From assembly GCA_965637545.1 (NCBI GenBank), contig OZ281495.1:13950001-14014000 (forward strand): 64,000 nt of DNA, in the 5' to 3' direction. Origin of the DNA: Phallusia mammillata (taxonomy: Eukaryota). The notes beneath the pieces were generated by a model that was not told the origin of the DNA, searched no databases, and saw only the letters and a list, made by a program, of their open reading frames with translations. Both the position numbers and the translations under genes were made by a program. Every line of letters begins with the position of its first letter. Position 1 is the stretch's first letter. This document shows positions 1 through 64,000 of the stretch, piece after piece.

Positions 1-326
1 CGGCTCTACCCACTGACGCGGTCCAGCGTTTTGACTTAGAGGGCCCTCAACAATTAACTAACTTCACTGCCGTACTTTTGGAAATTTTGTTACAGTTGTG
101 ACATGACAACAAAAACAAAACATGATAAAATCGAAATTATGGTTCGTCATTAAAAAAACAAAACAAAATAAAATCGAACAAACATAAAAACAGAAGAACG
201 AAGTGCTTTTCTACGTATCGTTGTGTTTGAAAACATTGGCGTACCATGACACAACAATGAAAAAATATGATAAAACAATCACAACTGCTCTGCTTCCTAC
301 CAAGATATGTCATTAGTCATTACTCA

Positions 327-496
327 TTACAAACCTTTTCCAACAAAAAAAGGTTGCCTTAATTTCAAATTATCGTTAATCGCTACTATGTAATCTATGT
401 GGGCCTATCATGTTAACACATTATAAACCTTTTCCAACAAAAACATGTTGCCTTAATTTCAAATTATCGTTAATCGCTACTATATAATCTATATGT
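327..496. repeat. Two-copy tandem duplication, ~94-bp period
   Basis: aaaccttttccaacaaaaa..gttgccttaatttcaaattatcgttaatcgctactat occurs at 331 and again at 425. Confidence 0.85.
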
Positions 497-651
497 ATCC
501 GATGGTTATCACATTATTTATTTTCAAGTAAAACACAAAACTAGGTTATTTCCGAGTAGGCCTACTTCGCGGATCGTGCAGAAACTCTTGGAGACCTGCA
601 TACGGCATGAGGGTTAATCATGTAAGCGCGTTTAGGTTAGCAATTAGCTGC

Positions 652-760
652 GCTGGCTTAGTCAAGTGGTTACTTCGCATTGGTGCGACGAATGATATTG
701 CTTCGCTTGTCTCGGGTTCGAATCCCTGTTCTACCCACTGACGCAGTCCAGTGTTTTTGA
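652..760 (+). mobile_element. tRNA-derived SINE-like repeat; the tail of a second copy is at 1-35
   Basis: A-box-like TGGCTTAGTCAAGTGG and B-box GGTTCGAATCC (715-725). The 3' motif ctacccactgacgc(a/g)gtccag(t/c)gtttt recurs at positions 5-33. Confidence 0.6.
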
Positions 761-964
761 AAACGCCTAAATTAGTTTAACATCCCCGGAATACATGGGC
801 AAATTGTTTCATATCATTTAACCTGAAAAATTAAACAGCCCGGTAACGAACTCCTCGCGGTCTGGCGGTTCCCGACCACTGCTTTATAGCATCAAACGAC
901 AATCCCTCGTTTTTTTTATCGCCTCTAGTTTTTTGTGGTGCTAAATTGGGTGTCTGTAAAATCA

Positions 965-1290
965 CTTGACCGCTGTGGCCAACTTGTAAATACCATGCAC
1001 TTGATCGCTGTGGCCAACTGTAAATACAGCGTGATCGGCCTGAACACTGAGTGGCCGGTTTGGCCAACTTTTTCTTTTCGGTCCTCCCCAAGATAATAAA
1101 TCTCACCCCGCACCCAAGTAGCCCTTACCGTTAACGCCTTGACATAATTGAGCGGTCATGTAGTATTTACTGGTTTGCCACAGCGGTCAAAAATTAAGTA
1201 GACAGCTAGGTTGGTCACGTTGTATTTATAGGTTGGCCACAGATTTCACGTAATACTTTTAGGCTAGCCATGGTGGTCACAGCGACAAGT
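965..1290. repeat. Degenerate foldback of short tggccaac/gtaaata repeats (possible MITE remnant)
   Basis: gaccgctgtggccaacttgtaaatac-type units at 969-1030, with inverted counterparts (gtatttactggtttgccacagcggtc; gtatttataggttggccacag) at ~1163-1241. Confidence 0.4.
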
Positions 1291-1387
1291 AGTAAGTTAA
1301 CTAATATCACATGATTTGCAAAGTATCAACCTTTTCCCCAATGTGACTAAAAATCACTATTTTGTTTGTAGGTAAGCACTGACTATA

Positions 1388-1655
1388 TGGGTTAGGCGCG
1401 CCGGACCATTTGGCCAAGTTCCTTCCCCACTATATCTTTTTTTCACGGGGTTCGAACCCAGGACACCCCCGGGGACGAATCCCGATCAGGGTTTTGTGCC
1501 TTACTTCAATACTGCCACCTGCCGGAAAAAATGTAACTGCAACTTAGGCACGCGAAGGTGCAACCGGGTCACCAAATCTGTCCGCAAACGCCGAATAAAA
1601 ACTGATCGGGATTCGTCCTGGGAGTGTCCTGGGTTCGAACCCCGTGAAAAAAAAA
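1388..1655. mobile_element. Rearranged fragments of the short tRNA-like SINE seen intact at 32463; they form ~52-bp inverted arms
   Basis: 1390-1428 is the reverse complement of the SINE 5' half. 1436-1490 is the reverse complement of the 3' half (GGTTCGAACCC plus polyA). 1601-1655 is the 3' half on +. Confidence 0.7.
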
Positions 1656-3162
1656 ATTGTCAAAAATCACTTTCGTTCAAGTTAGCAACAAGGTATATTT
1701 GAACGTGAGATCTGTCTTTATTTTTAGTCTGATTTGTTTGCAACAAGAAACAGAAATAACAAAATGTTTTAATAAAGATTGGTTTAGGGCGTGGATACAC
1801 TTGGGTATTTGGACTTTTTTGGAATTTGGCAAATTGAGAAATAAAACAACTGTTACTTGTAAATTGTACAGCTTCATCATAATATTTGTATGTGCCGAAG
1901 TGGCAAAGTGTGAAGTGGTTGGTTAATTCGTCACACAGAGAAAACACAGGCCTCACTGCTTTGACGACTTCGTTTGCTTCACGGAACAATGGGGCGAACA
2001 CTTACGGCGCATATCCATTGTGAAGGCGGTCTTGTGTAAATGTGTGTCAGGAGATGCGAAATGAGGCTTTCGAACCAAGCGTAAGTGCCGCCTTTACCAA
2101 ACTGATGTGTCGAAGCGCAGGTAGAACTAGACCTTATTTATCAAGTGCAATTGGCTAAAATGTATAAATCAAGGTTTTATGTTTGAAGTTTTTGCCAGTT
2201 TTTTTTAGTTTTCTGCATTCAACTGCCTAGCGTCGTTCAAGACAAATCTGCGCTCATTTGTAGTTCATGGTTCATTCGGTAAAAAAGGCTTAATTAAGGC
2301 TTCGGTAAACAGTGCTGAACTGAGCCGGAACTAATATCTGTTGCATTAAATGGATTTCAGTACCAGGGTGAACAAAAGAACGGACCTGTGTCATAGGCTA
2401 CATTGCCATTTTCCTTTGACATTTGCATAAAGTTAGAAGACGTATTTTCTTGTTTTTCAACTTGCCTTCGGCTATACGGTTGGTTTCTGCGCCAGCGATG
2501 CGTTGTAACACGTCTCCGAATTTGCTGCGTGGATTTGATAACTCAAAAAAGTTGGAACAGTTACTGTAACTGTAAGCAGATAGGCAGGAGACATGACTGT
2601 TGAGGAACACTAGGCAAAGGGTACAGCACAGTGGTACATTGTTTTCGTGAAGAGATATTAAATTACAGGTATCGCATGTCTTTAAGGTTTATTCTTGTCA
2701 TCTACCTCTATGCCTATTTAGTGACATTCTACCGAGATGTACCGCAGCAATTTGAGCATTAGACATTGGTAAACAGCTGTACTACGCTTTTCCTTGTAGT
2801 GACATAACCAGTAAACAATGTTAGTTTGACGTACAGTGTTGTTGACTATCACTCCTATAAGCAAGCGAAGTATATGCCATTTATTAAAATCGATTTCATA
2901 AGGTTTCTAATGCTGTACAGCGACAGTATTGATTCAAACCAGTCTCTGTTACACATATTAGGTTGTTAGCTATATTAGGTTTTCGAAAGTTAATTAGGTT
3001 TTGCCCACGGTAATTGTAGAGACGCTCAAGCACCAACGATTTGTGAAATTGATCTAAATGTCTTTGTGCACGTTGCAGAATGTCATTTGTTTGTTAACTG
3101 TACTTGTGTTAACAACCTTGAGCTTTTGTTGATCTCTGAATAAACGGTATTATCTGCAAACA

Positions 3163-6100
3163 ATGGAGTCGTCGGAGGAAAGACAATTTCCACATTCTAA
3201 AGCATTTCAAGTTTTGACGGTAAGTGGTTTGATATTGACCTCATTGTATTAAGCCATGCTATTCTGGAACTTGCAATAGCTTTGTGCACTCACAGTAAGT
3301 TTGCCGTATAAAAAACAACAACATAAGGGCGATTTCAGATTTCATTTAACCGTCAGAAAAAAATACGCTTTTTACGTTATTTGCGAAACCGTACACGAAC
3401 ATATAGTTTAGTCCTATGTTAGGTTAACAAGATGTAAAAACAATACACACGTAAAAGTTTTTGTAGCGAGACCCAGTCCGTTGTTTATGTTGTCACAGGA
3501 TTTTAATGACGTTTTTTTCAAACGCTGGAACTCATAGGGGTCAAACTTTGCTTTCCCGATTCCCGTTGCTATTACGTTTACAGTTTCCTTCCGCGAGGAT
3601 ATGTCCCAAGAACCGTGTTTTCGCTTCGCGCTTCCCGAACCCAGCTGACGTTCGTCATCATGACCAGTCATGCGTAACTCGCCCGACTTATTGCCCCACT
3701 GAATCCAACAAAAAATAGATGCGAGTGCAAAATTTTCGGGGAATAAAGACAGAATTTAAGTACTTTTGCCTCTCTGCAAGCTGTTGGCATAACTTATACT
3801 CAAACTGCGAAAAAAAGAATCAAAGCAAATCGAGCAGCCAAAACAGTATTTTGTTTAAATAGTTACTAGGATTTGACAAGAACCATTCTATAACCGGACT
3901 AATAGCATATTTACACATTTACATACAAGTCCAGTTGGCATAGGCTAGGTTAGAATTATCTACCATATGGTTCAAGTTAACGATACATGACAACACAATA
4001 CGTGTTTTCTTTGAACTAGATTCTTCATGTGGCCTTTGGGACGATTTCAGTCACTCTTGCGATTATGGCAGTGCTCGTTATATCCCATTCCAACCAACTT
4101 CAAACATTTGGTTTCACATACGTTGCAGCTGGAACATGGTGCGGTTTTGTGGTAAGTGGTTTATTGCAATTATGTGGTGAAAACAAGATGTATTTAACAA
4201 CTGTTTTTTAATCTATTTCAGTTTCTCTTGGCGGCACTGGCAACGTATCTGATGACAATAAAAAGGACAGAAAATTATGTGAGTCACCGTGTTCTTGGAT
4301 AGTTATTGTTTTTTAAACATTTGTTTTTCCGATTCGTATCTGAATTAGTTTTATTGATGTTTCTTTTTCCTGTGTTGTGGGTACCATATTTTTGACGGAT
4401 GACTCATTGTTTGGCTTACTGTGGTAACTTTTTGTCAATCTTTGTAACTATACGCGATATCTTTAGGCCTTAGCACCGTCTGCACACATGAGTGCCAATG
4501 TAGGCTAATGTGGTGAGCCAGATATTATATTTGGTTGGTTGCCAAGGATAAATCTAAAGGAACACAAAAAACGTTATTGCCAGAACGCACAAAAGCCAGA
4601 CAATGGGCTGCTTTCAAGTACCTCGTCTACTTACAGGATAATTCACCTTGTCATAAAGATGTAGTATAATGTGTATTTTCAAACTACCTACCAACATCAA
4701 AAACTTACGCCTGAAATCATAATAACTTGGTCTGATGAAATGGGTTATTTATTTTGCAAAATAACTATAAATCTGAGGCGGTTGACAATAAAGTTTTGTT
4801 GCTTTTTAGGTATTCGCTGCTTGGTTAGCAACTGCTGTATCCAGCATATTCGCCTGCGCCATGATGAGTCTCGAACTGGCGACAACACTGACGCTAGCCA
4901 GTGAAAATTACCAGGTACATTTCACCGTCACCACCAATTTGTATATGTTGCTATGCGTGGTCCCATCCACGTCTAAATGACACCCGTAATTATACGACTT
5001 AAACTTGTACCTACCGTTGCGGAAACAATGAGCGTACGTTCTGGCATTTCAGACGAAATATAATCATATACAAAACCAAACAAGTGGTTATCGTATTGTG
5101 TGTTCATTATATGACTTATCTCATTGTGTAACCTGTAGTCTATTATAGAATGTTGCAAAAACGTACACCTATGTAAGGCGCAAGCCCGGTTTTCCAAACA
5201 TTATACGAATTTTTAACCTGTATCGCCCGACTCTGTACATTTTGTACACTTGTTGGGCAGAACATACTTTTATCACAGAACATATTACCAAGTAAAACAC
5301 ATTGAAAAAATGACAGGAATTTCCAGGTTTCTTGAAAAGAATATGTCACAATCACTTAAACTATACGTTACAGACGGTGCTGGTGATGTTTCACTCCCTG
5401 CTCGTCGTCGTAGCAACGTGCGAGATCTTTCTTTCCATGGTCACGTGGGCGTATTGTTGTCGAACGCAATGCTGCGAACTGTCAGTGCTTATACCACGCG
5501 TAAGTAACGTAACTGAAACCTACATAACCTTCCATAAGAATTAATCCCATTTGAGCGGCATACTCTATAGCAGCAAATCGCCACGATGACAAGAAACGAC
5601 CTTCATCCCCATGTTAGACCTTAAGTCTATAATGCGACTGATATGTCAGTAAGGTCAGGTCAGTAGCAACACATGTTCTGTGGTTGTTCAATCTGCTTAA
5701 TTTATTGTACATCTACTCTTGAACTACCAAACTCCAAAACAAGTACTACATAGGGCCAACGCACAGTTGCTAGCAAAAAATGCCGAAAGCAATTTCCGGA
5801 TAAGTTACCATTATTTAACAAGGAAGTACGGTGCGATGAAGTAGTAGGAAAATTGCGCTACTTGGTTCCCGGGAACTAAAACGTCGGACACGCACGGCTT
5901 ATAATGGTGAAACCCTGATCACGAGTCATTAGTTTGTAAACAACACCTAAAAGTATTGTTATTTCTGTGTTGAACGTGTAAGAAAAATTAAAACAAACTG
6001 TCTTAACGTTATTATAGACGAGCGTTTTACATTGCGAAGTGGCATGAAGTTAGAGTTGACCTAGTAAGCATTTTTTCATAATAGTTTCTTTATAGTCACC

Positions 6101-6504
6101 CTTGTTTCAGGGGGATTTCACTCTGCTTTCAACAAACCTACAAACGCATACATTTATGTTAATTTATTTCTTAATACTGGGCAAAACAAACATGACTAAT
6201 TGGGGTCTGGGGACGTCATATATTGACATAAACTTGAATTCAGTGACCGCCAGCACGACTTCGCAAAAACCAAGTAGACAAATATTGATTTTAGTTATCA
6301 ACCATGGAATGACGTAGTTTTTCTTCTCCCCCGTCGGTGCTGTTTACACAAAGGCAACATGCGGTGCAACAGGAGAGTCGTTGCACCATAAAATTGAAAC
6401 CAATCACAATTGTTTTTTTTCAACTTCAGGTAAAATTTATATCCGGCTCCGATTCAGTGCCGTTTGTTAATACAACCAACGTCACGACCACTGTGGACAC
6501 GTGA
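3163..6504 (+). CDS. MS4A/CD20-like four-TM protein, ~183 aa, 6 predicted coding exons
   Basis: GT-AG exons 3163-3219, 4020-4151, 4222-4278, 4810-4914, 5374-5499 and 6430-6504, all phase 0. They give four hydrophobic segments with family-like motifs ILHVAFG, AGTWCGFVF and CEIFLSMVTWAYCCRTQCC. The last exon is less certain, and extra small exons near 5570/6110 are possible. Confidence 0.7.
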
Positions 6505-8430
6505 CAAGATACTGACCAGTCACCTGTATCCTTCGACTAAACGTCTGCTGCCGACCGACAAAAGCAACAAAAACTCGCCGCTAAGGCTTGTGTGACTTTG
6601 CCTGCCAATGTTGGGTTCGTATGAAAATGTAATCCTGCGCAAAAATGTGTGCTTGCAAACTTTAGTACCAAATCGATTGAACTTTTGCGCTGGTAGCAAA
6701 GTTCTTCATGTCGTATGGGCTTTTCTAAAGTGCAGCGTGTTTGCCAAAAACAAATTGCTTTGTTTCTTTTGACATCGAGCATACATCCCGGCGCTTAGAT
6801 TCGTTTGACATTTTCGTTAAATATGGCACTGTTGTTAAAATGGTATAAAATTTGTTTTATGTTTGTTCATGCTGTTTTGCACTTTGTCTATTCTGTTCCC
6901 CTTGTTTTGTTTCATGTTTCTGTACTATACATGAATAGATGAAAAGATATACATTATATTGGAAAGCAAGAAGCAAGCAAGAAATATTTTGTTCGTGAAG
7001 TTTCAACTTACATATATATCCAACAAATTAAAGACGGAATAAATTTACACCATTAAGCTATCTATTACTTGCGGCAGGGTTATTGCACGACACATAAGCG
7101 CACTCTGCAAAGATTTGCACAGTAATACTGCAAGACAAACATTGCACACACAACGCTAGCTGTTTGCTTGCTATCGAACAATTATTAGATCGATAGGCAT
7201 TCAAACAAAAAGATTAGCAGCTTATTACAACATGTTGAAGGTGAAGAAATTCAAATGTATTCCGTTTTTAGGAACAAAAACGCATTTATACCTAATTTAC
7301 ATTAATGAGATGAAATTGTGTTAACTACCTTTGTAAAAGCATTACCTTGTCATGTAAATGTGCAACATTTCAGATTGTGTACCCACATGTTGGCACATAC
7401 CTCACGCAATGTTGTTTATATGCACGTACGCTTGTTGCAAACAACTTGTTTGTTCACAACGCTTCAATTCGCGAGTGAAGTTTTCTAATGCCCAAACAAG
7501 TTAAAGGTATACGGTTCTGGCGCTCTTTGTCGGCATCGATGGCACACGATAAATCAAAAATTATCCGCTTGAGGACAGTGTGGAGGCTAACACAAATACA
7601 GCAGTAAGCAGTTAATTGTCCAAAAATTAATCATTAAAAGCGTGATTTGCGTGGTTTGGGTATGGCTTATATGACCGCAGCAGCACAGTTAATTGTGGGT
7701 AGTAAGGATTTTCACTGAAGTGATCTGTAATACTTAAAGAATGACTGTTTCATGGTAGTTTCAGATTGTTTTGTCATAACGTAGGAATAAACTGTCGGTA
7801 AAGGTCTGTACAGGTGTTCAGATTGAACATAAATCGTTTTCACTTTAATTACCAACTATTGGTTGTACCTCAAGCAGTTCAATGATAAACTGGTAACGTA
7901 GAGGTTTTAAACGTGTGTTTATTTGATTAGCAAGCTCACTGTACAAGTCACGCATGATTGATTTTGCTGCGGCCACGAGTTTTCTGCTTTTGGCAAGGGC
8001 TATTCATAAAATGAAACACTTCTTTAATGTAGTCAACTGTACCAAACTGGAAATATTAGTGCACGTTAACATTTTGATGCGCTTTTTAAGGAGTTAATGT
8101 TGGAAATGTTTTGGGCTACCTTGTTTTGATTGGCATGTCTTAAAATATATATTAATTCACAGTACAGTGACTTCTCATGGTGTTGTGAAACATTGTGTGT
8201 TCAAATTCAAACAAAAATTATTAAGGGTTGCTGAAAAATAAAACGACATGTTAATAATGCTGCAAAATATTAATCTCACTAAAAAATCGTATGGATTGTT
8301 AGTCATGTTTACCTTGTAAAAGCACAAAATAATTCTATGTACTGCTCAATTCCTGTTCGAGTCTGTTCTGTACATTCCTTACAGACTTGTGTTGTAAGCG
8401 GTTGGTAGTAAAATTGCTTCCTGAACAATA

Positions 8431-10354
8431 ATGAGAATAATTGAGGTATCACCAAAGCTGGTTTGCAACGGTCTCGCCGGTTCAGAGGGACCAGTTTTCG
8501 ACACGCATGGCCGATTTTACGCTGTCGAGCCGTTTGGAAGCGTGTCTGCAGAAGAAAAGTAGGTTATGTGATTTCTATTGTCGATAAACAGGCGCCACAA
8601 CACGGTTTGATTTTTAACTGAGATTTGAAACTTTCTCCCATGCAATGTTCGGTTAGAATAATGGTTTCTTATTTACAACCAACAGAGAACCTGGTACTTT
8701 TAAAGACGGCATAGCGGGTGGTTTGTATCTCATCGATCTTGATACAGGCACCAAAACTTTGGCGTGTCGTCCACATATTGATGGCTACGGGGGTCGACCG
8801 GCCGGATGCCAATCTGACAAGGACGATAACATATGGATTGCCGACATGCGGCTTGGTTTACTTAAATACTCACCAATTGACGGGAGTTGTATACAGGTAT
8901 ATAATTTCAAAGCGCAAATTGCAAAGCTTACATGTCAATATATCTTTGAGGCCTAAACTTGTACCATAAAGCTAGAACCGCAATGTAAGTATAACGACGT
9001 TAATTTTGTTGTCGTCAATTCCGTAACTTGCTTATACGTGCTGAAGGCGGTGCAAAGGTAATGTAATCTTAAACGCCTTTAGGCTGCGGTAAACACAAAC
9101 ATGAAAAGTTGTTTAGATTCAGTAACAGGCTGCGCCGCTACGATGAAGATGTTTATACCACTAGGTATAGTTTGATGGTCTGTGTCTTCAGCTCATACAA
9201 AAATCTTATTAATTCAGGTCAGTAAGGTTGACAATAACGGGGATGCGTTAAACGGAGGTAACGATTTGGTGATCGACGACGACGGAAACATTTGGTTTAC
9301 CGGACCAGGGAGCGCAATCGCGCCCGCTGCTGAAGACAGAGAGTCTATATTCAAGGTAAAGTTGTTTGAGTCAAATTGATATTTTTACCCACAAAAACAA
9401 GTTCTTTATAGGTTGTGAAAGAAGCGGCGGTAATCAAATAATTAAAGATTAATATTTTTCAAAACACTTATGTTTAGAAACCAACTGGCAGAATATACTG
9501 TTTGCCCAAAGGTGAGAAAGTCCCCATTTTCGTTGATGACAACTTTAGTTTCTGCAATGGAATTGTCGTTCAAGATAAACTCCTTCTCGTGGCCGAAACA
9601 AAAACGCACCAAATCATTGCTTACGATATCTTAGGGCCAGGAAAGGTTAATAACAGAAGAGTTTGGGCAAACGTCCCTAAAGGTTTGTTGCTTTGTTTAT
9701 GATACAAGTTTTAAGTTTCATCATACAATACAAAATGGTCAATAGATAAAACTATTGTTGAGGTTAATGTGATTTACATGCTATAGGCTACTGCATGTAT
9801 TATTATAATTTGTGTGGGTGGACGTGAACTTAGCATTGCGGTCTGGCTTTTTACGTGACTTAATATACCCTGTGCCTGGTAATTATATTTAAGAATTTCA
9901 TATGGTTAGTATGTGTTGCAATGTTGTGCAAATGTACGAGATGAAATTGTTTGTGTTTCCGCAAATGCAAAATAGCCATCAAATATGAATGTCACATAGT
10001 GATATGTGTGCAGTCAACTACTTAACATAACTTATAACACGCATTGCTTCTTACCGGCGTTTATTAAAGAGTGATATTTCTAATAAAGATGAAGGATCCA
10101 ACGGTCCGGACGGAATGGATTTTGACAAGAAGGGGCAACTTTTGGTGGCAAACCACGGTGGTTCGCACATTGAAGTTTACTCGCCGAGTGGAGGCGCTGA
10201 ACCGGCAGCCAGGATCAAATTTCCTTTCGCGCTTATTAGTAATCTTCATTTCAAGCCAGGCAGCAATATTTGCTACGTGACTGAACACGACTCTGACTCG
10301 GTGTGGAAGTTTGAATGGGAAGAGACTGGCATGGAAATGTATTGCAACAAGTAA
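8431..10354 (+). CDS. Squid-type DFPase-like (SMP-30/gluconolactonase superfamily) six-bladed beta-propeller, 315 aa, copy A
   Basis: Exons 8431-8558, 8686-8896, 9218-9355, 9478-9682 and 10089-10354 join in frame. Motifs GSEGPVFD, GYGGRPAGCQSD, ADMRLGL, GGND, FCNG, GPDGMDFD, SHIEV, SNLHFKP and VTEH..VWKFEW match Loligo DFPase as I recall it. Confidence 0.92.
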
Positions 10355-11276
10355 CCAAGTTTATGAACTTGCATACGTAGTGAATCGGTATAAGCGGAAA
10401 TGGGGCTGGTCACAGCAATGAACATGATCTCGCATATTGCATAAAAATACGTGATATATACTTGTTTTTTTGTCATATTAAAATTAACTTGCAGCAGTAA
10501 ATGTGATTTAGTAGGAAATGTGTAATAATTTTTGTTTTCGTTGGTTTAGTAGACTGTGGTTTAACGACGTATCACAAATGACAATTAAATTTGTTAACCA
10601 CGTTTATCATTGTTTACCTTCCAAATCTTTACATGCTAATAAAATTGATCTAGTGCAGTATTGCATAGGTGAAGAATATAACGCCGCGCAACACTGTGCA
10701 CTTCGCAGGCACGAATTATTAAATTCGTGCAAAACTAAAATGTCAACTATCAAGCGCCTGCATGACAGTTCACGCACGCTGCTTTACTAAACGCACGCGG
10801 CCCAAATGGACTGTAATTGTGTCCGAAATTACTTACTAGATTTAAAAGCACATTCACAACGCTCGCACGCCCCGGATTTCATCGTGACGTGAATGTCAGT
10901 CAGTCTTGCTCAAGGAGATCAGTAAGCGAACCACTTTGTTTGTAGCACGGCTTGCGAGACGTTGTGTAGTATTAAGTGTGTTGTTTTAAGGTAAATTTGA
11001 ATCGCAGGTGTTAGGTTGTAAAATTTTTAGCAACACGATTGGTCATAAAGACGCATTAGCAGCGGTTCGGGCAGATTAAAGCAATCAAATATTGATGTTA
11101 AAATGGTGCTTGGTCAGCATTTAAAGGTTGTTGTGTACAGAAAAGCGGTAGTCGTAACCGTAATACTTTGAAACGTAAAAGAAACCGTGACGTAACTGCT
11201 GTCTCTGTTTACGTTCACGGGTGGTACAAAAGAATGTTCCAGAGGCTCATACGCCCTGTGGTATTAACTCCTAGAC

Positions 11277-11804
11277 CAGTGGTTCTTAACCTTTTTGGTG
11301 CGGTTTCCCATTAAAGTGAATTCAAATTCCCCCCTCTGTTATTTTTATAATAATGTTTTGTGCCAAACATTAACAAAAAAATGATTCTTTAATCGAAATA
11401 ATTTTGTGAAGCGATTTGGTCGGGACCTTAAAGGTATACTGCGATTTTATTTAGTTTGGTTAGTGATTTCTTGAGAGAGTAATATCGTGTGGAATTTTGA
11501 AAAATCCCAGGTGCTTGCATTAGTCATTTATTGCATCACAATCAACAGATCAAATGCATTTATTCGCGAACAATAACAAAGTCATTGATACTTTTAGTAA
11601 TGTCTGTGACGTAACAAAGGATGTTTGAATTTTTATACGCCTTGCAAAACTAGATGTGGTTAATCTTACATGTTGTTGCGGAAAATATTGTATTAAATTA
11701 ACTTTCAATGGTTAATTTCAACCCACGGGCCCGAGTTTGGTGACTTCTGATTCACATAATTTCCCTCTAAAACCATTAAATTTCCCACCGGTTAAGAACC
11801 ACTG
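11277..11804. mobile_element. hAT-type MITE, copy A only
   Basis: TIR cagtggttcttaacc / ggttaagaaccactg. 8-bp TSD tcctagac. Empty site (tccgagac) in copy B at ~42855. Confidence 0.92.
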
Positions 11805-13175
11805 TCCTAGACAAAGACTTAAGGTGTTTGGGAAATTCCCACAGAGCAGTCCCAGACAATATACCGTGGCGGCTACGTACCTGCGTATAACCTGGTTTCA
11901 GTTCTTGTTCAGCGCAACTTCCACTTGATCGTATACAAAACATTTGCGAGCACGCTTCCTTGTGTACTGTTATGCAAGCGATGCTATTGACTACACAACT
12001 ATGGTGAAGACAGCCGAGGAAATCAGTCGTTGTTGTGATTTTAATAAACTGCCTAAACACGCTGCGCCAATGAGATGAAAGTGTAACCATTAGAATGCAA
12101 TGGCGTATCTTGAATACCGCAGCTTGGACAGGGAACAAGCTTTCTTGTCGAGGCGAGATACAGACAGACATTTCTGGGAAAGTGTTTTGAGTTGTAGCGT
12201 CAACATTACACAGCCTGCTTCCGTCACGTTAGTCAGAGATTTGTTGCAGTTTAAAGCAGAGATGGCGACATGTAGGTTGTGCTAGGTTACATCGCTACTG
12301 TGTACATACGGGTAGTGCAAAGTCACGCCTTTTTGTTGACGGAAAGGGAGTTTGTTATTGTTCTTTGTGCAGTCAGTGATTCGAGGTTATTTTTTGAATC
12401 GCGCAAAAATGAATCATATGCCTAAATATGGCACAAACTATTTTTTTAACACGCAAATTAAGTACAGTGACCAAAATCAACGGCGTAAAACTTGACTTCA
12501 CAAAGATGCAGAAAATAGGTGCTCAGAAAAGCAGTGCAATGAAAACAAATCATCAACAATTGGATTGCACCAACAGACCCAATACCCAAGGGTGGGATGG
12601 TCTGTTGGAAGCAGTATTAAAAGCTAAATGAGTCAACTACAAGTTCTTGCAACATGTAATTCGCTAAAGGTGTGTTCATATTGAATCATGTCAACGACAC
12701 AGTTTCCGACTACCAAAGTTAAACATAGTGCTGGCAAAGTAAGAATCTGCGGTTTTGTTGTACAGTTATAGTACACTGACATATCTTCGGTATCCATCTC
12801 AACAAAATCGTTTTTAGAGGTAAAGCAAATAACGTTTGAAAAGTCGTTACAAACTCCAAAACCTATATTTATTTATGTGATTAAGTTGGAGGTCGTTAGG
12901 ATTTCTTTTTTTAGGTGTGGCGTAACGGACAACAACTCGTTTTGTATATCCTGAGCGATAAAGAGATCATTGAGCATTTGTGAATTCGCAAAGTTCGTAG
13001 ACGTCGAAGAAATGCAGCCGCCAGTTTGTTACTTTGTGCACACTGGGGTTATGATTGTATTCACACGATTTTAACGGCCAAAAATACGCACTTTCGGGAT
13101 TCTTCTTGTCAAATCAGCAGTCAAAAAACCCCTTAATATGTTTCACAGACACGTGTTTGCAGGCTGTCAAACAAT

Positions 13176-16100
13176 ATGCTTGAATATTATCATTACATTC
13201 TGATTGCTGTCGGAGCGTATCTCTTGTTTTCTATTTTCTTCTGCATCTTTCCCACTCTCATACACGGCAAAAAGAAGCAAGCATTCGATGTGCAACACAT
13301 CAGTCATAGAGGAGGTGAGATAACAACGTTTAACGTCAAAATAGCTGTACAGGTTTAATGAGCTATGTTTCCTCTTGTGTGAACATTATGGTGCGTTTTG
13401 TAAATTGTTTTTCGCAACTATCCCGGTATTACATAATTTTTACGGGTGTGATGATCTTTTTCAAAAAATTGTCACAAGGATTTCAAAAATAATTGTTGTT
13501 TTATTTTGATATATTCTAACATATCCCATACATTGTGGACATGTTTACTGAACCTTACTTTTATATCTTGTCAAAATTGCTGTATGTTCAGGATCGGGCG
13601 AGGAGATTGAAAATACCATCCAAGCGTTTCGAGGGTACGTACGAATCAGCGAATAGTTATATAAATCCAATTGTTCGAAACTGCCAATATCTTACTGGTA
13701 TAATAATATCTCCATCTCAAAGTTGTGACAGCCTTCAAAGGTTTTAATCTAGGAGCAGCAAACGCGCTTAAAATAAATAAAAATCAGCGTACGCTAAAAC
13801 GAGAAAGTGTTTTTTACGTGATTTCTAAACCAGTGCCGAAGGCCTAATTCCAATTAAAAGAGGACATGCATACAAAACGTATATTGTGTTTAGTGCCTTA
13901 CGGAAAGCCACACCAATTGGTCCTGATCGAGCGATGTTGGAGTTGGACGTTCAACTCACAAAAGACAAGACTGTTGTCGTCGCTCATGACACTGATCTAA
14001 ATCGAATTTGCGATTTAAAACCAAATCAAGCAACCTTAATAAGCGATTACAATTTTAACGTAAGTTTGCTACCGCCTTTTTTGTGTGTGTTTCGCCGCCC
14101 TTTTCGCTTTATAATAACTTGTGTTTGCAATGTATGTCATTACCCTGATGAAGGTGTTTCGTATGGGACATCGAAACGTTGGCACAGTAGAATAAAAAAC
14201 TGCCGGAAGAGCTGAAAATTTTGTTGGTAAGTTTGCTAGTTGTTAAGTTGGAGGTGGGCTTCAAGTCAACTGGTTTTCAATTTTGGCCGGAGCAATCTGA
14301 ATTCTCATAAACAACTAAATGGCTATGTAGACGCGGAAGCTTTTGGAAATTAAGTATGTGACTTCAGCAAGATAGCTCATCCATACTGCTGGGGCTGAAT
14401 GTTCTGTTGTACATACGGCCATCTTTCTTCGAAGTCCAAAGAAACATGTATAACGATTGCCAATACTCACACGTGCAAAATACTTTTAGTACAGAAGTAT
14501 TAGCTAAGTTATAAGAAATTGTTTATGGCATATTTTTGGCAATAAGGCTCGATGGGCGACCCAAAGTTTTCTCAAAGAAAAATTTGGTGATTAAATCAAA
14601 CTTACATGACTGTGTTAAGTTAGATTTGTATACTCTAACAAAACAAAACATGGATTTTTGCACCACAAGGAGTTGCCACCGATGCGCAAAACACTGGAGG
14701 TGGAATTTACCGATGCGTTTATATTCAAATCCAATGATTCTACGGAGCGCCGCATCCCTTCACTTAAATCGATATTTAGTGAATTCGTGGGAGTCCCAAT
14801 CAATATTGACATCAATACAAACAACGACGATTTAATTAAAGAGGTATGTGTTGTTGAATAACGTTTGAAACGTAACTAAGTGTTGTATAGCCTATGAGTG
14901 AAAAATGAAAGTTCGTTTAAGTATATGCTATTAGGTTATTAACGAGATTTTCTTGAACCAAAATCTTAGCATGTCGGTTAATTTGTTTACAATTACCCCC
15001 ACTAAAAAGGTAAGTATATAGAGCTACTAACACTGGACTTTGGCTTGCGCCCGGTCTGGGAATTTCTGGTAGGTGGAGCATAGGCGTTTATGGTGCTGAC
15101 TCAGCAATTTGGATTTATGGAAAGAATGATTACCGGGCCACCTACCAAATCGGGCGCAAACCAAATTCCAGTGTTAGTAGTTCTACCAAAAAAGTTCATG
15201 AGTTTCAATCAATATCCTATGAAACATATTGTTCAATCATTATGCTGTTTATTTGTCTTGTTTGGTTACATTATGCAAAAGATGCTCACAGTCCACATGA
15301 AAACCAAGTACTGTATATTTTTTTCATCGTTTTTATTTCTTAATTTTTTACAGACTGAGTGCTTAATACGCAAGTTCAAGCGCGAACCGATTACTGTGTG
15401 GGGCAACGCAGATGATGCAGTTACAACCAAGTTGTACGCCGCGGTAAGTATAAGTCTAAATACATTACTTTACGATCTCATCGGTCGTTTTTTCGAAATC
15501 TAACATTTAGCAAAATCAGTCTTTCATATTCGCAAACAACCCATACCAATGTATGTACAATTAATATTATTTTAATTCTCGCTATTGAGGTCGTTAATTT
15601 TCGACAGACAATATTTTTAAATGCATTACTTTTGAGCTGTCAAAAGCCAATAGAGTATAACTTGTTTGTTAAAAAAATTTTAGAATCTAACATCCAAACT
15701 ATCGTAAAAATACTGGTTGTCCATACATATTAGGCCTACCATATTCCCATCCCCAAAAAGGAGGACACAATTTTGAAAAGAACATGAAAAAAATACTTTA
15801 AGGCTCTCCAAAAATAAAAGCTTCCGAAATTAGACGGTATACTAGTTTGGATAAAGTTTATAACGTTTATCAAGCCACAACACTAAAACAAGCTTGTATT
15901 TCAAAAAAACGTAAAACATGTATTCAATAAAAAATCAGCTGAAGATGTATATTTGGCTGTTTTCAAAGGTATGATTGTCACATTTGTATTTGGTAAATCA
16001 TAAATTCCTTAAAAGGAGGACATTTATTGGGCTCTTTTTCTTGTCCTCGGAGGACAAATTGGTTTTTGTCAAAAAGGAGGGCATGTCCTCCAAAAAGAGG

Positions 16101-17259
16101 ACGTATGGTAGGCCTATGTACATATCCCATAAGTTATGACTCTATTTGCAGAATCCAGACATCCCTCTTTTCTTCTCATATAAACGTGCTATTACAACGT
16201 TTATTTTGTTTTACCTGGGACTTCTGTCGTTTACACCAATCAAAGAAACGCATTTCGAAGTCAACCTTCCGTACAAGATTGACAGGTACAAGCCGGAGTA
16301 TTTTCTGCAACTGACCTGGAATTTATGACCGTATTTTTGCTCTACAATGTGTGAGCATAGTTTTTTTGTGGCACATGTTTTAAAATACTGTAATTTGTTT
16401 AAAAAAATAAATTTATACTTTTGATGTGTTGAATGAAATAGTTTGATTGACAAAAATAGCAAGGGCGTTTTGTATAGCACTTCGTCCTCCAACTCTAAAA
16501 TATGCGATATCTTCGTTGCACACAGATTCAGAATCATTGCTCCAGGCCTAAAAAAGAATTAGAAATTTATGTAAAAACAATTCCGCTAATCTGTGGCTTA
16601 TTTCTTGTTTTAGAAGCAGTATTGGATCATTTCTTAACAGTATAATGTGGAGGCTCATCGCATTTGTCTTTCTCAATCGATTGTACATTTTTCATCTCAA
16701 ACAACGAGGAATCAGGGTACGAAATGGAATGCTGTTACTCATAACACTTTTTAATGTATATGTATGCTTGCCACATAATGACTGGTGTTTCCAACCATAG
16801 AATCATTGGGAGGCAGTAAATAAAAGACAAACTTCATATCGATGAATATCAATGTTGGCGAATTTAAGTTTTTTTTGTAATATCACATAATTCACGTCCT
16901 ATAGGAACTTGTAGAAATTGTACCAATAACATTGTCCCCCAAATTTTGGGGCCCAAAAGATGGTCGTGTTTGCACATTTGCAGCACTACCAGCAGCGGAT
17001 AAAAACATTTAGGCTTCTCTATCATACAGTTATACTATCATACAGAGTTTTGGCGTACTAAGGCCAAGTGATGATTTTTTGCTGAAAGGCGTTGGAAAAC
17101 CAATTTTCTAGTTTGTATTTGACTGCGTTTCAGGTTTACTATTGGGTTCTCAACTCGGAGGCAGAGTTTGACAGGGCGGTGAGGTATGGAGCAGATGGAA
17201 TCATGACTGATTTTCCACAAAAACTCACCGATTGGATGATCGCCAAGAAAGTTCTTTGA
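13176..17259 (+). CDS. GDPD1: Glycerophosphodiester phosphodiesterase / lysophospholipase D (GDPD1/GDE4-like), 8 coding exons, copy A
   Basis: N-terminal TM segment then HISHRGG, ENTIQAF, MLELDVQLTKD..VVVAHD, RIPSL..IF, PINIDI, TVWGN, and VYYWVLN..EFDRA..GADGIMTDFP. Canonical splice sites. GDPD1 vs GDPD3 orthology is not resolvable by eye. Confidence 0.9.
14072..14226 (+). mobile_element. 155-bp Penelope-type mini-insertion with a hammerhead core, copy A only
   Basis: Flanked by 12-bp TSD gtaagtttgcta (14060-14071 and 14227-14238). Contains CTGATGA-A-[GGTGTTTC gtat GGGACATC]-GAAAC-GTT at 14145-14180. Absent at the same site in copy B (~45756). Confidence 0.75.
15019..15185. mobile_element. 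Foldback MITE with long imperfect TIRs, TA-flanked, copy A only
   Basis: tagagctactaacactggactttggcttgcgcccg...ggtaggtgg vs ccacctacc...cgggcgcaaaccaaattccagtgttagtagttcta. Not present in copy B. Confidence 0.7.
15731..16116. mobile_element. hAT (Blackjack-like) MITE, copy A only
   Basis: TIR taggcctaccata / tatggtaggccta. Subterminal aggaggac repeats. Near-8-bp TSD (a/g)tacatat. Empty site in copy B at ~47483. Confidence 0.8.
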
Positions 17260-17969
17260 TCAAGTCTGACAAATATGCCAGATTGCCAGTTAACTTTTGT
17301 ATTCGATTTAGGAAAATTCTCGTGTTAATTTATCACTTCTTCAAGTATTAGTTTCAATACATATGCACTAACTGTTGTTTTAGGATATCAAATTTCTTCA
17401 GTTATGTTCTATAGGAAAGATCAGTTTTTGTACATTATATAGGTCTTGACTCAAATGAAAAGGTTGTTTGGTGGCAGTAAATTCGGCGTGTATCTAATCG
17501 AGAGACTTATGCTTTTCTTGCAGCAATAACAAGGATAAATTTTGTTTTCAATTTCCTGAAAAGTGAGGATTAAATGACACAAAAAGCAGTAAAATTTTCT
17601 ATTGTCACCCTTGACAAGGTTATGTGCGACACGTTCACAAACCGGTCCGGCATATTTACGCCATAGAAACTAAAAATTTTATTGTTGGTATACGAACTAT
17701 AAAAGCTAAAAAAAAAATAATAGAATCAGAAAACAGTTTTAGTTGCTAAAAATACAACAACAGCGCCATTGAAATGCTTCATGGACCTAATTTCAATAGA
17801 CCTATGAATGATACAAAAACATAAGATCGAAACCACTTTGAATAGATTCTTGCAAACCGCATGGTCACATCCAACACTTCTTTATGGATGCAAAAGCTTT
17901 AGAAAAGTAAGCGCCTTAAGTGTGAGATATTTAAGTAAAATACGTTATTTCTAAACCTACGTTCTAAGC

Positions 17970-18803
17970 CAGGGGTGTCCAACCTTTTTGGCCAAAGGGC
18001 CACATGCGGTTTACGAATGTTTGCGCGGGCCACTTGACTGTTTACTGCTAATTTGTAATCTTAGAAATGGCTGTTTTATAATTCCCAATTAAAATCCTCA
18101 CACCGAAATTCTAATCTTAGAAATGTGTATTATCCTCGTTTACAGTTATAAGAACAATAACACCAATATATAGTTATGTCAACAAAGTTTTTACTACACG
18201 TCGACATTTCAATGTGAAGTTTGGCACTGTTTTTTTCCAACAAGTTTGGCAATATTCGGTGAGATGGACGATGGGGCAATGCGAAGCGAGTTTTCCATCT
18301 GGCTGTCAAAAATTACTGATCTTACAGGGGATTTAAAGTCACATGTCAACCTTTCTTGGAAAGTTCTGTTAGCGTTACTTGCTTTTGTTTCCTGTTTGGC
18401 ATAATCTATATCACTGCAGAGTGCGGATGATGTTTTTACTGCAAAATGCGTTTTGCGCGAGTCTCTGATACCAGATGTATCTCAATTCTCAATGAACCAA
18501 GAAACATTACTGATTGACTCCGAAAGCACGAGTCAGATTGTGACGTAACAATGTAGAAATTGTGATGTGTAACAATGCGCATTGTGACGCAATAGAAGTA
18601 ACTTGAACAGTTGTGTATTGCTACTCTATTAACAAAAAAATTAAGCAAACGATAAATGCCAATCTTTCGGAATGAAAGTTCGCCATAAATTACGTAGGCG
18701 ATTAAGTTGCCAATATGAGTCATTTCAAAAAATACCACGCGGGCCACTCAGAACCTTCCTGCGGGCCACATGTGGCCCGCGGGCCACAGGTTGGACACCC
18801 CTG
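17970..18803. mobile_element. hAT-type MITE, copy A only
   Basis: TIR caggggtgtccaacct / aggttggacacccctg. Subterminal gggccac repeats. 8-bp TSD ttctaagc. Single site in copy B at 49749-49756. Confidence 0.93.
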
Positions 18804-21800
18804 TTCTAAGCAATCCATACCTAATAAAAGTGATGTCTGGATTTTGGTATTGATTTATGCAAAATAATCTGTGGAGTCAAGAACCAGTATTTATTATACA
18901 CTGACCAGCGGAGTCAGTTTTGGATAGCCCGCAATATATATAGAAAGAAAGGTTTTGCTTGATCCATTAAACACGGAAGTTATTTTCCCCAACCTGCGAT
19001 GACTCCCAGCAGCCGTTCTTCTGGAATATTCTTTACAGGTGGCCTAAACTTTCTACTCCCAAGTTAGTGCATGAAACGTCGAAATAAGGAAAGCTCTGAA
19101 AAAGCAGTTTATGCAGTCTCTGTGAATATTACAAGTGTCAACGCAGGCCTAACTAGAAAATTCAGGTGAAAACTGGCGAAAAGAAGTCTTCAGCCCAAAA
19201 TGCGCAATAACTCTGTAGTTTTTTTTTGGAAAAAACGGCGTTGTGTGTAAAAAAAAAATGTTTGTGTAGTTGTAGAAGTGTCCATAAGCACTGCAGGGCT
19301 CGGGTTCTGAGCAGTTGTGAAGATTTGTTCGAATTTGTTTGATATGTATTGTACATTGATGCCTTTGAATGTAAATAGTTAAAAAATTACGTCACGTTTC
19401 AGCACGGGTAAAACTAATGGCGTACTATTCTTACCTAGTATAAACATGTCCCGAGTATAGGCTGCTGATGTGGGTTTGAATGTTATAACAGGCCTAATTT
19501 TTTTTATCCTACGGCTCCCATATGGGTTGGTGACCGGTTGATTCCTATAACGCCTTCAAAAAGCTTAGCTAGGATTTGTATATGAGTGTGCCGTGTGTGT
19601 GAATGTTTTAGGACTAATCCTACTCATGAATTTATGTTCTTCCTAACATGTACCATACTATCATAAACAACAATGCTCTTGAAAATACGACAATAAATGT
19701 ACTCAATAAATACTGAGGCTGGCATATTGACTGTTTTTCAGGGTTTAAATGTTTTTAATGTGTACCATCCTCAAATACTAAACAAAGTTTGATACTGTGA
19801 AGAGCACTTTTTTGCACTGGAAGAACAACGCAGATTATCAGAAACGATGCAGGCAAAACTGAGTAAGTTTGAACAAAGGGAAGCAAAACCAGGAAGTTGG
19901 GGATTCATCGCAAGCTTTTGCGCTGACGAAGCACCGAAGTTTTTTTTTTTTAAAAAGCTAAAACACCTCTGCCGATTGAGCTTATTTACAAAACTTCCTG
20001 TTTTGGCCTGAACTGCTTTTCAAATTTGTTTGAAACTATAGTTCTTTAATAATCATATGTAAGCACGGTTGAAGTTGTACTAACGACCAATAACAAGAAA
20101 ATCTATTTTATTTCACTTTACAAAAAAAAGAATGTTTTTAACGTGGGTTCGGTGCATTAATACAAGGTACCGATCACAATGCAAAACCATAAAGTAGCAG
20201 AATATTCAGCAATAACATGTAAATTAATGTAACTTATAGTTTACAAAAGCAGAAAAATGAAGATGATAAACTAGACCCACAGGATATTTTTAGCTGCTAA
20301 CTAATAATGTAAATTGTAAATAGGTACCTCAACCTGCGACAATAGAATTCTAGACAATAAAATCAATATTGCATTTTCCTAATAAAAACGAATTTGTTAC
20401 CTCACTTTTTTAGAAAACGAAGAAGTTACTCTGGCAACGGAATTAAAAGCCGCGTGTGATTCCCAAGGTATAGAAGTAGATTTGAAAAAATCTTCGTCCA
20501 TTTTTTTGCAACTGGGAAATGTTTACTACCAAAAGTTTTCTAACAACTCGGATCTCACTACGGCGAGATTTGATGCCCTCCGAAGTGCTGCCTTGTACCA
20601 AGCCGTACTGCAAAGATCAGGTCCGAATTCAGATATCAACAAAAAAGCAACCAAAAAGTTACACACATTGTATGGGGCAATATTATCTTCAATTGACTTT
20701 AAAGAAAGTGATACTAAGGTTGAATCGATTGTAAACTCTGCCAAACTAATGTTACGAAAGATGCGAGTGACATTAGAGTTGCAATTTAACAGAATAAAAA
20801 TACCATTTAAAACTTATTCGCAAATCACAAGGCAACAACTGGCCAAATTTTGTGACAAAATGGAATCGTACCAAAATGATGTTTCAGATCATTTTACAAA
20901 ACTTATGAAATACATTTTTGATCACTGCTCAACCTTTGCTGGTGAACCGCCATGTTCGTTTGCTGTGTTGGGTTTGGGATCCCTGGCCAGACTTGAGGTC
21001 ACACCTTTTTCTGACTTTGAGAGCATGCTCGTGTTGGAAAACCAAGCGAAAGTCGACGAAACCGTCAGGAACTACTTTCGAAATTATGCGATGCTGGCGC
21101 ACCTCATCGTCATAGGATTGGGAGAGACCATTCTCCCAGCAATGGCAATACCGTCCTTAAACGATTTCCAAACAGATGGTGGCGACTGGTTTGTTGATTT
21201 GGTTACTAAGCGCGGTCTCTCATTTGATGGTCTCATACCGCATGCCTGCAAGAATCCGCTGGGAAGACTGCCAACGAAAAACAAACCTTGGCACACAGAG
21301 CTCATACAAACTGTCGACAATATGTTGCGGTTTGTTGACGTAGACATTGAACTGAAAGAAGGGTACCATTTAACGGAGATAATTTCGCAGTCAGTTTATG
21401 TGGCCGGTGGGGACAAAAATGGACACCCGTCCGGAAAAAGCGTAGGAACCACTTTTCAAAACCTTGTGTGGAACAAACTTTCACAAAAAACGAAATCACC
21501 TGAGGACAGACAGAAAACCATCGCAACTTTAAACGAGGACATAAGAATATACAACTTTCAAAACCTTAAACATGGCCAATCAGTCAATGTTAAAAAAGAC
21601 TTGTACAGGGGAATCACTATTCTGCTTCCCAGATTGGCCATGTTATTTGGAATTAAAAGAAGTTCCTCTTACGATATTCTCCGTGGCTTACGCACCATAA
21701 ACATGATTGATGATGAATATTGTACCGATCTCCGAACAGCAGTTGCTATTGCCAATTTCTCCCGTGCCAAGACGTACTTTGACAAAGGTGCTCAATGGGA

Positions 21801-23008
21801 CGCATTAGCTGGTGGTAAGTCTTGTTTTGCCAAGAAGAAACAGAGAAATGTTTTAGAGACCGTTTCTTTGAAGGCACTGCAGCATTTATTTTGCGTCGGA
21901 ACAGAGTTTCAATCATCCATTGTTACATCGTTAAAAGGCAGCGACAAATTCGAACCTTTAACAAGATCGGGGAAAAAACTTACCCTCGGCAGTGTGCTTT
22001 TTCGATTTGAAGAGTACGATCAAGCCATTGCGTTTTTTCACGAGCAATTACAAAATCTTGCTAAAACGGAACAAGGTCATTCAACCGACATGTCCGATAC
22101 CCATTTGATGCTGGGAAGATGCTTTTATAGTAAAAGTCAGCACGAGATTGCGTGTCGCCACTTTAACGAAGCCGAAAGGTTTTGTGAAGACAACAAATGC
22201 TTTGCCATGGGACGAATCCTGCTATTTCGAGCACTTAGTGAAAGAAAATTACGAGGAGCGGACACTGTTAACAGCCTGATGAAACGTGCTCACGAATTTT
22301 TCATTCAATCAAACTCTTCTCTGTCCAGCGATGAAGGAACCTACAGCGCACAGTCTTTTGTTGAAACGCTTCAGGAACTCTGTCGAGAAAATTCTGATTT
22401 AGTACCTGAGTTGATCGAGGTAATGGTCATAACGGGCGACCGTTTCTTACAGGAAAGCAAGTCACCGTTTTTAGCTCTTCAGCAGTACGAAACAGCGGCA
22501 TTTGAAATGGAAAAGTACTACAAGGATGACAGGCATATTTTGCTTAATTTGTATGTAAAAGAAGCAATAGCCGTGTGCCAAGGGGGCCTTGGCCAATACG
22601 ACAAGGCCGTAAATACATGGCTCGAAGTAATTGCAAGAACCAAACAATTACCACTCGAGGCTATCGATGACATCTCATTTAAACGAGGTTTCAAGCCCCA
22701 CGATTCTCTGATAAACCATTTGCCAAAAATCAAACTTGCCTTATTTGGATTAAAGAGTCACGACAAAGCAATTGTCGATTGTGGTTCTATCGTCAGGTTG
22801 ATTAATAATTTGGCCGAGAGTACAAGGAAGTATAGCTTGCTTTCTCGCATTCAAGCACGGGTATACGATATACTAGGAGAACTTTACGAACGGGACAACA
22901 TGTACGATAAAGCAATTGACAGCTACGCTCTGGCAAGATCCAACTTTAGACGGTTGTATCAACAAACTAACTTTACAACGGAATCGAAACTGAATCGCTG
23001 TTATTTCA

Positions 23009-23548
23009 CGGCTGATCTGTGAGTGTTGTTGGATGTTAGAACTGATTGCAATTCTGTTACTTCAGAAGGGTTTCTGGCATAAGTGCATATCCCGTATTTG
23101 TCATGGCAGACTTTTGAAATAAGAGTGTATCCTGGTATTCGGGTCTTTGATTCCGGTGATGTTGCTGTAGCGTGGGTTTCTTGGAGTAATGCGATGTCGA
23201 CTCTGTGTTGTTGGAGGATTTTCCCAAGATATTCGCATTTGGGCATTGAACTTCCCTCGATGTTAAGTGAAAGGATCTTTGTCTGGTTGCGGAATTCAAT
23301 GGAGCCTAACTTATTTTTCGAACCTGCTGGGCTCTGTAGGTTGTCAGCAGGAACGCGAACGTTTTTATTCTGGGCCACGTTCGATCCAGCATTTTGTTTC
23401 ATTTCTTTGTAAAGCATCATAGTAAGTAAGGTAGTAGAGAGACGTGTACCCAGGATGGCGCGTTGCCGTTTGGGTACCGGGTTGGACTCGATCTTAGTGA
23501 TTGTAAGCCCCTACACCAACGACAAGGTGTCGAGTCCCTTCGTAGGGG
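23009..23548 (-). mobile_element. 5' fragment of an Ingi/Vingi-like non-LTR retrotransposon (5' UTR plus start of AP endonuclease)
   Basis: Minus-strand ORF from 23420 has ILSLNIEG...VDIALLQETH...IPGY...HDKYG (APE motifs). Absent from copy B, where 101 bp of host exon (53946-54046) occupy this position. The clade assignment is from memory of APE and 5'-end style. Confidence 0.8.
23484..23548 (-). ncRNA. HDV-like self-cleaving ribozyme (L1Tc/ingi-type) at the element 5' end
   Basis: Minus strand: P1 CCCCUAC/GUAGGGG, P2 GGACUCGA/UCGAGUCC, P3 ACC/GGU, L3 UUGUCGUU, a single-bp P1.1 (G-C), and J4/2 CUAAGA. The nested pseudoknot topology is complete. Confidence 0.75.
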
Positions 23549-26500
23549 TTGGATTTACTAAACTGCTACAAAGTAGTAAAGGATTGCGTACTACTTAAAG
23601 AATTACTGGATGCTGTCTCTTTACTGCTGACATTGCTAAAGAAGTCTGACGACAACTCGGATATCATAACAGCATTTTTTAATCTATTGGTTGGAATTAC
23701 AACATTAAACCGCACGGAAGTAAGCAAAGTTATAACTCTTCTTAATCGAGCAGCGTTTCATTTCTGGCGACAACCTGCTGAGGATTTTGCAAGATTAGTA
23801 GAAAGGGCAACTGCTTTAGTCTGCAGAACGGAAACACTCGATGTAAAGGAGTTTGACAGTTTTCTGTGTAAATCTGTTGAAAAAATCTTGAAGATATCTC
23901 CTCGATTGGCCTTTAACAGGCAGACGACTATGATGATACGAAAAACTCTAGAAACCATTGGTAATGAAAGACAATACCCTACCTGGTGCATTCCCGAAGA
24001 TCACATTAATCTGCGAACAGCATTGATCAACTATTGCACAAATATAGGTGATGTATCCGATGCCTTGGAAGCATTGGAGCCAACGTCACCAAGAGGAGGT
24101 AAATCGGTGTTTTTTCTCAGACTCTCGGCAGCCGAATCCCTCAGAAAGGACGAAAAGCTTTCAGAAGCAATGTTCGCTTGCAACTTGGCGTTAACAACCG
24201 TTGCTGACATTACATCTATTTCGCACTCTGAAAGGGATTTCTTACATGCCAAGGCAATGTCGTCGATCGCACGAATTTTTGCTGAACAAAATCAAACTGG
24301 GGCGGCTTACCGTGCTTGTAAACAATCCATTGACTTTCTACGATCGCTTCCAATCAAGCACGAATTCGCAGTTGACCAGTACATAGCACTGTTGTTTGAC
24401 GTAGCAGAGATGAGTAAGGCGCTGGGCGTAACTTACGAATTTTACTACCACGGCCAAGCTTTGGTCGGTCAAATCGCTTCTTTGTCTTTAAACCATACAA
24501 ACAATACAAATTTGCTGTTGCTTTTGGAAATTACAAACCCGTTGTTTAGCGAGCTGCAAACAGTTACATCAAGTCAACTTCAACTTCTTCGTAAAGTCAG
24601 TCAGTCGCCGGCTTTCATTAATTGGAGGCATCAGGGTAATGAAAAAGCGGCAGTAGACCTGGTTTCAGTCTTGCTTACACGCATTTTTACAACTTTCAAA
24701 TACCTGTCAGAAGATGTCAACCCCGAACCTCTATTTAAAGCATTACGGGACACCATTGAGCACGATTTGATTCCGTGTGCTAAACTTCCAAGCAAGGAGG
24801 AAACGCAGGTCAGTTAAACATAATCAACACTAAATACCAGGGCTACTTAAATAATGTTGTCAATGGTCCACAAGCGAAAGGTACAAATCAACGAGCTCCT
24901 TTTTGTGCTAGCACTTCAAGTTGATGGCGGTTTGAGAGCGACGAAAATTTTCGTTGCGATTTGATAGGAGATGTCATTTTTGTTTGTCTTTAATAGTTTG
25001 AACTCGCCGAATTGAAGAGGTTTCTAATTTGTTTAAGTTTGGTTCCCAGGTTATTGGCACAACATTGGCAAATTTCAGATTTGTTTTAGGATTAGTTGGA
25101 TATCGTAGTTCTATGTCTAAGGGCTTATATTTTTGTTTCTAGATCAGGGACTTTTAAGCCTCCTTTATTTTTTTACATCAACCATCTGTAAAAGTTTCAT
25201 CCAAAAACATCAAACATTTTATTGAACAAAAGAGGGTGAACAAACTGCAGGAAACAAAACAACAAAACATATCGAGTAACAATCAAAATATGTCCCCTTC
25301 CCACCGTAAAGGCCTGCAAACAACCTATAAATTTTTTGGTGTCTGTAACTTATGCCACAGCACAAAGTAAACATTTATTTGCATTGTAGGCTATATGCAG
25401 CCATACTATTTCTGTTACTTTCTTAAGTGTATAAAATGACTTTCGGTTGTACCTTTGTGGATTCAAACCAACGCGTTTTGCAGGAGTCGGTCCGCGTTCT
25501 ATCACAGAAAATTCCAGTGATGAAGTTCATCGAAACGCAACTAATCGTGGCGACAATGTACAAGAGAGCTGGTCGTGCGTCAGACTCCAAAATTTGGTTC
25601 AAAGCAGCGTTGAAAGATATTCAAAGCAATGAACCAATTTATTCCCACATCAGCAAGAGGTGCATATTTAATTTGTTACGGGATTAAAAGTTTTGCATGT
25701 GTGAAAATTTTCGAGGTCTTCGAGCAAAAATGCCTAACTTCACCATGTTTATGTATGACTTATCCCGCTTAACCTAAACCCGACTCTTCAATGTTTTTTT
25801 TTTACTTAACAACTTCCGAAAGTGTGTCAAGATTAACTTTAGTATTATCTTATATAGTTACACACAATGTCTGATGGGCCTCAGCTGGTGCGGCATGGAG
25901 TTGAAAAAAGTCGACAAAGCTTGGGAGCACTTGATAACGGCATTTGAGGTGTCTTTAAGAGTCGCCAACGACACATCGCGACATTTGGAGATGACAAGCA
26001 TTTGCCGGACGGAAACACGCACGAAGCAAACCTGGGACGATGCCATGTCCTATTTGACCGACTTTACAGAAGTTAAAGCCATTTGTAGTGACTTAAAACG
26101 ACGGAGAAGCACGACAAAAAAGCGGTTTCAAGTCGGTGCTGAAACGAGCCGAAGCAAGTCGTTTGTGGTATTAAGACCGTCGTGTGTCAAGTAGTTACAA
26201 TATTTCGATTGAAAATTGTCACGCCACTTACTTGTTTCCTTAAAATGCAACACAAGCAAACCTGCCAGATTTGTTTATTCGACTGTCGAAAGTAGTAAGA
26301 AACCGTTCCTTAAAATTTTGTTTTAAGTTGTTTACATATCATCTATTTCCAAAAAAATACGACTCAAACGCATGCTCTATTGGCTTTACACTGCGTACTG
26401 TTGTGTTTGATTAAAATGCAAAACCTATTTTCATGCTATCACGTTTTTGCAACATGTCATACCTGTTTAAATATGTTACACTGTTTGCATATTTAGTTGT

Positions 26501-27244
26501 GTCGCGTTTGGAAATGTCACATAGCCGATGAATCAGATTAGCTGAATCTGGTAGGCGCGTGACTCGGGTTAGCCCCAAGGGAAAAAGTCTAAAATGCAGC
26601 TAGTCCACGCTTTTACTGCGGCAGCAACTAAACTGTAGGGCAGTAATCGTTTCCAACAGCCACTTTGTCGAGCAGACGTCACTCGCATCGCGGATGATGA
26701 CGCATGCGATTCTCGCAACTAACGTGCCATATCCTGTGCGCACTGACAACAGCATATTTACAGTGCAAGCCGGACTTAGCAGACTAAAACGAAAAATCGC
26801 AACAGCAGCAGCAAGCACTTTTTGCCAGTCAGCTTTATGAGGCATAAGCGACCTCGTTAGTACGGTCAAAAGGCTGAGTAAACATCATTAGGTTTATTTA
26901 GGTCAGAAACAGAAACGCCCTTACATGAAGGTCCACTGAGTAAAATAACCTTGGTCTATGATTTTGATGTACTGTACCAGCAGAGTCGATTTGCAGGTAG
27001 TTTTGCGCAGGAAAATAACTTGATCGGTATTTGAGAAGGCGCTACTTTTGACTGCGCCAAGTGTGACATAACTGTTTAAAGTGGCACCTGGTCAGTTCAA
27101 GTAATAAAGTGTAGCTAAAGGGCGGCTTCATCCAGTAAAAACGCCTGAAGCAATGACACAAGGATGACGTAATGTTACTTTAAACGCGTGTCCTTTGTCA
27201 GGTCTTAAACAGAGGCTGGTAACAGGAACAAGGTAGTGTCAAAA

Positions 27245-28815
27245 ATGGCGGCCTTGCAATCTGGCCGAAAATTGCGCGCAGTATTTGTGGTGACCAGACA
27301 CGGTCAACGAACGCCCTGCTTTTGTCAAAGAGTTCACCGTGCTTAACGAAGCGTTGCAAGACGACCTGCTTACTCATCCGTGTCACGCCATAGTACCCAT
27401 AGAACTGCGCAGCTTGGAAGGGGGTCCAGCTCCGACCAGTGTATTTGATAAAATGCACAAAGAAAACGGATTTTTGTACGGTGGTACTTGCCTTCCTGGA
27501 CAATTGACCGGTAAAGGCGCCGACGCACAGTTTAGAATTGGAAAATGGCTTCGTAAACGCTACGTGGAAGATGATAAGTTGATATCGCCGAAATATGTGA
27601 AAGAGGAGATTTTTGTGCGATCCAGCAACATGAGGAGAACTGTGCTGTCTGCCAGAAGCGTTTTAGCAGGTCGGTAGGGAAATGCTTTTTAATGCTAACC
27701 TCGTATCATGCATAAAAATGAGTATACGTTCAAACAGCTAATATCGAAACACGTTTTGCGAAGGTTTGTATCCTGGTCACCATAAACAAAAGATTCCCAT
27801 TCATGTAACTACGTTTGAGGAAGAAATTATTCAGCCGAAAACAGCCTACTCTTTGTCTTTCCGTAACCAAGAACTTGTTGAAAGCAAAGAAGCGAAGAAA
27901 CTTGTAAGCAAAAAGACACACTGTATAATTTGAATCTGATGCCTTAAATTTGATTACTTTTAAGGGTGAAGAAATTGGAGAATTTCTTCAAACAGATACT
28001 GAAGTGGATGTATTCTGTTTGGCAGACAACGTTTTGTCTCTGGAAGAACTTGGCATAAAAAGCAAAGTCATGGAATCGCCTTTGTGGAACAAAGCTTATG
28101 AGATTGCTAAACGATTTATGCAATCATATGCTGTTGGGACAAACGGGCGAGAGTGAGTGAAAACGCTTGTCTATGCGTTATTTTATGGTTATTATACCTT
28201 TAGGACTAAGGACTGTACGGTTTTTGTTTTCAAACTCCTTTAAAATTTAATCGTCTGTTTTGTTTATTACAAATGCAAACACAGCGGATAAACATTGTAA
28301 TATCTTATTTTTGTTGTCCGAAAAGATACTTTTATGGACATAAATTAGTTATTTGCTTTAGATTTTTTAAGGAATATTCCAGGGCAGGTACAGATTGTAA
28401 ATAGAGTTATTTTTCGAACAGACGTGAAGCATTGCAATCTGGATTTGGAGCGCTGCTGGATTTCATCGTCACAAACATACAAGGTGTACTAGAAGAAAAA
28501 ATCTCTCACAAATTGTTTTTGATAGGCGGCCACGATCAAACCGTGTTACGTACTCTGCAGTCAGTCGGATTATCCGAAAATGACCTGCCGCCAACCAATT
28601 CTAAAGTGATTATTGAAGTCTATGACAAAGACCTTGAAACATCCCCGACGCAACACGTCAGCGTTAAGTTCTACAGAAGTGAAGAAAACCAACTTTCACA
28701 GAAGGAAAAAGATTTTACAGTTGAGGAATTTATAAAGACCGTGTCTCCATATCGCATAACTTTGGATGCATACGTACAGCGGTGCAAACGATTTGACCGC
28801 AACAACCAACCTTAA
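27245..28815 (+). pseudogene. ACP6: Lysophosphatidic acid phosphatase ACP6-like, copy A, +1 frameshift
   Basis: RHGQRTP is followed by tgctTTTg (4 T at 27320-27323, vs 3 T in copy B), giving an early TAA. Downstream exons are intact (GQLT, LRKRYVED, RSSN, GHDQT). A homopolymer sequencing error is possible. Confidence 0.75.
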
Positions 28816-29370
28816 CCCCTTAACGACGACCATATAACTCAGTGTATATAGGAAAAAAATATTTGGTACGCGTCGGCTATTATAAAGCATTTGGAGAGAA
28901 GACACAATATTTGCACCCCATTTTTTATCGCATTTTGGGAGGTACTTGCCCGCTGCGACGAATTCGGCACATTCGTCCATCAAGATAAAAATAATTGCAA
29001 ACATTTTCGCATATGCATCTCGTAGTTAATCGTACACTATTAGGTTTGAATAAAAAGGTTTGCATTATTACGTAATCATATCGACAAGGATGATACCGAA
29101 ACCAGTTTATGATGTCACATACTTCTGTGACGTCATAATTTATTCAAATCCCGTTATTTTATGTCAAATTTGTTTCGTTTGAAACCACTTCGAGATTGCC
29201 TTTTCAATATTCGTCACCTTCTTTTTGTGCGTTTCTAACAAAAGCGAAACGAACCGTCCCAGTCGGCATAGATTTTAATATTTCCAAATATGCAATTTTA
29301 CGACAAATGCAAAGTAAGTACACTTGTTCTAGAACATGTGTATTAAGCTAACAAGCTTCGATAGTCGGCC

Positions 29371-30545
29371 TATGGAACACATAGACCACACTATGGAACA
29401 CATAGACCACACTATGGAACATATAGAGCAGAAGGCACTTACAACCTTCCACACGTCGCCGACGTCATTACCGACAGTAACGTGGTCCACACATTTCACA
29501 CACACCTGAACACCATATCACCTACAATAGCTTTCACCGTGGAAACCGAACAACACGATACCATTGCGTTTTTGGATGTGGCTGTCACTAGGCAGCCAGA
29601 CCAAAAGCTCACCACAAACATTTACAAGAAGCCCACCAACACTGATCGCTACCTACACTACACGTCTTACCATCCACGGCACCAAAAACTTACAGTTGCC
29701 AAAACGCTTTACAACAGAGCCACAACTCACATCAAGGATACGGTTATTCACAAACACGAATGCAAAAATATTGCACGCGTGTTAAAGAATAACGGTTTCC
29801 CGCGCAACTTACACCACATGACCCATAACACAACCACCTCACAAAACAGACAGTTTAGATCATTCACTTGCTTACCTTAGGTCCAGGGTGTATCGGAGCG
29901 CCTAAAACGAATATTGAACGATGCTGGGGTAAAAGTGGCAATGAAACCCTTTAAACCGATTGGACAGTTGTTACCAAAACCAAAAGATGCCACTATACCA
30001 CAACATCGTACAGGAGTTGTTTACCAGGTCCCTTGCCGTGATTATGATATGCCGGGTATACATTGGTCAAACTAAGCGGAATCTAAATTCACGTCTCAAG
30101 GAACACAAAGTGGCAGTCAAAAACATGGATGTTAACAAGTCCGCCTTATGCGAACACGTTTTTGTATGTGATCACCGCATCAATTGGAAGTTTTAAAACA
30201 GGAACCTAATTGGTCGAAAAGATTGGTCTTTGAAAGTTGCCACATAAATTCTAATCCAAATGTTTTAAACCGTAACGACGGCAAAAACCTCAGCGCAGTT
30301 TTCCGCGACATTTTGCGTCCGACTTCCTCTTCAAATATCGGACATTAGTTACGCACTGTCACAATATAGCACACTCAACCCATCACGGAAAGCCTTTGTT
30401 CTCTTATAATTACTTTACGCTATATCCCGCTGTGCTTGTGCATTTTCGCTTGTGGTGCTCGCATTATTTCGTTTATTGCTCTGATGAAGCCCTACCGTTC
30501 TGGGCGAAACGTTAGCGAAATACAAGTTATTAAAAACAACAATTA
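29371..30545 (+). mobile_element. 5'-truncated, decayed Penelope-like element (RT C-terminus plus GIY-YIG), copy A; YVDD motif deleted
   Basis: MEHIEQKAL, FLDVAV, YKKPTNTDRYLHY.SYHP, LP*VQGVSE, VVYQVPC and YIGQTKRNL..RLKEH. The WLRYVDD segment seen in copy B is missing at ~29460. A 21-bp unit is duplicated at the 5' end. Confidence 0.88.
30474..30522 (+). ncRNA. Minimal type I hammerhead ribozyme (PLE-type)
   Basis: tattGCT-CTGATGA-A-GCCC(taccgttct)GGGC-GAAAC-GTT-AGCgaaata. Core, stem II and stem I are all present, with a GUU triplet. Confidence 0.8.
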
Positions 30546-31993
30546 GTATTTTGTTTAGCATTACACCAGTTGAACGACAAATTTGTTAAAAAAACGCGTG
30601 GTGGTAAACTTTTGTTGGAGACCGCTGTGAAAGCCCTTCTAATGTTTTTTTTCGTTTGGCCAAATTGGATGCAAACGATAAACCTGGTAATCGTAGGTAA
30701 AAATGTTTAGAAAAAGGGACAAAACAAAGTATATGGGTTTAGACGCCGAAGACGATTGTGCACAAGAAAATACAACTCACCAGTACCAGAGAAATTTACA
30801 AAAACAAACAAACAAACAAACATTTGTCTAACTGTCGATTTTGCCTTTTTTTTAAGAGTTTCTACCTTTATTCTTTTATGCGTTATTATTGTAAAGGAGA
30901 TCCATACAACTTGCAGGACGTTTTTAGCACAGCATGTAGATTGTAGAGAATTACAACAAAACCAGTCATTTGTTTTGGATGTTCTGTTTCTGTGTAGGGA
31001 GGGAGTTGAACCCAAAGTCTCTCTATCAAACACAAGTTGTCGCACGAGAATTCATGGAGCGTGAAATGGGGCGACTTTGCACGCTTTTAACACTGATCTC
31101 TACAAACCCTGGATTGCGCTACTCCGTTGAACGGTTGGGTGGTTTTTGAAGCAAATTGAAGCGTAATGGCGGCTGAAAAGGAAGCCCCAAAAATGCATTG
31201 CGGACAATGGGGAGAGAGTGGAAAAAAGTCGATAAATTTTGTTTTAGGCAGTTTTGTGGCGATTTTTTCAGATATGATCAGTAGTTTAATAGGACGCATG
31301 TCTTCCAGTGTGTAATAACCTATAAATATGCGCAGATTGACTGTGAGGTGTAAGTATGTGTACTGGGAATTAAAACGTTTTTAAGTTAGTGTTGAAATAA
31401 ATCTTTACTGAGTTGTAATAAATGTTTTTTTGGTTCAATATGAGTAGTTTACATGCGTTCCTATATATTTAAGACATAAATCCAACAAGAATGGCTCTTT
31501 CCTTCACACATGATGATGTGATACTTCATTTAACATCATCTTGTGCTGATCCAAACTGCTGTTTTTGATTGTCACCAAAGTCTTGGAACTAAAATGTGAC
31601 TTTAAAGTTTTTTAAAAGTTTGTTGCAGTAGGTTTAACATTTTTACTTGTATGCTACCAACTGTAAACCTAGTATGCTCATTTTTTTAGCTTATTTAATG
31701 TAACCTCAGTTTGCAACCAACATGTGTAGAATAAATTTTTGGTAAAATGTTTCGAATTCTCAAACTTAACTAAACTCCAAAATCTCAAAGAGATACATGT
31801 ACATAAATGCATTTAAGACCTCACACCCAAATGAGATGCCTATTTATGTACTATTTTAGTCTGAATCATGACATATTGTTTTATTTCTATTTCATTTCCA
31901 CTCAATATGCAATTTCCTGCAAAAAAAAACATGCCTACACAACACTCCAACACTTAAATTCTTTCTTGCAAAACAGGAATGAAGGCAACGATT

Positions 31994-32391
31994 AACCGTT
32001 TGTGTTTATCTTAAACCGTTTAACATCTGGAGCTTGTATACCATTGGTTGACTGCGCAAAAATCATGTTTAAAGCGGTCACGCCCTGCATTCGCTTATGA
32101 TGCACGCCTCTCATTTACGAGGTTATGATCAGATTCAAACGACATTTTGTATGCCTTTACTGGATGTATTTTAGAGTTGACCTGTGAAAACCGTTTGTGT
32201 TTATCTTAAACCGTTTAACATCTGGAGCTTGTATACCATTGGTTGACTGCGCAAAAATCATATTTAAAGCGGTCATGCCCTGCGTTCGCTTATGATGCAC
32301 GCCTCTCATTTACGAGGTTATGATCAGATTTAAACGATATTTTGCAAGCGTTTACTGAATGTTGTTTAGAGTTGGCGTGTAAAAACCGTTT
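31994..32391. repeat. Tandem duplication, 195-bp period (two copies plus a short start of a third)
   Basis: aaccgtttgtgtttatcttaaaccg starts at 31994 and 32189; aaccgttt occurs again at 32384. Confidence 0.9.
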
Positions 32392-32462
32392 CCATATACC
32401 TCAAGCCGTTAGTGGTCTCAAACACGTTAAAGCCTGCACTAATCAAAATGATGAAACACCAA

Positions 32463-32581
32463 GGGCAGGAACTTGGCCGAATGGTCCGGCGCGCCTGACC
32501 CACATACAGACATAAAAAAACTGATCTGGATTCGTCCCCGGGAGAGTCCTGGGTTCGAACCCCGTGAAAAAAAAAAATAAA
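32463..32581 (+). mobile_element. Short tRNA-derived SINE with polyA tail and 18-bp TSD
   Basis: A-box TGGCCGAATGG, B-box GGTTCGAACCC and an A-tail. TSD aaaatgatgaaacaccaa at 32445-32462 and 32582-32599. Confidence 0.85.
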
Positions 32582-32902
32582 AAAATGATGAAACACCAAA
32601 TGCACAGTGAGGACAACACTTTATTGATGGAAAAAGCACCTTATGAACCCAATTTCCACACTTCAACATTTTCAAGTTGAGTCCCATAGTTATATGAAAG
32701 CAGAAATAAATGGGAAGAGAACAAATAATTACATTCACAGCAATTGGTTGATTGGTCAGTTAAAACTTGCATTTACAAGTACATAGTACATACGAAACAA
32801 GGATCTTTAAGTAAACAGACTAAAATAAAACAAAAAGGTGAAACAATATTGTACAGCTGAAAATGTAATGATTAGCTGAATTATCAAGAAAATTAAACCG
32901 GA

Positions 32903-33265
32903 TGTAACGGACAGTAACGCTCCCCAATAGCAAGAACTTTTCCCGCCGTTGTAACCCGTGACCTATACGTTCATTGTGACGACATAACTGCCAACTTTAT
33001 GTGCGTCCTGCTTTCTCGGTTTCTTGTCTCTGCACGTGTAGCCCAGTCATTGTTTCAGCAGTATCTAAGTCTGTGGTGTTGTATTAAACTTTGCTGAGGT
33101 GGATAATTTTATGTTATATAAGGTAAATTGTTTGGACTGTTTGTAATTGTGACGTTTTGATTCTATTTAAATAAGGTGGTCAAAAATCCGTTTTAAATCA
33201 CTGAAAATAAAGTGCATCTGAAACCGGCTATCTTATTCTGCCAGTCAAGAGACTGAAAGGTAGAA
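32903..33265 (+). repeat. 5' LTR (363 bp shared portion)
   Basis: Matches 38961-39276 except for two substitutions seen by eye and a 47-bp segment absent from the 3' LTR. It is directly followed by the gag ATG at 33266. Confidence 0.88.
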
Positions 33266-34903
33266 ATGTCTGATGAAAGAGAAAATGTTCCTTCTACATC
33301 GCAGGAACTGTTTGACGTGATTGATGTTGTCAGGCAAGAACCAGCTAATGAAGGCGTCCAATCTGCTAAAGGTTCTGTGCGAAGTGTCAAGAGCACTGCC
33401 AGTGCGCGTGCTCGCCGTGAAGCCGAAGCTGCAGCATTGAGGCTGGAACAACTTAAACGGCGATGTGCTCTTAGGTCCAAGGCGTTGGACATGGAACTGG
33501 AACTGAAAGCCAGAAAACAAAATTTGGACACGGAACTGAAACTGAAAGCCAGAAAACATAATTTGGACACTTAACTGAAAGCCAGAAAACAAAATCTGGA
33601 AATGGAACTCGAGTTGGAGTTAGACAAAGCCCAAGAAGAATTCGAGTTGGCCGAGTTTGCTGCTGATACAGTAAGCGAGTTTGACTCATGTGAGTCTTCA
33701 CATGGATGGGATCATACCCCGATCAAAAAGCCTAACCCTGTAGTGCTAGTGGAACACGCAAAGGTTTCTGCAAAGGCACAGGACTACAATCAGGAAGTAA
33801 CGCCTAACATTTATAAGCATACAAAGGCGTTAACGCGTGCCCAAAATGAACAACCATCGAAAGCTATTTCAGAACGAACAACGAATGTGAACTCGACAGA
33901 CAAACCACTTGCGCCAGCCAAGTCACAGGTTTCTGTCGGGCCTTCTCGAGTCCTCCCAGCGAAGGCAGAGGGATTCGGTCCTGTGGTTGCCACCTGCGCA
34001 GAAGCCACTGGGGCCGGCACATTTCAAAAGGAGCATCAATATGCAGCAATAAAACCTTGCCCTCATGGTCCACCGGCGACCACTGAGAATTGGTATGTAA
34101 TTGCAGAAACTATAAAACAAGGTTTCAATTTACCGAAACTGTCATTGATGAAGTACGACGGCGACCCTATTAACTATCACAAGTTTATGAACGACTTCGA
34201 TCGGCAGATAAACAAGGCGTATTTATCTGATGCTGTAAAGCTGGGATATCTCTGTGAATTTTGCACTGAAAATGCTCTGACCAACATTTTGGAATGCAAA
34301 AGCATGCCTCCCGAATTAGGATACAGGGAGGCATTGGATATACTCCACAGGAGACATGGGAGATTAGACCTTGTAGTTAGAGCGCATATGGACAGATTGA
34401 CGCAACGCCCACAATTAAAGGATAGCGACTTCCAGGGCTTGCAACAGTTTCGTGCACAAGCTGCAGAAAGTTACAAGTTATTCAGTCAATGGGACTGTAA
34501 ATACACGCTCGATCTGCCTCAAAATGTTGAGGCCGTTGTGCAGCGCTTGCCGCAGAGGGCAATTAGACGGTTCATCACTAAATCATCCGAACTTCGTTTA
34601 CGAAATCAACCAGTAACCTTTTAAGCCTTATTGGATCTTTTGGAATTGTTGGTAGAGGATACACTCTCGCCAATGATGAGGTTTATTTCCGACGAGGAAC
34701 GTAAGTCAAGGAGCCAAGTTACCAATAAAGGCAAGTTCCCGGGTCGAGTCGCAGCTACATACTCGACAGTGTCGGGTGAAGACTCATTTGTGAATCAGGA
34801 TCTACGACGAACCCTTACATGCCCCCAATGTGGGTCGTCACATTTTTTGTGGAAATGTGAGGCCTTTAAGAGCCAACCGGTAAAGGAACGTCATGCCCTA
34901 TAG
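33266..34903 (+). pseudogene. BEL gag region, interrupted (stops at 33572 and 34622, frameshift at ~34902)
   Basis: LPKLSLMKYDGDPINYHKF (DUF1759-like) and a CPQCGSSHFLWKC knuckle. A tandem ELKARKQNL repeat lies at ~33495-33610. Confidence 0.8.
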
Positions 34904-37900
34904 TGCGGCGTAACAAACTGTGTTTTAACTGTTTTCGTCCCGAGCATTGTGCGGGCGAATGTACATCCAATTATGTGTGTCGTGTAGACGGTTGTGGGAA
35001 AAGGCACCACACGCTACTGCATTGGGCGCAACCTTCTGGCCCATCCGGGCAATCTTCTAGCGCTTTAGCGGGAGTTGACGGATCCGCCCTGCCTGGAATA
35101 TCCGCTGCTACTCTGCGAACTCACTCTGTGCGACTTAAGGTCGTGCCAGTTACCGTCTTGGATATAGATTGTAAACCCCATTTCACACATGCCTTTCTTG
35201 ACGACGGGTCAGACACGTCATTGTGCTCTGCAGCATTGGCAAAGAAACTGGGACTAAGCGGTGTTGAAGACAACTTGACAATTACTACCGTAAACGGAAC
35301 GCAGGCATTGCGCAGTCGAAAAGTTTCGCTATCCGTACAAGGCCTGAACGATGGCGCATGTTTTTTGTTGAAGGATGTTAGGGTCGTTCCCAAGTTACCC
35401 AACCTACAAGGCAGCATTCCTACTGTGGACGATATAAAGCGGTATCCGCACATTCGGGATCTCAAGTTCTCTACAATAAACTGTCCGAATGTCGACTTGC
35501 TCGTCGCAGCCGATGTTTACGAGGCTCACGAGCAACATGAGGCTGGACGTGGATCTCGTGGCGATCCCATTGCTATTCGCACTGGTTTGGGTTGGTGTTT
35601 GTTTGGCCCAGGGAAAAAGCAGGACACTGAGAACGCGAACGTAAATCACATACACGCTGACACAAAGCTACATTATCAATTGGAGCAATTATACAGTACT
35701 GAGTTTCAGGATAAACGTTCGAGTGACCTAGGACTTTCACTTAATGACAAACGAGCTCTTTCAATCATGAAAAACAGTGTCATTAAAGTAAATGGACATT
35801 ACCAGATAGCCTTGCCTTGGAAATCGCCTGAACCCATTCTGCCCTACAACAGGAGCTTGGCAGAACGACGCTTGTCACACTTAAAGCGCCGCCTTGACAA
35901 GGATAAGGAATTGCTTGAAAGGTACACAGAAAAGATGCAAGATTACTTGAAACAGGGATTTGCTCGAAAGATTCCCCCAGATAGTTTGCCATGTACAAAG
36001 CAAACATGGTACATTCCACATCACGCGACGGGTGGCAAATTCCGAATCGTTTTTGATTGCGCCGCTTCCTACAAACGAACTTCCTTGAACGACAAGTTGC
36101 TGCAAGGGCCTGACCTTACCAACAGCCTTGTCGGAGTGCTATTACGCTTTCGCCAAGAAATGATTGCCTTTGCCGCTGACATAAAAGGCATGTTTCACCA
36201 GGTGAGGGTTTTGCCCGAGGACTGTGATTCGCTTCGATTTCTGTGGTGGCCCAACGGGGACACAAGCCTGCCGCCAGTGGACTATCAAATGTTGGTACAT
36301 TTGTTTGGTGCCACATCATCGCCTAGTTGCGCGAGCTTCGCGCTGCGTAAGGCTGCGCTCGACCAGAACGACATGTTTTCGCATGATACTATTGAGACCA
36401 TTTTGAATTTTTTTTATGTTGACGACTGCCTCAAATCAGCGTCGTCAGTTACGCAAGCCACTGCGCTAATCAGGGACATAACCGAGGTTTTGCGTGAGGG
36501 CGGATTTCACCTGACGAAATTTCTTAGCAACTCGACAGCCGTCCTCGAGTTTGTTAACGAACCAGACCGCTCAAGTGCAGTGCTGAACTTGGATTTGTCG
36601 GACTTACCTAGTGAAAAAACATTGGGAATTCAGTGGAACATGGCCAATGACAGCTTTGGGGTTCGAGTGAATATAAAACAAAAGCCGCATTCCCGTCGCG
36701 GAATGCTCTCAATGATCAGTCAGGTCTACGACCCACTTGGATTTATCCAACCCTTTATGCTTCCTATGAAACGGCTAATGCAGTCTCTTTGCAACCAGCA
36801 GCTTGATTGGGACGATCCACTGCCCGAAAGTGCGGTTGAGCATTGGAATCTTTGGTTGGACCACGTACCTTTATTAAAAAACGTTTCTATACCGCGTTGC
36901 TACAAACCTCCCAATGCAGTCATCGTTTCAACACAGCTGCACTGCTTTGGCGATGCCTGCGAGACCGGGTTCGGTGCGGTGTGTTATCTTCGCTTTGTTG
37001 ACTCAAACGGGAATATTCACTGTTCATTGGTGCTTGGAAAATCTCGTGTGACCCCTTTAAAACCTGTCACAATACCGCGACTGGAACTCGTCGCTGCTGT
37101 AACTACAGTTAAATTAGGGACAATGATTGTTCAAGAATTGGACTATGACCTAGACAATGTGTTGTTTTGGTCTGACTCGACAACTGTGCTACACTACATA
37201 CACAATACTGCTCGCCGTTTTCAGACCTTTGTTGCGAATCGCCTCGCTATAATTCATGAGCATTCGCGGCCATCACAATGGCGACATGTTGGAAGCAAAG
37301 ATAACCCTGCTGACATTGCTTCGCGTGGACTAATGCCCAACGAATTTGTTAAAGCCAGACAGTGGTTCAGGGGACCAGATTTTTTATGGAACTGTCAGGA
37401 TTCCTGGCCTGATCAGCCGGCCATATTTTCTGTAGCTGATACAGACCTCGAAATAAAGTCACATACTATATGTACTACAAAGGTGACTGCCAATGACACG
37501 CCACTGCAACAGCTGTTGCAGCGTTTTTCTTCGTGGGATAAACTGCAAAAATCTATCGCTTGGTTGAGCCGATTTAAGGACTGTGTGCTTTGGAAATACG
37601 ACAAGAATAGGTCTGCGGATGCGCCAAGTTTTAACCCGGTAGGACTGACTGTACAAGAGTTGGAAAATGCGTCAAAATATATTGTGCAGTTGGTACAACA
37701 AGAAGCGTTTCCCTCTGACCTTGCCTGCCTGCCGGACTGTAAAAGCTTTGAAGAGGCAATGCAGCATTGTTGCTCAACGAAATATCGTTCGTCGTTGTGC
37801 AAGCTGCGCCCCTGTCTTGTCAACGGTATTATTTGCGTTGGAGGAAGACTGCGGAGGTCAGATGTATTTGAGCAACAAAAACACCAGATTATTTTGCCAT

Positions 37901-38880
37901 ACCATCACCACGTGACGGACTTAATTATCAACCACTACCATCACACTGAAGGTCATTGTGGAACGTTACACGTGCTCGCGTCTGTGCGCGAGAAGTATTG
38001 GATAGTTAAAGGGCACTCAGCTGTGCGGCGTGTGGTTCGCCGATGCAAAGGTTGTAAACTACGCCATGCCAAGGCCGGATCACAGATCATGGGTGCTGTA
38101 CATATTGAGATGGCTCATTCGCTGGACACCTCCTCTTTCATTAATGCGTTTCGCAGGTTCTCCAGCAGAAGAGGATCTGCTTCTGATGTTTTTAGTGACA
38201 ACGGCACCAATTTCGTAGGTGCCGAACGTGAACTTCGTGAAGGCATGGCAAAATGGAATCAAACTGCTATTCATAGCCATCTGTGTCAAAGAGGGACAAA
38301 CTGGCACTTTAATCCCCCGATTGCAAGCCACCAAGGTGGTGTCTGGGAGCGCGTCATCCGCTCTATTCGCCGAATTTTACAAGCAATCGTTGGCAATGCT
38401 TCGCTTACCGACGAGTCGTTGTGTACGTTGCTCGCAGAAGTTGAGCGCATTCTCAACAACCGACCGATAGCTGCCCTTAGTGATGATGTTCGGGATCTGC
38501 GAGCACTGACTCCCAACATGTTAATGATAGGAAAATTGGACTGTTCCCTTCCTCCGGACAAGTTCGCGACTGCCGACGGCTACCGGAGATCGTGGCGTAC
38601 AGTCCAGTGGCTGGCAGATACGTTTTGGAAGAGGTGGCTTCGCGACTACCTGCCAATACTTCAGCTGCGCCAGAAATGGGTACGACCAACTAAAAGCTTT
38701 GGGGTTGGTGACCTGGTTTTGGTCGTGGACGAAATGAATCCGCGGGGTGCCTGGCCGAAGGGCATTGTCGATGAGGTGTACCCTGATGGTGAAGGAGCTG
38801 TCAGAAGTGTTCGCGTTCGCACTGCGAGGGCTGTATATACGCGCGATATTCGCAAGTTGTGCTTACTTGAGGCAGCGTAA
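34903..38880 (+). CDS. BEL/Pao polyprotein remainder (gag knuckles-PR-RT-RH-IN) with an internal integrase deletion
   Basis: CFNCFRPEHCAGEC, CGKRHHTLLH, AFLDDGS, ADIKGMFHQV, YVDDCL, TIPRLEL, NPADIASRG, H..GH..C..C, SDNGTNF and GGVWER. QIM is joined directly to GAVHIE, so the first catalytic-D region is missing. Confidence 0.85.
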   Translation: MRRNKLCFNCFRPEHCAGECTSNYVCRVDGCGKRHHTLLHWAQPSGPSGQSSSALAGVDGSALPGISAATLRTHSVRLKVVPVTVLDIDCKPHFTHAFLDDGSDTSLCSAALAKKLGLSGVEDNLTITTVNGTQALRSRKVSLSVQGLNDGACFLLKDVRVVPKLPNLQGSIPTVDDIKRYPHIRDLKFSTINCPNVDLLVAADVYEAHEQHEAGRGSRGDPIAIRTGLGWCLFGPGKKQDTENANVNHIHADTKLHYQLEQLYSTEFQDKRSSDLGLSLNDKRALSIMKNSVIKVNGHYQIALPWKSPEPILPYNRSLAERRLSHLKRRLDKDKELLERYTEKMQDYLKQGFARKIPPDSLPCTKQTWYIPHHATGGKFRIVFDCAASYKRTSLNDKLLQGPDLTNSLVGVLLRFRQEMIAFAADIKGMFHQVRVLPEDCDSLRFLWWPNGDTSLPPVDYQMLVHLFGATSSPSCASFALRKAALDQNDMFSHDTIETILNFFYVDDCLKSASSVTQATALIRDITEVLREGGFHLTKFLSNSTAVLEFVNEPDRSSAVLNLDLSDLPSEKTLGIQWNMANDSFGVRVNIKQKPHSRRGMLSMISQVYDPLGFIQPFMLPMKRLMQSLCNQQLDWDDPLPESAVEHWNLWLDHVPLLKNVSIPRCYKPPNAVIVSTQLHCFGDACETGFGAVCYLRFVDSNGNIHCSLVLGKSRVTPLKPVTIPRLELVAAVTTVKLGTMIVQELDYDLDNVLFWSDSTTVLHYIHNTARRFQTFVANRLAIIHEHSRPSQWRHVGSKDNPADIASRGLMPNEFVKARQWFRGPDFLWNCQDSWPDQPAIFSVADTDLEIKSHTICTTKVTANDTPLQQLLQRFSSWDKLQKSIAWLSRFKDCVLWKYDKNRSADAPSFNPVGLTVQELENASKYIVQLVQQEAFPSDLACLPDCKSFEEAMQHCCSTKYRSSLCKLRPCLVNGIICVGGRLRRSDVFEQQKHQIILPYHHHVTDLIINHYHHTEGHCGTLHVLASVREKYWIVKGHSAVRRVVRRCKGCKLRHAKAGSQIMGAVHIEMAHSLDTSSFINAFRRFSSRRGSASDVFSDNGTNFVGAERELREGMAKWNQTAIHSHLCQRGTNWHFNPPIASHQGGVWERVIRSIRRILQAIVGNASLTDESLCTLLAEVERILNNRPIAALSDDVRDLRALTPNMLMIGKLDCSLPPDKFATADGYRRSWRTVQWLADTFWKRWLRDYLPILQLRQKWVRPTKSFGVGDLVLVVDEMNPRGAWPKGIVDEVYPDGEGAVRSVRVRTARAVYTRDIRKLCLLEAA

Positions 38881-38960
38881 CTTTGTTGTGTTTCGTTTCT
38901 GTCCTTATGTCGTTTTGTGTACATAACTTCGTTTCCACGTTCGTTATTTAGGGGCCGGTA

Positions 38961-39300
38961 TGTAACGGACAGTAACGCTCCCCAATGGCAAGAACTTTTC
39001 CCGCCGTTGTAACCCGTGACCTATACGTTCATTGTGACGACATAACTGCCAACTTTATGTGCGTCCTGCTTTCTCGGTTTTCTGTGGTGTTGTATTAAAC
39101 TTTGCTGAGTTGGATAATTTTATGTTATATAAGGTAAATTGTTTGGACTGTTTGTAATTGTGACGTTTTGATTCTATTTAAATAAGGTGGTCAAAAATCC
39201 GTTTTAAATCACTGAAAATAAAGTGCATCTGAAACCGGCTATCTTATTCTGCCAGTCAAGAGACTGAAAGGTAGAATTAGCACACTGCTTGAATTCTACA
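38961..39300 (+). repeat. 3' LTR (TGTA...TACA)
   Basis: Identity with the 5' LTR runs to 39276. A further 24 nt end in TACA at 39300, immediately before copy-B homology. The end at 39300 is inferred from the TG..CA rule. Confidence 0.75.
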
Positions 39301-39981
39301 ATGGTAGTTTCAGATTGTTTTGTCATAACGTAGGAATAAACTGTCGGGTAAAGGTCTGTACAGGTGTTCAGATTGAACATAAATCGTTTTCACTTTAATT
39401 ACCAACTATTGGTTGTACCTCAAGCAGTTCAATGATAAACTGGTAAAGTAGAGGTTTTAAACGTGTGTTTATTTGATTAGCAAGCTCACTGTACAAGTCA
39501 CGCATGGTTGATTTTGCTGCGGTCACGAGTTTTCTGCTTTTGGCAAGGGCTATTCATAAAATGTAAACACTTCTTTAATGTAGTCAACTGTACCAAACTG
39601 GAAATATTAGTGCACGTTAACATTTTGATGCGCTTTTTAAGGAGTTAATGTTGGAAATGTTTTGGTCTACCTTGTTTTGATTGGCATGTCTTAAAATATA
39701 TATTAATTCACAGTACGGTGACTTCTCATGGTGTTGTGAAACATTGTGTGTTCAAATTCAAACAAAAAATATTAAGGGTTGTTGAAAAATAAAACGACAT
39801 GTTAATAATGCTGCAAAATAATACTCACATTAGAAAATCGTATGGATTGTTAGTCATGTTTACCTTGTAAAAGCACAAAATAATTCTATGTACTGCTCAA
39901 TTCCTGTTCGAGTCTGTTCTGTACATTCCTTACAGACTTGTGTTGTAAGCGGTTGGTAGCAAAATTGCTTCCTGAACAATA

Positions 39982-41938
39982 ATGAGAATAATTAAGGTAT
40001 CACCAGAGCTGGTTTGCAACGGTCTCGCCGGTTCAGAGGGACCAGTTTTCGACACGCATGGCCGATTTTACGCTGTCGAGCCGTTTGGAAGCGTGTCTGC
40101 AGAAGAAAAGTAGGTTATGTGATTTCTATTGTCGATAAACAGGCGCCACAATACGGTTTGATTTTTAACTGAGATTTGAAACTTTGTCCCATGCAATGTT
40201 CGGTTAGAATAATGGTTTCTTATTTACAACCAACAGAGAACCTGGTACTTTTAAAGACGGCATAGCGGGTGGTTTGTATCTCATCGATCTTGATACAGGC
40301 ACCAAAACTGTGGCGTGTCGTCCACATATTGATGGCTACGGGGGTCGACCGGCCGGATGCCAATCTGACAAGGACGATAACATATGGATTGCCGACATGC
40401 GGCTTGGTTTACTTAAATACTCACCAATTGACGGGAGTTGTATACAGGTATAGGCCTATCATTTCAAAGCGCAAATTGCAAAACTTATGTCTAGATATAT
40501 TTGAGGCCTAAACTTGTACCATCAAGCTAGAACCGCAATGTGAGTATAACGACGGTAATTTTTGTTGTCGTCAATTCCATAACTTGCTTATACGTACTGA
40601 AGGCGGTGCAAAGGTGATGATAAACGCCATTAGCCACCGCTAAACACAAACATGAAAAGTTGTATAGATTCAGTAACAGGCTACGATGAAGATGTTTATA
40701 CCACCAGGTATAGTTTAAAGGTCTGTGTCTTCAGCTCATACCAAAATCGTATTAACTCAGGTCAGTAAGGTTGACAATAACGGGGATGCGTTAAACGGAG
40801 GTAACGACTTGGTGATCGACGACAACGGAAACATTTGGTTTACCGGACCAGGGAGCGCAATCGCGCCCGCTGCTGAAGACAGAGAGTCTATATTCAAGGT
40901 AAAGTTGTTTGATATTTTGACCAACAAAAACAAGTTCTATATAGGTTGTGAAAGAAGCGGTGGTAAGCAAATAATTAAAGATTAATATTTTTCAAAAATA
41001 AAATAAAATATAATAACACTTACGTTTAGAAACCAACTGGCAGAATATACTGTTTGCCCAAAGGTGAGAATGTCCCCATTTTCGTTGATGACAACTTCAG
41101 TTTCTGCAATGGAATTGTCGTTCAAGATAAACTCCTTCTCGTGGCCGAAACAAAAACGCATCAAATTATTGCTTACGATATCTTAGGACCAGGAAAGGTT
41201 AATAACACAAGAGTTTGGGCAAACGTCCCTAAAGGTTTGTTGCTTTGTTTATGATCCAAGTTTTAAGTTTCATCATACAATACAAAATGGTCAATAGATA
41301 AAACTATTGTTGAGGTTAATGTGATTTACATGCTATAGGCTACTGCATGTATTATTATAATTTGTGTGGGTGGACGTGAACTTGAAAAAACTTTGATTCC
41401 CCAAAATTTAGCATTGCGGTCTGGCTTTTTACATGACTTAATATACCCTGTGCCTGGTAATTTTATGGTAAGAATTTCATATGGTTAGAATGTGTTGCAA
41501 TGCTGTGAAAATGTATGAGATGAAATTGTTCGTGTTTCCGTAAATGCAAAATAGCCATCTTACCAAATATGAATGTCACATAGTGATATGCGTGCAGTCA
41601 ATTACTTAACATAACTTATAACACGCATTGCTTCTTACCGGCGTTTATTATAGAGTGATATTTCTAATAAAGATGAAGGATCCAACGGTCCGGATGGAAT
41701 GGATTTTGATAAGAAGGGGCAACTTTTGGTGGCAAACCACGGTGGTTCGCACATTGAAGTTTACTCGCCGAGTGGAGGCGCTGAACCGGCAGCCAGGATC
41801 AAATTTCCTTTCGCGCTTATTAGTAATCTTCATTTCAAGCCAGGCAGCAATATTTGCTACGTGACTGAACACGACTCTGACTCGGTGTGGAAGTTTGAAT
41901 GGGAAGAAGCTGGCATGGAAATGTATTGCAACAAGTAA
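39982..41938 (+). CDS. DFPase-like beta-propeller, 315 aa, copy B (intact)
   Basis: Exons 39982-40109, 40237-40447, 40761-40898, 41030-41234 and 41673-41938 have the same lengths as in copy A. About 7 aa differences seen; all metal-ligand motifs retained. Confidence 0.92.
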
Positions 41939-43794
41939 CCAAGTTTGTGAACTTGTATAGTTAATCGGTATAAGCGGAAATGGGGCTGGTCACAGCAATG
42001 AATATATAGTCTCGCATTTTGGATAAAACACGTGGTTTAAACTTGTTTTTCTTGTCATATTAAAATGAACTTGCAGCAGTAAAATGTGATTTAGTAGGAA
42101 ATGTATAAGAATTTGATTTTTGTGATTTCGTTGGTTTAGTTTTAGTAGACTGTGGTTTAACGACAAGTATCACAAAATCACAATTAAATTTGTTGACCAC
42201 GTTTATCACTGTTTACCTTCCAATCCTTTACATGCTAATAAAATTGATCTTGTGCAGTATTGCACAGGTAAAAAAATATGACGCCGCAAGATACAGCACA
42301 TCGCAGGCACAAATTCGTGCAAAACTAAAATGTCAACTACAAGCGCCTGACAGTTTACGCGCGCGGCTTTGCTAAACGCACGGGGCCCAAAATGGACTGT
42401 AATTGTGTTCGAAATTACTTGCTAGATTTAAACACACATTCACAAAGCTCGCACGCCCCGGATTTCATCGTGACGTGAATGTCAGTCAGTCTTGCTCAAG
42501 GAGATAAGTAACCCAACCACTTTGTATGTCGCACGGCTTGCGTGGCGTTGTGTAGTATCAAGTGTGTTGTTTTGAAGTTAATTTGAATTGCAGGTGTTAG
42601 GTTGTACAATTTTTAGCAACACAATTGGTCATAAAGACCCATTAGCAGCAGTTCGGGTAGATTAAAACTATTAATTATTGATGTTAAAATGGTGCTTGGT
42701 CAGCATTTAAAGGTTATTGTTTACAGAACAGCGGTAGTCGTAACCGTATTACTATGAAGCGTTAAAGAAGTTGTGACGTAACGGCTGTCTTTGTTTATGT
42801 TCATGGGTGGTACAAAATACTGTTCCAGAGGCTCATACGCCCTGTGGTATTAACTCCGAGACAAAGACTTGTTTAGGAAATTCCCGCAGAACAGTCCCAG
42901 ACAAATATACCGCAGCGGCTACGTACCTGGGTATAACCTGGTTTCAGTTCTTGTTCAGCGCAACTTCCACTTGTTCGTATACAAAACATTTGCGAGCACG
43001 CTTCCTTGTGTACTGTTATGCAAGCGATGCTATTGACTACACAACTATGGTGAAGACAGCCGAGGAAATCAGTCGTTGTTGTGATTTTAATAAACTGCCT
43101 AAACACGCTGCGCCAATGAGATGAAAGTGTAACCATTAGAATGCAATGGCGTATCTTGAATACCGCAGCTTGGACAGGGAACAAGCTTTATAGTCGAGGC
43201 GAGATACAGACAGACATTTCTGGGAAAGTGTTTTGAGTTGTAGTGTCAACATTACACCTCCTGCTTCCGTCACGTTAGTCAGAGATTTGTTGCAGTTTAA
43301 AGCAGAGATGGCGGCATGTAGGTTCTGCTATGTTACATCGCTACTGTATACATACGGGTAGTGCAAAGTCACGCCTTTTTGTTGACGGAAAGGGAGTTTG
43401 TTAATGTTCTTTGTGCAGTCAGTGAGTCGAGTTTTTTTTTTGAATCGCGCGAAAATGAGTCATATGCCTAAATATAGCACAACCTAGTTCTGCAACCCGA
43501 ATTAAACAGCGGCATGAAAAATCAATACAGCCCAAATCTTGACTTCACAAAGATGCAGAAATTAGGTGCTCAGATAGGCAGTGCAATGAAAACAAATCAT
43601 CAACAGTTGGATTGCACCAACAGGCCCAATACCCAAGGGAGGGGTGGTCTGTTGGAAGCGGTATTAAAAGCTAAATGAGTCAACTATAAGTTCTTGCAAC
43701 ATGTTATTCGCTTTCGATTGCGACATGTGCTTTAAGGCTGCTTTCTATGAACACCGGCAATTTACATACCTTTGGGCTCGTTAGTAATCTATAC

Positions 43795-44222
43795 TAGTGA
43801 TGCACGAAGTTTCGGTTGGCCGAAACATTTCGGCCGAATACGCTGTTTTTCGATGTTTCGGTTTCGGCCCGAACTTTTTTGAAAATTCGGCCGAAACCGA
43901 ACTTTTTGATTGCATGGAAGTAATGCCCAAACTAGCATTTTCACCTATGCAAAACGTCATAAATTAACTAATTGTTGTATCTATAAAATACGAGCCACTT
44001 TGTCTGCAAAATATTGCAAGTTTAGTAAAGCTTCCAGATGGTGTAAGTGATTTTGATTTGTCATAATTCACTTCACTCGCATCAACGACACAAGGTTCAG
44101 TTGAAAACTTCCATAAGAAAGGGGATTTTAGGTTCGGCCTGATTCGGCCGAAATTATTCGGCCTCGTGGCCGAATATTCGGTTTCGGCCCGAACCTTTTT
44201 AGGCGGGTTCGGTGCATCACTA
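43795..44222. mobile_element. hAT-type MITE with ttcggccgaa subterminal repeats, copy B only
   Basis: TIR tagtgatgcac / gtgcatcacta. 8-bp TSD atctatac. It lies within a ~575-bp block absent from copy A. Confidence 0.9.
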
Positions 44223-44815
44223 ATCTATACATCGCAACTGTTACGCAATGTTGTGCAATTTCCGTTCAGTATTCCTGCGGGGGTGTGCTAAAGGTGTGTT
44301 CATATTCAATCATGTCAACGACACAGTTTCCGACTACCAAAGTTAAAAATAGTGCAGGCAAAGTAAGACGCTGCGATTTGTTGTACAGTTATTGTGCACT
44401 GACATATCTTTGGTACCCATCGCAACAAAATCGTTTTTAGAGGTAAAGCAAATAACGTTTGAAAAGTCGTTACAAACTCCAAAACCTATACATGATGTAT
44501 TTATGTGATTAAGTTGGCGGTTGTTAGGATTTCTAGGTGTGGCCCAACAGACCACAACTCGTACTGTATATCCTGAGCGATAAAGAGTTCATTGAGCATT
44601 TGTAACTTTGCAAAGTTCGTAAACGTCTAAGAAATACAGCCTCTAGTTTATTACTGTAAGCAGTGTGCACACTGGGTTTCTGATTGCATTTATACGATTG
44701 TAACGGCCAAAAAAATTCGCATTTGTCGGGATTCTTGTTGTCAAATCAGCAGTCACACACACAAAAAAAACGTTAATATGTTTCATGTACACGTGTTTTT
44801 AGGCTGTCAAACAAT

Positions 44816-47800
44816 ATGCTTGAATATTATCATTACATTCTGATTGCTGTCGGAGCGTATCTCTTGTTTTCTATTTTCTTCTGCATCTTTCCCACTCTCA
44901 TACACGGCAAAAAGAAGCAAGCATTCGATGTGCAACACATCAGTCATAGAGGAGGTGAGGTGATGCCGTTTAAAATCAAAATAGGTTAAAGTCCAGGTTT
45001 AATAAACCATGTTTTCTCATGCGTAAACATTGTGATGCGTTTTGTAAATGGTTTTTCGCAACTAACCCAGTGTTACATAATTGTTACGGGTGTGATGACC
45101 TTTTTGAAAAATTTGTCCTAGAGGTTTAAAAAATAATTGTTGGTCCATGTTGATGTGTTCTAACACATTCCATGCCTTGTGGCCATGTTTTCTAAACTTT
45201 ACTTTTATATCTTGTTAAAATTGCTGTATGTTCAGGATCGGGCGAGGAGATTGAAAATACCATTCAAGCGTTTCGAGGGTACGTACGAATTTAGTATAAA
45301 TCCAAACTGTTTGAAACTGCTAATATCTTGCCTGTATAATAATATCTCCCGAAGTTGTGACACGTCTAAAATTTCTTCTTCTCGGTGCTGCAAACGCGCC
45401 TAAAATATTAAAATTCAACGTAGGCTTCATTTTTTAAAAAAAACGGAAAAATATAAACGTTAAGTGAGCACATCATTGAGAAAGTGTCTCTAATGTGCAT
45501 GGTTTGCCACTTTTTACATGATTTCTATACCAGTGCCGTAGTTCCAATGAATAGAGGACAGGTATATAAAAAACGTATACTGTGTTTAGTGCCTTACGGA
45601 AAGCCGCACCAATTGGTCCTGATCGAGCGATGTTGGAGTTGGACGTTCAACTCACAAAAGACAAAACTGTTGTCGTCGCTCATGACACTGATCTAAATCG
45701 AATTTGCGATTTGGAACCAAATCAAGCAACCTTAATAAGCGATTACAATTTTAACGTAAGTTTGCGAGTCGTTAAGTTGGAGGTGGGCTTCAAGTCAACT
45801 AGTTTTCAATTTTGGCCTGAGCAATCTGAATTCTCATAAACAACTATATGGCTATGTAGATGCGGAAGCTTTTGCAAATTAAGTATGTGACTTCAACAAG
45901 GTAGCTCATCCAAACTGCTGGGCCTGAAAGTTCTGTTGTACATACGGTCATCCTTCTTAGAATTCCAAAGAAACATGTATAACCAGGGTTGCCATCGACA
46001 CGGACCCTGAAACATTAAGTTTTCATAGAACTGAAACATTAAGTTTCCATACGAAACAAAACAAACGTTTTAGAATAAATCTTTGAATTTATATGAGCCA
46101 TGACAATATGACATATCACATGCGATATATTTTGCCAAACACAATCTGTTCCAGCAAGTCCTTGTTTGTAGAAAATACTTTGTGCACTTTACGACAGCTC
46201 AGGTCTCGGCATACTGTTACTTATAGCGGGGATTTGACTTGTAATTGTTGAAAATAAGACAAAATAAGGACATAAGTGAAAAAGAAGGACATTTCTTAGA
46301 AATAAGGACAATACATTTTTCTAAGACAGTGCCCTTCAAAATAAGGACAAATCTTAGAAATAAGGACGGTATGGCAACCCTGTGTATAACGATTGCCAAT
46401 ACTCACATGTGCACAACACTTTTAGTACAGAAGTATTAGCTAAGTTATAAGAAATTGTTTATGGCATATTTTTGGCAATAAGGCTCGATGGGCGATCCAA
46501 AGTTTTCTTAAAGAAAAATTTGGTGAATAAAACAAACTTACATGACTGTGATAAGTTAGATTTGTATACTCTAACAAAACAAAACATCGATTTTTTGCAC
46601 CACAAGGAGTTGCCACCGATGCGCAAAACACTGGAGGTGGAATTTACCGATGCGTTCGTATTCAAATCCAATGATTCTACCGAGCGCCGCATCCCTTCAC
46701 TTAAATCGATATTTAGTGAATTTGTGGGAGTCCCAATCAATATAGACATCAAGACGAACAACGACGATTTAATTAAGGAGGTATGTGTGTAACTAAGTGT
46801 TGTATAGCCTATGAGTGAAAAATGAAAGTTCGTTTAAGTATACGCTATTAGGTTATTAATAAGACTTTCTTGAACCAAAATCTTAGCATGTCGGTTAATT
46901 TGTTTACAATTAACCCCCCCCCCCCCCCCCCCCCCCTAAAAAGGTACATGTGTTTCAATTATTATCCTATAAAACGTTGTTCAATCATTATTCTGTTTAT
47001 TTGTCTTGTTTGGTTACATTATGCAAAATATGCTCACAATCCACATGAAAACCAAGTACTGTATATATTTTTCATCGTTTTTATTTCTTACTTTTTTACA
47101 GACTGAGTGCTTAATACGCAATTTCAAGCGCGAACCGATTACTGTGTGGGGCAACGCAGATGATGCAGTTACAACCAAGTTGTACGTCGCGGTAAGTATA
47201 GCCTATAAGTCTAAATACAGTTCTTTCGCCTAACTCACTGACAGTTTTTCCGAAACATTACATAACCAAAATCGTCTTTGATATTCGCAAACAACCCATA
47301 CCAATTTATGTACAATTAATATTATTGTAATTGTCACTATTGAGGTCATTAATTTTCGACAGACAATATTTTTAAATGCATTAATTTTGAGCTGTCAAAA
47401 GCCAATAGAGTATAACTTGTTTGTTAAAAAAGAAAAAAATTTGGAATCTAACAACCAAACTATCGTATAAATACTGGTTGTCCGTACATATCCCAAAACG
47501 TATAACTCTATTTGCAGAATCCAGACATCCCCCTTTTCTTCTCATATAAACGTGCTATCACAACGTTTATTTTGTTTTACCTGGGACTTCTGTCGTTTAC
47601 ACCAATCAAGGAAACGCATTTCGAAGCCAACCTTCCGTACAAGATCGACAGGTAGCCGTATAGTATTTTCTGCAACTGACCTGGAATTTATGACGGTATT
47701 TTTGCTCTACAATGTGTGAGCATAGTGAGAATCATTGCTCCAGGCCCAAAAAAGAATTAGAAAGTTATATAAAAACAATTCCGCTAATCTGTGGCTTATT

Positions 47801-48456
47801 TCTTGTTTTAGAAGCAGTATTGGATCATTTCTTAACAGTATTATGTGGAGGCTCATCGCATTTGTCTTTCTCAATCGATTGTACACTTTTCATCTCAAAC
47901 AACGAGGAATCAGGGTACGAAATGGAATGCTGTTACTCATAACACTTGGTTTAATGTATATGTATGCTTGCCACATAATGACTGGTGTTTCCTACCATAG
48001 AATCATTGGGAGGCAGTAAATAAAAGACAAACTTCATATCGATGAATATCAATGTTGGCGAATTTTAGTTTTTTTGTAATATCACATAATTCACGTCCTA
48101 TAGGAACTTGTGGAATTTGTACCAATAACATTGTCCCCCAAATTTTGGGGCCCAAAAGATGGTCGTGTTTGCACATTTGCAGCACTACCAGCAGCGGATA
48201 AAAACATTTAGGCTTCTCTATGATACAGTTATACTATCATACAGAGTTTTGGCGTACTATAAGGCCACGTGATGATTTTTTGCTGAAAGGCGTTGGAAAA
48301 TTTTCTAGTTTGTATTTGACTGCGTTTCAGGTTTACTATTGGGTTCTCAACTCGGAGGCAGAGTTTGACAGGGCGGTGAGGTATGGAGCAGATGGAATCA
48401 TGACTGATTTTCCACAAAAACTCACCGATTGGATGATCGCCAAGAAAGTTCTTTGA
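44816..48456 (+). CDS. GDPD1: GDPD1/GDE4-like lysophospholipase D, copy B (intact)
   Basis: Same 8 exons as copy A; retains the canonical PINIDIK motif. Confidence 0.9.
45984..46382. mobile_element. hAT (Blackjack-like) MITE, copy B only
   Basis: TIR cagggttgcca / tggcaaccctg. aaataaggac repeats. 8-bp TSD tgtataac. Empty site in copy A at ~14446. Confidence 0.9.
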
Positions 48457-48612
48457 TCAAGTCTGACAAATATGCCAGATTGCCAGTTAACTTTTGTATT
48501 CGATTTAGGAAAATTCTCGTGTTAAATTTATCACTTCTTCAAGTATTAGTTTCAATACATATGCACTAACTGTTGTTTTAGGATATCAAATTTCTTCAGT
48601 TATGTTCTATAG

Positions 48613-49170
48613 CAGGGGCGGGCAACTTCTCCAGTCGGCGGGCCTGATATGGGAAAATGAAGTACTTGGCGGGCCGGATTCCTAAATCGATACATTAATC
48701 GCCTATTTATCCAGTGATTTAAAACGGATTTTTGACCACCTAAACCAAATACAATCAAGAACGTCACAATTACAGTACAGTCCAAACAATCTAACTGATA
48801 TAACATAAAATTATTCACCACAGCAAATTTAATGCATACACCACAGACTTGGATACTGCTGAAACACTAACTAGGCTACACGTGTGGAAACAAAGGAAAC
48901 CGTGAAAGCAGGCCACACACAAGGTCGGCAGTTATGTCGTAACAATGGATGTATGATGCAATGGTAACAACGGCGGGAAAGTTTTTTGCTATTGGGGAGC
49001 GTTACTGTCCGTTACAGCTATAATTTGACATAGTAAGCAAGTAGTGGGGGATTGCGGCAGACTGTGGTCGCGGGCCACATTATCATGTAAGACCAGAAAC
49101 TGTCTGCGGGCCGCTCAAAATCCCGTCGCGGGCCGGATCCGGCCCGCGGGCCGTATGTTGCCCGCCCCTG
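48613..49170. mobile_element. hAT-type MITE carrying an inverted BEL-LTR-derived segment, copy B only
   Basis: TIR caggggcgggcaac / gttgcccgcccctg. 8-bp TSD ttctatag. 48706-49016 is a diverged reverse complement of the LTR at 32903. Confidence 0.9.
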
Positions 49171-50790
49171 TTCTATAGGAAAGATCAGTTTCGCCCTTTA
49201 AGGACAAAACATTTTTGTACATTATATAGGTCTTGACTCAAATGAAAAGGTTGTTTGGTGGCAGTAAATTCGGCGTGTATCTAATCGAGAGACTTATGCT
49301 TTTCTTGCAGCAATAACAAGGATAAATTTTGTTTTCAATTTCCTGAAAAGTGAGGATTAAATGACACAAAAAGCAGTAAAATTTTCTATTGTCACCCTTG
49401 ACAAGGTTATGTGCGACACGTTCACAAACCAGTCCGGCATATTTACGCCATAGAAACTAAAAATTTTATTGTTGGTATACGAACTATAAAAGCTAAAAAA
49501 ATAATAATAGAATCAGAAAACAGTTTTAGTTGCTAAAAATACAACAACAGCGCCATTGAAATGCTTCATGGACCTAATTTCAATAGACCTATGAATGATA
49601 CAAAAACATAAGATCGAAACCACTTTGAATAGATTCTTGCAAACCGCATGGTCATATCCAACACTTCTTTATGGATGCAAAAGCTTTAGAAAAGTAAGCG
49701 CCTTAAGTGTGAGATATTTAAGTAAAATACGTTATTTCTAAACCTACGTTCTAAGCAATCCATACCTAATAAAAGTGATGTCTGGATTTTGGTATTGATT
49801 TATGCAAAATAATCTGTGGAGTCAAGAACCAGTATTTATTATACACTGACCAGCGGAGTCAGTTTTGGATAGCCCGCAATATATATAGAAAGAAAGGTTT
49901 TGCTTGATCCATTAAACACGGAAGTTATTTTCCCCAACCTGCGATGACTCCCAGCAGCCGTTCTTCTGGAATATTCTTTACAGGTGGCCTAAACTTTCTA
50001 CTCCCAAGTTAGTGCATGAAACGTCGAAATAAGGAAAGCTCTGAAAAAGCAGTTTATGCAGTCTCTGTGAATATTGCAATTGTCAACGCAGGCCTAAATA
50101 GAAAATTCAGGTGAAAACTGGCGAAAAGAAGTCTTCAGCCCAAAATGCGCAATAACTCTGTAGTTTTTTTTTGGAAAAAACGGCGTTGTGTGTACAAAAA
50201 AAATGTTTGTGTAGTTGTAGAAGTGTCCATAAGCATTGCAGGGCTCGGGTTCTGAGCAGTTGTGAAGATTTGTTCGAATTTGTTTGATATGTATTGTACA
50301 TTGATGCCTTTGAATGTAAATAGTTAAAAAATTACGTCACGTTTCAGCACGGGTAAAACTAATGGCGTACTATTCTTACCTAATATAAACATGTCCCGAG
50401 TATAGGCTGCTGATGTGGGTTTGAATGTTATAACAGGCCTAATTTTTTTATCCAGCGGCTCCCATATGGGTTGGTGACCGGTTGATTCCTATAACGCCTT
50501 CAAAAAGCTTGGCTAGGATTTGTATATGAGTGTGCCGTGTGTGTGAATGTTTTAGGACTAATCCTACTCATGAATTTATGTTCTTCCTAACATGTACCAT
50601 ACTATCATAAACAACAATGCTCTTGAAAATACGACAATAAATGTACTCAATAAATACTGAGGCTGACATATTGACTGTGTTTCAGGGTTTAAATGTTTTT
50701 AATGTGTACCATCCTCAAATACTAAACAAAGTTTGATACTGTGAAGAGCACTGTTTTGCACTGGAAGAACAACGCAGATTATCAGAAACG

Positions 50791-53700
50791 ATGCAGGCAA
50801 AACTGAGTAAGTTTGAACAAAGGGAAGCAAAACCAGGAAGTAGGGGATTCATCGCAAGCTTTTGCGCTGACGAAGCACCGAAGTTTTAATAGGCTAAAAC
50901 ACCTCTGCCGATTGAGCTTATTTACAAAACTTCCTGTTTTGGCCTGAACTGCTTTTCAAATTTGTTTGAAACTATAGTTCTTTAATAATCATATGTAAGC
51001 ACGGTTGAAGTTGTACTAACGACCAATAACAAGAAAATCTATTTTATTTCACTTTACAAAAAAAAAGAATGTTTTTAACGTGGGTTCGGTGTATTAATAC
51101 AAGGTACCAATCACAATGCAAAACCATAAAGTAGCAGAATATTCAGCAATAACATGTAAATTAATGTAACTTATAGTTTACAAAAGCAGAAAAATGAAGA
51201 TGATAAACTAGACCCACAGGATATTTTTAGCTGCTAACTAATAATGTAAATTGTAAATAGGTACCTCAACCTGCGACAATAGAATTCTAGAAAATAAAAT
51301 CAATATTGCATTTTCCTAATAAAAACGAATTTGTTACCTCACTTTTTTAGAAAACGAAGAAGTTACTCTGGCAACGGAATTAAAAGCCGCGTGTGATTCC
51401 CAAGGTATAGAAGTAGATTTGAAAAAATCTTCGTCCATTTTTTTGCAACTGGGAAATGTTTACTACCAAAAGTTTTCTAACAACTCGGATCTCACTACGG
51501 CGAGATTTGGTGCCCTCCGAAGTGCTGCCTTGTACCAAGCCGTACTGCAAAGATCAGGTCCGAATTCAGATATCAACAAAAAAGCAACCAAAAAGTTACA
51601 CACATTGTATGGGGCAATATTATCTTCAATTGACTTTAAAGAAAGTGATACTAAGGTTGAATCGATTGTAAACTCTGCCAAACTAATGTTACGAAAGATG
51701 CGAGTGACATTAGAGTTGCAATTTAACAGAATAAAAATACCATTTAAAACTTATTCGCAAATCACAAGGCAACAACTGGCCAAATTTTGTAACAAAATGG
51801 AATCGTACCAAAATGATGTTTCAGATCATTTTACAAAACTTATGAAATACATTTTTGATCACTGCTCAACCTTTGCTGGTAAACCGCCATGTTCGTTTGC
51901 TGTGTTGGGTTTGGGATCCCTGGCCAGACTTGAGGTCACACCTTTTTCTGACTTTGAGAGCATGCTCGTGTTGGAAAACCAAGCGAAAGTCGACGAAACC
52001 GCCAGGAACTACTTTCGAAATTATGCGATGCTGGCGCACCTCATCGTCATAGGATTGGGAGAGACCATTCTCCCAGCAATGGCAATACCGTCCTTAAACG
52101 ATTTCCAAACAGATGGTGGCGACTGGTTTGTTGATTTGGTTACTAAGCGCGGTCTCTCATTTGATGGTCTCATACCGCATGCCTGCAAGAATCCGCTGGG
52201 AAGACTGCCAACGAAAAACAAACCTTGGCACACAGAGCTCATACAAACTGTCGACAATATGTTGCGGTTTGTTGACGTAGACATTGAACTGAAAGAAGGG
52301 TTCCATTTAACGGAGATAATTTCGCAGTCAGTTTATGTGGCCGGTGGGGACAAAAATGGACACCCGTCCGGAAAAAGCGTAGGAACCACTTTTCAAAACC
52401 TTGTGTGGAACAAACTTTCACAAAAAACGAAATCACCTGAGGACAGACAGAAAACCATCGCAACTTTAAACGAGGACATAAGAATATACAACTTTCAAAA
52501 CCTTAAACATGGCCAATCAGTCAATGTTAAAAAAGACTTGTACAGGGGAATCACTATTCTGCTTCCCAGATTGGCCATGTTATTTGGAATTAAAAGAAGT
52601 TCCTCTTACGATATTCTCCGTGGCTTACGCACCATAAACATGATTGATGATGAATATTGTACCGATCTCCGAACAGCAGTTGCTATTGCCAATTTCTCTC
52701 GTGCCAAGACGTACTTTGACAAAGGTGCTCAATGGGACGCATTAGCTGGTGGTAAGTCTTGTTTTGCCAAGAAGAAACAGAGAAATGTTTTAGAAACCGT
52801 TTCTTTGAAGGCACTGTAGCATTTATTTTGCGTCGGAACAGAGTTTCAATCATCCATTGTTACAACGTTAAAAGGCAGTGACAAATTCGAACCATTAACA
52901 AGATCGGGGAAAAAACTTACCCTCGGCAGTGTGCTTTTTCGATTTGAAGAGTACGATCAAGCCATTGCGTTTTTTCACGAGCAATTACAAAATCTTGCTG
53001 AAACGGAACAAGGTCATTCAACCGATATGTCCGATACCCATTTGATGCTGGGAAGATGCTTTTATAGTAAAAGTCAGCACGAGACTGCGTGTCGCCACTT
53101 TAACGAAGCCGAAAGGTTTTGTGAAGACAGCAAATGCTTTGCCATGGGACGAATCCTGCTATTTCGAGCACTTAGTGAAAGAAAATTACGAGGAGCAGAC
53201 ACTGTCAACAGCCTGATGAAACGTGCTCACGAATTTTTCATTTAATCAAACTCTTCTCTGTCCAGCGATGAAGGAACCTACAGCGCACAGTCTTTTGTTG
53301 AAACGCTTCAGGAACTCTGTCGAGAAAATTCTGATTTAGTACCTGAGTTGATCGAGGTAATGGTCATAACGGGCGACCGTTTCTTACAGGAAAGCAAGTC
53401 ACCGTTTTTAGCTCTTCAGCAGTACGAAACAGCGGCATTTGAAATGGAAAAGTACTACAAGGATGACAGGCATATTTTGCTTAATTTGTATGTAAAAGAA
53501 GCAATAGCCGTGTGCCAAGGGGACCTTGGCCAATACGACAAGGCCGTAAATACATGGCTCGAAGTAATTGCAAGAACCAAACAATTACCTCTCGAGGCTA
53601 TCGATGACATCTCATTTAAACGAGGTTTCAAGCCCCACGATTCTCTGATAAACCATTTGCCAAAAATCAAACTTGCCTTATTTGGATTAAAGAGTCACGA

Positions 53701-56698
53701 CAAAGCAATTGTCGATTGTGGTTCTATCGTCAGGTTGATTAATAATTTGGCCGAGAGTACAAGGAAGTATAGCTTGCTTTCTCGCATTCAAGCACGGGTA
53801 TACGATATACTAGGAGAACTTTACGAACGGGACAACATGTACGATAAAGCAATTGACAGCTACGCTCTGGCAAGATCCAACTTTAGACGGTTGTATCAAC
53901 AAACTAACTTTACAACGGAATCGAAACTGAATCGCTGTTATTTCAAGGGGGGGTATTATTTGAAAGCTGTTCAGAATTTCAAACATTACCTTACAGAATG
54001 CTTAAGAAAGTGTTCCCCTATTAACGAGAACGCAATTCAAATTCTTTTGGATTTATTAAACTGCTACAAAGTTGTAAAAGATAGCGTACTACTCGAAGAA
54101 TTACTAACTGCTGTCTCTGGACTGTTGACTTTGCTAAAGAAGTCTGACGGCAACTTGGATATCATAACAACGTTTTTCAACCAACTAATTGGGATTACGA
54201 CATTCACCAGCACGGAATTAATCAAAGTTATAACTCTACTCAAACAAGCAGCGTTTCTTTTTTGGCGACAACTTGGTGAGTATTTTGCAAGATTAGTAGA
54301 AAGGGCGACGGCTTTAGTTTGCACAACGGAAACCCCCGATATAAAGGAGTTTGCAAGTTTTCTGTGTAAATCTGTTGAAAAAATCTTGAAGATGTCTCCC
54401 CAACTGGCCTTTAACAGACAAACGACTATGATGATACGAACCACTCTGGAAACCATTGATACTGAAAGAAGACAATTCGCTATTTTGTGTGTTAGCGAAA
54501 TGGAAGATCACATTTATCTGCGAACAGCATTGATCAACTATTACACAAATATAGGTGATGTATCAGATGCATTAGAAGCATTGGAGCCAACGTCACCAAG
54601 CGGAGGTAAATCGGTGTTTTTTCTCAGACTCTCAGCAGCCGAGTCCCTCAGAAAAGACGAAAAGCTTCCAGAAGCAATGCTTGCTTGCAACTTGGCGTTA
54701 ACAGCCGTTGCTGACATTACATCTATTTCGCACTTTGAAAGGGGTTTCTTACATGCCAAGGCAATGTCGCCGATCGCACGAATTTTTGCTCAACAAAATC
54801 AGACAGGGGCGGCTTACCGTGCTTGTAAACAATCCATTGACTTTCTACGATCGCTTCCAATCAAACAGGAATTCGCAGTTGACCAATACATAGCACTATT
54901 GTTTGACGTAGCAGAGATGAGTAAGGCGCTTGGGGTAACTTACAAATTTTACTACCACGGCCAAGCTTTGGTCGGTCAAATCGCTTCTTTGTCTTTAAAC
55001 CATACAAACAATACAAATTTGCTGTTGCTTTTGGAAATTACAAACCCGTTGTTTAGCGAGCTGCAAACAGTTATATCAAGTCAACTTCAACTTCTTCGTA
55101 AAGTCAGTCAGTCGCCGGCTTTCATTAATTGGAGGCATCAGGGTAATGAAAAAGCGGCAGTAGACCTGGTTTCAGTCTTGCTTACACGCATTTTTACAAC
55201 TTTCAAATACCTGTCAGAAGATGTCAACCCCGAACCTCTATTTAAAGCATTACGGGACACCATTGAGCACGATTTGATTCCGTGTGCTAAACTTCCAAGC
55301 AAGGAGGAAACGCAGGTCAGTTAAACATAATCAACACTAAATACCAGGGCTACTTAAATAATGTTGTCATTGGTCCACAAGCGAAAGGTACAAATCAACG
55401 AGCTCCTTTTTGTGCTAGCACTTCAAGTTGATGGCGGTTTGAGAGCGACGAAAATTTTCGTTGCGATTTGATAGGAGATGTCATTTTTGTTTGTCTTTAA
55501 TAGTTTGAACTCGCCGAATTGAAGAGGTTTTTAATTTGTTTAAGTTTAGTTCCCAGGTTATTGGCACAACATTGGCAAATTTCAGATTTGTTTTAGGATT
55601 AGTTGGATATCGTAGTTCTATGTCTAAGGGCTTATATTTTTGTTTCTAGATCAGGGACTTTTAAGCCTCCTTTATTTTTTTACATCAACCATCTGTAAAA
55701 GTTTCATCCAAAAACATCAAACATTTTATTGAACAAAAGAGGGTGAACAAACTGCAGGAAACAAAACAACAAAACATATCGAGTAACAATCAAAATATGT
55801 CCCCTTCCCACCGTAAAGGCCTGCAAACAACCTATAAATTTTTTGGTGTCTTTAACTTATGCCACACAAAGTAAACATTTGTTTGCATTGTAGGCTATAT
55901 GCAGCCATACTATTTCTGTTACTTTCTTAAGTGTATAAAATGACTTTCGGTTGTACCTTTGTGGATTCAAACCAACGCGTTTTGCAGGAGTCGGTCCGCG
56001 TTCTATCACAGAAAATTCCACTGATGAAGTTCATCGAAACGCAACTAATCGTGGCGACAATGTACAAGAGAGCTGGTCGTGCGTCAGACTCCAAAATTTG
56101 GTTCAAAGCAGCGTTGAAAGATATTCAAAGCAATGAACCAATTTATTCCCACATCAGCAAGAGGTGCATATTTAATTTGTTACGGGATTAAAAGTTTTGC
56201 ATGTGTGAAAATTTTCGAGGTCTTCGAGCAAAAATGCCTAACTTCACCATGTTTATGTATGACTTATCCCGCTTAACCTAAACCCGACTCTTCAATGTTT
56301 TTTTTTTACTTAACAACTTCCGAAAGTGTGTCAAGATTAACTTTAGTATTATCTTATATAGTTACACACAATGTCTGATGGGCCTCAGCTGGTGCGGCAT
56401 GGAGTTGAAAAAAGTCGACAAAGCTTGGGAGCACTTGATAACGGCATTTGAGGTGTCTTTAAGAGTCGCCAACGACACATCGCGACATTTGGAGATGACA
56501 AGCATTTGCCGAACGGAAACACGCACGAAGCAAACCTGGGACGATGCCATGTCCTATTTGACCGACTTTACAGAAGTTAAAGCTATTTGTAGTGACTTAA
56601 AACGGCGGAGAAGCACGACAAAAAAGCGGTTTCAAGTCGGTGCTGAAACGAGCCGAAGCAAGTCGTTTGTGGTATTAAGACCGTCGTGTGTCAAGTAG
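50791..56698 (+). pseudogene. NTase-TPR gene, copy B, two in-frame nonsense codons
   Basis: The large exon 51351-55315 has no insertion. It has CAG>TAG at 52817-52819 and CAA>TAA at 53243-53245 relative to copy A. The repaired model is ~1,497 aa. Confidence 0.82.
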
Positions 56699-57735
56699 TT
56701 ACAATATTTCGATTGAAAATTGTCACGCCACTTACTTGTTTCCTTAAAATGCAACACAAGCAAACCTGCCAGATTTGTTTATTCGACTGTCGAAAGTAGT
56801 AAGAAACCGTTGCTTAAAATTTTGTTTTAAGTTGTTTACGAATCATCTATTTCCAAAGAAATACGACTCAAACGCATGCTCTATTGGCTTTACACTGCGT
56901 ACTGTTGTGTTTGATTAAAATGCAAAACCTATTTTCATGCTATCACGTTTTTGCGACATGTCATTACACTGTTTGCATATTTAGTTGTGTCGCGTTTGGA
57001 AATGTCACATAGCCGATGAATCAGATTAGCTGAATCTGGTAGGCGCGTGTCTCGAGTTAGCCCCAAGGGAAAAAGTCTCAACTGCAGCTAGTCCACTCCA
57101 CGCTTTTACTGCGGCTGCAACTAAACTGTAGGGCAGGAATCGTTTTAAACAGCCCCTTTGTCGAGCAGACGTCACTCGTATCGCGGATGATGACGCATGC
57201 GATTCTCGCAACTAACGTGCCATATCCTGTGCGCACTGACAACAGCATATTTACAGTGCAAGCCGGACTTAGCAGACTAAAACGAAAAATCGACAGCAGC
57301 AGCAAGCACTTTTTGCCAGTCAGCTTTATGAGACATAAGCGACCTCGTTAGTACGGTCAAAAGGCTGAGTAAACATCATTAGGTTTATTTAGGTCAGAAA
57401 CAGAAACGCCCTTAAGTGAAGGTCCACTGAGTAAAATAACCTTGGTCTATGATTTTGATGTACTGTACCAGCAGAGTCGATTTGCAGGTAGTTTTGCGCA
57501 GGAAAATAACTTGATCGGTATTTGAGAAGGCGCTACTTTTGACTGCGCCAAGTATCACATAACTCTTTAAAGTGGCACCTGGTCAGTTCAAGTAATAAAG
57601 TGTAGCTAAAGGGCGACTTCATCCAGTAAAAACGCCTGAAGCAATGACACAAGGATGACGTAATGTTACTTTAAACGCGTGTCCTTTGTCAGGTCTTAAA
57701 CAGAGGCTGGTAACAGGAACATTGTAGTGTCAAAA

Positions 57736-59307
57736 ATGGCGGCCTTGCAATCTGGCCGAAAATTGCGCACAGTATTTGTGGTGACCAGACACGGTCAACG
57801 AACGCCCTGCTTTGTCAAAGAGTTCAACGTGCTTAACGAAGCGTTGCAAGACGACCTGCTTACTCATCCGTGTCACGCCATAGTACCTATAGAACTGCGC
57901 AGCTTAGAAGGGGGACCAGCTCCGACTAGTGTATTTGATAAAATGCACAAAGAAAACGGATTTTTGTATGGTGGTACTTGCCTTTCTGGACAGTTGACCG
58001 GTAAAGGCGCCGACGCACAGTTTAGAATTGGAAAATGGCTTCGTAAACGCTACGTGGAAGATGATAAGTTGATATCGCAGGAATATGTGGAAGAGGAGAT
58101 TTTTGTGCGATCCAGCAACATGAGGAGGACTGTGCTGTCTGCCAGAAGCGTTTTAGCAGGTCGTTATAGAAATGTTTTTTAATGCTAACCTCGTATCATG
58201 CATAAAAATGAGTATACGTTCAAACAGCTAATATCAAAACACGTTTTGCGAAGGTTTGTATCCTGGTCACCATAAACAAAAGATTCCCATTCATGTAACT
58301 ACGTTTGAAGAGGAAATTATTCAGCCGAAAACAGCCTACTCTTTGTCTTTCCGTAACCAGGAACTTGTTGAAAGCAAAGAAGCGAAGAAACTTGTAAGCA
58401 AAAAGCCACACTGTATAATTTGAATATGATGCCTTAAATTTGATTACTTTTAAGGGTGAAGAAATTGGAGAATTTCTTCAAACAGATACTGAAGTGGATG
58501 TATTCTGTTTGGCAGACAACGTTTTGTCTCTGGAAGAACTTGGCCTGAAAAGCAAAGTCATGGAATCGCCTTTGTGGAACAAAGCTTATGGGATTGCTAA
58601 ACGATTTATGCAATCATATGCTGTTGGGACAAACGGGCGAGAGTGAGTGAAAACGCTTGTCTATGCGTTACTTTATGGTTATTATACCTTTAGGACTAAG
58701 GACTGTACGGTTTTTGTTTTCAAACTCCTTTAAAATTTAATCGTCTGTTTTGTTTATTTACAAATGCAAACATAGCGGGTAAACATTTGTAATATCTTAT
58801 TTTTGTTGTCCGAAAAGATACTTTTATGGACATAAATTAGTTATTTGCTTTAGATTTTTTAAGGAATATTCCAGGGCAGGTACAGATTGTAAATAGAGTT
58901 ATTTTTCTAACAGACGTGAAGCATTGCAATCTGGATTTGGAGCGCTACTGGATTTCATCGTCACAAACATACAAGGTGTACTAGAAGAAAAAATCTCTCA
59001 CAAATTGTTTTTGATAGGCGGCCACGATCAAACCGTGTTACGTACTCTGCAGTCAGTCGGATTATCCGAAAATGACCTGCCGCCAACCAATTCTAAAGTG
59101 ATTATTGAAGTCTATGACAAAGACCTTGAAACATCCCCGACGCAACACGTCAGCGTTAAGTTCTACAGAAGTGAAGAAAACCAACTTCCACAGAAGGAAA
59201 AAGATTTTACAGTTGAGGAATTTATAAAGACCGTGTCTCCATATCGCATAACTTTGGATGAATACGTGCAGCGGTGTAAACGATTTGACCGCAACAACCA
59301 ACCTTAG
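57736..59307 (+). CDS. ACP6: Lysophosphatidic acid phosphatase ACP6-like histidine phosphatase, 4 exons, copy B (intact)
   Basis: RHGQRTP, GGPAPTSVFD, GQLTGKG, LRKRYVED, RSSN.RRTV.SAR.VLAG, REALQ and GHDQT. Splice phases (1,0,2) join in frame. Confidence 0.88.
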
Positions 59308-59863
59308 CCCCTTAACGACGACCATATAACTCAGTGTATATAGGAAAAAAATATTTGGTACGCGTCGGCTATTATAAAGCATTTGGAGAGAAGACACAAT
59401 ATTTGCACCCCATTTTTTATCGCATTTTGGGAGGTACTTGCCCGCTGCGACGAATTCGGCACATTCGTCCATCAAGATAAAAAGAATTGCAAACATTTTC
59501 GCATATGCATCTCGTAATTATTCGTACACTATTAGGTTTGAATAAAAAGGTTTGCATTATTACGTAATCATATCGACAAGGATGATACCGAAACCAGTTT
59601 ATGATGTCACATACTTCTGTGACGTCATAATTTATTCAAATCCCGTTATTTTATGTCAAATTTGTTTCGTTTGAAACCACTTCGAGATTGCCTTTTCAAT
59701 ATTCGTCACCTTCTTTTTGTGCGTTTCTAATAAAAGCGAAACGAACCGTCCCAGTCGGCATAGATTTTAATATTTTCAAATATGCAATTTTACGACAAAT
59801 GCAAAGTAAGTACACTTGTTCTAGAACATATGTATTAAGCTAACAAGCTTCGATAGTCGGCCT

Positions 59864-61055
59864 ATGGAACACATAGACCTCACTATGGAACACATAGAGC
59901 AGAAGGCACTTACAACCTTCCACACGTCGCCGCGGCTATGGCTTCGATACGTTGATGACACGTACGACAGTAAAATTACCGACAGTAACGTGGTCCACAC
60001 ATTTCACACACACCTGAACACCATATCACCTACAATAGCTTTCACCGTGGAAACCGAACAACACGATACCATTGCGTTTTTGGATGTGGCTGTCACTAGG
60101 CAGCCAGACCAAAAGCTCACCACAAACATTTACAAGAAGCCCACCAACACTGATCGCTACCTACACTACACGTCTTACCATCCACGGCACCAAAAACTTA
60201 CAGTCGCCAAAACGCTTTACGCCAGAGCCACAACTCACATCAAGGATATGGCTATTCACAAACACGAATGCAAAAATATTGCACGCGTGTTAAAGAATAA
60301 CGGTTTCCCGCGCAACTTACACCACATGACCCATATCACAACCACCTCACAAAACAGACAGTTTAAATCATTCACTTGCTTACCTTAGGTCCAGGGTGTA
60401 TCGGAGCGCCTAAAACGAATATTGAACGATGCTGGGGTAAAAGTGGCAATGAAACCCTTTAAACCGATTGGACAGTTGTTAACAAAACCAAAAGATGCCA
60501 CTATACCACAACATCGTACAGGAGTTGTTCACCAGGTCCCTTGCCGTGATTGTGATATGCCGGGTATACATTGGTCAAACTAAGCGGAATCTAAATTCAC
60601 GTCTCAAGGAACACAAAGTGGCAGTCAAAAACATGGATGTTAACAAGTCCGCCTTATGCGAACACGTTTTTGTATGTGATCACTGCATCAATTGGAAGTT
60701 TTTAAACAGGAACCTAATTGGTCGAAAAGTTTGGTCTTTGAAAGTTGCCACATAAATTCTAATCCAAATGTTTTAAACCGTAACGACGGCAAAAACCTCA
60801 GCGCAGTTTTCCGCGACATTTTGCGTCCGACTTCCTCTTCAAATATCGGACATTAGTTACGCACTGTCACAATATAGCACACTCAACCCATCACGGAAAG
60901 CCTTTGTTCTCTTATAATTACTTTACGCTATATCCCGCTGCGCTTGTGCATTTTCGCTTGTGGTGCTCGCATTATTTCGTTTATTGCTCTGATGAAGCCC
61001 TACCGTTCTGGGCGAAACGTTAGCGAAATACAAGTTATTAAAAACAACAATTAGT
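59864..61055 (+). mobile_element. Penelope-like RT/GIY-YIG fragment, array unit 1 (YVDD retained)
   Basis: PRLWLRYVDDT, thumb motifs, an in-frame TAG, a frameshifted GIY-YIG, and a hammerhead at the 3' end. Confidence 0.88.
60982..61030 (+). ncRNA. Minimal hammerhead ribozyme, unit 1
   Basis: Same sequence as 30474-30522; CTGATGA at 60989. Confidence 0.8.
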
Positions 61056-61884
61056 ATTTTGTTTAGCATTACACCAGTTGAACGACAAATTTGTTAAAGA
61101 AACGCGTGGTGGTAAACTTTTGTTGGAGACCGCTGTGAAAGCCCTTTAAATGTTTTTTTTCGTTTGGCCAAATTGGATGCAAACGATAAACCTGGTAATC
61201 GTAGGTAAAAATGTTTAGAAAAAGGGACAAAACAAAGTATACGGGTTTAGACGCCGAAGACGATTGTGCACAAGAAAATACAACTCACCAGTACCAGAGA
61301 AATTTACAAAAACAAACAAACAAACATTTGTCTAACTGTCGATTTTGCCTTTTTTTTAAGAGTTTCTACCTTTATTCTTTTATGCGTTATTATTGTAAAG
61401 GAGATCCATACAACTTGCAGGACGTTTTTAGCACAGCATGTAGATTGTAGAGAATTACAACAAAACCAGTCATTTGTTTTGGATGTTCTGTTTCTGTGTA
61501 GGGAGGGAGTTGAACCCAAAGTCTCTCTATCAAACACAAGTTGTCGCACGAGAATTCATGGAGCGTGAAATGGGGCGACATTACGTAATCATATCGACAA
61601 GGATGATACCGAAACCAGTTTATGATGTCACATACTTCTGTGACGTCATAATTTATTCAAATCCCGTTATTTTATGTCAAATTTGTTTCGTTTGAAACCA
61701 CTTCGAGATTGCCTTTTCAATATTCGTCACCTTCTTTTTGTGCGTTTCTAATAAAAGCGAAACGAACCGTCCCAGTCGGCATAGATTTTAATATTTTCAA
61801 ATATGCAATTTTACGACAAATGCAAAGTAAGTACACTTGTTCTAGGACATATGTATTAAGCTAACAAGCTTCGATAGTCGGCCT

Positions 61885-63075
61885 ATGGAACACATAGACC
61901 TCACTATGGAACACATAGAGCAGAAGGCACTTACAACCTTCCACACGTCGCCGCGGCTATGGCTTCGATACGTTGATGACACGTACGACAGTAAAATTAC
62001 CGACAGTAACGTGGTCCACACATTTCACACACACCTGAACACCATATCACCTACAATAGCTTTCACCGTGGAAACCGAACAACACGATACCATTGCGTTT
62101 TTGGATGTGGCTGTCACTAGGCAGCCAGACCAAAAGCTCACCACAAACATTTACAAGAAGCCCACCAACACTGATCGCTACCTACACTACACGTCTTACC
62201 ATCCACGGCACCAAAAACTTACAGTCGCCAAAACGCTTTACGCCAGAGCCACAACTCACATCAAGGATATGGCTATTCACAAACACGAATGCAAAAATAT
62301 TGCACGCGTGTTAAAGAATAACGGTTTCCCGCGCAACTTACACCACATGACCCATATCACAACCACCTCACAAAACAGACAGTTTAAATCATTCACTTGC
62401 TTACCTTAGGTCCAGGGTGTATCGGAGCGCCTAAAACGAATATTGAACGATGCTGGGGTAAAAGTGGCAATGAAACCCTTTAAACCGATTGGACAGTTGT
62501 TAACAAAACCAAAAGATGCCACTATACCACAACATCGTACAGGAGTTGTTCACCAGGTCCCTTGCCGTGATTGTGATATGCCGGGTATACATTGGTCAAA
62601 CTAAGCGGAATCTAAATTCACGTCTCAAGGAACACAAAGTGGCAGTCAAAAACATGGATGTTAACAAGTCCGCCTTATGCGAACACGTTTTTGTATGTGA
62701 TCACTGCATCAATTGGAAGTTTTAAAACAGGAACCTAATTGGTCGAAAAGATTGGTCTTTGAAAGTTGCCACATAAATTCTAATCCAAATGTTTTAAACC
62801 GTAACGACGGCAAAAACCTCAGCGCAGTTTTCCGCGACATTTTGCGTCCGACTTCCTCTTCAAATATCGGACATTAGTTACGCACTGTCACAATATAGCA
62901 CACTCAACCCATCACGGAAAGCCTTTGTTCTCTTATAATTACTTTACGCTATATCCCGCTGCGCTTGTGCATTTTCGCTTGTGGTGCTCGCATTATTTCG
63001 TTTATTGCTCTGATGAAGCCCTACCGTTCTGGGCGAAACGTTAGCGAAATACAAGTTATTAAAAACAACAATTAG
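61885..63075 (+). mobile_element. Penelope-like fragment, array unit 2
   Basis: Near-identical to unit 1. Confidence 0.88.
63003..63051 (+). ncRNA. Minimal hammerhead ribozyme, unit 2
   Basis: CTGATGA at 63010; same sequence as unit 1. Confidence 0.8.
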
Positions 63076-64000
63076 TATTTTGTTTAGCATTACACCAGTT
63101 GAACGACAAATTTGTTAAAAAAACGCGTGGTGGTAAACTTTTGTTGGAGACCGCTGTGAAAGCCCTTTAAATGTTTTTTTTCGTTTGGCCAAATTGGATG
63201 CAAACGATAAACCTGGTAATCGTAGGTAAAAATGTTTAGAAAAAGGGACAAAACAAAGTATACGGGTTTAGACGCCGAAGACGATTGTGCACAAGAAAAT
63301 ACAACTCACCAGTACCAGAGAAATTTACAAAAACAAACAAACAAACATTTGTCTAACTGTCGATTTTGCCTTTTTTTTAAGAGTTTCTACCTTTATTCTT
63401 TTATGCGTTATTATTGTAAAGGAGATCCATACAACTTGCAGGACGTTTTTAGCACAGCATGTAGATTGTAGAGAATTACAACAAAACCAGTCATTTGTTT
63501 TGGATGTTCTGTTTCTGTGTAGGGAGGGAGTTGAACCCAAAGTCTCTCTATCAAACACAAGTTGTCGCACGAGAATTCATGGAGCGTGAAATGGGGCGAC
63601 ATTACGTAATCATATCGACAAGGATGATACCGAAACCAGTTTATGATGTCACATACTTCTGTGACGTCATAATTTATTCAAATCCCGTTATTTTATGTCA
63701 AATTTGTTTCGTTTGAAACCACTTCGAGATTGCCTTTTCAATATTCGTCACCTTCTTTTTGTGCGTTTCTAATAAAAGCGAAACGAACCGTCCCAGTCGG
63801 CATAGATTTTAATATTTTCAAATATGCAATTTTACGACAAATGCAAAGTAAGTACACTTGTTCTAGGACATATGTATTAAGCTAACAAGCTTCGATAGTC
63901 GGCCTATGGAACACATAGACCTCACTATGGAACACATAGAGCAGAAGGCACTTACAACCTTCCACACGTCGCCGCGGCTATGGCTTCGATACGTTGATGA

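Follow-up and report, generated by a model that had tools for sequence, protein, structure and literature searches.

A duplicated and interrupted nucleotidyltransferase-TPR gene of the DrrA/GlnE fold in Phallusia mammillata

The locus described here lies in a 64,000-nucleotide stretch of the Phallusia mammillata genome (GCA_965637545.1, OZ281495.1:13950001-14014000; hereafter, the window), and raises the question of whether an animal genome encodes a working sensor-enzyme composed of a nucleotidyltransferase (NTase) of bacterial type and a long series of TPR-like repeats, and of how such a gene was acquired. The original prediction placed a single gene at 19847-26194, possibly of horizontal origin, which might act as a signalling or immune module. 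The evidence points, with reasonable assurance, to a duplicated and broken gene of the DrrA/GlnE fold, which belongs to a family undergoing turnover, with a likely ancient transfer in its history and intact members that are probably protein NMPylases.

The window contains a tandem duplication of 31.5 kb, in which the copy A gene extends over 19847-24817, and the copy B gene over 50791-55324 (Table 1). The predicted gene start at 19847 agrees with the ATG and donor of a putative first exon, and with an acceptor AG at 20412-20413, all in frame, while the large exon of copy A has no in-frame ATG upstream of the conserved N-terminus. The open frame of copy A runs from 20386 to 23019 on the + strand (878 codons) and resumes at 23546-24814, and the alignments of the homologues to this copy span 20329-22242. 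In copy B, a single frame extends over 51323-55321, which bears out the proposal that approximately 4 kb is encoded in one exon. The last small exons proposed for the gene, at 25427-25684 and 25874-26194, have no homology or Pfam support, and one contig of the probable RNA runs reads unspliced through the stop at 24815. A real, mostly single-exon NTase and TPR-like gene is thus present, but it is not intact over the interval 19847-26194.

Table 1. Coordinates of the features of the two gene copies in the window.
Feature	Position	Strand	Basis or details
Copy A, putative exon 1	19847..19862	+	ATG plus 13 nt, donor GTAAGT at 19863; sequence signals only
Copy A, large exon, part 1 (N-terminal helical hairpin, NTase domain, first TPR block)	20414..23008	+	
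GlnE/DrrA-type NTase and helical substrate-binding subdomain, 367 aa	20770..21870	+	DUF294, SidM_N, AF2
Motif G-S-x10-D-x-E (G70, S71, D82, E84 of the domain)	20977..21021	+	
TPR_12 block	21982..22188	+	Pfam, 42.7 bits (cutoff 30.1); residues 501-569 of the ORF starting at 20482
LINE 5' fragment (N-terminal part of the endonuclease domain), 540 bp	23009..23548	-	Exo_endo_phos, E 6.3e-5
Copy A, part 2: rest of the helical-repeat region, in a different frame and ending with the stop codon	23549..24817	+	Open frame 23546-24814
Copy B, putative exon 1	50791..50806	+	Motif identical to copy A exon 1
Copy B, large exon	51351..55324	+	One frame carrying two in-frame stops
101-bp coding segment kept in copy B, missing from copy A at the LINE junction	53946..54046	+	

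The full-length frame is interrupted in both copies. In copy A, a LINE fragment, which is not found in copy B, substitutes for 101 bp of the coding sequence and shifts the frame; this fragment belongs to 3.2-kb contigs with a depth of 44-62 in the probable RNA runs. The splicing-out of the fragment was considered and rejected, given that the GTGAGT at 23019 and the AG at 23544-23545 join out of frame, and that no joint of this type is found in the contigs. An Rfam scan of 22800-23800 returned no match at E ≤ 0.1. Copy B, in turn, has in-frame stops at 52817-52819 and 53243-53245, the second of which is independently supported by a run X1 contig (22306 C>T). The first stop is codon 499, four codons past the end of the NTase unit (codon 495), and the 830 codons downstream are open, save for one further stop. 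As both copies are interrupted, the locus encodes no working full-length sensor-enzyme, and the prediction of such a product at this site does not hold. The locus is best read as the birth-and-death turnover of the NTase-TPR family, with at most NTase-only products, which each copy might still provide. It holds no intact gene, and illustrates how rapidly members are gained and lost: the events recorded here include duplication, a LINE insertion in which coding sequence was lost, nonsense mutations, and a probable tract of gene conversion.

The substitutions between the copies reflect past purifying selection. In the first part, which includes the NTase, omega is approximately 0.34 between copies A and B (p = 0.026, from 18 informative substitutions only), while the second part (23549-24817) has 44 synonymous and 54 non-synonymous substitutions (p = 1.4e-6). 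Since the differences between the copies still carry the signal of purifying selection, the breaks are recent. In the variable patch at 23549-24200, dS is 0.39, 0.23, and 0.14, and then 0, with a symmetric substitution spectrum. Diversifying selection does not account for this patch, where synonymous divergence climbs equally and omega is approximately 0.33; the pattern agrees with gene conversion from another paralogue, which is its probable origin. Short contigs bear both A-specific and B-specific variants, in runs whose RNA status is a guess, and there are no splice joints in these contigs.

The identity of the enzymatic domain is well supported by profile matches. Pfam DUF294 (PF03445) is recovered at 28.3-29.4 bits in copy A and at 29.9 bits in copy B, against a gathering cutoff of 21, together with matches to SidM_N at 25-28 bits. 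All 22 relatives examined match DUF294, 11 match SidM_N, and seven match DUF294_C/KNTase_C (PF10335), to which the sequence of the window has no match. The catalytic motif, LGSLARLEVTPFSDFE, is found at 20974-21021, and the Pol-beta-type signature proposed for it is present and highly conserved, with GS-x10-SD[FL]E being retained in 117 of 120 homologues. The G70...D82-F-E84 of the window also satisfies the G-x11-[DE]-x-[DE] motif of the GS-ATases and DrrA (PMC8097203), the second catalytic carboxylate being a Glu rather than an Asp. Further invariant residues are found at E119 (21124), D153 (21226), K275 (21592), and R332 (21763); these four, together with G70, S71, and D82, show no variation across 62 sequences, some of them bacterial, and E84 is nearly invariant. 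D82 and E84 would coordinate the metal, probably together with D153, which is assigned from conservation only. There is no conserved Rx4-6H motif of the HEPN RNases in the NTase unit, as had been noted for RxxxxH; none occurs in the helical subdomain, and the only occurrence, at residue 104, belongs to the NTase core.

The predicted fold leads to the same assignment. An AF2 model of the NTase domain from the single sequence was unusable (pLDDT 38), and the model used instead, of the NTase unit with the 62-sequence alignment, has a pLDDT of 90.5 and a pTM of 0.90. In VIA-align, this model matches DrrA at Z 21.4 and GlnE at Z 20.7 and 19.1, with the next family at 6.6, and the DrrA and GlnE matches span 273-287 residues, including the helical subdomain. 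Foldseek recovers DrrA (E 5e-9) and GlnE (E 7e-8 to 4e-7) with a probability of 1.00, and all others at E >0.05, while DrrA is the sole sequence-level match in a PDB profile search (E 3.6e-6). The adjacent helical region, which had been likened to that of GlnE, does fold as a GlnE/DrrA substrate-binding subdomain, with Z scores of 8.1 to DrrA 209-327 and of 5-6.6 to HEPN-like domains. The original prediction had left the choice between the nucleotidylation of a protein and the synthesis of a nucleotide signal; as the strong matches are to DrrA and GlnE only, protein AMPylation or NMPylation is favored, and the latter function is disfavored. Judging from the sequence and the model, protein NMPylation is the most likely activity of the NTase in intact members, where AMP (or another NMP) would be moved from the NTP to a Tyr, Ser, or Thr of the target protein.

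The repeats are less clearly defined. Of the approximately 1,000 aa of TPR-like helices proposed, two stretches lie at or near the Pfam TPR thresholds, that is, the TPR_12 block and a TPR_1 match of 28.7 bits (cutoff 27.8), while the evidence for the remainder, which is helical-repeat-like, is weak. For the approximately 420 aa past the break, the sole matches are TPR_MalT (E 0.002) and weak TPR-like ones in the Atlas. In intact proteins, the arm might pick the substrate, or restrain the enzyme until a ligand binds.

The gene is a member of a very large family, which confirms, together with the Pfam matches and the fold, that the fusion of a GlnE/DUF294-type NTase with TPR-like repeats is a real and lineage-expanded animal gene. 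The family comprises 2,819 clusters at 50% identity, 1,137 of them at E ≤ 1e-30, and its named animal members come from amphioxus (Branchiostoma), tunicates (Ciona and Clavelina), an octocoral (Paramuricea), and an annelid (Owenia), with relatives located on chromosome-scale animal scaffolds. The module is also found in bacteria, as had been noted for the amoeba-associated chlamydiae: 11 places in a plasmid of Neochlamydia sp. S13 match it, which correspond to NEX2, a published Neochlamydia gene family (Domman et al. 2014, PMC4209131), and it occurs in Holosporaceae and in a Rickettsiales MAG. A word-based search with the NTase domain alone as the query returned six matches and no bacteria, and the alignment A2 search returned 107 matches, all close family, with no canonical DUF294 outgroup. 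In the tree, obtained by a quick search, unrooted and without an outgroup, bacterial and animal sequences separate with 98% support, and the gene of the window falls within a tunicate-type group with 99%. A root on GlnE, at approximately 12% identity, was rejected, because long-branch artefacts would decide the outcome. The gene is thus a tunicate-type sequence, although a diverged one, and this position excludes a recent transfer. Given that the module is common to animals and obligate intracellular bacteria, a single ancient inter-domain transfer, in either direction, is likely; of the proposed horizontal acquisition, it is this older event that survives.

These observations bear on a number of other readings of the locus. 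It seems unlikely that copies A and B are not dead, but are truncated working enzymes resembling the short members of the family, with copy B providing the NTase only, and copy A the NTase and a short TPR arm. The long open frame of copy A, in which every invariant residue is kept, the position of the first stop of copy B just beyond the end of the domain, the constraint on the NTase part, and the copy-specific variants in the short contigs would all be consistent with such products, as would the Clavelina members of 572-628 aa, which consist of the N-terminus and the NTase only. The long stretch of open codons downstream in copy B nevertheless argues for a very recent loss, rather than a settled short form, and copy B has a Y>F change at Y199 of the domain, a nearly invariant position where 51 of 62 sequences have Y, while the few informative substitutions and the guessed nature of the runs also count against this reading. 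A second alternative, that the enzyme synthesizes a nucleotide second messenger, in the manner of cGAS and the CD-NTases, or modifies RNA or a small molecule rather than a protein, is improbable. The domain does belong to the Pol-beta superfamily of NTases, the list of structural matches includes, further down, aminoglycoside NTases, MNT antitoxins, and CD-NTases, and TPR-coupled CD-NTases are known in conflict systems (PMC8195603), but the CD-NTases reach only Z 3.4-4.2 (rmsd >7 Å; Foldseek E ~1) and the aminoglycoside NTases Z ~6, in comparison with 19-21 for DrrA and GlnE, and DrrA alone is matched at the sequence level in the PDB.

Least credible of all is a recent acquisition from an endosymbiont or a bacterial contamination of the assembly, even though close bacterial counterparts have the same architecture, at 26-44% identity. 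The G+C content, 0.39-0.42, is in line with that of the flanks, and the gene, which has a predicted intron, lies within the 31.5-kb duplication alongside spliced animal genes, a BEL/Pao element, and the LINE insertion. The tunicate-type grouping, the separation from the bacteria, and the animal scaffolds that carry the relatives weigh against it in the same way.

No link was found to the immune role that had been suggested: there are no death-fold or other adaptor domains in the N-termini of the amphioxus members, no paper on an animal NTase-TPR family was found in the literature, and such a family is not described in the HEPN survey (PMC3710099) or the TRADD-N paper (PMC8195603). A 2021 review recognized the Fic enzymes and SelO as the only known metazoan AMPylases (PMC8097203), and the DrrA/GlnE-type genes, which number in the hundreds in amphioxus and tunicates and are also found in an octocoral and an annelid, would represent a third class if active. 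A broader and more tentative proposal, which is rather doubtful as a whole, is that this third class of AMPylases or NMPylases has a fast-changing TPR arm that detects a ligand, foreign or self, and then frees the enzyme, shares its ancestry with the host-directed effectors of chlamydial and holosporacean symbionts, and includes, in the truncated copies of the present locus, enzymes that may be active as NTases only. If this were true, host and symbiont would wield one and the same weapon, and the link to the NEX2 effectors provides a concrete host-symbiont question.

Among the known systems, the N-terminal AMPylation domain of DrrA/SidM of Legionella pneumophila (6yx5, 3nku) is the best structural match, over 273 residues, and its sequence match in the PDB spans the GS...D-x-[DE] core as well as the helical subdomain. 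Identity with the protein of the window is only approximately 15%, however, and the second carboxylate is an Asp in DrrA. DrrA is secreted by the bacterium as an effector, and contains GEF and PI4P-binding domains but lacks the TPR array. GlnE of E. coli (1v4a, 3k7d) shares the two-part fold of an NTase and a helical subdomain, but differs in containing this unit twice, and in regulating a single metabolic enzyme under the control of PII. In the ESM Atlas, the nearest clusters consist of bacterial DUF294/DUF294_C proteins of approximately 400 aa.

Close counterparts in architecture are the NEX2, Holosporaceae, and Rickettsiales proteins, which are large and multicopy and have, like the protein of the window, a DUF294 NTase followed by C-terminal TPRs; their identity with this protein extends over the whole NTase unit, and the motif INLGET is common to both. 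NEX2 differs in its N-terminal F-box (36.2 bits in Neochlamydia), accompanied in some cases by OTU, and in its canonical TPR_12 arrays, whereas an F-box is absent from the protein of the window, where most repeats have diverged too far for Pfam to recognize, and the bacterial and animal sequences lie on opposite sides of the well-supported branch. The metazoan TPR-Fic AMPylase FICD/HYPE (PMC8097203) offers an analogy only, in that target-recruiting TPRs are joined to an AMP-transferring domain, but its catalytic fold, Fic, is unrelated to the Pol-beta NTases, and animals mostly have one FICD gene, rather than hundreds.

The window contains a ~31.5-kb tandem duplication, in which 18803-23008 corresponds to 49748-53945 (98.9% identity) and 23549-31075 to 54047-61579 (96.4%). 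A nucleotidyltransferase (NTase)-TPR gene is present in both halves, and the feature originally predicted as a GlnE/DUF294-like NTase fused to TPR-like repeats is the first of these, copy A. Neither copy retains an intact full-length frame: copy A is interrupted by a LINE fragment and a change of frame, and copy B by two in-frame stops. In copy A, an open frame of 878 codons (20386-23019) is followed by coding sequence that resumes in a different frame (23546-24814). Copy B has a single frame (51323-55321), interrupted at 52817-52819, four codons past the NTase unit, and at 53243-53245, both positions being occupied by Gln codons in copy A. There are no N runs in the window, and the pieces of the broken genes were searched separately.

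Coordinates of the two gene copies and of the other features of the window
Feature	Coordinates	Strand	Remarks
NTase-TPR gene, copy A	19847-24817		NTase unit 20770..21870, 367 aa
NTase-TPR gene, copy B	50791-55324
LINE, 5' part	23009-23548	minus	540 bp inside copy A; absent from copy B
BEL/Pao LTR retrotransposon	33602-38880		Between the duplication halves; gag (DUF1759) and pol (Peptidase_A17, RT, integrase zinc finger, DUF5641) both in long open frames
Histidine phosphatase (branch 2) gene	27339-27677 and 57727-58182		Short exons; follows the NTase-TPR gene in each half
Head-to-tail repeat of ~2,021-bp units	59559-64000		99.8% identity; 174-aa ORF in each unit (59864-60388, 61885-62409)

The predicted start of the gene at 19847 fits the signals found there, with an ATG and 13 nt preceding GTAAGT, and a T-run followed by an acceptor (20412-20413) that provides an in-frame join; the big exon of copy A lacks an in-frame ATG ahead of the conserved N-terminus. 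The small 3' exons that had been proposed (25427-25684 and 25874-26194) are unsupported by either homologues or Pfam. The repeat arm includes one TPR_12 block (42.7 bits), beyond which it is too diverged for Pfam, with only weak TPR-like look-alikes.

The enzyme unit belongs to the DUF294/GlnE/DrrA group. The Pfam DUF294 match exceeds the gathering score (cutoff 21) in both copy A (28.3 bits) and copy B (29.9 bits), and SidM_N scores at threshold; among 22 aligned relatives, DUF294 is matched in all 22, SidM_N in 11, and DUF294_C in seven. When the domain profile was compared with solved structures, the sole match was the Legionella AMPylation effector DrrA (E 3.6e-6), spanning the GS...SD-x-[DE] core as well as the helical part. 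The structure of the NTase unit predicted from 62 sequences has high confidence (pLDDT 90.5, pTM 0.90), and matches the AMPylation domain of DrrA with a Z of 21.4 over 273 residues and the two domains of GlnE (GS-ATase) with Z of 20.7 and 19.1, followed by the aminoglycoside NTases (Z 6.6) and the CD-NTases (near 4). In the animal and bacterial members, G70, S71, D82, E119, D153, K275, and R332 (numbered in the domain of copy A) are invariant, and E84 is nearly so. The GS-x10-SD[FL]E pattern, conserved in 117 of 120 homologues, corresponds to G-x11-[D/E]-x-[D/E], the motif known from GS-ATase and DrrA (PMC8097203).

Given that the fold and motif match those of GlnE and DrrA, intact members of the family most likely transfer AMP, or another NMP, to the hydroxyl of a protein, and the TPR arm would either choose the target or gate the enzyme. 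The synthesis of a nucleotide signal would be much less likely, as DrrA and GlnE rank far above the CD-NTases in the structural comparison. The NTase unit lacks a conserved HEPN Rx4-6H motif, in line with the original prediction, which had seen no RxxxxH. A search of the amphioxus members for death-fold or other immune adaptor domains found none, so an immune role is conjectural.

The two copies differ in a way that indicates purifying selection, with 8 synonymous and 10 non-synonymous changes in the first part (p = 0.026) and 44 and 54, respectively, in the second (p = 1.4e-6), omega being approximately 0.34 in both, and the frame breaks are therefore recent. The insertion in copy A is the 5' part of a LINE, as it encodes, on the minus strand, the start of an endonuclease/exonuclease/phosphatase domain; at its junction, 101 bp of coding sequence were lost that copy B retains (53946-54046). 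Rfam recovers no ribozyme or other RNA family at E <= 0.1 in 22800-23800. The LINE fragment belongs to ~3.2-kb contigs with a depth of 44-62 in two probable RNA runs, and the element family thus looks highly expressed. Directly past the junction (23549-24400 vs 54047-54910), the divergence of the copies jumps, and then fades over approximately 900 bp, with dS of 0.39, 0.23, 0.14, and 0 along the patch and omega near 0.33. Diversifying selection or hypervariability is rejected here, given that synonymous divergence is also raised and the substitution spectrum is symmetric; the patch is better read as gene conversion from a third paralogue.

Four small runs, which are probably RNA (the tool's guess), provided short contigs over the coding region at a depth of 3-5, some with copy-B variants, including the second stop, and one with a copy-A variant. 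None of these contigs shows a splice joint, and they are weak evidence of low-level transcription of both copies. Truncated products are possible, considering the position of the first copy-B stop and the natural NTase-only members of Clavelina (572-628 aa). The locus, with its two damaged copies, clearly illustrates birth-and-death turnover.

An exhaustive profile search recovered 2,819 clusters (50% identity), 1,137 of them at E <= 1e-30. Named members occur in three Branchiostoma species, Ciona, Clavelina, the octocoral Paramuricea, and the annelid Owenia, with many more on long contigs of ENA assemblies, in two of which the gene is a single uninterrupted ORF; some family proteins have two or three NTase units. 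In databases, the animal family carries automatically assigned names (for example, [quoted passage not shown]), and no published description of it was found in the literature. A quick maximum-likelihood tree (LG+C20 PMSF, 70 rows, no outgroup) separates the bacterial-type from the animal sequences by a branch supported at 98%, and places the window gene, on a long branch, inside a tunicate-type group (99%). The simplest reading of this unrooted tree is one ancient inter-domain transfer, in either direction. The tree rules out a recent transfer or contamination, as do the G+C content, which matches that of the flanks, and the transposons and spliced genes of animal type that surround the gene.

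A scan of bacterial genomes recovered the same architecture in the Holosporaceae bacterium 'Namur' (GC 28-30%) and in an uncultured MAG, and a partial NTase match, with no ORF >= 150 aa, in a Rickettsiales MAG. A weak match to the NTase core (E 4e-4, 87 residues) lies on a Burkholderia thailandensis plasmid (NZ_CP141811.1, 199692-199952), in a gene whose annotation is C80 family cysteine peptidase, and may represent a DrrA-like module in a large toxin-like protein. In a search of plasmids, pS13 of Neochlamydia sp. S13 showed 11 matching places, and the protein examined there combines an F-box, SidM_N/DUF294, and ten TPR_12 blocks. The pS13 proteins are the NEX2 family of probable host-directed effectors (Domman et al. 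2014; PMC4209131), so the DUF294-TPR fusions attributed to environmental chlamydiae in the original prediction do exist. The architecture is already published for Neochlamydia. The Holosporaceae contig JACGYV010000021.1 carries two neighbouring, divergently placed NTase-TPR paralogues, and the Neochlamydia plasmid NZ_AP017978.1 a row of large "tetratricopeptide repeat protein" genes. Neighbouring NTase-TPR paralogues in bacteria mirror the tandem arrays of the animal genome.

Follow-up and report, generated by a model that had tools for sequence, protein, structure and literature searches.

How does a retrotransposon come to start at exactly the same nucleotide beside quite different host DNA? 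The question is raised by a LINE remnant on the minus strand of the window (the whole 64,000-nucleotide stretch of Phallusia mammillata DNA that was analysed), whose first 65 nucleotides can be drawn as an HDV-like self-cleaving ribozyme. Is this fold more than a lucky match at the end of a repeat? Is it kept in intact copies and in related elements? Would it cut? The explanation that best accounts for the data, and that we regard as very probable, is a 5'-terminal HDV-like ribozyme whose predicted self-scission 5' of C1 sets the start of the LINE RNA.

The fold and the element it opens

Read on the minus strand from 23548 to 23484, the RNA would be CCCCUAC-GAAG-GGACUCGA-C-ACC-UUGUCGUU-GGU-GUAGGGG-CU-UACAAUCA-CUAAGA-UCGAGUCC (features in Table 1). 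All 18 pairs of P1, P2 and P3 (7 + 8 + 3) are canonical, and with P1.1 they make up a nested double pseudoknot in which P1 and P2 cross. The two marks of HDV-like ribozymes that can be read at the sequence level, a catalytic J4/2 cytosine and the U...CG core of L3, are both in place. By structural definition this is a real HDV-like ribozyme, from which we infer catalysis. The initial annotation had given the same sequence and the same helices, including the one-pair P1.1, and had remarked on the near-absence of P4; each of these points is borne out. Where P4 would stand, between J1/4 and J4/2, eight unpaired nucleotides are found and no helix. The canonical G1.U37 wobble at the cleavage site is absent as well, the window ribozyme and its four closest relatives having C1-G41. 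Nested folding of the segment gives a competing structure of -18.4 kcal/mol, no better than that of shuffles (z = -0.75); the energies of P1, P2 and P3, evaluated separately, add up to a rough sum of about -21.7 kcal/mol.

Table 1. Features of the locus and of a second ribozyme set (window coordinates unless another contig is named)
Feature	Position	Strand	Remarks
HDV-like self-cleaving ribozyme (predicted)	23484..23548	minus	65 nt; would be cut just 5' of C23548
P1, 7 bp	23548-23542 with 23514-23508	minus	
J1/2	23541-23538	minus	
P2, 8 bp	23537-23530 with 23491-23484	minus	
Spacer C	23529	minus	
P3, 3 bp	23528-23526 with 23517-23515	minus	
L3	23525-23518	minus	UUGUCGUU, U...CG core
P1.1, single pair	G23523:C23507	minus	G26:C42 of the RNA
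P4 remnant	23505-23498	minus	8 nt UACAAUCA, no helix; between J1/4 and J4/2
J4/2	23497-23492	minus	CUAAGA; candidate catalytic C at 23497 (C52 of the RNA)
AACCCGG box, then two-tier hairpin, then 5' UTR to ATG	23444..23483	minus	
Hairpin outer stem GUACCCA/UGGGUAC	23477-23471 with 23452-23446	minus	inner stem GGC/GCC
LINE remnant	23012..23548	minus	first ~537 of 3,247 nt; 5' end exact; 3' junction within 23004-23014 (microhomology)
LINE ORF start	23001..23420	minus	ATG 23420; ~136 LINE-derived codons, N-terminal APE-type endonuclease
Host TPR-repeat / DUF294-like ORF	20482..24817	plus	interrupted by the antisense LINE remnant; parts 20482-23022 and 23549-24817
Paralogous 'empty site', 98 bp	53949..54046		the 23-kb copy has the LINE remnant in its place
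62-nt ribozyme loci	L123:201-262, L126, L131-L144		e.g. C8:19045043-19045104, C5:90803-90841

Full-length copies of the LINE measure 3,247 bp and hold one ORF of 1,026 aa, in which Pfam recognises Exo_endo_phos, Exo_endo_phos_2, RVT_1 and, C-terminally, a zf-RVT/CCHC motif; RNase_H is not among the domains found. A UniRef 'Reverse transcriptase' entry of Phallusia mammillata matches the ORF with 100% identity. Copies finish in ...GACAAT(AT)n, and their target-site duplications are 11-12 bp long. But where exactly does the element begin? A genome search found at least 12 copies that open with CCCCTACGAAGG beside mutually unrelated upstream DNA, none of them extending further upstream, and in the window the similarity to the host paralogue starts again at 23549. 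Nucleotide 1 of the element is therefore the first C of P1, and the exact element/host junction that had been placed there (23548) stands. Over the first 545 nt, identity is 99-100% in seven or eight copies with a complete 5' end, and the 3' ends are ~100% identical in at least 16 copies; the family is young and has intact members, for whose full-length copies the ribozyme is a precise annotation marker.

Directly after the ribozyme come an AACCCGG box and a hairpin, which are found in the same place in five related elements, with compensatory changes at 4 of 7 consensus pairs. The second 7-bp stem proposed earlier ahead of the ATG is accordingly real and conserved. Shorter relatives of the element occur too. 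Bipartite non-autonomous derivatives (L023, L020, L026 and L028), which have target-site duplications of their own, retain, besides the ribozyme and the hairpin, ~40-120 nt of 3'-terminal sequence; L023 is ~160 nt long and is flanked by the duplication GTGTTTTCAAA, and that of L020 is TACTTACAAAACC. L016 and L020 are other internally deleted copies of the LINE. The existence of these derivatives suggests that both element ends are what trans-mobilisation needs.

To which clade does the LINE belong? Like Vingi, it has a single ORF with APE and RT and no RNase H; its length also lies in the Vingi range of ~3.1-3.3 kb (3,247 bp versus 3,128 bp for Vingi-2_Gav), and it has bipartite derivatives (PMC5786205). 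By architecture, size and derivatives it is thus a candidate Vingi-like element. The L1Tc/ingi clade is defined by an RNase H and a trypanosomatid host, neither of which applies here, and the Phallusia element falls outside it. More distant relatives of the ORF, at 31-32% identity, carry a PF00075 RNase H, as expected for an Ingi-like sister group. An assignment to RTE, which size and the single ORF would allow, was not adopted in view of the C-terminal CCHC/zf-RVT motif and of the RNase H in the next relatives. Bipartite non-autonomous LINEs have been described for Ingi, Vingi, RTE and R2 (PMC5786205). The same 2018 survey does not have Vingi among the ribozyme-bearing clades, though it notes its bipartite non-autonomous copies, and the literature searched yielded no link between Vingi and a ribozyme. 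Work is under way to adapt Vingi-1 for gene insertion, and its native 5' UTR is left in place (PMC13708176).

The window copy and its host gene

The copy in the window had been described as a LINE fragment, and rightly so, for the frame that starts at its ATG passes after the LINE-derived codons into host sequence and then stops. Its ribozyme is identical to that of intact copies; the copy is otherwise dead. How did it come to lie antisense in a host gene? The site can be compared with a paralogous one, as it is part of a segmental duplication ~31 kb apart, in which 20001-23011 matches 50937-53948 at 99.2% identity and 23549-26000 matches 54047-56504 at 95.4%. In the paralogous segment a single ORF (53348-55324) runs across the corresponding position.

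The 3' tail and the second target-site duplication are both missing from the remnant at 23012..23548, and 98 bp of the host sequence are absent. Copies of LINE cDNA captured at a double-strand break are typically truncated at the 3' end, lack target-site duplications and come with a deletion of the target. The remnant could therefore have arisen by such an endonuclease-independent capture and not by later deletion, a history that we hold to be unlikely, if still a serious competitor. Against it stands the 5' flank, which reads cagTTT|AGTAAATCCAA and has a T-rich motif 11-12 nt upstream of the junction. Canonical insertions of the family, with their 11-13 bp duplications, have such a motif in the same position, which favours an ordinary endonuclease-primed insertion followed by deletion. 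Internally deleted copies are also found elsewhere in the family (L016, L020). Most likely, then, the LINE inserted normally into the TPR gene and lost the rest in a single deletion of ~2.8 kb, which would have taken away the 2.7 kb on its 3' side together with one target-site duplication and the 98 bp of host DNA.

The duplicated gene, which encodes TPR repeats and a DUF294-like nucleotidyltransferase domain, is broken at a different place in each copy: one has the LINE remnant (23012-23548), and the other's reading frame breaks near 52819-53348.

Conservation, covariation and two ribozyme subtypes

How easily would such a motif turn up by chance? A strict HDV descriptor (7-bp P1, 3-bp P3, L3 T...CG, P2 of at least 6 bp, C in J4/2) has 23548..23484 as its sole match on both strands of the window (128 kb). 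Dinucleotide shuffles give 0.67 matches per window, or 0.08 when P2 must have at least 8 bp. By itself an HDV-type motif is only mildly to moderately improbable by chance, and its significance thus rests on its position and on its conservation in relatives. Looser descriptors had returned 396 and 188 matches in 392 kb with no plus-strand excess; they were dropped as too permissive and replaced by the strict one, which is anchored on the L3 motif.

Searches with covariance models gave a divided answer. At gathering thresholds Rfam reports no ribozyme family for the window copy in a search of the whole window, and its HDV (RF00094) and CPEB3 (RF00622) models have no match at E <= 10 on 23380-23640. 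A leave-one-out model, trained on four metagenome relatives (the 5' half of each) and containing no Phallusia sequence, was run with filters off and has 23548..23506 as its only credible match in the window (32.8 bits, E 3.6e-5; the runner-up reaches 10.6 bits). The site that the initial annotation proposed to recover by descriptor or Infernal is therefore found by the strict descriptor and by the model of its relatives, and missed by the Rfam models.

Proteins 32-54% identical to the LINE ORF are common in marine and host-associated metagenomes, and the contigs encoding them were fetched. Just upstream of related LINE ORFs, on the same strand, lie nine further ribozymes, which makes ten with that of the window. 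Across these ten, 169 of the 170 cells of P1, P2 and P3 are paired, and 16 of the 17 helix pairs occur as at least two pair types. The covariation looked for in P1 and P2 is thus present, with extensive compensatory change. When 3' strands are exchanged among the ten, pairing falls to 55% on average. The T...CG of L3 and a C 3-6 nt before P2' are found in 10/10. The paired fraction is inflated, as part of the ten were found with a descriptor that demands pairing; the ribozymes of L035/L036, L118 and L119, found via homology and by eye, are fully paired. The pair table comes from explicit segment parsing, MAFFT having put G-start and C-start ribozymes out of register, and it leaves out Logan contig L117 (protein P0005), which apparently starts inside the ribozyme.

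The ribozymes fall into two groups. In the C-start group (n = 5), which is closest to the window element, L3 reads U-U/A-G-N-C-G, J1/4 is C and P1.1 is G-C. In the G-start group (n = 5) L3 reads U-N-C-A-C-G-U; four members pair the starting G with U and L044 has a G-G mismatch. J1/4 is G in 4/5 of this group, giving a C-G pair in P1.1; in L046 it is U, and a one-base register shift is needed to form the pair. Between the groups there is thus covariation of the tertiary P1.1 pair, G-C going with a C-start and C-G with a G-start. The Rfam CPEB3_ribozyme model (RF00622) scores G-start members at 55.6 bits (L072; the gathering score is 35), 25.2 bits (L100) and 31.9 bits (L120); the C-start group, with the window copy, is missed by Rfam.

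What became of P4? The stretch from J1/4 to J4/2 is 8 nt long in the window element and 21, 72, 75 and 77 nt long in its four closest relatives; in the G-start group the P4 region takes up 11-41 nt. From these P4 regions of 11-77 nt in the relatives, it seems probable that the helix was secondarily lost in the Phallusia element lineage. In the RNase-H-bearing relatives L121 and L122 a clear 5' ribozyme was not seen: upstream sequence amounts to only 55 nt in L121, and in L122 the one candidate, a weak one, precedes the ORF by 490 nt.

L072, L073 and L074 represent one locus, on metagenome contig JGI24159J19872_10030274, which holds a related LINE in a degraded state. The ribozyme (L072:3586-3659) stands ~290 nt upstream of the first residue of this LINE that aligns. 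Its match to the CPEB3 model has an E of 9e-13, and the sequences of P1, P2, P3 and L3 are near-identical. This single locus hints that the CPEB3 ribozyme may derive from the LINE clade of L072.

Phallusia has a second LINE family, whose 948-aa ORF is 38% identical to that of the 3,247-bp family. Its ribozyme (L120:5117-5211; C2:10327116-10327210) is an HDV-like, G-start fold of 95 nt with a P4. It scores 24.2 bits against the Rfam HDV_ribozyme model, beside its CPEB3_ribozyme score given above. Diverged copies of this family begin at the first G of the ribozyme.

Predicted cleavage, known counterparts and other ribozymes

How would the ribozyme fix the end of the LINE? A copy would be transcribed within a longer host or read-through transcript, in which the ribozyme would fold co-transcriptionally and the J4/2 cytosine C52 (23497) would catalyse scission just 5' of C1. 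This would release the element RNA with a precise 5'-OH end and with the ribozyme still on it, and full-length reverse transcription of the cleaved RNA would leave every complete copy starting at the same C beside unrelated DNA. Catalysis, its co-transcriptional timing and any role in translation or as a promoter are inferred here from sequence.

Could the fold be conserved and no longer cut? It would then be a structured 5' UTR, acting as a binding site for an element protein, as a translation-initiation element or as an internal promoter, and the uniform 5' ends would come from transcription initiation at +1, which an internal promoter starting there could likewise yield. In HDV, loss of the G1.U37 wobble or of P4 can lower rates, and the window ribozyme has C-G in place of G.U and lacks P4. 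The silence of Rfam for the window copy fits such a reading too, and the conserved hairpin after the ribozyme suggests more 5' UTR functions. In L1Tc, the first 77 nt also act as an internal promoter (PMC3185411). Ribozyme and promoter functions are, however, not mutually exclusive. The same L1Tc ribozyme, which is also C-start with a single-pair P1.1, cleaves in vitro (PMC3185411), and natural P4-less HDV-like ribozymes are known (PMC10879173). Moreover, the nucleotides needed for catalysis (L3 U..CG, the J4/2 C and the covarying P1.1) are kept while the helix sequences vary freely, and a fold that has lost its catalysis is in our view improbable. The weakest alternative, a chance match to a permissive descriptor at a repeat end, can point to the matches in shuffled windows and to the hundreds that a looser descriptor finds, but it is effectively refuted by the comparative data, as the sole strict match in the window sits exactly on element nucleotide 1, the same fold recurs with compensatory changes in nine other related elements, and a model free of Phallusia sequence finds the site.

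A self-cleaving ribozyme positioned at the LINE's 5' end has a counterpart in L1TcRz/Pr77, and the resemblance to the L1Tc/ingi ribozyme pointed out in the initial annotation holds up. As reconstructed from printed primers, L1TcRz nt 27-77 reads ...UGGU GCCAGGG UC ... CUAAG CGCCUGCUG; its P1.1 is a single pair, and its cut, which is Mg2+-dependent in vitro, was mapped before C1 by primer extension (PMC3185411). Trypanosomatid ribozymes have flipped P1 GC pairs and a different P1.1 (PMC4035085). The Phallusia ribozyme likewise takes up the first ~70 nt of a non-LTR element and has a C-start P1 (CCC...) with GC pairs flipped relative to HDV, and it has in common with L1TcRz the GGU of P3', the CUAAG of J4/2 and the single-pair P1.1. 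Since L1TcRz is active without the G.U and is cleaved before C1, the cleavage-site wobble is typical and not obligatory. Bipartite derivatives that keep the ribozyme are found on both sides, NARTc, RIME and SIDER for L1Tc/ingi and L023 and L020 in Phallusia. The differences are that the Phallusia element resides in a tunicate and not in a kinetoplastid, lacks RNase H and is 3.2 kb long, and that L1TcRz has a short P4 whereas the Phallusia ribozyme has none. Promoter activity and in vitro cleavage have been demonstrated in L1Tc; the Phallusia ribozyme is known here from its sequence.

With CPEB3 (RF00622) and HDV (RF00094) the Phallusia ribozyme shares the double-pseudoknot topology, the 7-bp P1, the 3-bp P3 and an L3 of the form U-N-N-N-C-G, and its J4/2 cytosine is followed by UAA as in antigenomic HDV. 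It differs from them in having C-G and not G.U at the cleavage site, G-C and not C-G as P1.1, and no P4, and in lying at the 5' end of a transposon whereas CPEB3 and HDV ribozymes lie in an intron or a viral genome. For R2, R1, R4, RTE and LOA (Baggins), such ribozymes of the HDV-like kind are summarised in the 2018 survey from Eickbush 2010 and Ruminski 2011 (PMC5786205). They serve the role proposed here, freeing the element 5' end from a co-transcript and giving precise 5' junctions, and unlike the Phallusia ribozyme they have a G-start P1 and a P4 helix (PMC5786205). The lack of a P4 domain and a length of about 60-65 nt are shared with natural HDV-like ribozymes from metagenomes (drz-Mtgn; Riccitelli 2014) and with the theta ribozymes of phages (PMC10879173). 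The metagenomic minimal ribozymes come from the microbiome and the theta ribozymes, which act in tRNA processing, from phages, whereas the Phallusia one sits in a eukaryotic LINE.

The principle is not new, as HDV-like ribozymes processing LINE 5' ends are already known in several clades. What the locus adds is a well-supported case in a chordate (tunicate) LINE of Vingi architecture, a natural eukaryotic P4-less minimal variant whose relatives suggest P4 loss, a tertiary P1.1 pair that covaries across two ribozyme subtypes in one LINE clade, and a sequence-level bridge from LINE 5' ribozymes to the mammalian CPEB3 ribozyme. A wider reading, which we put forward tentatively and find rather doubtful, is that a 5' HDV-like ribozyme is ancestral to a metazoan Vingi-like (Ingi-related) LINE clade, where it would exist in a C-start 'L1Tc-like' and a G-start 'CPEB3-like' form with P1.1 and cleavage-site pairs reciprocally flipped. 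If this were true, the mammalian CPEB3 ribozyme would be the exapted 5' end of such a LINE, and Phallusia would have re-used the minimal C-start form outside LINEs, in at least 40 copies in a ~1.8-kb repeat near chromosome ends.

These further P4-less, C-start ribozymes (at least 40 in the genome; covariance model R1, 34-39 bits) are 62 nt long and read CCAUUGC-G-UGGGUUGA-C-ACC-UUGACGU-GGU-GCAAUGG-CUU-UUAAAC-CAAGA-UCAACCC. By eye, their P1 and P2 covary between subfamilies. They do not lie at a LINE 5' end; each follows a conserved three-hairpin RNA of ~100 nt in which 7/30 pairs are compensatory, so that a cut by the 62-nt ribozyme would fall directly 3' of this structured RNA and would define its 3' end. 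A ~1.8-kb repeat encloses several of the copies sampled, and the six 5-kb stretches checked contained no long ORF. Most of the ribozymes are located at a distance of ~30-800 kb from a contig end, and nearly all of these are oriented to face it. At C6:3302138-3325769 (L130) a perfect tandem repeat of 5,202 bp, with units 100% identical, carries in each unit one minimal ribozyme module in minus-strand and a 243-aa ORF in plus-strand orientation. On the reverse strand of L126, at 1888-2091 and 2147-2352, lies a ~205-bp element that recurs at many dispersed sites with 97-99% identity and is adjoined by a 53-bp inverted segment; it probably represents a young family of SINEs or MITEs.

The window also contains a vault RNA gene at 650-758 on the plus strand (Rfam RF00006, 59.2 bits, E 8.7e-11), which is full length and ends in a T-run.
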